Source: Cetorhinus maximus
Taxonomy: Eukaryota
Length of the DNA: 64,000 nt
Direction: 5' to 3'
Assembly (NCBI RefSeq): GCF_964194155.1
Contig: NC_135899.1
Coordinates: forward strand, 81,654,001-81,718,000
Numbering within the stretch: the stretch's first letter is position 1; the number at the start of each line of letters is the position of its first letter. Below the pieces are notes generated by a model. The model worked only from the letters and a program-made list of their open reading frames with translations. It ran no database searches and was not told the origin of the DNA. The position numbers and the translations under genes were made by a program. Positions 1-64,000 of this stretch are shown one piece after another.

Positions 1-1839
1 CCTGGCAGGATGGGGGTGAAGGCAACCTTCCCACTCAGACGCCAATCGAGGCCATTAATAGAAAAACACATGCAGGAGAACAGAATGGAAGGCTGTGCTG
101 ATAGTCTGAGGTGAAGAAGGGTGGGAGGAGCTCATGTAAACTCTGGTATGGACCATTTGGGTCAATGGCCTGTTTCTGTCCGGTAGATTCTATGTAAATG
201 TCAAATTGCCATTCTCCATGGAAGCCTGAAAGCCCATTTGTAGGTTCTGGGGGAAGGGGTGAGTTTGAAATAGTAAATGTTTTTCAAGCCTTCCAGCCTT
301 GGGAGCCTTCCTGCTCCACCCCCAACCCCCTGCACCCCATGGGCTCTCCGGGGGTCAGTGGTGATCAGGTCAGGCCATATTGTCATGTGCTTTGGGCACC
401 CTAACCCTGGTGGAATATCCTGCCAGACAATGAACTGGAACACGGGGTGGCAGGCTGGGACTGTCACAACCAACCCTCCCACCTGACCTCCCACCGCCTG
501 GTTTAAATATTTCAGCCAGGCCAGGCACAAGCTTTACTCCCTCCCCACCACCCTCCCTAACATCCCCTCCTACCCCTCTCCAACCAGCAGGAAGCCCCAA
601 ATAGTCTCAGGCTTTGTAATAGGGCCAAAGGCCCTCTGGTCTGGGTCTCTGACCCTTTTCCCCTGACCATATCCCCCAGTGAACTGGGTGTTCTGGGAGA
701 GGGGTAAAGGTCAGAAAAATCCATTCAATCTCATTCCCCGTTGCCCAGCTCAGACCAGCCTCCCTGTTACATAGAGAAATAATTTTATTGCGTATTAAAG
801 AACCCACTGAGATGAAAAAAATAATGTTAGATTTTCTGTTCCTGGTATCAATGCAGCTATTTATATCTGGAATTTAATTATTTTAGTCACTGCTCTGCCT
901 TTTCAGCATGTTTTTCACAATGTTTATTAGAACTACAATCTCAAATGCAGGAAGACAAGAAAGGCGTTAATGAAGGGGTCAAATTCCGAAATTTTTAATT
1001 TAAAAAAAACCGTCCTGATTTCTTAGTAGAGTGAGAAAATAATTATAGGCCAGATATAGAACAGCCCATAATAGATGCAAATAACACTAATCTTGTACCA
1101 GTAGCTATTATACAGCTCACTGTTGACATGTGAAGATTTTAATTAAATATCGCTGAGTTTTATATCATCCTGAAACAGAATTAAAAAAAAATAAGTCTTC
1201 ATTACTGACTAATACAATGCAACAGTCGGGAGATATTGTGAAAGCTCCTTTGGATCAAATTTCATTTTGCCAGCAGAATCAATCTTTCCAGGCCTTTACC
1301 TTAATAAGGAAAATATAGAAAGAGTCAACAATCTATTTGCTGCCATTAGATATTTGCTGCTCACTTAGTAAGCACTGTACTGTATTCATTTCCAAACTAT
1401 CCCCAAGACATTTAGCAGCAGCTAATAGATATTCCACTTTATCAAATTAAATCACTGTGAAAAAGGCACTGGTGGCTAAACATTAAAGGTGGCTAAACAT
1501 CCCTGGTGCAAATAATGTATATCCACTCTGCTGCCGATATACAGCAGACCCATCAGAATGGGATTACAGAAAGGATCGGTGAATATTTTGCCTGTAGACA
1601 TTCACCCTCCTCCCCGTGAATGCCGTACAAGTCTCACGCTGCTGAAACTGGGGCGGTCTGGCTGCCCATGGCGCGGCGCGGCCAGGAGGCCTGGGTTGTT
1701 TCATATCCTCCCGAGGCAGGCGCTCCATTAATAGAAGGATAACTTACCGGGATCATTTTGGGCCTGTCTCAGGATCCCTTACAGGCCATGGGAAATCAGC
1801 TGAGCCATAGAAACAAAGCAGCACACACACGATTGCCAC

Positions 1840-2245
1840 TCAGAAATTCACTCCCTCCACCCATCAGCAGACCGTGGCAGCAGTGCGCACCAACTACAAG
1901 ATGCACTGCAGCGGCTTGCCAAATCTCCTTCCACAATTCCTCCCAAGCCTGCAACTTCTACCACCTCGAAGGACAAGGGGAGCAGTTAGATGGGAACATC
2001 ACCACCTGCAAATTCCCCTCCAAGCCACGCACCATCCTGACTTGGAAATATATCGCCGTTCCTTCACTGTCGCTGGGTCAAAATCCTGGAACTCACTTCC
2101 TAACAGCACTGTGGGTATACCTACACCACCTGGACTGCAGCAGTTCATAAGTGGCACGCCATTACCTTCTCAAAAGCAATTAGGATTGGGCAATAAGTGC
2201 TCTCCTGACAGCAATGCCCACATCCCATGAACTAATAGAAAAATT
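1840..2245 (+). mobile_element. 3' fragment of HER1-like (CR1 group) LINE
   Basis: Near-duplicate of 4205-4605 (YKMHCS...PLQATHHPDLEIYRRSFTVAGSKSWNSLP), with the same tail (gcaattaggattgggcaataa...cccacatcccatgaa) ending in A-rich sequence. Confidence 0.85.
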
Positions 2246-2624
2246 AGTGACAGCTTTTCTTTGCTGACCCAGGGCTGTGCAGCTGGGTGAAGTAGATTCA
2301 CAGCAAAATAATGCAAAAGGCCCATATAACTGCCATGTCACCACCTTATTAAGTAACTACACTGGCACTGAGACTGCTCCAAACACAAGCCCAATGTTGC
2401 CTCCTGATGGAAGCCCAGGATTTGCCTTTCGCTGTAAGCCTTGGAGAATGCTGAATCTCCCAGGTGCAGAGTGAAGGAGAATCTCTTCTATGGCATCAAA
2501 GAAAACTATTGGTGAAAAGGAAAATAAATGTCATTGTTCAGGCCCAGCCCTGAACTGCTCACAAAGAACAACACAGTGAATGGAGAGTTTAAACATGGAA
2601 AACATAGAAAATAGGAGCAACTGT

Positions 2625-4605
2625 AGGTAAGAAGAGTGAAGCCAGGAGCAGCACCAGGCCATACCTGAAAATGAGGCGCCAATCTGGTGAAGCTACAACA
2701 CAGGACTACTATTTGCCAAACAGCATAAGCAGCAAGCGATAGACAGAGTTAAACAATTCCACAACCAACAGATCAGATCTAAGCTCTGCAGCCCTGCCAC
2801 ATCCAGTCATGAATAGTGGTGGACAATTAAATAAACTACTGGAGGAGGAGGCTCCACAAATATTCCCATCCTCAATGATGGAGGAGCCCAGCATCTCAGT
2901 GCAAAAGATAAGGCTGAAGCATGTGCAACAATCTTCAGCCAGAAGTACCGAGTGGATGATCCATCATGGCCTCCTCCGGAGGTCCCCAGCATCACAGATG
3001 CCAGCCTTTAGCCAATTCGATTCACTCCATGTGATATTAAGAAACAGCTGAAGGCACTGGATACTGCAAAGGCTAGGGGCTCTGACAATATTCCAGCAAT
3101 AGTACTGAAGTCTTGTGCTCCAGAACTTGCCGCACCCCTAGCCAAGGTGTTCCAGTAGAGCTACAACACAGGTAGCTACCTGGCAATGTGGAAAATTGCC
3201 CAGGTATGTCCTGTACATAAAAAGCAGGACAGATCCAATCCAGCTAATTATTGCCCCATCAGTCTACTCTCCATCATCAGCAAAGTGACGGAGGGGGTCA
3301 TCAACAGTGCTATCAAGCAGCACTTGCTTAACAATAACCTGCTCACTGACGCCCAGTTTGTGTTCTACCAGGGTCACTCAGCTCCTGACCTCATTACAGC
3401 CTTGGTTCAAACATGGACAAAAGAGCTGAACTCCAGAGGTGAGGTGAGAGAGACTGCCCTTGACATCAAGGCAGCAGTTGACCGAGTGTGGCATCAAGGA
3501 GCCCTGGTAAAACTGGAGTCAGTGGGAATCAGGGGGAAACTCTCCACTGGTTGGAGTCATACCTAGCACAAAGGAAGATGGTTGTGGTTGTTGGAGGTCA
3601 ATCATCTCAGTTCCAGGACATCACTATAGGAGTCCCCCAGGGTAGTCTCCTAGGCCCAACCACCTTCAGCTACTTCATCAATGACCTTCCTTCCATCATA
3701 AGGTCAGAAGTGGGGATGTTCGCTGATGTTTGCACAATATTCAGCACCATTCGTGACTCCTCAGATACTGAAGCAGTCCATGTCCAAATGCAGCAAGACC
3801 TGGACAATGGGCTTGGGCTGACAAGTGGCAAATAACATTCGTGCCACACAAGTGCCAGGCAATGACCATCTCCAACAAGAGCGAATCTAACCATCACCCC
3901 ATGACATTCAATGGCAGTACCATTGCTGAATCCCCCAGTATCAACATCCTGGGAGTTATCACTGACCAGAAACTGAACTGGACTAGCCATATAAATACTG
4001 TGGCTATAAGAGCAGGCCAGAGGCCATCTTGCGGCGAGTAACTCACCTCCTGACTCCCCAAAGCCTGTCCACCATCTACAAGGCACAAGTCAGGAGTGTG
4101 ATGGAATACTCTCCACTTGCCTGGATGAGTGCAGCTCCCACACACTCAAGAAGCTTGACACTGCCCAGGACAATGCAACCCCCTTGATTGGCACCACATC
4201 CACAAACATTCACTCCCTCCACCACCGACGCACAGTGGCAGTAGTGTGTACCATCTACAAGATGCACTGCAGGAACTCACCAAGGCTCCTTCGGCAGCAC
4301 CTTCCAAACCCACGACCACTATCATCTAGAAGGACAAGGGCAGCAGACACATGGGAACACCACCAACTGGAGGTTCCCCTCCAAGCCACTCACCATCCTG
4401 ACTTGGAAATATATCGGCCTTCACTGTCACTGGGCCAAAATCCCTGAACTTGCTCCCTGACAGCACTGTGGGTGTACCTACACCACAGGGACTATAGCCT
4501 TTCAAGAAGGCAACTCACCATCACCTTCTCAAGGGCAGTTAGGATGGGCAACAAATACTGGCCCAGCCTCTAATGCCCACATCCCGTAAATGAATAAAAA
4601 AAAAT
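2625..4605 (+). mobile_element. 5'-truncated HER1-like LINE, frameshifted RT (ORF2)
   Basis: RT motifs across broken ORFs: WKIAQVCPVHKK..SNPANYCPISLLSIISK, ALDIKAAVDRVWH, GVPQGSLLGP, MFADV (FADD); 3' tail shared with the HE1 SINEs; A-rich end at ~4595. Confidence 0.9.
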
Positions 4606-6349
4606 AGACGCTTTGAGCCAGCTCTGCAAATAATGAAATGACTTTGAAGTTTGATTGCAAAAGTGAGACATTGAGACCTAAATGGGACTCTAGAATGGAG
4701 AGAAGCGACCGCTAGGGGGATCAAAGAAACAAAAACCACCAGGATCTTGAAAACACATACTCATGTAAAACAATTCTGCTGTGTTAGTTCTTTAATGCCA
4801 GGAAAATATTGACACTTGCCCACTGAAATACTTCACAAAATGCAAGTACTAACGTTCTTTAAATAAATTGCTTTTTATTTCTTCCAGTTATACAGAATTC
4901 CATTCTTTCACTTCCAGGGTAACCAGAGCCAGTTTGAATTACTCTGGGTTTGAATCCTGCTCCAGCCAGGTTCCTGTTTCCGATCGAGGGTCCTCCCATT
5001 GTCACAGTGTGCCAGCTGTCAGTCAAGATTTGGAAAAGACATCCCTCAAGGTCAAGTGAATTTATATATCAGCTTGTGCCTGGATTTGAATCCATAAGCT
5101 TCTGGCAGGATGGAAAGACCTGGCGGGCTATCAACTGGCATCACACGACTCCCTTAATCCAACCACCATCCGACAGCAAAGTGATACTTAGAGATATTAT
5201 TTACACGTCGACTCTTAGGAGGGAGTGCAGGTTGTTGCAAGTTCCTGCACAAGGAGGTGCACGACCAACTAGGCCACTCTTCCTACTGGCCAATTGTCGA
5301 TTCGCAGTAGCAGAAACCTGCCCAGCCTCTGGTTAATGTATGGGATGTACAGGATCAAGAGATAAACAATCTTAAAAAGAGGAGAAAGTAAAGGAAGCTC
5401 CACATTTCAATTGATACAGAGACGGTTAAAATCCACAGAGCAAGTAGGGATTTGGCACATTCAAAAAGCATCTGTGTGGAACAAAACACCCAACGCACAA
5501 GTCAGAAGAGTGTGACAACTAGATTTCTGACATGTGGGTCATGCAATAATGCTTCAATCTGCAATAAATCTCTGGAAGTACCCAATATATTACTGATCTC
5601 ATTTTGTAGGCTGACCAGTTTGAAGAGTAGTGTGAGATGTCCAAGCGAAGGATTCATTCATCCTTTACACAGCCAGGTCAAACCATTCCATTTTACTAGT
5701 GGAGAATAGATTTTATCGGAGTTACATTTCTTTGGCAGGAAATCCACTTGTTAAACTCTGAGGCAGCTATATGTGACTCAAATGATTGAATTCTTTATTA
5801 ATTAATATATAAAGCATAAATCAGCTCTTCGTTAGTATGCTGTGGCTAAGTGCTACATTCTTCCTCATCTTTTCCAAGTGGTCAGCTGTTGTTCATCTTC
5901 GAATTGGATACAAATTAGCTGGGGTTGAGAATTTGATTTGCTCTAGATTTTGTATCTAAATTTGGCTTGAAGACTTCATATTCACATTTACAAGTGAACA
6001 TTCAATCAAAATTTAGAGTACACAATTCCATAACCAATGCTTTGCACAGAATTGTTGAAAAGAATTGTCTTTTGTCATCGGTTCAAACAGTCTGGTATAA
6101 AGCCAAATGCTGTACTCCTTCCTAAACCAGCACAGATCATAGAGACATACATGTTTGTGTGCGGTAAACTCGCACCACTTGGCTGCCAATGAACATATGT
6201 ATGTATCTAATAGAAGCTAATTTGTCATCCTGCTCATTAGGTAGGGAATTAGGTGGACTCACTGGTGTCATAAGTCTGTCTGCCACCAACTCTACAACAT
6301 GGACTGTGTAGTTTAGCCAACTTACATTTATTCTAACAGGAAGCAAGAC

Positions 6350-6570
6350 AAGCTTTCACAATTTCAGGAGATCCCAAGACATTCAATGAAGTTCTCGTAA
6401 AATAGAATTGCAGTCACTGTTGCAATGTAGGAAGGCAATGCTGCAGTCAATATGTGCACAGTAAGCTCCCATAAACAGTAGTGAAATAAGTGACCCGATC
6501 ATCTGCTTTAGATGTCAGTTGAGGGATGAATGTTGGCCAGGACAATAGAGAACTCCCCTTCTCTTCTGAG
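6350..6570 (-). mobile_element. DeuSINE (SacSINE1-like) partial copy
   Basis: Same-strand similarity to the 40955-41412 copy (gtcactgttgcaatgtaggaa...gatgaatgttggccaggaca...gagaactcccct). Confidence 0.7.
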
Positions 6571-6574
6571 GCAT

Positions 6575-7680
6575 TTTACACAGTGAAACACCAAGCAAAA
6601 GTGGGATGATTCGGACAGGTGAACAAAAACATGGTTGAATGCGTAGGTTTACAGAATGTATTTAAGGGTTGGGTAAAAGCGAATAAGATCGAAGAGCTTA
6701 GGGAGGCAATTCTGGAGATAAAGACCAAGTTATCTATTGATGGTGGAATTGATCCGAGGGGGTGAGGGTTGTACGGGGAAGGACACTGTTGTGGAAGCAT
6801 GTTCAATTGACGCATTCAAGAGGGCATTAGATAATTATTTGATAGAAACAATGTGTGGGGGTACAGGGAAAAGGCAGGGCAATGGCACTAGGTCACAATG
6901 CTCATTTGGAGAGCTGCTACAGACACGATGGGCCGAATGGCCTCCTTCTGTGATTCTGTGACATTACTGGAACCATGGGCACACAGCAGGACATAAAAGT
7001 GAAGGAGATCATTGAGATGGTGTTTGCCAAGGGTCTAGTAGGATTTATGAGAATTTGAAAACCGTTGTTTGGGGAATAAAAAGCTGATGTAGGGTGGCAA
7101 GGATTTGAGTGATGGGCAGGTTGTTGGAATTAAAGGAGAGGATTATGCAGCAGTGGAGATTAGAAAGGACAGAAGTGTGGGAATAAGCGTTTTTGGAATG
7201 AGTTGGGATACAAGCAAGCAATGTTGCTGATGTGGCCTTAAGCAGTCCTGACCCATTTATGTTTTGGGATTTGAAGTGCAGTTCTGGGTTGAGAGAACAT
7301 TGACATTATACAGCAACACATTGATTGAACAATCAGGAAGGCGGATGAAATCAGTTAGAAGAGTGCCTGGTGGATGGCAGGGACCAAATAAATAGTTTTT
7401 TTTTCAAATATTCAACTTAATGAAGTTGTAGCAAACTCACAACCTGATGTTAAGATATTTTTGAACTTGAGGAGAACAGTGGAAAAGTCTGTCATCAGCA
7501 AATCTATGGAAACTAAACCCATACTGCTGAATGTCACTGAGGAGGACAAATAAAAAGCGAGATAAAGCGAGGGAAAGGAACCCTTCAGGCACACCAAAGA
7601 TGACTCTGTGGAGCAGGATGAGAAGCCATTGCTGAAGATCTGGTTGCTATTGTGGCACAGGTCGTTGGTATAAGTCATAT
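6575..7680 (-). mobile_element. Degraded L2-like LINE remnant with a CR1 3' end (6780-6962, +) inserted
   Basis: 6640-6750 resembles the L2-type 3' segments at 45130 and 57050; 6780-6962 matches the CR1 tail at 62590-62780 (gcattcaagagggcatt.gat...gatgggccgaatggcctcct). Confidence 0.5.
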
Positions 7681-8269
7681 AGACCCTTCCACTTAACTAC
7701 TCACTGTACATTTTACAGGATTACACTGGGAAGACTGCAAACCAGGTCAGGATCAGGATACATTGGGTCCTGGTCTTGTAACAGTGCCTGTTCGAGACTG
7801 CATTAGCTCGTCAAATCAAGCCAGTTGGTGTAATGGGGTGGGGCTACCCATGTGGGCAGTTCCCATGTTTGGAGCTCTCAAAGGGATCTATTATAGGGTT
7901 GCTGACAGTAACACACTTTGCCAAACAGTGGAAGTAGGGCCTACTTAATCCCAGCCTGTGCCTCAAAGAGTTGGAGTAGAATTTAAAAAAAAACATTTCA
8001 ATGCAGCTCCCTAAATATTGTAATTGTCCATCCAAAACTGGCACTTTTCTCCCTCCCCACCCCCCCTTAGTTAATGCTGGCACTCTCCTCCTGCTTCCCT
8101 AACCATCACCCTGCTCCAGATTTCTCCCCTGTCCTCATACCCACACCTCCTGGTTCTGGAGCTCTCCCCTATTGCTGCCGTGCATCCTACTGCTACATGC
8201 TGTGGGAGGAAATTCACGATTGTTTCTGAATTCCTACCCACAGTACACAGCAGTTTTCAATTATTGTAG

Positions 8270-9035
8270 CAGCAACAGTAGGAATACAGTAGTGATGGAG
8301 CACTACACAGTCAGAGGTGTCATGTTTTAGATAGATGTTAAAGTGAGGTCCTTTCTTCATTCTTTCGTGGGATACGAACGTCACTGGCAAGGCCAGCATT
8401 TGTTGCCCATCCCTAATTGCCCTTGAACTGAGTGGTTTGCTAGGCCATTTCAGAGCGCAGTTAACAATCAAACACATGTAGGTCAGAGCAGGATAGCACA
8501 TTTCCTTCTCTAAAGGGCATTAGCGATCCGGATAGGTTTTTGAATCACAATTAATGATAGCTGACACGGTCACCATTACTGAGACCATCTTTAAATTCTA
8601 GATCTATTAATCGAATTGAAATTTCACCAGTTATCATGGTGGGATTTGAACCCATGTCCCCACAGCATTAGCCTGGGCCTCCAGATTACTAGTCCAATGA
8701 CACTACCACTACAAGACCATCTCCCTAATAACGTCCGTCTGTCCTCTCAGGGCGTAAAGGATTCCATGACACTTTTCCGAAGAGGAGCAGGGGAATTCTC
8801 CCTGGTGTCCTGGCCAATATCTATCCTTCGCACACCATTGCAAAGACAAATAATCATGTCATTATCACATTGTTGTTTGTGGGAGCTTGCTGTGCACAAA
8901 TTGGTTGCCTTGTTTCCTACATTACAACAGGGACTACACTTCAAAAAAAGTGATTGATTGGCTGTAAGTGATTGGCGCTTTGGGATGTCCTGAGGTTGTG
9001 AAACGTGCCATAGAAATGCAAATCTTTTTTTGCTT
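8270..9035 (+). mobile_element. DeuSINE (SacSINE1-like) split by an HE1 insertion
   Basis: Deu core stops at ...gttaaagtgaggtcc (8351) and resumes at gtccgtctgtcctctcagg (~8733); tail gcgctttgggatgtcctgagg...tagaaatgcaaatctttt. Confidence 0.8.
8352..8725 (-). mobile_element. HE1-like V-SINE
   Basis: tRNA-like head on the minus strand (gggagatgg...gtagtggtagt; gggttcaaatccc B-box) and HER1-type 3' tail. Confidence 0.85.
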
Positions 9036-11655
9036 ACCTTTGCTTTCAGTGCTCTGATGTGCTCTCATTTCCAGCCAGCAATCTACACAGTGCTTAATTT
9101 GGAAACACCCCAATCCAAGCCAAGCATGGACGGCTGTTCGGTAAGGTGTGCGTAAGGAACCCAACTTTGAATGTGACAAACCCAAGCTCAAAACGTTCTC
9201 AAGTAGATTCAAGAGGAAATTCAAGATGGCCGAATTCTGACCACTTTGGAATATGATGCAATTTAACTCTCTCTCTCTCTCTCTCTAACATGAGAACTTT
9301 TCAATTCAACTCTAATATTGTCAGGAATGAAGGAAAAACATTTACATATGGAGAAGTTACACACTGAGGGAGCTTTCAGAATAACCACATCTTTCCCAGA
9401 GCGCAACATCTGGAAATTAATTCCTGCAAACTTTTTGAGATTAATATTGCAGTTGGGAAAATCATTGATTATAGAATATTTCTAAAATTGCAGCAATCTT
9501 GCAACAAGCCGGACAGATGATGGATTGTTAACAGCTGTTGTTCGAAATTTTGAAGAGAAGCAGTGTCTTGCACCCAGCACCTGGATCATCGGAGAGAATG
9601 TGTTTGACATGCCGAGGGGAAAAATGATGGCAAAGCATAAATCAACACTCAAAATCAAGCAGACATATTCTTGTGCGATTGTAAATCTCCATGGATTAAG
9701 TCTACTAATTGTGACACCCAGTGGAAATAAAATAATTCCATTTATCTAACGGTACCTTATAGAGAAAATCCATCAGTCTGTTCAAAATTGGAAACCTGAA
9801 CATTACCTTGAGAAAGAAATCCCTGAGGCAGTAATAACTGCCTCTTCATTCTGCATATTTGCAGTTTCCGAAGTATTACTTACGGATCTGACAAGATAAT
9901 CTTGGCCATTGTATGCAAGAATCGATATCTGCCTTTATTTTATCTGATATTTCAGATAGCAGGTGTAAATCAAACATTTATTTAAAAAAAAAAGGAGGCA
10001 AAAACAGCGCAGGTCCTCTGGTCTTCTCCTGCAGTAACTCTGGGCAGATGTGCAGCAGAGGAGCCACAAGTCAGGCCGCACTCCGGACACACCAGCTCCC
10101 AGCCTTCCCCAGGGCCCTGTGAGGAACAGGGCCCTTGGTCAACCGAAACAAAGGAGAGCATTTTTGGCTGAGGGGTGGGGATATTCACAAGCCAAGACTT
10201 CCCTTGCCTTTTTGTGGGACGTTGGTGGGCTGATATGCTGAGCGAGCCCTTCTTGGGCCTGCGAAATGATTCATATTTGGGCTCTCCTTGGGGTCCAGGC
10301 CTTGACTGTGGCCTAGCTCCCCCCAAAGAAAATGCATAACTTCCAGCAACATTTTGGCCCTCGTCTAAGGTGGCCTGAGAGGACACTTCTAACCTATCAG
10401 TGGGTTGTGAGGGGCGGGGCACTCAACACTTACTTGGCACGCATTGCTGGGATCCCTAGGTTCTTCAGCCTAACTGGCACTCCAACAGGTGCCTACAGAG
10501 GTTCTTTAAATTGAGTGACCTCCCTGAACCTCAGGATCACAGACAGGCTCTCTCTGGCATTTAAGCAGGGATGTCAGGGCCATGAATTTTTCCTGCAATT
10601 GTTTCAGCCAACTGCGTCAATGCGGGGTCTGAGTGAGGATCATTTTGGAAAAGTTGGTGTGCCTGACTTGCGGGGTACAGTTGGAGCCAGTCACTGTATT
10701 TGAATGAAATATCCACCATAAAGGAGTTTTCTTTGTGGTTTCAATGCGTATCACATGATCCGAAGAACTGAACCATTAAGAGAATCTGTTACAAAGGAGC
10801 AATTTTATTCATGGGAAATGTATGCAAAAATTGCAATATTCAGATGTTGCAGGTTATCAGGGATAGATGGGAATGTGGAATTCAAAACACAAACTGATCA
10901 GCCATGATCTTATTGAATGGCAGAGCAGGCACAAGGGGTGGAATGGCCTACTCCTGCTCCTATTTTGTATATTCACATGTTTGTATAGTAGCACCTTATT
11001 CAAAAGGTTGAAGATGTGTTAAAGTTGTTCTTGTTTGCTTGAATAAATGGCTGTAATGTGAAATAAATCACTGCTCATGTGGTTAAGCTTAACACCAATG
11101 ATGTACATCATTGCATCTTGAAAATCTATTAAAGAGACAGCTCTGACTTCTCAACCAGAAGTAATGTTGCTCATCAGAATCATGCTCTAAAAGAGGCTAT
11201 ATAAAACCGTTACATACTAATTCTAAATGTATTTGTTTTGTACAGTTTAACAGTTTTAGATCTTGCTGTGACTTTCTTCCGTGTATAAATTAACGTGTAA
11301 ATAAATCCTACCATGTAGCTTTAGCGCGTACAAATTGGTCTCAAGGCATATTGTCTTCTTCCATTTGGACGGGGCAGGAGGATGTGATGAGAATCCACAT
11401 ACTGAACAAATATATCCACATTGGAGGTTGGTTGTTAAACTTGGGCTAATTGAGTGATAAGTGTCACAAATAAGGATGCAAGTTTTGGTTCATAGGAAAC
11501 TTGTCTGGCTGTGTACATGTCAAGATGCTGAGACAAAGCCCAATTTTAACAATAGCATTAAAGCTAAATTTACTATTTAGTAAATAGGAGGTCTGAAGAT
11601 GGTCATCAAGGCAGACTAACCTCCCTCCAAACTCTGTTTTGCCACAATAAATCTA

Positions 11656-12956
11656 GAGCAGGATTTTCAAATACTGGAAGGGTCAAGACTTGGCATGGGT
11701 GTGATTTCAAAATCGCCGTCCCAAAGGTTGTTTCAGGATTCCCATTCCTCCAGAACATTTTGAAATTTTCAACGAGCTGGCGGTTAGTGGGGAGGGGTGG
11801 GTGGGAGGGTCGAGATAAAAAAGGGACCCCTTTCGTCACCAACTAACAGTTCTGCTTAAATTCCTTTAGAAGCTTATCAAGGGGCTGGGACATTTGGGAA
11901 TAAGGGGCAGGATTTTATGTCCACCTGGCGGGCATGTGCCCGGCCTGATCGGGCGTCACATGTTGTGTGATGACGTTGGGACGCTTGCCCGCACTCTTGC
12001 GATCTTTCGGGCTGTAGGCGTGTGCTAGAGTCAGCAACGTGCCCGCCGACAATTAGGAGGCCTATTAAGGTCCTTAAAGTGTTAATTAAGTTGTATTTCT
12101 CGTTGCCCGCTCAACCGTTTGGTTGGCGGGCGGGCGAATAGACCAGGCGGCCTTTGCACTTTTTTACGAAACCTCATCCACGGGTGGGATGAGATTTCCA
12201 ACGGTAAGTTAAAAAACTCAAAAAGCATTTTACGCTTCATTTTAAAGATGTCCCTCTTCAGGGGACAGGATCACATGTGGGAACATGTTTACATCATTTA
12301 TTAAATCCTCATTTTCCTTTGTCCAATTCTTCAGTTCCCTGAGGCAGCCCTGTTGTGCCCTCAGGGAGTTTTCGGCGCACACTCCCCAGCGCCTGCGCAG
12401 ACTTCCGCGCCCGCCCTCCTCCCGCAACCCCCCCCTACCCCGGCAGTGCTGAGCCTTTCACGCTGGCTGCCCGTTAATTGGCCAGCCGGTGTGAAATTGC
12501 AGTGGGGGCCCCGATCGTGGTCTCGGCCTGTTTTGCGGCCGTTCCCGGGCCTGCCCATAATTTTAAAAGCTGCTTTTGGCTTACCTGAACCGTCTGGTGC
12601 AGGCGAGTGCACAGCTGCTGTGTTCACTGCGGGACGCAGGGAAGGTTTTTCATTGGACGGTGAAAGTTATCAGCCCCGCAGGTAACCTCTGCCAGAACAT
12701 GTGCATTACCTCTGCTAGGCCTGGTTGCGCTCAGGCCAACTATTTGCTCTCTTGGGCAAGGCAGTAACAGGCTCCAACGTAGCGGCCGCCAGTTCCCTGC
12801 CATCTGGAGATGTACGGTGTCACTGATTTGTCGCTTGAGCTCCCCTCTTGCCCAATTAGGGCATTTAGATTCAAAAATAGCGTCACGTTAGCGACGCCGT
12901 TGAGACCCATAATTCCTGAGTGTCGGAGTCCTGACCCCGCTTTGAAAATCCGGCAA
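11656..12956. mobile_element. Older Harbinger-type MITE (outer element of a nest)
   Basis: Imperfect TIRs: GCAGGATTTTCAAA...GGGTCAAGACT at left, AGTCCTGACCCC..TTTGAAAATCCGGC at right. Confidence 0.6.
11905..12575 (-). mobile_element. Harbinger-derived MITE (inner element)
   Basis: Starts GGGCAGGATTTT; contains the family hairpin aaacctcatccacgggtgggatgag and the tccctgaggcagc..gcctcaggga motif; right TIR decayed. Confidence 0.75.
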
Positions 12957-13419
12957 AGTGATGTGTAAATTATGACGCTGTATTCAAGCAAACCACAAGC
13001 AGCTCCTCCATTGATCAGAAACTGAACTGGGCCAGCTAAAAAATTCTGTGGCTACAAGAGCAGGTCAGAGGCTGGGAATCCTGCGACGAGTAGCTCACCT
13101 CCTGACTCCCCAAAGCCTGTCCACCATCTACAAGGCGTAAGTCAGGAGTGTGATAGAATACTCTCCACTTTCCTGGATGAGTACACCTCCCACAACACAG
13201 CTTGACATCACCCAGGCACAGCTTGTTTGGCCACCACCTTAAACATTCACTCCCTCCAGCACCAGCACACAGTAGCAGCAGTGTGTACCATCTACAAGAT
13301 GCACTGCAGCAACTCACCAAGGCTCCTTCAGTTGCACCTACCATCTCGAAGGACTAGGACAGCAGATGCATGGGAACACCTCCATCTTCTCCCCCCAAGC
13401 TACAGACCATTCTGACTTC

Positions 13420-13748
13420 TTAATTAATTCATGGGATGTGGCTAGGCCAGCATTTATTGCCCATCCCTAATTGCCCTCATTAAGAGGGCATTTAAGAGTC
13501 AATCACATTGCTGTGAGTCTGGAGTCACATGTAGGCCAGACCAGGTGAGGACAGCAGATTTCCTTCCCGAAAGGACGTTAGTGAACCAGATGGGTTTTAA
13601 CAACAATCGGCAATGGTTTTGTGGACTTTTAATAAGTTTAAATTTCACCATTTGCTGTGGGGGGGGATTCAAACCCGGAACCCAGAACTTTACCCTGGGT
13701 GTCTGGAATACCAGTCCAGTGACAATACCACTCTGCCATCACCTCCCC
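13420..13748 (-). mobile_element. HE1-like V-SINE
   Basis: Colinear with the 16270-16642 copy. Confidence 0.85.
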
Positions 13749-13761
13749 TTTACTCCTGGAA

Positions 13762-14278
13762 AACCATAGAACCATTGAAAAGTTACAGCACAGAAGGAGG
13801 CCACTCGGCCCATCTTGTCTATGCCAGCCCAAGGACACCCAGGTGCCCTTTCTAATCCCACCTTCCTGCACCTGGCCCATAGCCCTGCAGCTTACAGCAC
13901 TTAAGGTGCAGATCCAGGTACTTTTTAAAAGAGTTTAGAGTTTCTGCCTCTACCACCAACTTGGGCAGCGAATTCCAGACACCCACTACCCTCTGCGTAA
14001 AAAAGTTCTTCCTCATGCCCCCCTACATCTTCTGCCACTTATCTTGAATCTATGTCCCCTGGTTCTAGAATTCTCCATCAGGGGAAACAATTTTATCCTG
14101 TCCACTCTATCTATTTCCCTCATAATTTTGTGCACCTCAATCAAGTCACCTCTCAGCCTTCTTTGTTCTAAGGAAAATAACCCCAACCTATCCAATCTCT
14201 CCTCATAGCTACACTTTTCTAACCCTGGCAACCTTCTTGTAAACCTCCTCTGCACTCTCTCCAGAGCTATTACGTCCT
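13762..14278 (-). mobile_element. CR1 LINE 3' fragment
   Basis: QRRFTRRLPGLEKCSYEERLDRLGLFSLEQRRLRGDLIEV...TRGH; flanked by TCCTGGAA at 13754-13761 and 14279-14286 (putative TSD). Confidence 0.9.
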
Positions 14279-14561
14279 TCCTGGAACTCCGTCTCTACAC
14301 CACATGGACTGCAGCTGTTCAAGAAGGGGCAGCCCGCCACCACCTTATCCAGGGCAACTAGGGAAGATCCATAATTGTTGGGCTAGTTAGCGATGCTCGT
14401 ATTCCATGCACAAGTAAGAAAAAGGGCCCCGGAGTATGTCAACGCTGCAGAAAGGCAAAAAATATGAGTAGAGTGCCTATCAAACTCCATATCGTATGAT
14501 GTGACATCGAAATGGAAGTAGATTGCCCAGTGATTGTGCCCCTTAAATACAAATAAATGTT

Positions 14562-14680
14562 AGCCGGGGTTTTCCGGCCCCACTGTGACGGGACCCGCCG
14601 TTGGGGATGTGGCAGCCGAGCCAAAAGCCTATTAACTTTCGGGGAGACTGGACATTCCCAATGGCTGGAAAATCCTGCCC
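14562..14680. mobile_element. Small (~120 bp) Harbinger-type MITE
   Basis: Imperfect TIRs AGCCGGGGTTTTCCGGC ... GCTGGAAAATCCTGCCC. Confidence 0.55.
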
Positions 14681-16269
14681 ATTGTCTCCTACTGGAAAGG
14701 GGTTGGTTGCCAGTAAACATAACTTTAGGGTCTCTGATTTAGGATCTAGAGCTGGGATTGAGTTGGACAATGATTCAAATCTCTTGAGAATTGTGAAAAA
14801 AATTAATTGGACCTGTTCATCTTAGAGGCAGTTTTATTAGGCCAGAAGCTGTGTAACAATTATTCAGGTAACAGAAAGAAAATAAATATTGCTCTAGGCC
14901 CAAATGAAGACAGGATATCGAGATCATTTGAGGATTAAAATTAATGGCCTTAAGACTCCCTCCTTCACATTAAAATTCACAAAATGTTTTCCAAATATTC
15001 AGCTTTTATTTTTCTAATAGATGCTGGCCTAGAAATTAGATCATATAACACATGTTTTTCAGGCACCAAATGGCCTCTTATTCCCCCAATATGGTAGACA
15101 GGAAATGCAGTCTCATTATCAGGTGAAAGTGCACAACCCGCCATATTGCTAAGAGCAAAAAAGATCGGCGTGCAATGCCCACACCTGAAATATAGGCCTT
15201 AGGCCTAGTGAGTGTGCAAAGAAAGGGTCTAGTGCCTGTCTGAGACACATCTGCTGCAAGCATGGTTGATAATCAACAACCCCTCACGTCTTCTGACTGG
15301 AGCAGGGACACTGAAATTGGTTGTAGCGCTCCACTAGCACCCAGATAAGAACACACCAGAGTAGAACATACTGGAGATGGAAGCAAAAGTCTTACCTATA
15401 TAGTATAGCTTGGATCTGCAACTCAGTTGGGTTATCTTGTAAAGACAATGTGGGAGTTTGTATAGTTTGTAGGATTGTTTCTTTCCCCTCGGGAGCTGGG
15501 CTGGTTACTATGTTGATTATAATGGCAGTTAAATTGCTGAGTATGTATTAAGCACAAGCAAAATGCTACAGTGTTTGTTTATCCATTTCTAATGCTTGAA
15601 TTGGAGCACTGTGTATCATTAAAGAATGTCATAAAGTTGATTTAATGAAAACAAAGAAGACTGAGAGAGAGAGAGAGAGACGATGGTTTATGGAGAATCT
15701 CTCAGTTGTGTTAGAACATTCCCATTTTTTGTGTTTTGGTATAAAAGGGGTACAGCAGTTCTCAAAAGCTCAATAATGTTTAGCAATGTTCATATTTTAG
15801 CTGCCTGTGAACTTCCTCCCTACATTCACTCAGAGAATACCATTAATCTAGACCTTTACATTGGTTAGTAACGTCAATAATGATGAGATATCACAATGAA
15901 TAACTAAGCAAGCTAAGGTTCTTAAGCCTCAAAAAAAGATCCTTCAGATGGAACCTTTTAGAGGTAAATCAGATATTTAATGCAATGAAGTACAGTTGGA
16001 GCAATTCTTTCAGATAAACCAAGACAGCAGGACAAAGAGAACAGGGTGAGGGTTGTGAAGAGAATGTTTAGGATCAATACCTGGAGCAGGTGACTTGGAA
16101 GGACAATTGAGACCAGAGCATGGAACTCACTTAAGGAACGTTGTAATGGAAAAGTGGGATGTTTGGCATTCTGGAAAGACGAGACTAAATGGTTGGACAT
16201 TTACATCCGACCCTGCGATACAGTCAATGAAAAAAATAGCAGGAACCCTCTCCACCCTCCCAAAAAGGA

Positions 16270-16642
16270 TATTTTTTTATAAATTCACTTATGGGATGTG
16301 GGCGTCACTGGCTAGGCCAGCATTTATTGTCCATCCCTAATTGCCCTTGGTCAGAGGGCATTTAAGAATCAACCACATTGCTGTGGGTCTGGAGTCACAT
16401 GCAGGCCAGACCAGGTAAGGACAGCAGATTTCCTTCCCTAAAGGACATTAGTGAACCAGATGGGTTTTTACAAAAATGAACAATGGTTTTATGGTCACCA
16501 TGAGGCTTTTAATTCCAGATTTTTATTGAATTCAAATTCCACCATCTGCCACGGCAGGATTTGAACCCAGGTCCCCAGAGCATTACCCTAGGTGTCTGGA
16601 TTACAAGTCCAGCAACAATACGACAACACCCATCACCTCCCC
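16270..16642 (-). mobile_element. HE1-like V-SINE, full length
   Basis: tRNA-derived head (ggggaggtgatgg...gggttcaaatcc), central domain aaacccatctggttcactaatgtcctttagggaaggaaatctg, HER1 tail. Confidence 0.9.
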
Positions 16643-16820
16643 AAACCATTTGACAGAAGGGCAACTCCCACCATCCTGCTTCCCCCTAAACTCCCTGCAA
16701 GTGTCTATGAAAATCAGGTAGCACGCAGTGCCAAATGCCACTCAACTTAAGACCCTTGCCAAGAAATTGCTTCAGTCTTGTCAGAGTAACAGCGTCCACT
16801 GCACAGTATAAGAACTTAAT

Positions 16821-17408
16821 GGGCTGAATTTTGCTGTTGGTGTGTGTCCCGACGTCATCCCGCGTCATTTCAATATTTCGTTTGTAGGGCGTGCGCTGGA
16901 GGCATCTGCACGCCCGCGGAACTGCCAACAGCCTATTAAGGCCATTTAAAAAGTAATCGAACTTGTTTAGAACGCTGTCCGTCCAGCCTTAAGGTTGTCG
17001 GGCAGGCGAGGAGCCCAAGCGGCCTTCGCGTTTTTCAGGAAACCTCATCCACGGGCGGGATGAGGTTTCCTGAAGCTTTTACAAAATAAATAAATAAATT
17101 TTCCTAACTTTACAAACATGTCCCAGCTCATGTGACACTCACATGAGGGGACATGTTTAAATAAATTTGTACTTTATTTATTAAAAAGTTTTCTAATCCA
17201 TTCAAACTCCTCGAGGCAGCTCTGTGCCTCAGGGAGATTGCTGCGCTCTTTCACGCGCATGCACGAAAGAGTGCAGGCCCCAACTCTCCCTCCTCCCCGA
17301 GCCGGCACAGGTATAAAATGGCGGTGCGCAGCCGATTGCGGGTGGCGATTGGCTCTGCGCCTGCACCCGCTCCCGCCCAGCCCACCCTCCATTGGAAAAA
17401 TTCTCCCC
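16821..17408 (-). mobile_element. Harbinger-derived MITE
   Basis: TIRs GGGCTGAATTTT / AAAATTCTCCCC; exact AAT duplication on both sides; two internal hairpins. Confidence 0.85.
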
Positions 17409-17559
17409 AATGTGAGTATACAAAAGTACTGTACAACCTCCAAGGTAGTAAGTGTTCAGCATCATGACATGAGCCTAAATACCCTGCAAATTTAAAGAAT
17501 AATTATTAAAAATTTGCCAAAAGGCCTCCCCACTCCTAAAAATCACAATGCCCATCATA

Positions 17560-17978
17560 AGACCATGGCAATTTTCTGCCTCAACTCCATTTTCCTGCCC
17601 AACCCCATCTCCTTGATTCCTTTGGAGATCAAAAAAATCTATCCATCCCAGCCTAGAATATACTCAACAATGGAATGTCCACATTCCAAAGATTCACAAA
17701 CATCTGAGTGAAGAAATTTCTCCTCATTGTAATCCTAATTGATCAATCCCTTATCTTGAGGCTGTGCCTCCATGTTTTTGATCCCCACCCAAGAGAAGCA
17801 ACCTCTCAGTGTCTACCCTGTCAAGCCCCTTCAGAATCTTGTGTGTTTCAATGAGATCACTTCTCTTTCTTCTAATCTCCAGAGAGTATTGGCCCAATTT
17901 ACTCAGCCTCTCATCATTGGACAATCCTCTCATCCCAGCAGCCAATCTAATGAACCTTCTCTGCACCCCCTCCAAGGC
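17560..17978 (-). mobile_element. CR1 LINE 3' fragment
   Basis: EGVQRRFIRL..GMRGLSNDERLSKLGQYSLEIRRKRSDLIETHKILKGLDRVD. Confidence 0.85.
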
Positions 17979-20124
17979 ACCTCTTTACACCTATCTTTAC
18001 ATCTATCATGAGGCATTTTACATAGATTGATTAATCTTGTAGTTAAATTTTAAATGCCACTAATGATTTTGCTGTAGCCTTTCATGTGGCATCCCCTCCC
18101 TTCTTAGTTATGGAAACCAGAACTAGTACAGTCTGATATTCGTGGCAACAATGGAGATGATATCATCTAATTGGCTAAAGAACGATGCAAGGATTGCTTG
18201 TTTACAGATCAGAAGAAGATTTCAGGAAATAACATCAGTGGCAATTTCAAAATACATGCCTGCTTTAAAAATTAAAATACACTTCAGCGCACAGGTCATA
18301 ATGAGGTGTCTCCAAAAGTGCAGGTGAATAAAAGCGTTTTGCCTGCTGTACATGCAAATGAGGTCTAAACCTAAATTAACATTTTGATAACAAACAAAAA
18401 AATTTTACGATAGGAGATTCCTCAGGTCATACACAAATACCAGACAAGGAGCTGTGCTCGGTCCCTCTCCTAATTATCTTTTCAAGAAGCTCTCATACCC
18501 AAAGGCTAAGGATCCCTTATGTTATTTCATTAACACACACAGTACTTAAGGACTAGATATAATGTGTGACTCTCTGGAGAGTTTCACACTCCAGAGGTAA
18601 TTAGGATTGAAAAGACAACATACTGCATAGTTTTTCCTGAGCATTTAAAAACTAATTGTACAGCCAATCCCTTTAAAATGCATCCAGCATGCTCAAAAGA
18701 GTACTCCACTTAGCAAGAATATAACTTAATGAGGAATTTGACTTAAATCTAAAATTAAAGATCCCACCAGGTACACATTTTATAATGGTATTCAATTTCC
18801 ACATTGTTATATTTTATTGGACTGCCTGCTTTAATAACAAGTCATTATTTCACCATTTCTTGTGTTCTTTGGAGAAGCAATTTTCAGACAGTGCGAATCC
18901 ATTTTCGAGACCTTCAGGTACAAAACGAAAATAATGCTTCAACATGAGAACGATGACTTCTGGATAAAATAGATGTACTTTTTTTTTGCTGATGGCTTTG
19001 AAAACCGGTGACAAAGATGAAACTGTGCATTGGGCCAGTGTTTGGTGGGTGAAGTGTGTGTGAGGCAGCTGGCAATGCAACAAACTTTTTAATAAAACAA
19101 CCGTAGATTGTTCACTATTTAACAGTGACAAATAACCTACACATACTTTACACCTATCGCGAGGCATTTTACAGGGGTTGATTGATCTTGCAGTTAAATT
19201 TTAAATGCCGCTAATGATTTTGCTGTAACCTTTCATGTGGCACATTGCATATTTTTCAAAGCACAAGAATAATTATTAAATGGAGCTCTCTTTCACAATG
19301 AAATGGATGGATGGCTGCTGATTATGTGTCTAATGATGGGATGCACATGCATATCAAAACACGTTAGCTGGAGTTGAATTGTCTGATTTAGGTGAACGCT
19401 AAATTGATGCTGATATTGCTCATACATTTTGTGTCATCATCGAGTTGCTACACCAACAAGATGTACGTATGAGGACATTTAAAAACGGACTTTTTGTTTT
19501 CAGGTATAGAATTCAATGCCCAAGAAAGAGCCATTCAGCCCACTTTGCTTGTTCTGGCTCTTTGAAAAAGCTATCCACTCCCCAGCTTGTGCCCAACCAA
19601 CAGCCCTGCAAGTTTTCTTTCCTTCAGCTATTTATCCAATTCTTTTTTGAAAGTCGCCATTGAATCTGCCTTCACCACCATTTCGCTGTGTAAAATTAAA
19701 GTCTCCTCATCTCACTTCTGATTCTTCCGATGTAATTAAAAAGAACGGAAAACTGTGAGCCACTGGAAGAGCCTCTTCATAGATAAGAGTTCAATATTTA
19801 CGTCATCATTGGCATCGGTCCTCAGAGGTTGCTATTCATCACTTATCATCGAGATCAACAAATGCAATTTCATCGAGCACGTGAGTTTTGACTTGTAACT
19901 TATCATTAGATGAGTAATCAACAGGCAATTCATCTGATGACACCTCAATTTCATAATTATTTTGCTCTTTTTAAATAAAGTATGTTTTACATATCTGTGA
20001 ACGAATGCAGCAAAATAATTACAATTTAATGCTACTTCTTGGTCCATATAAACTAATAATGATTACCCCATATGTTAATAAATATAGCTGCTATCCTGTC
20101 CTGCTATTATTACCTTCCAACTTA

Positions 20125-20530
20125 TTAGCCTTGGACTAGCAGTCTTCCCTCTGAATTAGAAGGTCAAGGGTTCAAGTCCCACTCCATAATCTAGGCTGAC
20201 GTTTCAGTGCAGTACTGAGGGAGAGCTGCATGTTTGAAAATGCCGGCTTTCAGATGAGAGGCCAAACTGAGAACCCATCTTCCCTTTCAGGGGAACATAA
20301 AACATTCTGTGACAGGACAGTTCTCCCTAGTGCCCTGGCCAATATTGATCCCTCAACCGAAAGATGACTTCGTCATTTATCCCATTACACATTGTGGGAG
20401 CTTGCTGTGTGCAAATTGACTGGTGAGCTTCCTACATTACCACAGTGACTACACCATAAAAGTACTTCATTGCTTGTGTAATGCTTTGGGACATCCTGAA
20501 TAGAGACACACTCTATAAATTCTTTATTTA
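20125..20530 (+). mobile_element. DeuSINE (SacSINE1-like)
   Basis: ctctgaattagaagg..gggttcaagtcccactcca head, agtactgagggag..ctgca core, gctttgggacatcctga...tataaat tail. Confidence 0.8.
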
Positions 20531-20589
20531 CCTCCACACACCACATAGGCTACAGCACCTCTGACACCATTATCTTCCCTCGTCCCTGT

Positions 20590-21228
20590 GGCCAGCATTT
20601 TGACGTTGGCGTGTGGGGGCGGGCCTGACATGCCAATGCATAAGATGACGCACGGTGATGTCAGGCGTGTGTCCCGGCATCACCGCGCGTCATTTAGATC
20701 TTTTGTTCAGCGGGCGGGCGCCAGAGGCAGCTGCACGCCCACCAAACCGCCAAAGGCCTATTAAGGCCATTAAAAAACCAATTAAAGCACTTATTAATGC
20801 TGCCCGTCCAACCTTAAGGGCGGGATGAGGTTTCCTGAAAGTTTTGTTAAATAAATAAATAATTTTTGCGCAATTCATAAACATGCCCCAGCTCATGTGA
20901 CACAGTCACATGAGGGGACATGTGTAATTCATTTTTATGTTTCTTTATTAAAAAAATCTCAATATGTACTTAATCTCCCTGAGGCTGCTCCGTGCCTCAG
21001 GGAGATTTTTGTGCTCGTTTGCACGCATGCGCGAAAGAGCACTGGCCCCGACTCTCCCTCCTCCCCCCGCCCGCACAGGTAGCGCTGAGCGCTACTGGCC
21101 GTGTGTCACGCTGGGTGGGACCTTAATTGTAAAATGTTGGCGTGGAGCCGATCGTGGACGGCGGTCTGCTCCGTGCCTGCCCACGCCCGCTCCTGACCGG
21201 CCCGCCCGGCAGGTAGAAAATTCTGCCC
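20590..21228 (-). mobile_element. Harbinger-derived MITE
   Basis: TIRs GGCCAGCATTTT / AAAATTCTGCCC; flanks TGT/TAT; colinear with 16821-17408. Confidence 0.85.
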
Positions 21229-22499
21229 TATAAAATTAGATCACCCCTCCAACCACGTACATTGTCCAGGTGGTGAAATCTCTTCCATCTCCTCTTGCCC
21301 AGCTTCCCAGTCCCTTCCATTTCCTTTGTCAAACATAAAATTTGAAAATTGTTAACACATTTACATTCCTTCTAAAAGCATACATCCCCATTAAAGAAAA
21401 GCCAAGGCACAAATAAATGTACGGATAGACTGGTAGAGCATAGAGACAGATTGCTCAGAAAGACAAGGGCATACATTCATCTAAACATCAGGTCAAAAAC
21501 AGATCACTACAAAATAGAGGACGGATAGATAAGAGAAAGAGAGATATAATTGAAAGAGACAGATCAATTCAAAAAAAGACTTCAATCACAGACGCAGGCC
21601 TGTATCAGATAGACAAAATGGCAACACATCATACACACACATCAATACAGAAAGCCACATCAGCAGCTCATACCTTCCAGACCAGTTCAAAGCTGAATAC
21701 CATAAGCAATGGGACATTTACTGATATATGTACATTTTTTTTGTATATGCACACAGTTCCTGCAACCGTCACACTCCTTTTACCACTTTGCTGTCAAGCC
21801 TATTTCCATCAGAACCTCCATGTTATGCCCAAAATATACCCCAGCATCTGATATCATTGTCTTTTGATTCAGCCCTCCCAACTCCAAGGAATTGGTCTCT
21901 ACCTGCAGCCCACTCAATCTCTTGTTTCCAGATCCTTCACTTGCACCTCCTCCTGCCACCCTAAGTGCCCACCAGACAATTTCTGCAGCCTGCATCTTGT
22001 CCTGGACTCTGATCTGCAGCCCTGCTCCCTAGAACCACGAAGGAATCCCTTCTGAGGTGTGAGGAACCTTTTTGGAACATAGCATCTCCGCATCAAAAGA
22101 AGTTGCATCCCAATAGTGACAACAAAACTGTTTTAAATTAGTTAAGAGCCATTAGGGCTTTTAAAAAGCACATAAAAGTTCTTAACCCATTTAAAGCCAG
22201 CTCCAAGTAATTGCCAGGGATACAGTTTGTTCTGCACGCATGATTTCCTAAGTTTTTCCATTCTGGCTGAGAATCCTTTATTATCTCAATAGCAGGCGGT
22301 GCTTAAACAATACCCTATTTCTTTTAAATACCGTAATACAGTTTACCGCTTCATGCCTTTCTTTGCTCAAACCCAACTTTTATGTCTTGGGTAAATGAGT
22401 TCGTTGGCTAACCAAACTCTAACTGCACGCCTTCCTATGTCCTCACCAATTGCTTCTTGCAATCAATAACAGGGAGAGACTGATGTGAGAATAAACAGT

Positions 22500-22635
22500 A
22501 CTGCCAGATCTGCTGAGTTTTTCCAGGTTATACTCAGTTCTGTTGAAGGGTCATGTGGACTCGAAACGTCGACTCTTTTCTTCTCCACCAATGCTGCCAG
22601 ACCTGCTGAGTTTTTCCAGGTAATTCTGTTTTTGC
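22500..22635 (+). mobile_element. 136-bp non-autonomous Penelope-end (retrozyme-like) insertion
   Basis: Exact 14-bp TSD TGAGAATAAACAGT (22486-22499, 22636-22649); internal direct repeat ctgccaga.ctgctgagtttttccaggt with 93-bp period; central hammerhead-like motif. Confidence 0.8.
22536..22574 (+). ncRNA. Minimal type I hammerhead ribozyme, core mutated
   Basis: AGTT-CTGTTGA-A-GGGTC-ATGTG-GACTC-GAAA-CG-TC-GACT; the core reads CUGUUGA instead of CUGANGA. Confidence 0.65.
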
Positions 22636-23369
22636 TGAGAATAAACAGTGATGGTTCATTGAGACATAGGCTAGAGCAACAGATCATACGTGCTCACTCA
22701 GGAACCTCCAGAACTAGACTTACAGTTCCCAGTTTCCCAGGCTGTACATTGATTTGTCAGTGCTGTCACATGATCAGTACCCTTGCATTCTCCTAAAGGG
22801 ACAGGGTACCTCACCTTACCACATCAATCTAAGCACCAATGCCTTCCTTTCCATCCCCACTTCCTCCTATCATCTCTTGCCACTTTTCTCCTCATATGTT
22901 TTTGAATATTTCCCCATATTGTTCCACTGCCTCTCACTGTTGCCCCTCCCCTTGCCCAGCATCTCTCCCTATTCCCCCTCCTTGCAGCCAACTCCTACTC
23001 TTCTCACCTTCCTCCCCCTTTTCCCCACTCTGCTCATTATGCTCAACCTCCACCCCAACACTCATGCCTTCTCCCGCACTTCCACCGTTTCTCCAGCCTC
23101 CATGTACCCCTGAATTTCCCCACATTCGCCCCTGTAAACCTGGCTCCAACAAAACCCCAACACGCTGTTTTTTTTTCAGAAGCAGCCCGCATTGCCTTTC
23201 AGTTTCCAGTGTCCCGACATTCAGCAACCCGTCCTATCCAACACTCTCACATCTCACACAACCCAGTGTTCTCGCTCCCCATTCTCCAGTGCTGCTGTAA
23301 CAGTTCTCACAACCTCTTGCTTCCTATATCTCTACCATCTTTCTTTGTGCTTTGGAATTTAATAATAAA

Positions 23370-23885
23370 AAATAAAGAGGAGCAGAAGGACCTGGGGTAT
23401 ATATGTACAAATCACTGAAGGTGGCAGGACCGGTTAATACAGCATCCTAGGCTTCATACATAGAGGCCTAGAGTACAAAAGCAAGGAAGTGAACCTTTTC
23501 AAAGGACTGGTTTGGCCTCAACTGGAGTTTATGTCCAGTTCTGAATATCAAACTTTAGGGAGGATGTGAAGGCATTAGAGAGGGTGCAGGAAAGATTCAT
23601 GGGAGTGCTTCTGTGTGTGAGGGACTTCAATTATGAGGATGGATTGGAGATGCTAGGGTTGAGAGGAGATTTCATAGAAGTGTTCAAAATCACGAGGAGC
23701 CTGGACAGGGTAGAAAGGCAGAAACTATTCCTGTGGGTGGAAGGATTGAGAACTAGAGGACTCCGATTTAAGGTGATTCGAAGAACAGCCAGAGGCAACG
23801 GGAGGAAAAAAAAAACTTTTACACTGCAAGTAATTAGGATCTGGAATGCACTGGTGAAAGAGGCAGATTGAATCATGGCTTTCAG
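23370..23885 (+). mobile_element. CR1 LINE 3' fragment
   Basis: KALERVQERF...LRGDFIEVFKI..LDRV...TRG..FKV. Confidence 0.85.
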
Positions 23886-24319
23886 TTGTTGCAGAGAGAC
23901 CAGCTTCCTTACATCAGACCTGAATTTACCTTTTATTAGTTTGAACTATATCCTACTAATGCAATTTACTTAGAAGTAATTTTCTGGATTTACTTTCTCC
24001 ACGTTTTTAATGACTTATTTACATCTATAAGGTTATCTCTTAGTCATCTCCTTTCAAAGCTTAACAATCCAAGTTACACGTGCACACACACACATTTTGG
24101 GACATTACAATCTTTGGGGAAGACTTGCTTGTGCACATTGACCTTCCTGAATACAATTTTTAGAGTATTTTTCCTTCATAAAAGCAACATTTGTTTTCAT
24201 TTACTCTTCTTCAGTTCTCTTTTCTTTATTCTATCTTTGTTTCTTTCCCTCCGTTCTTTTTAGATTCAGGGCCTCTTTTATTTGTGTTGATAGCCAGGCA
24301 GAAAAAAAGACAAAAGAGG

Positions 24320-24600
24320 GAGAAACATAGGAATGGGGTGGAGGCGGGCAGGGAAGGCCATTCAGCCTCTCGAGCCTGTTCTGTCTTTCATTCAGATCGT
24401 GGTTGATTTATACCCCAACTCCGTTTGTCTGTCTTTGGTCCATATGCTTGGGTGCCCTCATCTAGCCAAACTCTATCAAGTTCAGTGCCGAAATTTCAGT
24501 TGAAGCAGCATCCAATACCTTTTCTTGAGGAGAGAGTTCCAGATTTTCGCTACCCTTAGTGTGAACAAACGCTCCCTGCTTTCATCCCTGAACGGCCCAC
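24320..24600 (-). mobile_element. CR1 3' UTR remnant
   Basis: gaaacatagga...ggccattcagcctctcgagcctgttc...gagagttccagatt, typical of a reverse-oriented CR1 tail. Confidence 0.6.
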
Positions 24601-27411
24601 CGTGAGGTTTAAGAGGAAGGCAGGGAAGGGCTCATCAGCTAGAAAGATAACACAGGTAACGCAAGCTGTGAGGAAAGGGTTAAACTGCCGTTGCAGGGAA
24701 AGCAGCCGTAAGGTGAGGAATCCCCATCCCCTTTCATGCAGATTTGGTTGGAAGACCAGTAGACGGGATGAAAATAAATAAACAGCAGGTCAGCAGCGTA
24801 CCTTAAAGGGGAAGACTGGTTTATGTTTCTTTTGGGATCTTCATCAAAGCTGCTTCAGGTCTGGTGAAGGGGACCCAATCGCAGCGTTAACCTATCTTTC
24901 TCTTTCAATGCTGACTTGTTTGTAAATAACTCAATGGGAGATTTTTATTTTCCGCTTTGCCAAAAGAAGCATTGATCTCAGGAAGGGAATAGCTATAAAT
25001 CATTGGAAAGATGCTCTGGGGATAAGGGAGAGAGAAAAAAAGTAGGAGAGACTGAAACTCCATTAAAATTGGCAGTGAATCTTAATTTCAGATCTTTGTG
25101 GCAGTTGGCTTTAGTTCCATGCTGCCAGCCATACTTACCAAAGACATTTCTAGGAAGATATTTCCCTGATAAATATCAATTAGATATTAATGGAGTTGTG
25201 GATGAATGCTCCTCTATTTCTGAACAGGTGATGTAATTTTAATATTATGATCATAGGTCAAAAAATGTTTGGAAATGGAGTTTTAAAAGCAATATAAAAG
25301 AACTAAAGGATAGCAGAACAGCACTGAAAGCTGATTCTGCTGTTGCCAACATAGTACGAGACCATTATTGCAATGGTGATTGCTAGTATGTTCCCTGCTA
25401 CACAATAAAAATTAAATCTGCTCGACTTGATCCGCAGCCATCAATTTTATTTAAAGTCCTTCCTTCCCTGAAGGTGGCAAATTGTGCTGGATTACTTACC
25501 CATTGGCACCTCATCCAAGTGTGAAACCAGACACTCAAACGTGGACAGGCTGTTCAAGGCTGAGAGGAGGGAGGTCCTTGTTGACTGGTCATGTGTGCCT
25601 TAGGATTTGTGCTGACTGGTTAATAGAGTGGGGATGGGAACCAATGGAGGCTCAAAAATGAAAGAATTTATTTATAAAGAGCGTTCTCAAAGGGATGCAA
25701 TTCACACCATGAAGTACATTTTGGAGAGCAGTGACTATTATGCAGGCGAACATAAGGTGGAGTATGGCAATCCATGACTAGCCCAGTGGAGATCAGCTGA
25801 CTCCAAGATAGAACTTGGAAGCTTCCTGGTCTATATGGCTGAGTACCACACCATGCTGAGCTGCTGGCTAGGAAGCCATCAGGAAATAATTACTTCTCCA
25901 TAGTTTCCTTTTGCTTCAGATAATTGAGTTGGCACTACTTCTGCTACTGCTGATCAAGTGTTCAGCTCTATGGGGTCTGCATTGACATCTGCAAGTACCT
26001 TGTGCCTGCGATCGTTTAATGAAGCCCTCCTAATTTTTGCCTATTATCATTAGCGATGTTATAGTGAGGTTATAATCAGTAGTGCAAGCTTAGTTGTAAT
26101 TATGACATTCACTATGATCCCATAAGACCAGACTTCTGTATGGGTGGAAACGCCCGTGTTGAAAAATAATGTATATTGTTACAACCAAGGGTCTGCGTCC
26201 CATTGAAATCGATCAGAAATAGAGCCGTGCGGTTTTATAAAAGCCCCATTCACATTCCTGGGGTGTTCCACTCAGCAGGAAACATTGTTAGCAAATCTAA
26301 AATAATCTAACTGCAAAATGTTTCATTTTCTTCCTCCAGTGACTGTTGCTAACAAACTCCTTGTGTTAGTTTCCTGTTTTAAACACCCTATTACTAGTGC
26401 AGCGATAAATCATTTTAAAACTTGACATGCTCATACTGGGCCCAGGCATCAAGCTATCTATAATGGCTCTTGACAAATCCATTCTACAATTCAAACTGAT
26501 ATGGTTGATATTGATGTCACACTAAAAACCATAGACAAATTAAGTCCTAATGCAACAGAACGTTGCATGCATTGAGCAGCAAGGCTTTTGTTGTGTGACA
26601 TCCACAAGTGGCAAGTGTAGCATTTGCACTCTGGTGTCCCCGGCAATCATTTATAACTGTCAGTAGCTGCGGGAAATGTGACAAATACTGATTACAGCAG
26701 TACAGAATATCCATTAGGGATGGAAGATGTAAAATATGCCTGCATATAAAATCTCAACAACATGAAATGTAAAAGAAATCACGCATTTTGCGGGCCTGAA
26801 CAATTACTCTCGCGCTCTTCCTAAATTTTCAAAATAAACACAGGCGCCTCCTACACAGGGTTAGATTGATTCTTAGCTCACAATTTCCTGCTTTTGATCG
26901 CTCTTTCAGAGAGATGACCTAATGGGACAAACTGTCATCCAGTGCAGCGAGTGCTGACTCAGTCAAAGCATTCAGAAAGACATTGGGGCTGTTTCCTAAT
27001 GCACCAGGGAACAAATGGATATGGGTTTGGCAAGTGAAGCAAGAAGGAAATTAAATGCTTTGTTGGGGTCCAGAGCCTGTATATGAATGATGGGACAAGC
27101 AGGTTAAACCGAATGCCCTGTTCTCATTTCTAATTTTTTACGGTCCGTCCTGATGCATTCATATTTCTGGACTGCAATACAACCTGTTGTAGGAGTTGCT
27201 GCCTTGTGCACTGCTGAATTTCTTCTTATAATGTGGTACAGGGTGGTTACCAGAATTGTGCCAAGGTTTAATTGTGAAGGCTTGAAAAAAAATGATGGCG
27301 TGTTCTACATCGCAGATCATGTAGCCTGTTGTTACTGAATGATTTATCATATGCGCTTTAATGGTCAGAAACATTTGGATATTTTACTTCCTAATTGTCT
27401 TTTCCATTCAG

Positions 27412-29383
27412 GTAAAAGGAAAATACTGCGGATGCTGGAAATCTGAAACAAAAACAGGAAATGCTGGAAAAGCTCAGCAGGTCCAGCGACATCTGTGGAG
27501 AGAGAAACGGAGTTCACATTTGGAGTCCGGCGGTTAACTCTGTTTCTCTGAGTCCGGCGGTTAACTCTGTTTCTCTGCGTCCGACGGTTAACTCTGTATC
27601 TCTGAGTCCGGCGGTTAACTCTGTATCTCTGAGTCCGGCGGTTAACCCTGTTTCTCTGAGTCCGGCGGTTAACTCTGTATCTCTGAGTCCGGCGGTTAAC
27701 CCTGTTTCTCTGAGTCCGGTGGTTAACCCTGTTTCTCTGAGTCCGACGGGTAACTCTGTTTCTCTGAGTCCGGCGGTTAACTCTGTTTCTCTGAGTCCGA
27801 CGGTTAACTCTGTTTCTCTGAGTCCGACAGTTAACTCTGTTTCTCTGAGTCCGACGGTTAACTCTGTTTCCCTGAGTCCGACGGTTAATTCTGTTTCTCT
27901 GAGTCCGACGGTTAACTCTGTTTCTCTGCGTCCGACGGTTAACTCTGTTTCTCTGAGTCCGGCGGTTAACTCTGTTTCTCTGAGTCTGGCGGTTAACTCT
28001 GTTTCTCTGAGTCCGGCGGTTAACCCTGTTTCTCTGAGTCCGGCGGTTAACTCTGTATCTCTGAGTCCGGCGGTTAACCCTGTTTCTCTGAGTCCGGTGG
28101 TTAACCCTGTTTCTCTGAGTCCGGTGGTTAACCCTGTTTCTCTGAGTCCGACGGGTAACTCTGTTTCTCTGAGTCCGGCGGTTAACTCTGTTTCTCTGAG
28201 TCCGGTGGTTAACCCTGTTTCTCTGAGTCCGGTGGTTAACCCTGTTTCTCTGAGTCCGGTGGTTAACCCTGTTTCTCTGAGTCCGACGGGTAACTCTGTT
28301 TCTCTGAGTCCGGCGGTTAACTCTGTTTCTCTGAGTCCGACGGTTAACTCTGTTTCTCTGAGTCCGGTGGTTAACCCTGTTTCTCTGAGTCCGGTGGTTA
28401 ACCCTGTTTCTCTGAGTCCGGTGGTTAACCCTGTTTCTTTGAGTCCGACGGGTAACTCTGTTTCTCTGAGTCCGGCGGTTAACTCTGTTTCTCTGAGTCC
28501 GACGGTTAACTCTGTTTCCCTGAGTCCGACGGTTAATTCTGTTTCTCTGAGTCCGACGGTTAACTCTGTTTCTCTGAGTCCGGCGGTTAACTCTGTTTCT
28601 CTGAGTCTGGCGGTTAACTCTGTTTCTCTGAGTCCGGTGGTTAACTCTGTTTCTCTGAGTCCGGCGGTTAACCCTGTTTCTCTGAGTCCGGCGGTTAACT
28701 CTGTTTCTCTGAGTCCGGTGGTTAACTCTGTTTCTCTGAGTCCGACAGTTAACTCTGTTTCTCTGAGTCCGACGGTTAATTCTGTTTCTCTGAGTCCGAC
28801 GGTTAACTCTGTTTCTCTGCGTCCGACGGTTAACTCTGTTTCTCTGAGTCCGGCGGTTAACTCTGTTTCTCTGAGTCTGGCGGTTAACTCTGTTTCTCTG
28901 AGTCCGGCGGTTAACTCTGTTTCTCTGAGTCCGGCGGTTAACCCTGTTTCTCTGAGTCCGGCGGTTAACTCTGTTTCTCTGAGTCCGGTGGTTAACTCTG
29001 TTTCTCTGAGTCCGACAGTTAACTCTGTTTCTCTGAGTCCGACGGTTAATTCTGTTTCTCTGAGTCCGACGGTTAACTCTGTTTCTCTGCGTCCGACGGT
29101 TAACTCTGTTTCTCTGAGTCCGGCGGTTAACTCTGTTTCTCTGAGTCCGGCGGTTAACTCTGTTTCTCTGAGTCCGGCGGTTAACTCTGTTTCTCTGAGT
29201 CCGGCGGTTAACTCTGTTTCTCTGAGTCCGGCGGTTAAATCTGTTTCTCTGAGTCCGGCGGTTAACTCTGTTTCTCTGAGTCCGGCGGTTAACTCTGTTT
29301 CTCTGAGTCCGGCGGTTAACTCTGTTTCTCTCTCCACAGACGCTGCTGGGCCTGCTGAGCTTTTCCAGCATTTTCTGTTTTTG
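27412..29383. mobile_element. Fold-back insertion of two inverted Penelope 3' ends enclosing a minisatellite
   Basis: Left arm 27412-27529 matches 53438-53560; right arm ~29315-29383 is its reverse complement; flanks TGTCTTTTCCATTCAG (27396-27411) and TGTCTACTCCATTCAG (29384-29399) match 14/16. Confidence 0.8.
27523..29331. repeat. 27-bp minisatellite, 67 units, consensus GAGTCCGRCGGTTAACTCTGTTTCTCT
   Basis: Directly visible; 1809 bp = 67 x 27, so phase is kept end to end. Confidence 0.97.
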
Positions 29384-29579
29384 TGTCTACTCCATTCAGC
29401 CATCTCTATCCCCTATCCGTGTAGCTCTTTATTCCCTTTTCACTCCTTCTGGTTCAGTCTTCTGTATCAGGTATTACATAAATTGGATGTTGCTCCAGAT
29501 CTGAGGTTACCAAGTTGAAACAACATGTAGCTTATGTATTGAGGCAGCAAACCTGCAAGATGGCATGTGATCACAGTGG

Positions 29580-29985
29580 TATTATGGGCATCGTGGTTAT
29601 GTTACTGGGTCAGTGAGCTATATTAATGATCCGATGACATGAGTTCCAATCCCACCACAGTAGTTTGTGAATTGAATTAAGTTAATTAAATGAATCTGGA
29701 ATGTGAAACTAGTATCAGTAATGATGACCATGAAGCTATTGGGTTGTTGTAAAACCCATCTGGTTCACTAATGCCCTTAAAAGAAGGAAACCTTGTATCG
29801 TTAGCTGGCCAACATGTGACTCCAGACCCACAGAAATGTGACGGATACTTCACTGCTCCCTGACACGGTCCAGCAAGCTGCTAATTCAGCTCCCACCACC
29901 TATTTCAGTAGCAATTAGGGATGGCATTAAAGTGCTGGCCTTGGAACTGATGTCCACCACCTGTGACTGAATGGTCTAAAAAATG
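29580..29985 (+). mobile_element. HE1-like V-SINE, diverged
   Basis: gtggttatgttactgg..gagttccaatcccacc head; aaacccatctggttcactaatg centre; gcaattagggatggc tail. Confidence 0.8.
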
Positions 29986-30944
29986 TAAGACACTGCGTAA
30001 GAAGCAGGAGCAGTTGCTTGGTCGACCTGCATTACATTAACGCATGCCAGGCTGAGCCGAATGTTTCTGGCCTGGAAAAACGAAAGGATAAAACTTTGCA
30101 CAGCATGGCATATCAAAATGGTCAGTATCGCAGCATGCGATCCAGATTACAACTCAAGCAAATCATCTACGTTTCAATTTTCTTTTCGATCTTTTTAACT
30201 TTTTTTTTGTATGATAATTGTGCTCTCCCTGTGATCTCAATTTAATAAGAACAGGTCAGGGGAGCTGCAATGAGCCCGAAGATGAAATGGCTGATCCCTG
30301 ATCCGGATCACAACATTGCTAACCTCATTACTGTAATTAATAGAGCTACATGCTTAATTCCTAGGCTGGGAGTCGATCTGCAGGCTGCCTGTCATTCAAA
30401 TGAATCTTCTCTCAGCTGCTTCGGGTTTAGCAATTTCTCAGCAGGGTTCCTAGTTAGAATTCCACATGGAAGCAGCATTCTATACCGAAAGGAAGCAATA
30501 AATAGATACCGTCTAGACCATTTTATAACTCCTGTTGGCCAATAGAAAGCGAGGGCCAGTGCTAATTATTGGAGACGTTTGCAGTCCTGACTAAACCCTG
30601 GAGGAAAATGTTCTGCGTCAGTGCAAAATGTATCAACGTTACAAAGATTTAACCTTCCTGTACATCTAATTTAATACCACTCAGCTTCAATGACAGTGAA
30701 GAAGCAGGTACTACCCTCCTTCTACTCCTGAATATGGTGATATGGCATCAGGACTCCAGATTCCACCCTCACTCTCAGCATCAATAGATGAATACGTTTC
30801 AACACTGGATACACACAGGAGCAGTAAGAATCTCTTCCCAGCCCAGCATTTGCTCAGCTTAGCTGCATTCTCACACCCCCCATCCTAGATCAGAAACTCT
30901 GCACAGAGCAGAGGCTGAGCCGAGACAGCTCATCATTGTGAATC

Positions 30945-31285
30945 TTTTTTTTCAGGGATGTGGGCAACACTGGCAAGGCCAAGATTTATTATTCACCCCT
31001 AATTGCCCTTGAGACGGTGGTGGTGAGCCGCCTTCTTGAACATTAAGGGTTAGCTACATTGTTGTGGGTAAGGACGGCAGATTTCCTTCCTGAAAAGAGA
31101 TTAGTGACCCAGATGGGTTTTTCGCAGCAACCCAGCAGTTTTCATGCTCACCATTACCTGCTTGTCGCTTTTTATTCCAGGTTTATTTAATTAACTGAAT
31201 TTAAATTCCCCTGTGGCGGGATTTGAACTCAGGCCTCTGGATCATTAGCCCAAACTTCTTACTAGCCCAGGAACATAACTCCCAT
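30945..31285 (-). mobile_element. HE1-like V-SINE, diverged
   Basis: gggatgtgggc..actggc.aggcca..atttatt...cctaattgcccttg; atttccttcc...ttagtga.ccagatgggtttt. Confidence 0.75.
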
Positions 31286-31738
31286 ATATTATAGAATCAT
31301 ACAACGGAAGGAGCTCTGTAAAGGAAAAAAAAATGTAAAATAAATAAAATACACAGTGCATCATTTGTTTTCATTTGCACAGCAATTATCCCGTGGCCCT
31401 CTCTGAGAGAGGTTGCTAATTTAGAGTTGATTACTGCCTCACCAGGACTAATTTTATTCTATGGGCTCGAACCCACTCAGGACTGGATTGAGATTGTCCA
31501 AACTTTCTTTATGTGTGATTCAATAGCTCGCAGGAAAGGCAGGCTTTCCCTCCAGCAGTCTAGATTGGAGTATAACTCCGCAAGGTGCATGTTGCTACAT
31601 GCAGCTTATTATACCGACAGACCCTTTACAAATAATCGGAGCTCTACTGCATCCTTGCCATTGAGTTATATTATTCAGGTGCACATGGAATCCTGGAAAC
31701 GCTTCTGCACAAATTTGTAGAGTGCGTTGCAACTTCAT

Positions 31739-32422
31739 GGGCAGAATTTTGCCCTTTGTCGGGCAGGCTCGGCGGGGGGCAGGCAGGGGGGCGGTTGGGA
31801 AGCTGACTGCTGCCCGCCATTGGAGCCAGACCGCGTCTTCACGCTGGCGGGCCGATGATTAAGGCCGGCCCAATGAGAAACGTGAGCGGCAGCGCTGCCT
31901 GTTGGGGGGGGGTTGATGGGGGAGGAGGGTGAACGCAAACTTCATGCAAGCAGGCGGGGTGCGCGCTTGAAAATCTCCCTGAGGCAGATGAACAGTTTTC
32001 AAAATAAAAAATAAAGATGTTAAAAATGTTATAAAACATGTCCCCTCATGCAACTCGGTCACATGAGCAGGGACATGTTATTAATTAAATTTTAAACCTT
32101 TTATTTTTATTTTTATTTGCTGTTGGAAACCTCATCCCACCCGTGGATGAGGTTTCCAAAAAAACTGCAAAGGCCGCTTGGCCTTTTCGCCTGCTGTCAG
32201 GTTGGACGGGCAGTGAAAAATTTCTTTTAATTACCTCGTCAACGGCCTTAATAGGCCTTTTAATTGTCGGCGGGCGCGCTGCCAACTCAGGCGCGCGCCC
32301 GCTGACCGAAATGTCGCACGACTGCGCGTTGACGTCGGGACGCTCGCCCGACATCATCGTGCGGCACTTAGCGCTCGGCCGGATCGGGCACGCGCCCGCC
32401 CGACAAGCTTAAAGCTCAGCCC
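31739..32422 (+). mobile_element. Harbinger-derived MITE
   Basis: TIRs GGGCAGAATTTT / AAAGCTCAGCCC; flanks CAT/TAT; reverse complement of the 16.8, 20.6 and 59.1 kb MITEs; CpG-rich, so probably young. Confidence 0.85.
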
Positions 32423-32451
32423 TATGTTTTGCAAAATGTAGGTGTAGACTT

Positions 32452-32587
32452 CATTTTGTGATGTCATTGCCTTCACACTTAGTTTTGTGACGTCATTGTT
32501 TTGTGATGTCATTTTGTGATGTCACTTTGTCATTGTTTTGTGATGTCATTTTGTTTTTGTGATGTCATTGCCTTCACACTTAGTTTT
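32452..32587. repeat. Irregular short tandem repeat of TTTTGTGA(T/C)GTCA bounded by a ~30-bp direct repeat
   Basis: Six TGA(T/C)GTCA copies; tgtgatgtcattgccttcacacttagtttt occurs at 32457 and 32558. Confidence 0.8.
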
Positions 32588-33384
32588 CTTGCCCAACAAT
32601 AAAAAAAAACATGTGGGAATACTTTCGTCTTTTCCTGGGGAAAGAAAAACCTCAATGACCCAATTTATATGTTACCTGTAGTGAAGCGCCTCTCACATAT
32701 GTTTCTCAGATTGGTAATTAGCTACTGACCAACAGTGGTGAAGTGTTCAACATTTGGTTGTGATGGTTCTGAGAAAATCCCTGAACCACAGGCTCCACTT
32801 GTAACAAGAAGATGTTGCACCTTTGGGCAGTCAGCGTCCCTCAAAAAAATTACACAGAATCACACATAATACTGGAGGTCTACTTACAGATGAAGTTCAA
32901 AACTTCCCTGCGATGGATCTGTTCAAGGAGTTAACTCAGGTTTCAGAGGGAAGCTACACATCTAACATAATTAAGCAAAGACTGTTAGCATAAGGATTTT
33001 ATCTAAAAGAACATTTTATTGGAAATAAACCATTAGTTGAGATAATTACATAACCGATGAAGGAACTGGATCAAGAATGCCTCAGTTGTTCAACAAAAAC
33101 GTTTTTACAATTAAATTTAATTTATGGCATTTATTTGTAATTATCCATCTGTCCTGATAGGCGGAGGAAACTGAAGACTATTTTTTATTTTTTGCATGCA
33201 TAATTCACCCCCGAGAATGAGGGAATGGGAAAGATGGATGGAAGGAGAGAGAGAGAAGTAGGGACACAAAAAGAAAGTACACGAGTAAATCAATAATCAA
33301 ATTACGACTGTGCACAGGATGAAACAGATAACAAGGTAACCAAGATGCACATCAATACTCAGACACATTAAACCCTTGATTCTG

Positions 33385-35419
33385 CCTGTGGCATTAAGAC
33401 GCCACAGCTGGGCACTGTACAGTCATTGCAGCCTCATCAGGTGCCACGGTCACTGGCAGAGGGGCGGAGGAGCTGCTGCCACCATCCAGATCGCCCTGAG
33501 AGGAGCCCCCAGAGACAACAAGCAGCTTGTGTACCAACATGAGGTTGGTCTGGACCTCCCTGCTCGCGACTGATGGATGGGCATCTAGCAGAGATACTGG
33601 GTGCCACATTCATCTCTCACACTAGCAGAGACCTCCTGAGGTCATTACCTGTGTGAGGGCTTACAGGTTCGAGCGCAACCCCAGGAACCCCGATTCTATT
33701 CCTGGAGTTACCTGTCACTCTCTCAATGGAAGAGACTGTGCATTTGGTGCTGAGGGTCAATGCAGTGCACATGCTCCGAATGGACTCCTCCATAACAGAG
33801 GCCATGGCATGCATACCCTCATGGATCTCCGCCAGATCCTCCTGCACATCCCGCTGGACATTCAGCATCTAATGGACAATTCAGAGACTCATTGCCTGCC
33901 TCAGACTCAGCATGGTCCTGGTCTCCAGCAGTCCTCCGACTGCCAGCACCCTAGGCACTCTTTGCCTCCGTCTGCTCCTCATGCGAGTGTGTCATGCTCT
34001 CCCCACTGTGCACTGACATTGTAACTGATGACCTAATGCCCACCAAAGTGCTGGTCTCTGCGCTGGTGCCTGGTGCAGAGAGGGGGTGTGATGCAGGTGC
34101 ATCTGACGGGCACTAGTCCACCGGCATCAAGGGTGGCTCATCGGGGTCTTGAAATTGTTTGCTGGATGACAATTCTAGGGGAGAAAAACGACATGTCATT
34201 AGTATTAGTCATCACACTGTCACTGTGCATGCTAGGCGGGCTGGTGAGACAATGGAGGCCTGCATCATGCAGCCATCGTCTTTCAATGAACAATGGGGAC
34301 TCCAGGTTTGAAGTTTCCATAACAGATGACACAATGCAACAACATTGACGCACTCTGACACTCACATCTGTGCACTGCACTCTTACCTTCCTCAGAGACC
34401 CCTGTCTCTCCATGACCACTGGAACGAGCTGGGCGCGGGCACTCCATCGCTAAGGCATCCGTCTCGTTCCTCGTCAATATGAGCAGGTTTGGGGGGCCTC
34501 CCCCTGTCCGGGATCTCTCAATGTTGTTATGGCTTCTCTGCTCCTGAAAGGGCAGAGGAGCATTGAGTAGTCCACTCTCTACCTGCAGCGCCATTGCAGC
34601 CTGGCCAACCCCAGCAGAGGAGCACCTTGCAGGGCACATCCGAGTTGTGGCCGTTGACCCGCAAAACATTCAGGCCATGCAGCCAGAGCTCACCACCTTG
34701 GCCGCCGCCGATATCATTGACAGTTGGCACTCAGACTCTTACACCCCTGAGCACTATGGGGGAGGGGGTGTGGCCAGCTGTTAACACTTCTCCAACAGAT
34801 CCATGCCAACTTGGTACTCAGCCTTGCCGAGCGCAGCAGATCGTTGAACCTTTTGCGCCGCTGCATCCATGTGCGCTGCACAACATCATGGTCGCTGACC
34901 TGAGCTGCCACCTCTGCCCATGGTCATTTCTTGGTCAGGTGCAGTGGCCTCCTCTTGCCATCCATGAGGATGAGGAAGTCCTGCCTGGCACTGACCTCCT
35001 CCACGAGGATTCCCAGGCACTCATCCGAGTACCAGGGGGCGGGGGGCAGGGCCGAGTGCCCACAGACTTTCTCTCTTGCCTGGTAGTGCCCAGCAGGTGC
35101 AGATGACATTGCAGCTGAAAAAAAGGAGTTGTGTCAATCAACTCCAAAGCTACAAAGTGTCAGCCTGGCAGCCTCCAGGAAGCTTCCTCTGCTGCTCTTA
35201 AACCCCACACTGGGTCGCCATTGGACCCGGCCCCCGACAGGCTCCCAGCCCCCGCCCGGCCCTTCCAACCATTGAGAAGACGCATTTCACGCTGGGCAGT
35301 CTTAATTGGCCACCCAGCGTGAAATCGTGTTGGAAACGCAATCTCGCCCGGGAGCGGATTATACATCCGTTTCTGGGCCCACCAGCTTCGCGCGCACGCC
35401 AAGCACGAAATTCAGGCCC
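33385..35419 (-). mobile_element. Truncated Harbinger copy: one TIR plus Myb/SANT partner gene, no transposase
   Basis: Terminus GGGCCTGAATTTC (minus strand, 35419); subterminal GC-rich region like the MITEs; coding homology to 46932-48249. Confidence 0.8.
33394..35109 (-). pseudogene. Harbinger Myb/SANT-like DNA-binding protein, 3 exons (35109-~34822, 34543-34387, 34174-~33394), disrupted
   Basis: APWYSDECLGILVEEVSARQDFL...RRPLHLTKK*PWAEVAAQVS....VQRTWMQRRKRFNDLLRSAR is Myb/SANT-like; 157-nt exon 2 (ERSRTGGGPP) has tttcag/gtaaga sites; in-frame stop, damaged first donor and frameshifts in exon 3. Confidence 0.8.
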
Positions 35420-35424
35420 AAGTT

Positions 35425-36887
35425 TCAAGAAGGTCACCTCTCAATCTTCTAAACTCCAGGCCCAGCCTGTCCAACCTTTCCTGAATGAGGATAAGCCCCT
35501 CATTCCAGGAATCACTCAAGTGAACCTTCCCCTTGCAATAAACACCAACATTCCATTTACCTTCCTAATCACTTGCTGTACCTGTGTACCAGCTTTTTGT
35601 GATTCATGCTCCAGCACCCCTGTACCTCACAGTTCTGCAATCTCTCCCCATTTAAATAATATGCTGCTTTTTAGTCTTTCTGCCAAAGTGGGCAAGTTCA
35701 CATTTTCCCACAATATATTCCATCTGCTAAATTTCTGCCCACTCACTTAAACTACCTGTAGCACTTTGCAGACTCCTTATGTCATCTTCACAACTTACTT
35801 TTCTGTCTATCTTTGTGTTATCAGAAAATTTAGTAACCATACATTTGATCCCCTCATCAAGTCATTAATATAGATTGTAAGTAGTTGAGGATCCAGCACT
35901 GATCCTTGTAGCACTCTACTTGTTCCATCTTGCCAGCCTGAAAATGACCCATTTATGCCTACTCTCTGTTTCCTGTTAGCTAACCAATCATCTATCCTTG
36001 CTAATATGTTACCGCCTACACATTGAGCTCTTATCTTGTGCAGCAATCTTTGATGTGGCACCTTTCAAATGCCTTCTATAAATCTAAGTACAGCGCATTC
36101 ACAGGTTCCCCTTTATCCACATTGCTTGTTACTTCCTCAAAGAACTCTAGTAAATTAGTCAAACATGATCCCCCTTTCACAAAACCATGTTGACTCTACC
36201 TGATTCAATTGCGATTTTCTAAGTGCCCCACTATAACCTCCTCAACAATAGATTCCAGCATTTTCACTATGGCAAATGTTAAGCTAACTGGTCGGTAGTT
36301 TCCTGCTTTCTGTCTCCCTCCTATCTAGAATAGAGGAGTTACATTTCCTATTTTCCAACCTGATGGGGTCATTCCAGAATCTAGAGAATGTTGGAAAATT
36401 GAAGCCAATGCATCTACTACCTCAGCTGCTCCTGCTTTCAAGACCCTAGGATGAGGGCGATCAGCACCTGGGGATTTATCAGCTTTTAGTTCTAATTGAA
36501 TTCTAATAATTTTCTGGTGATTGTAATTATTTTAAGTTCCTCTCTCCCTTTCACCTCTTGGTATACGCTTATTTCCGGGATGTTATTTGTATCTTCTACA
36601 GTGAAGATAGATGCAAAATATGCGTTCACTTCATCCGCCATTTCTTTATTTTCCATTATTAATTCCCCAGACTCACTCTGTAGAGGACCAATGTTCACCT
36701 TACTTACACTTTTCCTTTTTAAATAGCTGCATTTAAGAATAGCTGTTTTTATATTTCTAGTTAGCTTTCTCTCCTATTCTAATTTCTAACTTTTTTTTAG
36801 CCATTCTTTGCTGCTTTTTATATTCTGCCCAATTTTCTAACCTGCCACTAATCTTGGTGGAATTATATGCTTTTTCTTTCAATTTGA
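35425..36887 (-). mobile_element. CR1 LINE ORF2 fragment (RT), internally deleted
   Basis: PHQRLLHKIRA..VGGNILARIDDWLANRKQRVGINGSFSGWQ...QGSVL.PQL.TIYINDL; NIGPLQSESGELIMENKEMA. Confidence 0.9.
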
Positions 36888-39878
36888 TGTGTTATTAGCT
36901 CCAGTTTACCTTCTTGTGGAGTGTTGGCCGGGAGCTCCAAGCCCTGATAAGCCTCGGGACGCGTGCATGGACTGGGAACTGGCAGCACATGCGAAGTCCG
37001 AGCTCTTTAGGCTGAGGACAGGCCCAGTGCGCCTGTGCATAAAGAAAAGGGTGCGAAAACAGGGTCATGTGACCCGGGAGCTGAGCGCCATAACCAGAGA
37101 GGAGTCCCAGGCAGGGGACAGGGAGAGGGGGTCAGGGAGAAGCCCCCAAAGAAGGGTCGCAGGCAGGGGATAGGGCGAGGGACCAGGGAGAGGTCCCAGC
37201 TGAGAAGGAAGAGCAGAAAAGCAGGCTCCAAGCAGAAAAAGGGCTGTGGTTGGCAGAGCTTAAGTTGACAGGGCTCTGGTGTAGCCCCGGTGATTAAAGA
37301 GGGCTCAGGAGAAACCCTGGTACTTGAAGCGGGCTTAGGGGAGCCCTGGGGATCGAAGAAGGCAGTGGAAGGTGGGTGGGTCTGTGCTTGTGGGCCGTTG
37401 GAGTGAAGGGACACCTTGTGAGCAGTAATATGCAGCTTGGCTTGGCCAAAGAGCTGAAGTTGTGATTGTAAATTGGTGCCAGAGTGCAGGCTTGGGAATC
37501 TAGGAGAACAAAATCTCTGGAGATGGGATTGAAACCCTGTGGAGGTGACACCGTCTGAGTGGAGTGACGTCTGGAGAGAATTCCAAGGCATTCCCAGCAG
37601 GGGGGCGCGAAATGTTTCCCGTGTGGCAAACTGGGCACTTCAAGTGGTTCCTGCAAATCGAGCAATTTGAATTGAAGTCAAAGACCAGTGATTATTTACG
37701 AAACACATTACTTCCAAGAAATGGAAAGCCCAGAAAACAACAACCCTACAGAGCTCCAAGGGGAAGGAGATAGTCTTAATCCAGACTACTGGTCAGTTAC
37801 AGTACAAGTTCAAGGCTTCGATACTTATTTTACAATTCATACTGGAGCTGCTGTTAACATATTAGCAGATGACCTTAACTAGCTGCAGTTGATGACCTTT
37901 CACTCAGATGACATCAAGTTACTAGGTCCAGGCTGCGTAGACCTTCCAAACAAAGGCAGGATTGTTGCTCCTCTTCGCTATAAGAGGCAACAGATTCTCT
38001 CCATGTTCTTCATAATCAATGTACATCCTTATTGAGTGGTGATGTTGTTTGTACTTCTAGGAATCCTCAAAAAAACAGATGATACTCATCATTTGAATGA
38101 CTCACTGTCTTTCATGCAACAGACTTTAAACTTTTATTTAGAAGCAGTGGAAATGCAGCCTTCAGAAGCTGAGGAAGTTTATACACTCAGCAGTAAGTTC
38201 CTTTCTCTCACAGAGACACCATCCACTAGGCCCCAGGCAGAGATTGAAGTTATGAATCTCTCAGTTCGCCACAAAGTAAGGCCTGAGGTGGTGGATACAG
38301 GAGGGACTGCAGCAGACGGTGACCATCCTCATAAAGAGCTGCTGGACATGAATTGGCTCTTCCTAGGGAGTGATGAGGAAGATTCCCTTGCAGCACTGAA
38401 TGACCTCTTGGAGTTTGAGGTCCTAGAAAAGGATTCATCTTTCCCGTCGATGGATGTACCTCATGAAATCTCTGTTGTCCTCTTAGAGGATTCAGCTGTG
38501 TATCTCGAGGCTGAGCAGCATTCAGATCTAAGTTCCACTGAATCTACCAACGTATTGCCTACTTTATCTCTCCTTGCTCATGAAGCATCTTCCACAGAGG
38601 ATGCTTTGCCTGAGTCCAGGTCAGGGTCTATCGAGGATCACACTGCCAAAGAGCTGGTACCTTCCCAGGGTGAAAGTCAACTGCCACCCATGCTTCAGTC
38701 CCAGGTGAACATCTTCTTCCCTCTAAACCTGGAGGTCAGCACAGAAACTGCAGCAGAATCTTTAGCATTTCTGAAGCTGCAGATTCCTGTACAGCCATCT
38801 TGTTCCGGAGGTGATTGTCTGCAGGAAATTCCTCTCATTACAGGAGATGAGGCTGTCTTGTCTCCGTATCCTCAGCAATTCCTCCCATTGCCCATTCTGG
38901 AACAACCTCACGCAGAGGGAAGTGGGCCTCCCTTACCACTGCCGATAGAAAGTAGACAGGCCCTCCCCAAAAATCATTGGGAAACTATCTCTCCTTCTTT
39001 TCCTGACAGTCTTACAGGAAGTTGGCCATTTTTTCTTCGTCGTCTAAGTTAATTGAAATCTCAGATCTTCAATGCCTTTCCAGTCTTTAATGCAGCAGTT
39101 GATGATGCAGCTGTGATAGTTTTCCCAGGAGTTGAAGGTCATTCCTCTTCTGAAGTTTCTCCCCAGAGTCCTTTGAGGCAGCAACAAGTTCCTCAGAGCG
39201 TCCCGAGTTCTTCTTTTCTAGCCCCAGAAGGTTCAAAGTTTGATTTTCTTCAGTCTTATCTTTCGGACCAATGTTCTGTTGTAAAGTCTTTGTTGTCCTT
39301 GCAGTTCAGTCATCCTGAAGCCTTCACTCTGTTTCTGAGCAACACTGACAGCAATGCTGCTACAGCATTGTCCTAATCTGCAGATGATGATGCCCTACCA
39401 GCTGCAGAAAAAAACCCTTAAGTCTCCAAGCCATCTTCCCTAACAGCCGAGAATACTGAGGGAGATTGAATCCCCCAGAACTGTAACTTGGGGAGGGGAA
39501 GAGTAGGAGTTAGAGTTGAGTATAATCTGTAGTTGTAAAAAGGGAATTATAGAAATGTAGTTTAAATAGTTAAAGCCTTTCAAGCTGCTGTTAAAAAGTA
39601 GGATAGCTCACTTGGGGGTGGTGTAGTATAAAGGGTTAACAGATGGGATATGCTAATCTATGATGTAGATGGTGATGTACCAATGAGACTAGTCAGTCGT
39701 GTGTCAGACTCTCTTGAGAGAGGTTGGAATCATGCCTAAAAGCCACGTGCCCACTCTGTAACCTGTTTAGTAGTGGTTATAAAGAAGTGTTAAGCAGGCA
39801 CCAAAGTATGGGTACAGTCTGTCTAAGAACCAAGTCCCACACCTAGAAACCAAGACAGAAGGACCCAATCTCAGAACA
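36888..39878 (+). mobile_element. Gypsy-like LTR retrotransposon remnant (gag knuckle, protease, acidic ORF, putative PPT + 3' LTR)
   Basis: Frameshifted CCHC knuckle C-F-P-C-G-K-L-G-[H]-F at ~37612-37655; protease WSVTVQVQG...FTIHTGAAVNI (DTG>HTG) ...LLGPG; G-rich tract 39614-39621 followed by TGTAGTATAAAGGGTTAA...CA (39622-~39878). 5' boundary uncertain and no matching 5' LTR found. Confidence 0.6.
38036..39376 (+). pseudogene. Acidic S/E/P/L-rich reading frame of unknown function, in frame with the retroviral-type protease
   Basis: ORFs 37688-37882, 38036-39052 and 39053-39376 share one frame and are separated only by single stops. Confidence 0.45.
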
Positions 39879-40954
39879 ATTTTGTCAATGGTTCTTTTCT
39901 TTCTTATTCTCTGTTTATTCTTCTTCTGTTCCCTCTCAATCAAATGTTTACCAAGGCGAAGTGAGATGAATTTCCTATACCTGTTCCATGTACATGTACA
40001 TGTTCCATGTACTCTTTCAAACAATGCCTTCAACAAAAACTACCCCCATTCCAATGAAGTCAATGGAAAAGAGAGTTGGGCACGGTGTAAATCGGTGCCA
40101 ATCCATTATAAGCCTCTTAACGCCATTGCCGAAGATCAGTTTTGCCCCCTAAATACAGGTCTCCACAAGCCAACTGCTTCTGTCATTGTTACAGCCCATC
40201 CTGATATATTGCAGGAGCCATTTTGTTTATCCTGATTCCATCAGAATATGTCCAAGTTTATGTTTTCCTGTTCCTCTTGATCTACTCCACAAATGCATGT
40301 GTGCAGTCTAAAAGATATTTTGACATAACAACAAAGGGCATGAATAAATTTGTGGCTACTGCAGCTGTGACTCGCTCTAATCCCTCGAGCAAGCCTGGAG
40401 CACGTTCCATGTGTCTAACTTATTGCACGGAGATAATTAATGAGCATCAATCCGCTCCTGCTGCAAAGCCTGAGCGGCAATATATTCTAAAATATTTGAC
40501 ACAGTTAAAAATGGGTTATTTCTGAAATGCTTCCCTCACATTTACAACAATCAACTCCTTGTTAAATCATATCATTAGTGTGTCACTGTGGTGCAATTGA
40601 TTCATCTGTGCACTTGTCTAAAATAAACTATAATTGGACTTTTACAATGCATCAGGCACAGAAAACTGCACTCCACACTAAATAAAATGTTGTCATTAAA
40701 CTATTTTGCTCCTTTAATGGCATTTTTATAACATTCATCTGAATTATCTACAGTGCTGTCATATTGATATTGTTATTAAGCAGGACTGTGTCATTAGGTG
40801 AATATTGAGACAACGTAACTACTGGCTTTGCTGACAGGTTGCAATCCTCTTTTTCCCCCTTTAACCCGTGGCCACTCTGAAGGCGAGCTCACTTACAACA
40901 CCCACAATGAGCTGTATAATTCTGTGGGATCTTCTCAGGATGACCCTGAACAAG

Positions 40955-41412
40955 ACAAAAAGAAAGACTTGCATTTACATAGCACTTTTCCAGACCTACC
41001 GGGCACCACAAGGCACCTTACAGCCACTGAAGTACCTGCGAAGTGTAGCCACTGTTGTAATGTAGGTAACATGGCAACCAATTTGCCCACAGCAAACTCT
41101 CAGAAACAACAATGTGATAATGACCAGATAATTTGCTTTTGTTATGTCAGTTGAGGAGTACATATCGGCCAGGACACTGGGGATAACTCCTCTGCTCTTT
41201 TTCAAAATAGTGTCATGTGATCTTTTACATCCACCTGAGCAGGGGTATGGGGTCTTGGTTTAACATCTCGCCTGAAAGGCAGCACCTCCAACAGTGCAGC
41301 ACTCCCTCAGTACGACACTGGAGTATCAGCCTTGATTTTTGTACTCAAGCCTTGGAGTGGAACTTGAACCTTGCAATTCAGAGATGAGAATATTGCCAAG
41401 TGAGCCACAGCT
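40955..41412 (-). mobile_element. DeuSINE (SacSINE1-like), full length
   Basis: Minus strand: ctgtggctca..tggca...gttcaagttccactcc head, gtactgagggagtgctgcactgttggaggtgc Deu core, gctatgtaaatgcaagtctttcttt tail. Confidence 0.9.
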
Positions 41413-41759
41413 TATAGAAGGAGCCTTTTGCACTAACTTTGTTTCATTCATTCAATGTGCAATAGCAACACAAGGCAGATAAGATGCCCATTACTGCTTT
41501 CTACCCACCTTTTTCATAAGTTTCCTCGGCTCAGTTGCGAGTACATAATCCAGCTCAACATTTCAGCGTCTTGCCGAGGACGTGTTGCATTATCAAAATT
41601 GCTGCCTTTTGGAGGAAGCAATAAACTGAGGCTCCATCTTCCTGCTTAAATAATCGTTAAAGACCCCATGGCATTAGACAAAGAAGAGAAGGCAATGATA
41701 GGAAGGGAAGTGCAGCCTGCAGAGTGTACTCAGGTGTGACTAGAATCTCTACTGCTGGC

Positions 41760-43790
41760 CCTGTCAGGATTTTCATTGATTCAGGGAGCGAGCTCTTCAT
41801 TTAAATTGCAGTGAGAGGCCACACCACGAGAGGCACATCTAAGGGTGCCTGCCTGCCAAAGTAGCTGGTCATTCCATCGCAATTGTGAGGGTGGGGGGGT
41901 GGGGGGGTGGGGGGGTTGTTGGGGTGGAACCAGGCTCCCACCAGGAAACATATCCGAGCTGCATCGGGTAGCTCTCCTTTCGAAGGAATACACCAGGGAG
42001 TCCAGCGCATTCTCAAAGCACATCCCTCAAGGCGGGTGCTCATTCTACCATTCGCCAGCAAATGGTGCAGCTGGTCTCATCTACATCGGCAACATTTTGC
42101 GGATGCTGGGTTTCCTGCCCTGCCACTGAGAGTGTCAGTGGGGGAGACACCCCCTGCTCCTGATGGTTGCCCCCACAGCCATTTAACACTGTGAGGGCAG
42201 TGAATTGGCTGGAGGCGGGACCCCTGACCCCAACTGGAGAGGAAGTACTTCCTCTGAGAGCTGCCGGCCATCTGATTAGCCAGCAGCTTTCTAGTCCTAG
42301 CACCACCACTGGGAGCGGTGGCCACTGCCGAGACTACGCCAGGCTTGTCCAATGCAACCCCATCTATGCGCTCCCCCCATCCCCCCCGAAGTTCAAAATT
42401 CTGGTCTAACAGGTGGGTTTCAATGGAAGTCCTGCATGGAGCTGCTCCTCCAATCACAGGCCGTTTCTCTCCTGCGTTTGCTGCTGGTAGGCTCAGAGGG
42501 CGAGAAACAGTCTCCAATTGGAGGAGCAGCGGGCACCGGTGTTGGTGAGTGCGCTGAGGGCTGCTGGACTGAGGGAAGTGAAGGTGTGGTGGTGGTGGGG
42601 CTGGAGACGAGGAGCCAGGTATGTCAGGCCCCGGGGAGGGCAAAGTCGTGGGCAGCCTGGGGAGGGTGAGGTTTTGGCGGGTGTGGAGAGGGGACCGCAC
42701 CATGGTGAGTATGTGGGAGTGAGAGATTGTGTCTTTGCGTGTGGGAGTGTGAGAGTGAGTGACTGAGTGTGTGGTTGGGGGTGAGTGCGAGGGGCTGAGT
42801 GAGTGTGTGAGGGTGGGGTGGGGGGAGGAGTGTGAGTCTGCCTTAGGCCCAGTGTTGGGTTTCTCACTCCCTCACCACCACACACCAACACATACACACC
42901 CGCCCACTCACAGTGGGTGAGGCTGCATGAGTGAGCACTCTGAGACTGGGGGTGAGCAGGACACACACACACTGGCCCTCTCACACTTCTGGTCATTTTT
43001 ATTAATTGCTCTTTTTTAACTTAACAATTTATTGCTATGATATTGCTTTAATTTTGCTCAGCAATGGTTTCTTTCTTTAAAACCTCAGCTTTTTTTTGAA
43101 ATTCAGTGTATTGTTGTGTCAAACATTTGCTTATCAGCCCCTTGAGTGTGAAAAATATGCAAATGTGCCCCCCCCCACCCCAAACAGAGTGAAAAGGTTG
43201 GACAAGCTTGGACTATACCAGGTCCCACAGAACAAGGAGCCCAGGATGCAGTTAAGTCCAATGGTCTCTCAGCGGGGCTAGGAGAGGAGGCCCCAAGGGT
43301 GGGGGAAGAGGGCAAGGAGGGTGGGAGCCCAGTTGCAAAGGCCAGGGGAAGGGAGCACTGAGGGGGGGAATGGCAGGAAGCAGAACTTGAGGTGTCACTG
43401 ATCGGGAAAGGGGGTCCGTGAATGAGATGACCCCCCTCCTTCCAGCCTGAGGCCTTAGCAGGCCAACCTGCTGGGCTACCTCTACATTCCTGGCCTCCTC
43501 CGTCTGGCTGAAAAATTGCTGGGTGGGGAGCGGCCATTAATGGCTACTTAAGGGGCTCAATTGGGTGTGGGCGGGCAGGTCATCCTAAAATCACTGCCAG
43601 GTTGGGGGCATGAGAGTAGGCAGCAGGGAGACACCAACAAATTTTTGCTGGCACCCCTTCCCACCCCACCCCTCACCTCCCCCCCCCCACTCATCCACAC
43701 CCCCCTGCCCCCCACCGTCTGCAAACGCGTCAGCTGGGGACCTTAAAATTCCGCCCCCCTGAAATAAGTGCCCAGGTAAAAATATCCCCC
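41760..43790. mobile_element. Cluster of degraded GC-rich MITE/DNA-transposon fragments with GT/CA low-complexity stretch (42700-42990)
   Basis: TIR-like aggattttc / aaaattctgg / aaaatatcccc words, ggccattaa motifs, similarity of 42200-42320 to 63670-63760. Confidence 0.4.
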
Positions 43791-45124
43791 ATGTGTTCAA
43801 GGGATGTGTTAGGAAAGTCAAAAAGTAAAGGGACAAAGTACTGACATTGTTTGGTTCAAGAACACATACCTGAGGGCATTACTTAATGACATATTCTTGC
43901 AGACACCAGACAACATTGAATAGCTGCCATATGATCCCCACTCATACGCACCGAGGAGAATAAATCTATACTGGCAGCATCTGTCATGATCTACCTAGAA
44001 ATACACTCCTGGCCGAGTCAAATTGTCTTTCGCCTGAGGGACCTGAACTGAGGGATGGTGGCAGATGGGCTGAGGGGAGGTGGTAGATGTTGGGTCAGAT
44101 GGCCATTTACTGAGAATTTACGTAAGAGGATTGAAGGCTGTGACTGGTCCAGACCAAGGCCGGTCAGTGCATCTAGGTGAACACCAAACCATAACTCAAC
44201 AGACAGTCTAAAGAAAGCAGCTGTCATGAAGCTTTTAATGAGAAATGCATTTTAACCCTCGGTGTTCTTTTATCTTCTCCAGTTGACAACATGGGAAACG
44301 CAGGAATGCTTTTGAAGGGCATTACATCCCGACCAAATAAAGGCTTTGAGATGCAATACAACACAATTCATTAATTGATTATTAAATTAATCTTAATAAA
44401 TCTTAATAATTCCAAAAATAATTTTAGACATGATATGACATTCCACTTACTATAATTTTTATAATTTATGTAATATGGCCTCGCTGTACCATCATAGAAA
44501 TCTGACCTTTGAAATTCATTAGTAAAATAGATTTCCAATTGCCTGAGTCCTATTATCTAAATGGCTGCCATCATCTAAACTCAAATATTTGTCTCCTGTC
44601 CGCTCTGCTAAGATAATAATACTGTTTCTTACCTAACTTCCTCATTACTCACAAAGCTATAATGTCTGCCAAATGCTTCCAAAAGTCTGAAATCTTCATT
44701 ACGTGTGCAAGTATCAAAACTGATGTTCCAGGATAATCCAGGAACTTACAAATTATAAACATAAATCAGATAAGACTTTTTATCTCCTGACTGACATCAG
44801 CTTGCCGTGGCTTAATGTGCCATCTACCTCATATAACAGAATGGATGGTACAGAGGCCTAAATAACACAGTGTTGTAATTTCCAATCTCTTAATGAACTG
44901 TTTCTCTCTCAATAGCTTCACAGCAATTTCCGTAAGCGGATTGCGACTTTTGGAAACAGGGCGCATTATTTTACAGATGTGTATGATCTGTACAGTTAAT
45001 AATAACTCTATGTTAAGTCACTTGCACACTAATTTAAGCATAACTTGCGCAGTGATACCACACAGGATAAACTACACATACTTATTGTCAATAATCTGGA
45101 AAGTGAAGCCCAGAAGAACTGGGC

Positions 45125-45312
45125 ATTTATGGAACATGTTAGGTTTTAATGAGTGCCTTAAAGGAGAAAAGCGATGTAGAGAGGCGGAGAAGTGTAGGGA
45201 GGGAATTCCAGAGCTTAAGGCCTAGGCAACTGAAGATGCAGCCCCCAATGGTAGAGTGACTAAAATTGGGGATGCACAAGAGATCAAAATTAGAGGAGCA
45301 CAGATACCTCTG
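45125..45312 (-). mobile_element. L2-like LINE 3' fragment
   Basis: taggttttaatgagtgccttaaagg...gggagggaattccagagctta.ggcctagg...ttagaggagcacagat; matches 57055-57225. Confidence 0.65.
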
Positions 45313-46931
45313 TTGGTAACATCTGTAATTTACAATTCATTTAATGGCTTCATTTCACATGCATGTAGCACAACGCTAATTGTGTAAACTTCTTACTGCT
45401 GATCTGATCTCAGAGTCTTAAATGAACACGAGACCTACACGGTATAGCTTAGGCAATTTCCTGTGTCATTGCATCTGTGAAGATAAGAACAAGTGCAGTC
45501 TCCGTGTCTCTGGGTGAAGTATGGTAAGTATAGTATAGTAAGAGACCAGGGTGGGATTGAACCATTGGCACTTAGGAGGAATTCAGTCTCCATCTTAAAA
45601 TCATGGGATAGCTCTTGTCTTTGTGCAACAGTGCAAAACGGGTGCTAGTGGGGTGAAAGATTCACATCTCTCCTGATTTTATTCCCATTGAAGACAATGA
45701 TGCTAAAGTACCAGATTATTCTGCCTTAACAATTCTAATACTTACAAATCATTTTATTCTATTATGTAAATTGAATCTCACTATGACCATGCAATAACTC
45801 CAGTTTCATTAAATACATTTCCAGAGATCTCCTTTTATCTGACAGCTACAAACAGTGGGACCGTGGGTGGGGTGGGGTGGGCGGAGGGGGGAGGTGGGGT
45901 GGGGGTGGGAGGTGGTGGTGGTTAGAAGTAAAAAATTTTATAACATCATCATTATTTTTCCCAGTATTTCACCTGTAAAATGGCATTACCAATGGTAACA
46001 ACTATACAATGTCCTGTACAGTGAAGGCATGTCCTATATAATTTTCTGGAATTGTCTTTTATTTAAAGGTGGACATTAACAAGGTGGCTGCCAAGGATCA
46101 GGTGACTTTTGCCATTTCTGCACAGACAAAGGATTAACTTGTGTCTGAAAATGCCTCTGGAAAGTTCTCAAATGCAAATGGGTTTCGCAGGTGCAAAGGG
46201 GCCTTTCTTACCAGCTCAATGGAAGAGAGCTAACAAACAATGGCTGCCAGTCGTGTTGGATTCATGAGGATGGAATATCAAGTAAGGGCTTGCACTGAGA
46301 TAACTGTAGCTGGAATGTTGATAGGTTATCAATCATTCCTCCATTTTGTACCAAACTCCCCGGCTCCAATCCATTTTGTGGACAATGAGAAGCACTGAAA
46401 CTACCCGTCATGTGACTGAAACTAGCTTAAACACCACCTTCAATGGGCCCACAATGACTGTTTTCTCTACAACATGGGCTATGAACTATACTTCTGTTTA
46501 TAACTTGTAAAAGTGTACTCGCCTCTTGAACTCATCTGCCTTATGTGTGTGTGAGTAACATAGGGCAGAATTTTCTGGCTGGCGGGGGGGAGGGAGCGGG
46601 AGCGGGCATGGGCGGGCATGGGCCCGATCGTTGCTCGTGATTGGGTCTGCGCCACCATTTTATGCAGGTGGGCCAATTAAGGCCCGCCCAGCGTACTTCA
46701 CGACTCCCATGCATAGCGGGAGTGGGCGGGCGCGCCAAGCCCACCGGGTCCAATGGCAACCCTGCAGCTTGTATAAAGGAAAGCCTGGCAGCCTTGGAAA
46801 GACTGCTCGCAACAGCTGGGCGAAGGGCTCTGCAGAGGGGCAATGGAGGTGATGCAAGTCCTGGAAGTGGGCCGTCCGCGAAGAGAATCCAGGTACAAGT
46901 AGCACTAATCAATGCTCTTCTCTCCTTTCAG

Positions 46932-48249
46932 GAGAAGAATGCACAAAATGCCGCCGAGCGGGTGAGGACTGGCAGCGGCCAGACGCAGTCAGCAATTCTC
47001 AGCCGGTTTGAGCAGGAGGCCCTGGATTTGGAGAGGCGCCATGCGCCCAGGTCCACCGGTGTTGGTGAGGCTGGGGTGCCACGGGCAGGTATGTATGTCC
47101 AGCAGTGAGGTCACCATTGTTCTCCCAACAGCCATGGCAATGCTGAATGTTCAGTGATTTAATTTTGCAACATGACTTGACCATTGCTTATGAAAGGATG
47201 AGCGCATAATGATCCGGGGGACAGGGGTGCACATTGATATTGTCTCTACATTAACTGATCCAATGTCCTTGTTCTTCCTTTCAGCATCACCGGAGCAGGG
47301 CCGGGAGGAGGAGCAGCAGGGACCCCCTCTAACAACTGAGGGCCCTGAAGTCTCACCAGTGTCACACCATCTCTGCCAGGCAGGCACCAGTGCAGATACT
47401 GGCCCCTCGGTGAGAATTAGAACATCGGCTAGTGCCCCGGGGTACAGCGGTGAGGGCACTTCACAGTCGCTGGAGGAGCTGGCAGAGACAGAGAGTGCCC
47501 ATGGCTCCAGCAGTCGAAGGACCGCGGGGGACCAGGCACATGCTCAGTCGGTGCCTGATGATGTGTCTGTGGAGTCATCCATGATGCAGCAAACACAGGA
47601 AATGTGGCCGGGTGTGTGGGAGCATCTGGGGGAGATACATGAGGCTAGGCTTGGCTTAGTGTCCGTAGTGGAGGAGTCCACGTGGACTATTGCTGAAGCA
47701 ATGAGCCTCATGGCCGAGTGCCATGCGTCCTCCATGGAGAGAGTGGCGACCCTCATGGAGAGGCTCCTTCAGGAGAACAATCAGGGTTTCCTGGGGATGT
47801 GCTCTGACCAGCAAGCCCTCACATTGGCATTGTCCTCAGCTGGTCAGTGCCAGTGTGGGAGATGGTGTGGGTACCAAGTTTCCCAGCTCGGTGCCCATCC
47901 ATCCACAGTGAGCAAAGAGGTCCGAAGCAACATCACGTGGGCGCAGCAGCTGCCTGTCGTCTCTGCGGGCTCCTCTCAGGGCGCTCTGGATGAGGGCGGC
48001 TGCTCCTCCCCCACTCTGCCAGTGACCGCAGCATCTGGTGAGGCTGCGGTGACTGGGGAGATGCCAGCCGTGGCACTGGCCACTCCCTCCCAGGTGGGGC
48101 CAGAACCAGCTCCACAGGCCAGAGGACGACTGCCAAGGTCATCGAGGCCAACAGGACAGCAGAGTCAGCAGGCTGGCTCAGATGCCACTCCCAGCGATGG
48201 GGCAGCATCAAGACATAGCACCCGAAAATGTAAACATAAGGCACCTTAG
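46932..48249 (+). pseudogene. Harbinger partner (Myb/SANT-family) gene, exon 2 (46932-47088) and exon 3 (47285-48249) open; DNA-binding exon missing
   Basis: tttcag|GAG acceptor, CAG|gtatgt donor and tttcag|CA acceptor are phase-compatible; exon 2 is 157 nt as in the 34.5-kb copy; homologous peptides (SSMERV, VVSAGSSQGALDEG); basic C-terminus TRKCKHK. Confidence 0.8.
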
Positions 48250-48574
48250 GCACACCACGGGTTTATCACTGGTGCTTTTGTGCTGGCCCGAGATGAGGTC
48301 TTTATGATTTGCTTTGAATTGGAACACCTTTGTCATTTTTTTGGCTTAAGTTTCTTTGCTTGTGATATTAAATTCAGACATGTCACCCTGGCTGAGGGTG
48401 CCTCTTTTGTTCTGCAGGTGGATGGTTACCAATAATGTTATGAGTGATTTGTGGGACATTCAGCTTTATTAACAAGGACCTTAGTTAATGTTCCTAACCT
48501 GGCAGATTTGGCACTTAGGTATCAAGTATGGAGCCTACAGCCCAGGCTTGTCCTGGAGGTCCATATGTGGTGTG

Positions 48575-49735
48575 CTAGCTGAAGGTTCGTTGGATTAAAG
48601 CCTCCCGGGTGTCCCTGCCTCCCTGGAGTATGCCCGGGTCAGCGTCTACCCCCTCAGCATTTCCCTGTGCGTGTTCATCCTCAGACTCACTGCTGGACTC
48701 ATCGTGTGCAGCCGCAGACACTGTGTCAACATCTTCATCGTCCACTGCGTCCCCCCTTTCCAGCACAAGATTGTGGAGAGCGCAGCATGCTACCACTATC
48801 ACCAAGACACGATCTCGGGGGTACTGGAGTGCGCCCCCTGAACGCTCCAGGCATCGGAAGTGCATTTTGAGAAGACCGATGGCTCTCTCCACCACAACCC
48901 TTGTGGTGCCGTGGCTCCTATTGTAGTGCTGCTCAGCTTCTGTTCTTGGATGGCGGAGAGGCGTCATGAGCCACCTTCTGAGGGGATAGCCCTCATCACC
49001 CAGCAGCCATCCATCCAGCTGGGCTGGAGCACTGAAGAGCCCCGGCACCTGGGAGTGTCTGAGGATGTAGGCATCGGTGGAGCTGCCTGGGTACCTTGCA
49101 CAGACTTGTAGAATCAGCATCCTATGGTCACACACTATCTGCACGTTCATGGAGTGGAAGCCCTTCCTGTTGACGAAGGCACCGGGCTCACCTGCTGGCG
49201 CCTTGATGGCCACATGTGTACAGTCTATTGCACCCTGGACATGGGGGAAGCCAGCAATGGCCGCGAAGCCTCTGGCTCGCTGAGTCTGGCTTGTCTGGCC
49301 CCAACGGTGGTGGATGAAGGTCAATGCATGCCTGAACAGAGCGTCTGTTACCTGCTTGACACAAGTGTGGACAGCTGATTGGGAGACACCGCAAAGATCA
49401 CCCACCGAGCCCTGGAAGGAGCCAGAGGCATAGAAGTTGAGGACAGCTGTGACCTTCAGAACCACTTGCATGGCGTGTCCACCCACACAGTTAGTGGAGA
49501 TCTCAGGCCCAATCATCTGACAGATATAGTTGTCTGTCTCCCTTGAGAGATGGAGCCTTCTTCGGCACTGCACCTCAGACATATTGAGGTAGCTGCTTCG
49601 CCGCCTGTATACCCTGGCAGCAGGATAGTGGCACCTTCTGCAGCCCCTTCCACCTTGGACAACCTCTTGGCCCTGCGCCCCTTGTGCCTGCGCCTGTCCT
49701 CCCAAAGGTGGCTCCCCTGGAGGCTGAATGTGCAT
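48575..49735 (-). CDS. Harbinger DDE transposase (HARBI1-like, DDE_Tnp_4), 386-aa open frame
   Basis: LNFYASGSFQ..GDLCGVSQS, FPHVQGAIDCTHV, NRKGFHSMNVQIVCD, YPGSSTDAYI, LLGDEGYP, RVVVERAIGLLK..FRCL, ACCALHN. The original start may be ~49809 (MGVELS) with a frameshift near 49740. Confidence 0.93.
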   Translation of the reverse strand: MHIQPPGEPPLGGQAQAQGAQGQEVVQGGRGCRRCHYPAARVYRRRSSYLNMSEVQCRRRLHLSRETDNYICQMIGPEISTNCVGGHAMQVVLKVTAVLNFYASGSFQGSVGDLCGVSQSAVHTCVKQVTDALFRHALTFIHHRWGQTSQTQRARGFAAIAGFPHVQGAIDCTHVAIKAPAGEPGAFVNRKGFHSMNVQIVCDHRMLILQVCARYPGSSTDAYILRHSQVPGLFSAPAQLDGWLLGDEGYPLRRWLMTPLRHPRTEAEQHYNRSHGTTRVVVERAIGLLKMHFRCLERSGGALQYPRDRVLVIVVACCALHNLVLERGDAVDDEDVDTVSAAAHDESSSESEDEHAQGNAEGVDADPGILQGGRDTREALIQRTFS

Positions 49736-50801
49736 TCCGGCCTCCTCCCCCTTCTAGCTCTCCTTTCTCCCTCAGAAGAGGTGCCTCCAGTGGAGAGTTC
49801 AACTCCCATTCCCAGGCTAAGGGAAGGCTTCCTGAAACCTGCAGGCCCAAAAAAGATTCCTCACTGCAGAGTGCTGACCTGAAGATTAAGAGTCCAGACA
49901 AAGCAGCTGTTATGTGTTTTGAAGTATTGCAGATCACACAGGCAAGTTTCAATAACTTAATCAACACTTAAGAGAGCACACTCGCGACCCCAGTGAGCCC
50001 TCTTATCCCGCCCGTGGATGAGGTTTGTGCAAATGTGTCCTACCCGCCTGCCCGTTGCACCTGTGCGCCGACCCGAAGGTTGCACGGGTGCTGAAAAATT
50101 GGTGTCAATTGGTGAGTCAAGGGCCTTAAGTGGCCCGTTAATTAATGGCAGGTGTGCAGTGGATATCATCGTGTGCCCGCCCAATGAAATATTGCGATGG
50201 CACGCGGTGACGTGGGGAACTCGCCCAACGTCACTGCACGTCATTTTACGTGCAGACGTGTGGGACCAGCCCCCGCATGCCAATGGGAAAATTCTGCCCA
50301 TAGTGTTTAGATGTTTGGGGTGAATGCGTGAGTAAATAATCCTCTTTATTTAAACCCGCAAAAGCTTGCTGCTGCTTTTAAATTGGCCGCACCCAGTCTG
50401 GGGGCTAAGAAACACACACATCTTCCAAAATCTTTCAAAAAATGCATTGATTACAGGCGGTAAGGGAAAGGGCACAAGGTTTTCAGTCATCTCCCGACCC
50501 TCTTTGCAGCAATACATATTTTTAAGTACCTGCATGTTGGCAATCATTCCTATCATCTTTGTCATCCTGCCTGCCATTCTGCACCTTAGTTTGTCTCGAA
50601 ATTTAATGGAGACATGAAAAATTATGAATTTGCACCTCTGTGTCATGCCAATAGTTAGATTTTAAAACAAAAGATACTGTCACTTCACGAAGTTTAACAT
50701 GTAAGACGAGAATGGTCAGTCAGGCTGTAAAAAATGAACCGAAATCAAAAAGTGCTGGAAAAACTCAGCAGGTCTGACAGCATCTGTGGAGAGAGAGACA
50801 G

Positions 50802-50840
50802 AGATAACGTTTCGAGTCCGTATGACCCTTCTTCAGATCT
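50802..50840 (-). ncRNA. Minimal type I hammerhead ribozyme
   Basis: AGAT-CTGAAGA-A-GGGTC-ATACG-GACTC-GAAA-CG-TT-ATCT on the minus strand. Confidence 0.8.
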
Positions 50841-50907
50841 GGTGAGTCAAGGGCCTTAAGTGGCCCGTTAATTAATGGCAGGCGCGCAGCGGATATCATC
50901 GACCAAC

Positions 50908-50944
50908 GATCTGAAGAAGAGTCATACGGACTAGAAACGTTATC
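50908..50944 (+). ncRNA. Minimal type I hammerhead ribozyme
   Basis: GAT-CTGAAGA-A-GAGTC-ATACG-GACTA-GAAA-CG-TT-ATC; the closing pair of stem II is mismatched. Confidence 0.75.
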
Positions 50945-51129
50945 TCTGTCTTTCTCTCCACAGATGCTGTCAGACCTGCTGAGCTTTTCCAGCATTTTTT
51001 GTTTTCGTTTCAGATTTCCAGTAGCCGCAGTATTTTGCCTTTGTTATGTCAAAAAAATGAATGGTGCACCACCGTGCATTTGGATATTGATGTACGTTAC
51101 CTTGATGAAATGTTTGAAGTATTAACATG

Positions 51130-52020
51130 TTCAGTCTGTCAGATTTCGAGCTATAATCTCAGTCTGGGAGAAATATGAGGAAGAAGGCAGCAGCGTGTAG
51201 ATTGGGTGGCTCTGGCTTTTGTGCAGCAGTTTCCTTATCTCTATTGCCACCTCTCCCAAGGGACTACCATCGACGAGGAAGTCCAACGCCAAGTCAACTG
51301 TGCCAGGGCTGCCTTCTTCAAGTTGCGCCAACGTGGGCCTTTGACAACAGGGACTTGCGGAAGTCAACAAAGGTTCTGGTTTTATAAGGCTGATGTGTTG
51401 ACCACCCTCCTCTACTGCAGCGAAACATGGACTGTCTACTGACGACACATTGAGATCCTTGAGAGCTTCCATCAGTGGCGCTTGTGTCCAATTCTGGGGA
51501 TCAAATGGGAGGGCCGCCAGACTAACGCGAGTGCCCTCCATGAGTCTACCAGCATCAAAGCCCTGCTCCCGCAGAACCAACTCCGATGGACGGGCCATTG
51601 CTTCCGGAAGCCCAAAATCCTCCTCCCTTGACAGGCTCTCTTCTCACAGGCTCTCCGTTGGCCAACGCTCAAAGGAAAAGGTATAAGGATACGCCCATGG
51701 TCACCTTAAAGCACGCATTAACGCCACTGACTGGGAGGAGAAGGCTGTTGATCGCTCGCCATGGCACCACCGGGTCCATCAAGGCGCCAGCTACTTTGAG
51801 GTTCAGCGACTCGACAGCGAGGCAGAACGGTGCCAGCAGAGGAAGGAGAAGGAAGCCAACCCGGGGCTGCGATTTCCACCCCGCTGCGCAACAACGTGCC
51901 TCCCATTGCGAAAGAACATGTGGGTCCAGAACTGGACTCCTCAGTCATCTGAAGTCTCACCGAGCCTGATGGACGTCATCCTCGATTCCGAGGGACCGTC
52001 GATGGCGACAACGACAATAC
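51130..52020 (+). mobile_element. RTE-clade (BovB-like) LINE 3' fragment
   Basis: IDEEVQRQVNCARAAF; YKADVLTTLLYCSETWTVY; QLRWTGH; QRKRYKD; terminal C2H2-like CERTCGSRTGLLSHLKSH; tail gtcatcctcgattccgaggga followed by short repeats. Confidence 0.85.
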
Positions 52021-52059
52021 ATTGTCACATTGTCTGCCAATTATAATCTTGGCTGTTTT

Positions 52060-52300
52060 TTAAAATTGGGGGTGTGAGTGTCGCTGGCTAGGCCAGCATT
52101 TATTGCCCATCCCTAATTGCCCTTGAGAAGGTGGTGTTGAGCTACCTCCTTGAATATAACTGAAAGGCTTGCCAGGCCATTTCAGAAGGCAGTTAAGAGT
52201 CAACCACATTACAAAGGGGTTAGAGTCACACATAGACCCGACTGGCTAAGGACAGTCGATTTCCTCTCTTAAAGGACATTAGTGACCCAGAAGGACTTTT
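52060..52300 (-). mobile_element. HE1-like SINE, partial
   Basis: gctggctaggccagcatttattgcccatccctaattgcccttg...aaggacattagtga. Confidence 0.75.
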
Positions 52301-52302
52301 GC

Positions 52303-53198
52303 AGCCTATTAAAGCTCCTCCAGAATAGACCAAGCAATGGAGCCATTGTTTAAGCGTCACAGTGGTCTATCTGATGACATTTTGTATGGCAGCATAGCTT
52401 TCATTATATGCATGCTGCCCACGCGTGTATGAGTTGTGCACTGGAGACAGGATCCAGTGAGGACACCCCTTCTTGCCCAGTAACCACCATCTGGTTTCTT
52501 GTGGTAGCTCAGATACTGATGGTAGAGCAGATAGGTGCAGAATTAAACATTAGGATTGCTGCTGGGACACCAGGCGCTCGACTTGCCTGGTGCAGTATGG
52601 TGCAGTACACCAACTGAACATTAAGCGAGTGGAACCCTCTGAACTTACATGCAGCACCTGTATATGAAGCCAAAGGCTTTGCGCCAAGGGGAAGCCTGCT
52701 ATTCTGGCCAAGTGAGTGCACACTCTGCCTGCCTCTCTCTAAAAGGAGAGAATGTGACATATTCCCCTCTGTTTTGCATTCAGAACTTTGGTGACCTTCC
52801 TTATACAACTGAGAGGTGGTGAATTGTGAGATATTGGAGAATTCACCTGTCTGAGCTAGGAAGGAGCCCGATGCAAAGAAACTCATGGCCACAATTTCCT
52901 CTGCAGCCACTAGCAATGCCATCCTCACCCTACCCCAGGGCTGCAGCTCTGCTTCCAAGAGGTGGCAGATTTGAACAAGTGACTCCTTAGTGAAATGGAG
53001 AGGTCACACACACACTGTTCCTTGCAGAGGTTGAGATCAGAGAATGGTCCCCTGAAGACCCTGGGCCTCCTGCAGAGAGGCTTTCCCCCCCCACATCACC
53101 CCCTCTCTCTCTGATTAGTTTACCCTCTCCTGTGCCGACCCCACTCATTCTCCTGGTCATGTTGCAGGCCAATGGGGATTGAAACAACGACACCCATG
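52303..53198 (-). pseudogene. Heavily decayed Harbinger transposase of a different subfamily
   Basis: FFASGSFLAQTGEFSNISQ, GFHSLNVQLV and LKQWLHCLVYSGGAL align with motifs of 48575-49735; many stops and frameshifts. Confidence 0.75.
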
Positions 53199-53437
53199 GC
53201 TGGGAGCAAGTTGTCTGAGCAGAATAATTGAAGTCACAACTCATGTCTTCCCTGTAGACTTCAGCACCTCAACTATCAGTATAAACCTCCAAAACACTTC
53301 CAACAACTTAGCAACAGTCAGTCAAAATCAATCAGCAACTAACCAGAATATATAGTCGCCATTAATGAAAGAAAATACCTTAGTTAAAAATGTGACTGGA
53401 GACTCGCACAAAGTATTTGCCAGGATTGATTTTTGCT

Positions 53438-55008
53438 AAAAGCAAAAAACTGCTGATGCTGGAAATCCAAAACAAAAACAGAAACAGAAATGCCTGGAAA
53501 AACTCAGCAGGTCTGACAGCATCTGTGGAGAGGAAGACAAGAGTTAATGTTTCGAGTCCGTATGACTCTTCATCAGAACTAAAGAGGAATAGAAATGCGG
53601 TGAAATATAAGCTGTTTAAGGGGGGGTGGGACAGGTGGAGCTGGATAGAGGGCCAGTGATAGGTGGAGGCAAAGGAGAGATTGCCAAGGATGTCATAAAC
53701 AAAAGGTCAAAGGGGTGTTGAGGGTCATGATATTAGCTAAAGGATGTGCTAATGGTGACATTAAGGGTAGAAAGCAAGATGGGCAAGTGACAGATGGCCC
53801 TAGTGGGGGGAAGGGATTGAAATAGGCTAAAAGATGGAGATAAAACAATGGATAGAAATAAATTTTAAAAATAATAATAGAAATAGGTGGGGAAAAAAAA
53901 AATATATATATATATAAAAATATATAATAATTATTGGGGAAAAGGGGGTCAAAAAGGAGGTGGGGATGGTGGAGAGAGTTCATGATCTAAAATTGTTGAA
54001 CTCAATGTTGAGTCCGGAAGGCTGTAAAGTGCCTAGCCGGAAGATGAGGTGCTGTTCCTCCAGTTTGCGTTGAGCTTCACTGGAACATTGCAGCAGGCCA
54101 AGGACAGACATGTGGGCATGAGAGCAGGGTGGTGTGTTGAAATGGCAAGCGACAGGGAGGTCTGGGTAATACTTGCGGACAGACCGAAGGTGTTCTGCAA
54201 AGCGGTCACCCAGTCTGCGTTTAATCTCTCCAATGTAGAGGAAACCGCATTGGGAGCAACGAATGCAGTAGACTAAGTTGAGGGAAGTGCAAGTGAAATG
54301 CTGCTTCACTTGAAAGGAGTGTTTGGGCCCTTGGACGATGAGGAGAGGGGAAGTAAAGGGGCAGGTGTTGCACCTTCTGCGGTTGCATGGGAAGGTGCCG
54401 TGGGAGGGGGTTGAGGTGTAGGGGGTGATGGAGGAGTGGACCAGGGTGTCTCGGAGGGAACGATCCCTGCGGAATGCCGCCGGGGGGGTGAAGGGAAGAT
54501 GTGTTTGGTGGTGGCATCATGCTGGAGTTGGCGGAAATGGCGGAGGATGATCCTTTGAAAGCAGAGGCTGGTGGGGTGATAAGTGAGGACAAAGGGATAT
54601 CATGGTTCTGAGAGGGAGAGGAAGGTGTGGGGGCGGATGCACAGGAGATGGGCCGGACACGGTTGAGGGCCCTGTCAACCACCGTGAATGGAAAACCTTG
54701 GTTAAGGAAGAAGGAAGACATGTCAGAAGAACTGTTTTGGAAAGCAGCATCATCAGAACAGATGCAACGGAGGCGAAGGAATTGAGGGAATGGGATGGAG
54801 TCCTTATAGGAAGCGGGGTGTGAGGAGCTGTAGTCGAGGTAGCTGTGGGAGTCAGTGGGCTTGTAATGATTATTGGTGGATAGTCTATCACCAGAAATTG
54901 AGACAGAGAGGTCAAGGAAGGGAAGGGAAGTGTCAGTGATGGACCATGTGAAAATGATGGAAGGGTGGAAATTGGAAGCAAAGTTAATACATTTTTCCAG
55001 GTCCAGCA
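53438..55008 (-). mobile_element. Penelope-like element, 5'-truncated: RT C-terminus + GIY-YIG endonuclease + 3' end with hammerhead
   Basis: FASNFHPSIIFTWS....LPFLDLSV...YKPTDSHSYLDYSSSHP..KDSIPF.QFLRLR.ICS; FTCTSLNLVYCIRCSQCGFLYIGEIKRRLGDRFAEHL...VACHFN...RKLEEQHLIFRLGTLQPSGLN. Confidence 0.93.
53542..53580 (-). ncRNA. Minimal type I hammerhead ribozyme in the Penelope 3' end
   Basis: AGTT-CTGATGA-A-GAGTC-ATACG-GACTC-GAAA-CA-TT-AACT; perfect core and 5-bp stem II; the stem III CG has decayed to CA. Confidence 0.8.
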
Positions 55009-55199
55009 TTACAAACTAACTGAAGTCACTTTCTGTCTACTCTGCATGCTTCTGATGCATACTCCTAATGTCAGTGCTAATGTCCTCACCAAAATGGCAC
55101 CTGTGCCGCTCACACCAAGCGCACAGCAAGGACACCATTTTACACATGGCCAGCACCCATAGTGTTGCAAAAACAGGTGCTGTGCAACAGAATTTTGCA

Positions 55200-55312
55200 A
55201 CATTGAAGATTAGCCACTGTTGTAATGTAGGAAGTGTGGCAGCCAATTTGCACACAGCTAGGGCCCTCAAAGAGCACTGGGATAATGACCAAGTAATCTG
55301 TTGGTTGAAATA
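55200..55312 (-). mobile_element. DeuSINE fragment
   Basis: tagccactgttgtaatgtagg...gccaatttgcacacagc...gataatgacca matches 41045-41150. Confidence 0.7.
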
Positions 55313-56919
55313 ATGCAAGAGAGAGGAGAATTAAAGAGGGAAAGAGAGAAAGAGTTAGTTTTGTGGTATAATTTAGTGCCAAGGCTAACGCACAATGAAG
55401 CCTCATCCTTTTGACTGCTCTTCCTGTGTTTTTCTCTTGGCCGTCTTGCTGAGTTCAAATGCAGAATTACGTTGGTATCTTTCACCTGTTGTTCATTTAA
55501 TATGCACGCTAAAGCTGGATATTGCTTAATTACAGGAACAGAGATATGAAGAAAAGGGCATTATAATAGGAAAGTATCTGACAGGATAAAGCGGTGCTAT
55601 TTATGTACCTTTAAGCAGACATTCAAAGCTGCATATTAATATCACATTCTTGAAAAGTTTGTCCTGTTCAAAGTCCCTGAGAATACTCACAGTAGAAAAA
55701 AAAAGCCAAGAGTGCAGCAGGGTTCCTGATAATAGCGCACTTTAAGCTGGACCAGCTGTCTCCATAGTGACCTGACTGACATTTTCTTCTATCTGCAAAT
55801 TGTTGTCAAAGGTTATAATCAAGGAGAAAGTAGGGAGTGAGGGGATAGAGCTAGACTGAATTTTGAAGCTCTGATAAAGCCAAAAAAAAAAATCCTACAA
55901 TTTATCATCTTCTGCAGTGTTTTTATTAATCACATCTGAACAAGTATTTTGATGTTGACAGCTGCAGACATGAAATGGAGGGCAGAATCATTAAAATGTA
56001 GTTCATTAAAGCTTCATTACCCAATTAAGAGCTGAATATGAAAGTCCTCAATGGATTCTTATTGCATTTACTGTAAAATACTGACAAAAACAGCAGGAAA
56101 GATTCAGCACCATGGAGAGCTGAAATTATGCTTGTGCGACTGCTGGGGCTGAGTGAGCCAATGTGTACTCAAATGTTTCCACCATTAAAGAGAGAGCATC
56201 TCTTTTTGTTAGTCCACCTAGTGTGCAATTTCAAACTATCAAAGTAAAGGTCAAGTTGCATAAAAGTGGTGCAGTTAAAGTTCACAGCAGAGGTTCTGTC
56301 TGAAGCAAGCAAAATAACAGCAAATACCTACAAACAGGCACCTCAGAGTTGTAAGACTTTACCCGCAAGTGGCTCTGCTTTAGCACCAAAACAATCTACA
56401 TCTTTCTATTCTATTTCTCTTTTCGAATATGGATGCTCTGTGACACGGCGTAACAGGTTTACAGCAAAACTGACTTCTTTCAAAGTCTTGTTCAATTTAA
56501 ACACCTTCGAATCAAATATGCCCTTAAAAGCTCAGCTCGAAAAGCACAATGATAATTTTGCCATTTTGGTCTTCACATTCAAATTATAAAGGAAAATATT
56601 ATCCACTCTGCTTCCAGTCCATGTTTGCTGCATGCCCGTCAAATGAATCTGACAGTTCCGTTTTTTAAAAAAAGAAATTAAACTTCTTGAAGCAGACAGA
56701 CTGAAAACTTAATGTCACATAGTTCTTTACATTTAATTCTGTTATAACATTCAGGAAAGGAAATTAATAGCTTACCAATTCATTGGATTTGTGTGTGACT
56801 TCTGCATTTTGACAAGCTGCGAAAGACTCTTGGAAATAGCTCTGAATGTGCTTGAAATGGTAGAAAGCCTGATTTCTGCTCTCAGCATTGTGGAGCCAGG
56901 AAGTTGAGGTGCAATGCGG

Positions 56920-57325
56920 TAACAACAATATTTATATAGTGCCTCTAACATCGTAAAACATCAGAGGAGGCTTCACAGGAGCATTATCAAACCAAAGTTT
57001 GACCCTGAGCTACATAAGAATATATAAGGGCCGGTGACTAAAAGCTTGTTCAAAGAGGCAGGTTTTAAGGAGCATCTGAAGTGAGGAAAGAATGGTAGAG
57101 GGGTGGAGAGGTTCAGGGAGGAAATTCCGGAGTTTAGGAACTTGGCAGCTGAATGGTCACTAATGCTGAGGAAATTAAAAGTGGGACATTCAAGAGGCCA
57201 CAACTGGAGGAGTTCAGATATCTCAGAGGGTTGTATGGCTGGAGGAGGCGACTGAGACATGGATGTGCGAGGCCACAAAGGTATTGGAAAACAAGTGTGA
57301 GAATTTTAAAATGGAGTCATTGTTT
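56920..57325 (-). mobile_element. L2-like LINE 3' end
   Basis: aacaacaa..tttatatagtgcct.taac tail, gcttcacaggagcattatcaaa, ggttttaaggagcatct. Confidence 0.7.
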
Positions 57326-59102
57326 GATTCTGAGATTCTGCCTAAATTGTAGGAGCCTTTTAAATTCTGGGACGGGGCTGGTGGACGAATCTTCCAAGGG
57401 GACATGACTGAGGTTTCCATAGAAATATCACCAGATCGGCTCGACATTCACCGGCAGCAGGTGTAGGTTGTACTCTGGGATTTCTAAAAGCCCCACGGTG
57501 CAGGAGGGAGGGGTTGATTACTCTGAATAGACAACCAGACAGCCCCTGCAGAAGCTGCAGGATTTGGCTGCTCTATATCTGGTGAGGCCTTGACCAACTC
57601 TCCCATGCCACTTCGGAATGGCATGGAGCTACTCTGACTTTCTGGGCCTCCACTGGTCACGGGCCTCTGATGCACCCTAAGAAGTACCAACAGCCTGTCT
57701 CAAGTATGGCAATGACCCAGTCACCAGAATTTAGAACAGGGTCCACAGCCCCCAACATGAGCATACAATGGTTCCACTCTGCTGGACTTGTGTTGTCTGA
57801 AAGAACATCCAGGGTCTTCAGTAAGTTTATTTGATCTGGTTTTTAATTGTTTTATTAATGCTTTGCAAACCTGTTATCTGAATTTATCGATAGCGTACCC
57901 TGGCTTTATTCTCATTCCAATGGAGGCGTTCGCATTAGAAAAATCTTAATGCAATTTTAGAACATCACGGTGATTATACCACAGCTGTTCAGTAAGTTTT
58001 CTCATTTATTCGCAAAACAGTCCAGCCTCCCCCCCCACAGAAAATAATCTCAGGATTGGCTCCTTTGCTGGTGCCACATTAGTTGTGTTGGAGGCATGAT
58101 CGAATATTGCTGTTGATCTCAGCATATAGAGCTAGACTTCCTGGCCCCTGCTTGCAATGCAGCAGTTTCTGCAAAAAGTAACCCTGGATAGGTCAAGACA
58201 TGAAATGACGTAACTTTCAATCAGGTGTCAGTGGGAAATAGGCAATATTGGACTGATCTCCCTGCCCAAATTTCCTTTCTATTGAACCCAATGGGGTGTG
58301 GCATAGGCTGATGATCTATTGCATCCAGTTTTCAGCCCCCACCCCACCCCAAAGTTGAAGGTTAACCCTTGACGTCCTGTCAGCGTCCAAGCTGGCATAT
58401 GAGCATCGCCATGTGAACAAGGTATTGCGGTGCACTTAGTGCCATTTATCTGTATCTCAGGGAACAGCGGACAACATTGGAAGAGGAGGGGATGGGAGGA
58501 AAAGGGAGAGGAGAAAGATGGGCGGAAAGAGAAATCACTGCTCCTGATTGATGCCTGGAGAACAAAAGTAAGTGGCAACTGTTCTCCTGTTCCAAAACCA
58601 AGATAACTAATGTTAAAAGGAGCCATTAGGAATTGGGAGGCAGGAAATCCTGGAAGTTGAGATACATTTTCCTTCTTCATGTTCAACATGATTGACAGAA
58701 ATAATTTGGTGAACTGGCAGCATAATGTTTTGGAGATGCGTTTGAATTTTGCTCACATTACATGGTGCACTGACAGAGGGTAGCAGCAACATTGAGGCTC
58801 TTGGCCCTGTTTGTGTCAGAGCCAGAAATGTGTGAACTTAAACCCAACTCTTTTCTAGTTCATTGTTGAAGCAGCTGTCCCCACAGAAACTGCATGAGGT
58901 TAATTTTATTTTAAGCAGTAACTATAACCTGGTGTTGGATCCTGGTCGCCAGTTTGTTGGATCCTGAGGATCCTGGTCACACGCTTGTTGTGAGTGGTGG
59001 TCGAGTAGGTACTATTGATAGAGTTGATAGGCAGAGGCATCATAGGTGGAAACTCTTAGTTTATTTACAAAGGTACTCGGTAGCTTACGCTTCAAACTTT
59101 AT

Positions 59103-59745
59103 GGGCAAAATTTTTAGCTCGGTGGGTGGGTGCGTGTCTGACCCCCTCGAGCGTGAAATGATGCGCGTTGAAGTTGGCTGTGTGCTGACGTCAATGCGCA
59201 GTCACACGATAGTTCAGTCGGTGGGCGTGTGCCAGAGTTGACAGCGCGCCTGCGACAATTAAAAGGTCTGTTAAGGCCATTAAACAATCAGTTAACTTAA
59301 ATTTTACATTGCCCGTCCAACCTTACAGTCAAGGCCAAGCGGCCTTTGCATTTTTTTTTGGAAACCTCATCCATGGGCGAGATGGGGGTTTCCAAAGGCA
59401 AATAAAGATAGAAGTTTTCAAATTGAATTAATAACATGTTTTATTAACATTTTTTAATTCTTTAGTTTTTTAAAAAAAAAACTCTTCATCTCCCTGAGGA
59501 AGCTCTGCCCTCCACCCCCGCCCATCCCCCCGCCCCCCACCCCCCCCGCCCCCTCAGCCCCCCGCCCGGACAGGCAGCGCTGAGCACTGCCGCTTGCATT
59601 TCATGCTCGATGGGCCTTAATTGGCCCGCCAGAGTGAAATTGCGGACTGGCCCTGATCGCAGGTGGCTTCCCGACCACCCTCACCCGCCCCCACCCGCCC
59701 CCACCTACCCCTGCCGAGCCTGCCCGCCAAGGGCAAAATTCTGCC
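59103..59745 (-). mobile_element. Harbinger-derived MITE
   Basis: TIRs GGGCAAAATTTT / AAAATTCTGCC; TAT on both flanks; family hairpin ggaaacctcatcc...gatggggtttcc. Confidence 0.85.
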
Positions 59746-60784
59746 TATCTCTACACTGCCAACTACTGAGGTAGCCAACGCTACTCTATTATTGGATACC
59801 AAGATCATGCGATCTTCCTTAATAACATTTTTCATAAAGGTATATTACACATCAGATTAACCACACTTGGGCTTTTCTTTTACATTTTCACCCAATGAAA
59901 TCTCAACATTTTCCGCAGTTTTGGTGGGTGAATGGGTCAGTCTAATTTTTGACGTTTCGATGCTAAATTGTGTCAACCGAGAGGACAGGACTGTGATCCA
60001 CGGGTAAACTATAAGCTAAGGGAGGAGGGAAATGAAAATAGTGTGCAGGCAAGGAGGGGAGTGAAGGAAGAGGAAAGAAAATAGTCTATGAACGTTTTGA
60101 AGGCCAAAATGAAGGACAGGATCATTTGGATAGTCTGAACAGCCTTTCTTTGCTCAAATATCTGTGTTGAATGGGATGTTCATACAGTGATTTATAGCCC
60201 TTTCTGAAGCATAAATATGAAAGCTTTGAGGATTGACTGAATGTAAATAGGGCTGTAACTAATAGTAACAATAATTTACTAAGGTGTACAGTTCCAATTT
60301 ACATGCAAATGATTCATTACCTCATATTTTATTCAGTGTGAAAATACCATCTCAGAAAAAAATAGAATAGTGGGTCCTTGGCAGCAATCACAAAGATCTA
60401 TTCTGATATGCCTCTTATAATTAAAATAGTTCATAGCTGCAAGAACTCATTATGTAAAATTTACCTTATCACAGACTCTTCTTCATCTTTGGTTAATCTC
60501 GCAGGAGAAAATTCTGCCTAAACACTTTGAATCCAAAGATGCTTAGAGAAGATTCCAGTCTATTTGCCCACTTCCTAACTCCAACTTTCAACCCTAGTCT
60601 AGAGCAGACTATATCGTTCACTAGCCATGTAACACAGGAACATGCTGTTTTGGAAGCTATGAGCCTGATTTTTAACACTGAGCAAATGAATGGGTTTTGA
60701 GCGAGTTAAGATTCCCTCGATGTGTCTCACAGTGGAGTCACACAGTCTCACAGTCAAAACATAACTACAGCGTCCAATTCCATG

Positions 60785-61060
60785 CAGCTTAGCTAGCTGC
60801 AGTCTTGTCTCTGAGTCAGAGATTGTGCATTCAAACTCCACTCCAGAAGCATACAGTTTATGCCCACAGTCTAGTACCGAGTCTGTTCCAATATTGGAAG
60901 TGTCATCCACAAGTGCAGTTGCTAAGCTGAGGCTCTGTCTATTTGTTCCTGCAGATGGATGTTAAAGATCCCATGGTACTAAATGAAGAAGAGCACGGAA
61001 AACAAATTTACTGCTCATCCATTGTGTAGCTCTTTTTGAGCTTCTCTTTGTGTGCAAAAG
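60785..61060 (+). mobile_element. Degenerate DeuSINE
   Basis: ctctgagtcagaga.tgtg..ttcaaactccactccag head; gatggatgttaaagatcccatgg.act...gaagaagagca core. Confidence 0.55.
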
Positions 61061-61299
61061 AGTTAGTGGGCTGGACTTTGGGGAATGGGGCCGCTGAGGG
61101 AAAACTGTTAGCATTCACCGTCATTATCCCTCTGTAACTGACCGCAACATCAGGGTGTCCGGTGTGTGCAGGTTATGGGGAAATCCTGAAGTTGTGGTTT
61201 GTCACTCCGTGCTCCACCACAGGCTCTGCTGTGTGGTGTATATTTTATTTCATCTCAGAGCAATGCAGAGATGACACTAGTTTCTATGAGCGTAACAAG

Positions 61300-62785
61300 T
61301 TTGATTGGATTCTGGGGAGGTACCGAAGGACTGGAGAATTGCAAACATTACGCCCTTGTTCCAAAAAGGTTGTAAAGAGCCGCCCTGCAATCACAGACCA
61401 GTCATCTTAACTTTGGTGGTGGGGAAACTTCTAGAAACAATTACTTGGGATAGAATTAATAGTCACATGGAAAAAATGTGGATTGCTTCGGAGGAGTCAG
61501 CATGGATTTGTTAAAGGAAAATTGTGTCTAACTAACTTGCTGGAGTTTTTTGAAGTGGTAACAGAGATGGTTGATGAGGGCAAGGCCGTTAATGTGGTGT
61601 ATATGGACTTCCAAAAGGAGTTTGATACAGTGCCACACAACAAACTTGTGGGGAAAGTTATAGGCCATGGAATAAAAGGGACAGTAGCAACATGGATACA
61701 AAATTGGCTGAAAAATAAGAAGCAGAGAGTAATCGTTAATGGGTGTTTTTCAGGCTGGAAGAAGGTTTGTAGTGGAGTTCCCCAGGGGTTGGTATTGGGA
61801 CCCTTGCTTTTCCTGATAGATATACATGATCTAGATCTTGGTGTGCAGGGGACAATTTCAAAGCTTGCAGACAACACAAAACTTGAGAGAATTGTAAACT
61901 GTGAGGACAGTGTAGAACTTCAAAAGGACATTGACACATTGGTGGAGTGGGCAGATAGGTGGCAGATGAAGTTCAATGTGGAGAAGTGTGAGGTGATACA
62001 TTTTGGCACAAAGAACATGGACAGTGTAAAATAAAGGATACTATTCTAAAGGGTGTACAGGAGCAGAGAGACCTGGGTGTATATGTACATAAGTGATTAA
62101 AGGTGGCAGGACAGGTAGAGAGAGCTGTTTCTAAAGCATTCAGTATTCTAGGCTTCATTAATAAGGGCATAGAGTACAAGAGCAGGAAGGTTATGATGAA
62201 CTAATATAAGACACTGGTTAGACCTCATCTGGAGTATTGTGTACAGTCCTGGGCGCCACACTATAGGAAGGATGTGAATGCATTGGAGGGAGTGCAGAAG
62301 AGGTTTATGAGAATGGTTCTAGGGATGAGACACTTCAGTTATGAGGAAAGATTGGAGAAGTTGGGATTGTTTTTCTTGGAGAGGAGAAGGCTAAGAGGAG
62401 ACTTGACAGAAGTTTTCAAAACCATGTGGGGTCTGGACAAAGTAGATAGGGAGAAACTGTTCCCCTCTCGTAAGCAGATCGAGAACCAGAGGGCACAGTT
62501 TTGAAGTGTTTTGCAAAAGAAGCAAATGCAAGGTGAGGAAAAAACTTTTTCACACGGCGAGTAGTTAGTGTTTGGAATGCACTGCCTGGAAGTGTGGTGG
62601 AGGCAGGCTCAATTGGGGCATTCAAGAGGGCATTGGATGATTATTTAAATAAAAACAACGTGCAGGGCTACGGGGAAAAGGCAGGAGATTGGCACTAAGT
62701 TAAAATGCTCAGAGAGCCGGTGCAGAAACGATGGGCCGAATGGCCTCCTCCTCCACCGTAACAACTCTGTGACCCTGTGATTTAC
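61300..62785 (+). mobile_element. CR1 LINE, 5'-truncated ORF2 RT + 3' UTR
   Basis: [73 protein letters not shown] (FADD), WQMKFNVEKCEVIHFG; stops and frameshifts. Confidence 0.95.
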
Positions 62786-63611
62786 AGTATTTTAAAATGT
62801 CTGCTCCATGCTTCAGCTCCATGGCTTCCAGCACCTCCTATAGTTTATTTACTTTTCCCTGTGTCCACACCCAGGTTCAACCAATCAAGTACAGTCAATA
62901 GTAAACAGACTCATATAATCAAATAGAGAACAAATGAACCATTGAACACTGCGCTGTGGTCCCCTCCAGAGCCAGCATGCATTGAAACTGGTGTGAATTT
63001 CAACTTCCTAGCTGTGACATCACTGTTTGAAATCCCTTAAAAAGTTATACCTTGTTGAATGAGGAGTAAGTAGGCTTTTAATGGCAAAGTGATTCATAAA
63101 ATTTGATGAGCTGGAGTTGAAAAAAATAATTTCATAATCAAGGAGTGCTTTTAAGTGATTGACTAGTAGATTTTCTTAAGCTAAATTTTTAATGATCATT
63201 TAAGAAGAACCTTTTTTCAGAATATTTTAGCTTCTTCTTCACCCATGCATGTGTCTCAATCATTAATTTGCTGTACATAAAAAGTTTTAAAGTGATTTGA
63301 TTTTACTGTTTTTTTGTTCCCTGCTTGTGTCTCGGTTAAAATCCCCTAATCTGATTGGCTGTTTGGACAGCTCGGAGACACCACTCAAGCTCCTCAGTAA
63401 AAAAACACTGCAATCGGTTACAGTTTCACTACGGGGTAATAGAGGTGAAATTCCATCAGAGATCGCTACATCTCTCAGGGGGACTTAGCTCATGGTCAGC
63501 AGCAAGCACCCTTGCTTTGCCACTGACCGCACTGCATTTGTCTGCGTATCAGTGATTTGAATGCTGCATAGGAAATCATTTGCGATGGGGCTGAACAACA
63601 AAAGCAAGACA

Positions 63612-64000
63612 TTGGGTGGTATTTAACGGAGGCAACGAGGATCTCACCCTCTGACTGCCAATCACTTCATTCAATCAAGGACACCAGGGGCGGAAATCCC
63701 ACCCCACGAGAGAGCTGCTGGCCAATCAGAAGCTGGGGAAGTTGTGACTGCTGCTGGCGATGCACCCACCCGAGGCCCAGGATTGCCGAGGGTCCCGGGC
63801 TACAGGTGAGCGAAGGCAGGGGTGGGGTGGGAGGGGGGTGGGGGGCAAGGGGGGTCATGGGGAGGGCTGTTGCAGGGCAGGGGGGGTCACAGCAGGGTGC
63901 AGGGTGGGGGGGTTCACATTGCGGGGAGTCATGGGGTGGTCATGGACTGGGGGGGGTGGTGGGGTGGGGGTGGGGAGGTTACAGGGGAAGGGGGGTCGGC
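63612..64000. mobile_element. GC-rich MITE-like fragment running off the window
   Basis: gggtggtattt terminus; gagagctgctggccaatcaga resembles 42256-42280; G-run rich. Confidence 0.4.

Follow-up and report, generated by a model that had tools for sequence, protein, structure and literature searches.

A 27-bp minisatellite across the seam of an inverted Penelope-type insertion

Between positions 27412 and 29383 of the window, by which we mean the whole stretch of 64,000 nucleotides that was analysed, a minisatellite lies between two inverted copies of the terminal repeat of a Penelope-type element (PLE; Table 1). As the initial annotation had stated, the array counts 67 units: TRF returned a period of 27, 67.0 copies, 94% matches, 0% indels and a score of 3086 over 27523-29331, the exact count being that of the assembly alone. 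The arms that enclose it (27445-27517 and 29315-29387) are 89% complementary over 73 nt, and the 8 of 71 aligned sites that differ correspond to a divergence of 5.6% per arm (95% interval 2.5-10.5%). The 16-bp target-site duplication proposed earlier was borne out as well: among the 16-mer pairs that lie within about 40 nt of the two ends it ranks first, and its 14/16 identities were reached by 0 of up to 200,000 random pairs of 16-mers from the window, drawn so as not to overlap the insertion. The left arm extends outward by an additional stretch of about 37 nt, a 'tail' that the right arm lacks, and contigs of the PLE family break off at this end (27413-27420) in all four short-read runs compared below. 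Toward the array, the left arm is truncated 15 nt upstream of the predicted cleavage site of the hammerhead ribozyme, while the right arm, which is the sense strand, runs from 3 nt upstream of this site to the proximal end. Inverted and 5'-truncated terminal repeats (pLTR), a target-site duplication and a tail of 30-40 bp at one end only, which form the architecture described for PLE insertions by Arkhipova et al. (2013, PMC3846280), Craig et al. (2021, PMC8557442) and Frangieh et al. (2024, PMC11167929), are all present at 27412-29383; palindromes at the seam of inverted pLTRs are described in the first two of these works. The target site itself (27383-27412) resembles a 3' splice site exactly at the insertion point, with a branch-point-like CTAAT, a pyrimidine run and CAG; no exon was found beside it.

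Table 1. Coordinates of the array, of the insertion that contains it and of related PLE copies in the window.
Feature	Position	Strand	Remark
Left target-site duplication, 16 bp	27396..27411	+	14/16 identical to right copy
One-sided PLE 'tail', about 37 nt, distal end of the element, left arm only	27412..27448	-	
Left arm, PLE terminal repeat, hammerhead-sense on minus strand	27412..27529	-	truncated inside hammerhead loop II
Minisatellite, 67 x 27 bp	27523..29331	+	15 unit types, 12 variant alleles
Youngest large internal duplication	28639..29147	+	239-nt exact repeat (28639-28877, 28909-29147), lag 10 units
Homogeneous array end, consensus type in 7/8 last units	29116..29331	+	P about 0.001, label shuffling, either end
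Right arm, PLE terminal repeat, hammerhead-sense on plus strand, without tail	29315..29383	+	63/71 identical to left arm in pairwise alignment
Right target-site duplication	29384..29399	+	14/16 identical to left copy
Paralogous inverted PLE insertion, both hammerheads nearly whole, no array	50735..51045	.	comparison locus
5'-truncated PLE copy with GIY-YIG endonuclease end, hammerhead at 53580	53436..54960	-	5' limit read by eye

Four further copies of the arm sequence occur in the window, with matches of 76-85%, and the left arm is 79-84% identical to the copies at 50735-50820, 50927-51042 and 53437-53560. A descriptor of the minimal type I hammerhead found exactly these four copies (22536 and 50907 on the plus strand, 50840 and 53580 on the minus strand), compared with 0.03 matches per shuffled window, and stem I covaries between copies by a compensatory change; Rfam gave no match in the window at its gathering score. 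These hammerheads fit the minimal type that Cervera and de la Pena (2014, PMC4209133) describe for PLEs. A minimal type I hammerhead in the terminal repeat is a mark of PLEs, and the arms are truncated members of that repeat. The endonuclease end of the family is seen in a paralogous copy, in whose frame P0001 (53983-54516) a CX4CxxC motif precedes the GIY-YIG motif, as read from the translation. Pfam scored this GIY-YIG at E=0.013, below the cut-off, the top Atlas matches reached 0.96-0.97 with GIY-YIG on 13-56% of members, and a PDB sequence search with the frame gave nothing significant. A CX2-5CxxC motif upstream of a C-terminal GIY-YIG, the combination found in this copy, is assigned to the Neptune and Nematis clades (PMC8557442), which would tie the terminal repeat to a Neptune/Nematis-type PLE. 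We found no copy in the window that reaches the RT core. The terminal repeat is very abundant, with 16,200-25,890 contigs matched per run and nearly all depth on the arm; a repeat family of this kind would point to a shark or ray. Strand switches within the repeat make up 7 of the 15 joints listed, out of 20 in all, and are consistent with other inverted insertions in these genomes. At 22501-22634, a related PLE terminal repeat stands in partial direct tandem; it contains the whole minimal hammerhead at 22536 and has an apparent short flanking direct repeat. Elsewhere, the window holds a 392-aa open frame with a DDE_Tnp_4 (Harbinger-type) nuclease domain (48578-49753, minus strand, E=5e-38), a 351-aa frame on the opposite strand to it without a Pfam match (47194-48249), a LINE-type reverse transcriptase fragment (61435-62034, plus strand, RVT_1 E=3e-19) and a 291-nt inverted pair, 76% complementary and 14 kb apart (33401-33691 and 47784-48074), each member of which is probably a copy of the DNA transposon located near 47-50 kb.

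Purified PLE protein has been reported to cut both strands of its target and to extend them from two RT start sites, which lie one tail length apart, without a requirement for ribozyme cleavage (PMC11167929). The arms at 27412-29383 fit such a two-start model, one arm starting from the distal and the other from the proximal site, and two target-primed events at two nicks may explain them as well as a fold-back does; self-priming at a palindrome is an alternative origin of the inverted arms. Of the 'Penelope fold-back' in the initial annotation the inverted PLE arms are therefore retained, whereas the fold-back becomes one of two mechanisms that fit equally. The ends of the arms do not follow the cleavage site, with which the annotation had proposed to compare the unit breakpoints. 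Upstream of this site, 35, 34, 15 and 3 nt are retained in the four arms of the two insertions, and truncation at the ribozyme cleavage site is thus rejected as a rule. The second of these insertions (50735-51045) has a target-site duplication of 10/10 at 50729 and 51052, and its seam holds a 68-nt filler (50840-50907). A stretch of 62 nt in this filler matches 50110-50171, 730 nt upstream on the same strand, at 59/62, its only close match in the window. The filler has the appearance of DNA copied from a neighbouring template while the ends were being joined.

The 27-bp unit is composed of 7 nt of antisense hammerhead stem II/loop, a 3-nt spacer and 17 nt of sense sequence. Its description as a chimera of both arms was confirmed for the antisense GAGTCCG, through which the left arm aligns unbroken to the antisense copies at 50814-50820 and 53554-53560, and needed correction for the sense part, which begins 3 nt before the predicted cleavage site and not at it. 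The spacer is mostly GCG and, in about a third of the units, ACG. On sequence grounds, ACG can be read as sense from loop II, which would imply a short seam palindrome and then a 10-nt deletion, or, as an equal alternative, as sense from just before the cleavage site plus one extra G. Since the first unit of the array runs on from the left arm and the last unit into the right arm, the unit could not exist before the junction of the inverted insertion. No exact short direct repeat or microhomology flanks the unit, and the phase is not continued by bases 27522 and 29332, so that a simple slippage seed leaves no direct footprint. Made of head-to-tail units of TE sequence within the 10-100 bp range, the array is a TE-derived minisatellite. 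The long ORFs across it (700, 673 and 632 aa) arise because the unit equals 9 codons, and the 700-aa frame gave only a sub-threshold Pfam match. No host gene was found: of 92 ORFs of 70-149 aa that start at 15-45 kb, 75 were searched and gave one sub-threshold DUF match; short exons would escape such a search. We consider it likely that the array is a neutral single-locus minisatellite without a ribozyme core or a visible gene, this being the best explanation of the locus as a whole.

Alternatively, a dispersed satellite or retrozyme-like 27-mer of independent origin could have landed between the arms. Tandem retrozymes derived from PLEs are described in vertebrates, one chondrichthyan among them (10.64898/2026.07.22.740005), and, like these non-LTR retrozymes, the array is a tandem repeat that goes back to the hammerhead part of a terminal repeat of PLEs. 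However, its 27-bp unit is of mixed orientation, falls short of the 51-972 bp range given in that work and cannot self-cleave as a hammerhead. Indeed, the earlier statement that the catalytic cores are gone proved correct, with no CTGANGA on either strand of 27412-29383. Because no unit contains the core, and a complete hammerhead in at least two consecutive units is not found, the array is not a retrozyme as defined there. The continuity of the first and last units with the arms likewise argues against an independent origin, and neither junction motif of the unit recurs elsewhere in the 64-kb window. In X16, a run of the window's species, the summed depth of 27544-27576 was 681.8 compared with 13.1 on the flank; summed depth is no copy number, and the ratio of about 52x is only roughly near the 67 units of one locus. 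An independent satellite thus appears scarcely credible. Exact-pattern scans gave 0 hits for the unit-unit junction in metagenome contigs and 0, 0 and 0 for the family core in metagenome, prokaryote-genome and viral contigs; this animal is not expected in these collections, and the zeros are hence no evidence.

The 12 variant alleles from which the 15 unit types are built comprise 10 that are common to several units and 2 that are private. An 8-unit block of unit types occurs twice, compared with at most 6 units in 2000 shuffles, and the 239-nt repeat in Table 1 is the longest exact repeat in the array. Three allele pairs failed the four-gamete test; two of these involve one unit, and one could be a recurrent CpG change. 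When independent decay of 67 units was simulated at 2.4% per unit, about the minimum age as set by the relative A (n=2000), we obtained on average 33.6 alleles (minimum 18) and 25.5 singletons (minimum 13), compared with the 12 and 2 observed. Alleles and singletons are thus too few, and shared variants recur in duplicated blocks, from which we infer that the present array was made by DNA-level duplication and turnover. Local duplication of units, as expected of a minisatellite, is seen in the shared variants and block repeats, whereas units made from one template in one event and then subject to independent mutation only are not what we found.

This pattern bears directly on a telomerase-like iteration, in which the PLE RT, by repeated template jumping, would have produced the bulk of the 67 units at a single stroke. 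PLE RTs are sister to TERT (PMC8557442), and a bacterial RT, DRT2, makes tandem cDNA from a short template (PMC12039810). However, the variants are incompatible with 67 independently ageing units, the sense/antisense unit is absent from the element's own RNA, and organism A has the insertion, yet no amplified array was seen in its half-read run. In addition, our literature search, at the level of titles and abstracts, found no PLE RT acting in this way at internal sites. We consider an origin of most units by such iteration very improbable. The initial annotation had let the junction seed the repeat either by RT template jumping or by slippage and unequal exchange; the latter fits, while the former finds no support in view of the shared block variants and of organism A. 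By the variant pattern alone, an earlier RT-made array may have been overwritten by later turnover, which would also erase its signature; the relatives below bear on this.

The contigs of 4 of 24 short-read runs were compared over 26500-27576, the runs X2 and X8 being about half read. Organism D, the window's species, shares 0.75-0.79 of words with the window and organism A 0.19-0.20, where words outside the array would by themselves give 0.18-0.27; this test is weak, since a single fixed change in each unit would suffice to remove all 31-mers. In X16, contigs show tandem joints from 27576 to 27523 (back 54) and from 27573 to 27523 with CCT, the CCT joint corresponding to variant unit type I. 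As X16 is possibly the assembly's own sample, it is not independent and supports the tandem structure, not the count of 67. At the flank sites 27293 and 27340 X16 differs from the window (T>C), with the C at 27340 common to organism A, which suggests another haplotype. In organism A (X2), one contig spans 26503-27428, from which it differs by 42 substitutions and 3 gaps (4.5%), and stops 17 nt inside the left arm. This contig enters the arm, whereas an empty site would continue into the right flank, and the insertion is thus common to organism A. Only 1 contig fits two places in X2 compared with 10 in X16, and the sole overrun in X2 is the flank contig; no amplified array was seen in the half of X2 that was read, where a homogeneous array could be missed. 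In organism B (X8, about half read), 8 contigs fit two places and one overruns an end, at the low depth of 43.3; a short array is thus possible in organism B and would put the seed further back in time. The flank contig of organism C (X15) could be followed to 27177 (record position 1628 of 2217), short of the insertion site. Taken together, the array probably expanded mostly after the window's species split from relative A.

The first copies could already stem from the integration itself. An RT or repair polymerase that re-used the nascent junction would have made 2-3 copies, and DNA turnover the rest. The unit spans the seam exactly and lacks flanking microhomology, the templated filler at the other seam indicates that template switching happens at such seams, and it has been suggested that retrotransposition can trigger the repetition of TE parts (PMC3389668). 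The summed depth of 27544-27576 in X2, 74.8 compared with 39.3 on the flank, is no copy number; its 1.9-fold excess would fit two units, but is equally explained by paralogous contigs. We regard seeding at integration as conceivable, if on the doubtful side. It would refine the step of a single duplication and is compatible with later turnover at the DNA level, and an RT or repair origin is possible for the first 1-3 copies only.

Expansion could also have been driven by structure, if slipped-strand hairpins between units or a cruciform of the arms destabilised the site. Neighbouring units pair on the plus strand (z = -3.9 and -5.3 relative to dinucleotide shuffles), and the arms plus one unit form a long hairpin (z = -2.1). 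However, when shuffled units are arranged in tandem as a control, 5.6% of 1000 fold equally well, and so do 5.4% of 312 27-mers of the family treated in the same way, which makes the effect borderline; on the minus strand nothing stands out (z = -1.2; 31% of shuffles). A structural drive thus seems unlikely to us.

In human, 7,276 of 31,472 mini/satellites (23%) are TE-derived (Ahmed and Liang 2012, PMC3389668), and such minisatellites are described as common and as expanding by local duplication (PMC3389668; review PMC9659126). Like these, the array is a probably single-locus array of TE sequence with locally duplicated units, and like most of them it lacks a flanking direct repeat, but its unit is a sense/antisense chimera from one insertion and not a contiguous piece of a TE. 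As the insertion created this chimeric unit, the birth of the minisatellite is tied to one event. With the inverted PLE insertions of the three works cited above, the locus shares head-to-head terminal repeats, a target-site duplication, a tail at one end and a short palindrome-like seam, whereas both copies are cut to about 70-120 bp and the seam is amplified into a 1.8-kb minisatellite. It also resembles the tandem TE dimers proposed as satellite seeds by McGurk and Barbash (2018, PMC5932611), in that a TE-TE junction made by transposition feeds later expansion; there, however, a whole TE stands in direct tandem, and here 27 bp across an inverted seam. Our search of a mostly open-access literature turned up no paper on a minisatellite of this kind, at the inverted junction of a PLE. 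The array is a TE-derived minisatellite inside an ordinary truncated inverted PLE insertion, and its special point is the chimeric, datable unit.

In summary, we favour, as likely, an origin by PLE insertion, one 27-bp duplication at the seam and then slippage or unequal exchange at the DNA level. According to the anatomy of the locus and to mechanisms taken from the literature, a Neptune/Nematis-type PLE would have cut its target with a 16-nt stagger and made two short cDNA copies of the element end, one from a distal start, with the tail, and one from a proximal start, which would have been joined head-to-head at their truncated 5' ends. A single duplication of the 27-bp stretch across the seam may then have produced a dimer. 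As the variant pattern shows, growth and turnover then took place at the DNA level by slippage, unequal exchange and unit-to-unit conversion, in copying steps that took in several units and as many as about 10 at once. The mechanism of expansion is ordinary, while the birth of this minisatellite is unusually clear and datable.

Are inverted seams of PLEs a recurrent nursery of minisatellites? Template switching could leave a chimera of 2-3 units at the seam, and the cruciform of the arms could aid its expansion; we consider this generalisation a long shot. The first duplication of minisatellites is largely unexplained, and known models cover 6% of TE-derived arrays according to PMC3389668. Here, the unit cannot predate one insertion, and its age is bracketed by the arms, the target-site duplication and the relatives, so that the assembly of a single relative could reveal the state before expansion. 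Taken by itself, the locus serves as a teaching example and might be of use as a VNTR marker. It would gain weight only if PLE seams prove enriched for arrays genome-wide. If the nursery reading were true, many such arrays would be possible given the abundance of the terminal repeat, each dated by its own arms and target-site duplication.

Follow-up and report, generated by a model that had tools for sequence, protein, structure and literature searches.

Inverted partners, tails and palindromic junctions have been described for insertions of Penelope-like elements (PLEs) (PMC8557442, PMC3846280), and paired minimal hammerheads on opposite strands, 100–700 bp apart, have been noted as well (PMC4209133). 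A PLE protein from the anole cleaves and extends both strands, starting at two sites that delimit the tail (PMC11167929). In the accessible text of these papers, the completion of PLE integration and the origin of inverted structures are treated as open questions (PMC8557442, PMC11167929), and a few cases are mentioned in which solo pLTRs with TSDs enclose captured sequence of unrelated origin (PMC3846280). By these partial accounts, the architecture and hammerheads that we discuss below are already known. Extra bases at LINE 5' ends are often copied from flanks in a manner that depends on the host cell (PMC4245944, PMC4760211), and the accessible description of L1 templated insertions places the template typically within 15 bp of the site (10.1101/2024.08.27.596794). 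Patchwork filler is given as a signature of MMEJ/Pol theta, whose inserts are mostly <25 bp and come from break flanks (PMC12426944, in the portion available). Non-LTR retrozymes, as far as their available description goes (10.64898/2026.07.22.740005), resemble the locus studied here in being short, non-coding, PLE-derived and equipped with a type I hammerhead; they differ in that they are tandem and in one orientation, whereas this locus is inverted, single and not re-mobilized as a unit. Apparently undescribed is a measurable habit of local capture by PLE insertions: no literature mapping PLE junction inserts to the neighborhood of the target was found in a search that left most subscription journals and supplements outside its reach; the accessible passages of 10.1101/2022.05.23.493040 are likewise silent on the point.

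The locus lies in a 64,000-nucleotide stretch of Cetorhinus maximus DNA (the window), where an insertion at 50739-51046 is built from two inverted arms (50730-50839 and 50908-51017, 110 nt each, 92% complementary) arranged head-to-head, with a tail on the right arm only. The left arm (50739-50840, minus strand) reads outward to the left, is tailless and lacks 28 nt of the PLE 3' end; the right arm (50908-51042, plus strand) carries ~28 extra bases relative to the left, which correspond to the known PLE tail (about 51018-51042); we assign the last four bases of the insertion, 51043-51046, to no part. Between the arms lies a captured segment of 62 bp (50840-50901, plus strand), a direct copy of Harbinger subterminal sequence that matches positions 50110-50171 at 59 of 62 bases in the same orientation and shares base 50840 with the left arm. 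Two inverted PLE ends around a Harbinger-matching center, as described in the original prediction, are thus a real structure, except that the center does not directly adjoin the right arm: six bases of filler (50902-50907, plus strand) intervene. The expected imperfect TSD of ~13–15 bp was also found, at 50726-50738 (13 nt, plus strand; the last 4 bases also fit the PLE) and 51047-51061 (15 nt, plus strand), and supports one insertion event. The A at 51051 is absent in two related-species runs, in which the right copy is 14 nt and the TSD copies are more alike. Among the best 40 of 1240 candidates scored genome-wide, neither arm-loop junction had a second copy, and we therefore rejected the composite as a mobile unit.

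Like EN+ PLE insertions, as characterized in the accessible literature, the locus has an inverted 5'-truncated partner, a palindromic head-to-head junction, a TSD, a hammerhead in the pLTR and a tail, 30–40 bp in such insertions, on one side. Unlike them, it has no ORF, both arms end at one fixed site and the captured sequence is traced locally, as it is for 29 of 46 foreign centers with donors within 5 kb. We take the arms to be PLE ends reading outward because a related end at 53438-53596, 84% identical to the right arm, comes after a GIY-YIG-like frame; inverted partner, one-arm tail and TSD of an EN+ PLE insertion are all present at the locus. The related end belongs to a longer, decayed copy of a related PLE subfamily (53438-55015, minus strand), which has the same end and hammerhead and served as reference. 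The GIY-YIG match has an E value of 0.013 in this copy and 2.5e-4 in another (L179), both below the curated cut-off, and the fragment 54224-55015, which is decayed and not full-length, had no Pfam match to a telomerase-like RT.

Contigs from the same species, which may derive from the assembly's own sample, match both outer junctions with zero differences. Contigs from a related species show 27–28 differences in ~440 bases and also carry both outer junctions, with the left flank continuous into the arm in three of three runs examined and the right flank in two of three; no empty site was found. Because the outer junctions are present in both species, the insertion is old, common to a related species that is about 6% divergent, and misassembly is unlikely. 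Among the matches listed, no contig piece spans the inner junctions, which is uninformative either way.

An exact 17-mer of the PLE end occurs 30,498 times in the 3.99-Gb genome, and at least 647 inverted pairs are present (276 with a gap of 0–9 and 371 with a gap of 10–150), compared with none for reversed-pattern controls and ~9 expected by chance from arithmetic. We fetched 10 kb around 76 pairs, this locus included (50 listed of 75, plus 26 new among 50 listed of 57), using sampling patterns that select arms ending at the hammerhead. Six of the 76 were not true pairs, and the remaining 70 were analyzed. One arm was tailed in 52 of the 70, both in 13 and neither in 5, and a TSD of at least 10 was present in 27 of 70 true pairs versus 0.7% of shuffled pairs.

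We scored a center as foreign if it contained at least 40 non-PLE bases and a donor as local if it gave at least 40 bits within the pair's own flanks, within 5 kb. In the first set, 36 of 70 pairs had a foreign center, and 20 of these 36 had a local donor (19 of 35 without this locus); the expectation was 1.0 from other loci and 4.2 from random windows of the same locus. Of 19 matches obtained with a second anchor, 15 were new; 10 of these had a foreign center, and 9 of the 10 had a local donor, with 0.57 expected. Local copying is systematic in this genome, as copying from nearby DNA had been proposed for the single locus; centers of inverted pairs are variable and their donors are local far above chance. 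The 29 copies are 26–227 bp long (median 83 bp), and the 29 donors lie 59–3278 bp from the outer junction (median 572 bp), and only 1 of 50 centers matched sequence within 100 bp of a junction. Donors are found to either side of the insertion, 21 in direct and 8 in inverted orientation, which leaves splice capture of host exons unsupported. Among 15 one-tail pairs, by our own count, the donor was on the tail side in 7 and on the other side in 8, with no link between the two.

For 16 of the 36 foreign centers in the first set there was no local donor. By reading, 6 of these hold further PLE ends; 2 donor-less centers have borderline local matches (33–35 bits), and several are dispersed repeats. 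Two centers (L092:4913-5000 and L126:4913-5249) matched only themselves in a genome-wide search and may represent either target DNA that was kept or copies of a donor since lost. We also observed unlinked or distant pairs with the same short center (L109/L110 and L115/L134), whose probable source is the PLE body or a shared repeat.

Repeats are no more frequent among donors than expected. Seven of the first 20 match another locus versus 7.2 expected from random local windows, as judged by a proxy limited to repeats present in the fetched DNA (0.94 Mb); three of nine centers in the second set match several other loci, a count made without a control. The loops thus look like random local sequence with no TE enrichment, the sequence half of the outcome that had been named as counting against a spacer function, and neither an excess of transposons in the loops nor selection for transposon sequence finds support.

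Where the arms stop bears on what was joined. In 42 arms unselected for upstream sequence, 27 end within 7 nt of an anchor beside the hammerhead core and 15 continue, with none ending between 8 and ~28 nt. In 12 of the 15 longer copies, a TATA-like word is located at −26 to −31, counted from the A that opens stem I. Within the window, positions 53577-53620 exemplify the pile-up of arm ends, 26–31 bp downstream of such a word. Among 50 listed of the 276 short fusions, judged by eye, the commonest centers are GC (13), ACTGT/ACAGT (6) and ACT/AGT (5), and a gap-free fusion exists in the locus's own PLE subfamily; the GC and ACT/AGT centers and the gap-free fusion fit self-annealing of ends that reach the first A of stem I. 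From the pile-up, the TATA-like word and the self-annealing centers, we infer an RNA start at the 5' edge of the hammerhead, and it seems reasonably probable that the RNA would begin at the A just before stem I, at a TATA/Inr-like start. Both arms stop at this edge, probably the RNA's start, and the inner end of the left arm lies 3 nt beyond the anchor TCAGA, at this putative start. On the start-site reading, the RNA would open directly with the ribozyme. The arm-stop site also resembles a 3' splice acceptor; the accessible parts of two studies (PMC4209133, PMC2377424) place the end of a D. virilis intron at helix I. Because both cDNA ends are fixed at one site in stumps of this kind, the centers read out the joining step directly, and this step can be counted, with at least 647 pairs in one genome and dozens that have a mappable local donor.

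We are confident of a core that the leading explanations share, namely a twin-arm insertion that received local, unselected filler. As to the route, we lean moderately toward a single PLE insertion in which both cut strands primed reverse transcripts and a host repair polymerase bridged their ends via DNA ~560 bp away. In this scheme, the PLE endonuclease would cut both strands ~13–14 bp apart, RT would start at the two known initiation sites to give a tailed and a tailless arm, and both cDNAs would run off the 5' end of the RNA, with its TATA/Inr-like start just before stem I. In most cases, the cDNA ends would be joined by annealing at a short palindrome or with a few bases of filler; sometimes one end would instead prime on nearby genomic DNA, copy 26–227 bp and rejoin, and the product would then decay neutrally. 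Among 40 junctions, 12 were flush or overlapped by 0–3 bases, 22 had 1–15 filler bases and 6 had longer filler, and several fillers were copied from the arms. A host polymerase is favored because this patchwork resembles the MMEJ/Pol theta signature.

The resemblance to Pol theta end joining, as set out in the accessible text, extends to overlaps of 0–3 nt, short iterative fillers, both orientations and flanking templates. By contrast, inserts there are generally <25 bp, and here the median is 83 bp. Copies that are longer and farther than usual (medians of 83 bp and 572 bp) argue against plain Pol theta. LINE templated insertions, to judge from the available accounts, likewise copy <250 bp of near-target genomic DNA into a junction, but L1 templates typically lie within 15 bp rather than at 59–3278 bp (median 572), and the insert here stands between two cDNA ends instead of between cDNA and target.

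Capture lengths and distances that exceed those typical of Pol theta, together with captures that begin a few bases from the inferred RNA end, would also suit a PLE RT that itself jumps from the RNA 5' end to nearby DNA or a local nascent transcript and returns once the copy is made. According to the accessible part of one study (PMC11702581), DNA can serve as template for extension by L1 ORF2p, and templated inserts of genomic DNA occur among L1 insertions. We regard such a jump as possible, with the odds against it: filler patchwork is found at most junctions, LINE extra bases are host-dependent and the accessible text of PMC11167929 reports no DNA-templated jump. From sequence alone, a jumping RT and a host polymerase would be inseparable.

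The distances themselves may contain a clue. Near edges of 10 of the 29 donors (loci L082-L146 and L213-L226, this locus included) lie 558–657 bp from the insertion, with none at 375–557 or 658–1098 bp. Simulated P values under log-normal and exponential models were 0.001 and 0.0001 when near edges were counted, 0.13 and 0.02 with midpoints, and 0.74 and 0.29 with far edges. Because the 558–657 window was chosen after the first 20 donors, with 3 of 9 in the second set at 580–657, this post hoc cluster is a hint and a lead only. It leads to a tentative and rather doubtful proposal in which PLE integration has its own capture step: cDNA running off the capped 5' end would reach DNA at a preferred distance and copy ~80 bp, and the arms would then be joined. 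If so, each capture would preserve a trace of resection geometry or local chromatin and wrap a sample of neighboring DNA in a ready hairpin.

Timing is relevant to another alternative, in which the arms first fused as a perfect palindrome whose tip later broke and was repaired with a local templated insert. Direct fusions are common (the 276 pairs with a gap of 0–9), and loop-donor and arm-arm divergences are uncorrelated pairwise (rho 0.09), as a later break would allow. One pair (L145) also shows signs of homogenization after insertion. Its center (L145:4913-5085) is a perfect 75-bp inverted repeat that is foreign and repeat-derived, matching a dispersed repeat at 81–88%, and its arms are identical near the center and diverge outward, which suggests that this pair was homogenized later, from the hairpin tip outward. 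Mean divergences, however, are close (8.5% for loop-donor and 9.5% for arm-arm), which implies little delay between insertion and capture, and arms are uneroded at the center, even though the sampling patterns select for that. We therefore consider a later break improbable and return to the host-polymerase bridge, with the question of which DNA it would have copied at this locus.

The likely donor (50110-50171, plus strand) lies ~555–560 bp from the TSD and 128 bp inside the right end of a Harbinger/PIF-type DNA transposon (46563-50299, minus strand; 3.7 kb) with TIRs at 46563-46590 and 50272-50299 and an ATA TSD. The element encodes a DDE_Tnp_4 transposase (48575-49753, minus strand; 392 aa, open; Pfam E value of 5e-38) and has an open frame of 351 aa on the opposite strand (47194-48249, plus strand) without a Pfam match; opposite-strand Harbinger frames gave no Pfam hit to a Myb/SANT-like second protein. 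A DDE_Tnp_4 transposase, TIRs and a 3-bp TSD are what we take to be the defining traits of the PIF/Harbinger family. The element is whole and keeps an open transposase frame, though its end is CpG-decayed.

Naming the donor by identity alone failed. Distant Harbinger copies match the loop as well or better (97–98% versus 95% for the neighbor); among 30 sampled copies, one beats the neighbor (60/62) and three tie. In 61 of 62 columns the loop carries the base most common in the family, and the donor's minus strand could belong to a transposase transcript, so Harbinger RNA or a younger distant copy might be considered as the source. Yet a family copy within 1 kb would rarely occur by chance (about 2e-4 to 6e-4 by arithmetic from a density of 427 exact 20-mer copies in 3.99 Gb), the only non-majority loop base, an A at 50880 found in 7 of the 30 sampled copies, is common to the neighbor, and 28 of 45 other foreign-center pairs have a local donor, mostly of non-repeated DNA. 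Family rarity, the shared minority base and the genome-wide local pattern favor the neighbor as donor, and a distant or RNA source is quite unlikely. A longer loop match at another locus (L009) looks like a chance overlap in a shortened Harbinger copy.

At the three positions that differ between loop and neighbor (50883, 50885 and 50890), the loop always has a C followed by G and the neighbor a T, the CG-versus-TG pattern reported in the original prediction, and C is the family majority at each. The further claim that the captured copy preserves a meaningful pre-decay state did not hold up, since CpG was kept 13 times in loops and 13 times in donors among 20 pairs. The 3-to-0 polarity of this locus is chance, and both its Harbinger content and its "pre-decay" state look like chance.

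Each arm was expected to contain a hammerhead, and motifs are present in both, on opposite strands. They were called by motif pattern and by the model of PMC4209133, in its accessible part. The left motif (50802-50840, minus strand) is a minimal type I hammerhead with an intact core, a stem I of 4 bp and a stem II of 5 bp with one G-U; the conserved core, the extra base after position 9, the G10.1-C11.1 pair and the palindromic 15.2-16.2 are all present. The right motif (50908-50944, plus strand) is damaged, in that an A for C at 50933 breaks G10.1-C11.1 and stem I is reduced to 3 bp. An Rfam scan of 49500-52000 gave no match to a hammerhead family; a match to MIR5048 (60 bits versus a gathering score of 160) reflects the hairpin only.

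In 20 mutually related copies of the motif, stem II is fully paired in all 20 when G-U is counted, and pair 2 of stem I is T-A in 10, A-T in 4 and unpaired in 6. One PLE subfamily (L147-L176, window 50799-50840; 76 exact matches) has exchanged T-A for A-T on both sides of stem I, a compensatory swap that hints at selection on the fold.

A ribozyme that works within the hairpin is a different matter. The predicted fold-back has a free energy of ~-199 kcal/mol (z of -24 and -27), each hammerhead would be buried in its duplex, and forcing stem II within it is computed to cost 21–25 kcal/mol, which leaves a working ribozyme in the hairpin unsupported. Transcription of either strand would produce the antisense arm ahead of the hammerhead. 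Minimal hammerheads need to dimerize and cleave weakly, according to the accessible text of PMC4209133. In RNA runs, the share of the locus's sequence words present was at most 0.10. A functional repeat-spacer-repeat device, in which the hairpin yields small RNAs against Harbinger through ribozyme processing, could draw on the great stability of the hairpin if transcribed and on the age of the insertion, but we consider it extremely improbable given the absence of repeat enrichment, the symmetric CpG loss (13 versus 13), the position of the Harbinger part in the loop rather than in a duplex, the leading antisense arm and cost of stem II, the need of minimal hammerheads for a dimer, the damaged right motif, an inferred promoter that was not copied and the lack of a second junction copy among the best 40 of 1240 candidates. 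A defense-like function of the hairpin is not supported; the loop is likely to be repair filler and not an anti-transposon guide. PLE captures can be seen as adding local duplications, each enclosed by inverted repeats, at a small but steady rate.

A Pfam scan of 84 window frames (107 listed) found three RVT_1 matches and one weak repeat family; no host gene was recognized in these 84 frames, a scan that short exons would escape. Elsewhere in the window (27368-29515), frames of 630–700 aa are open on both strands between PLE ends that face each other (27415-27529 and 29315-29387), and this region is probably an inverted PLE pair with a tandem array within it.
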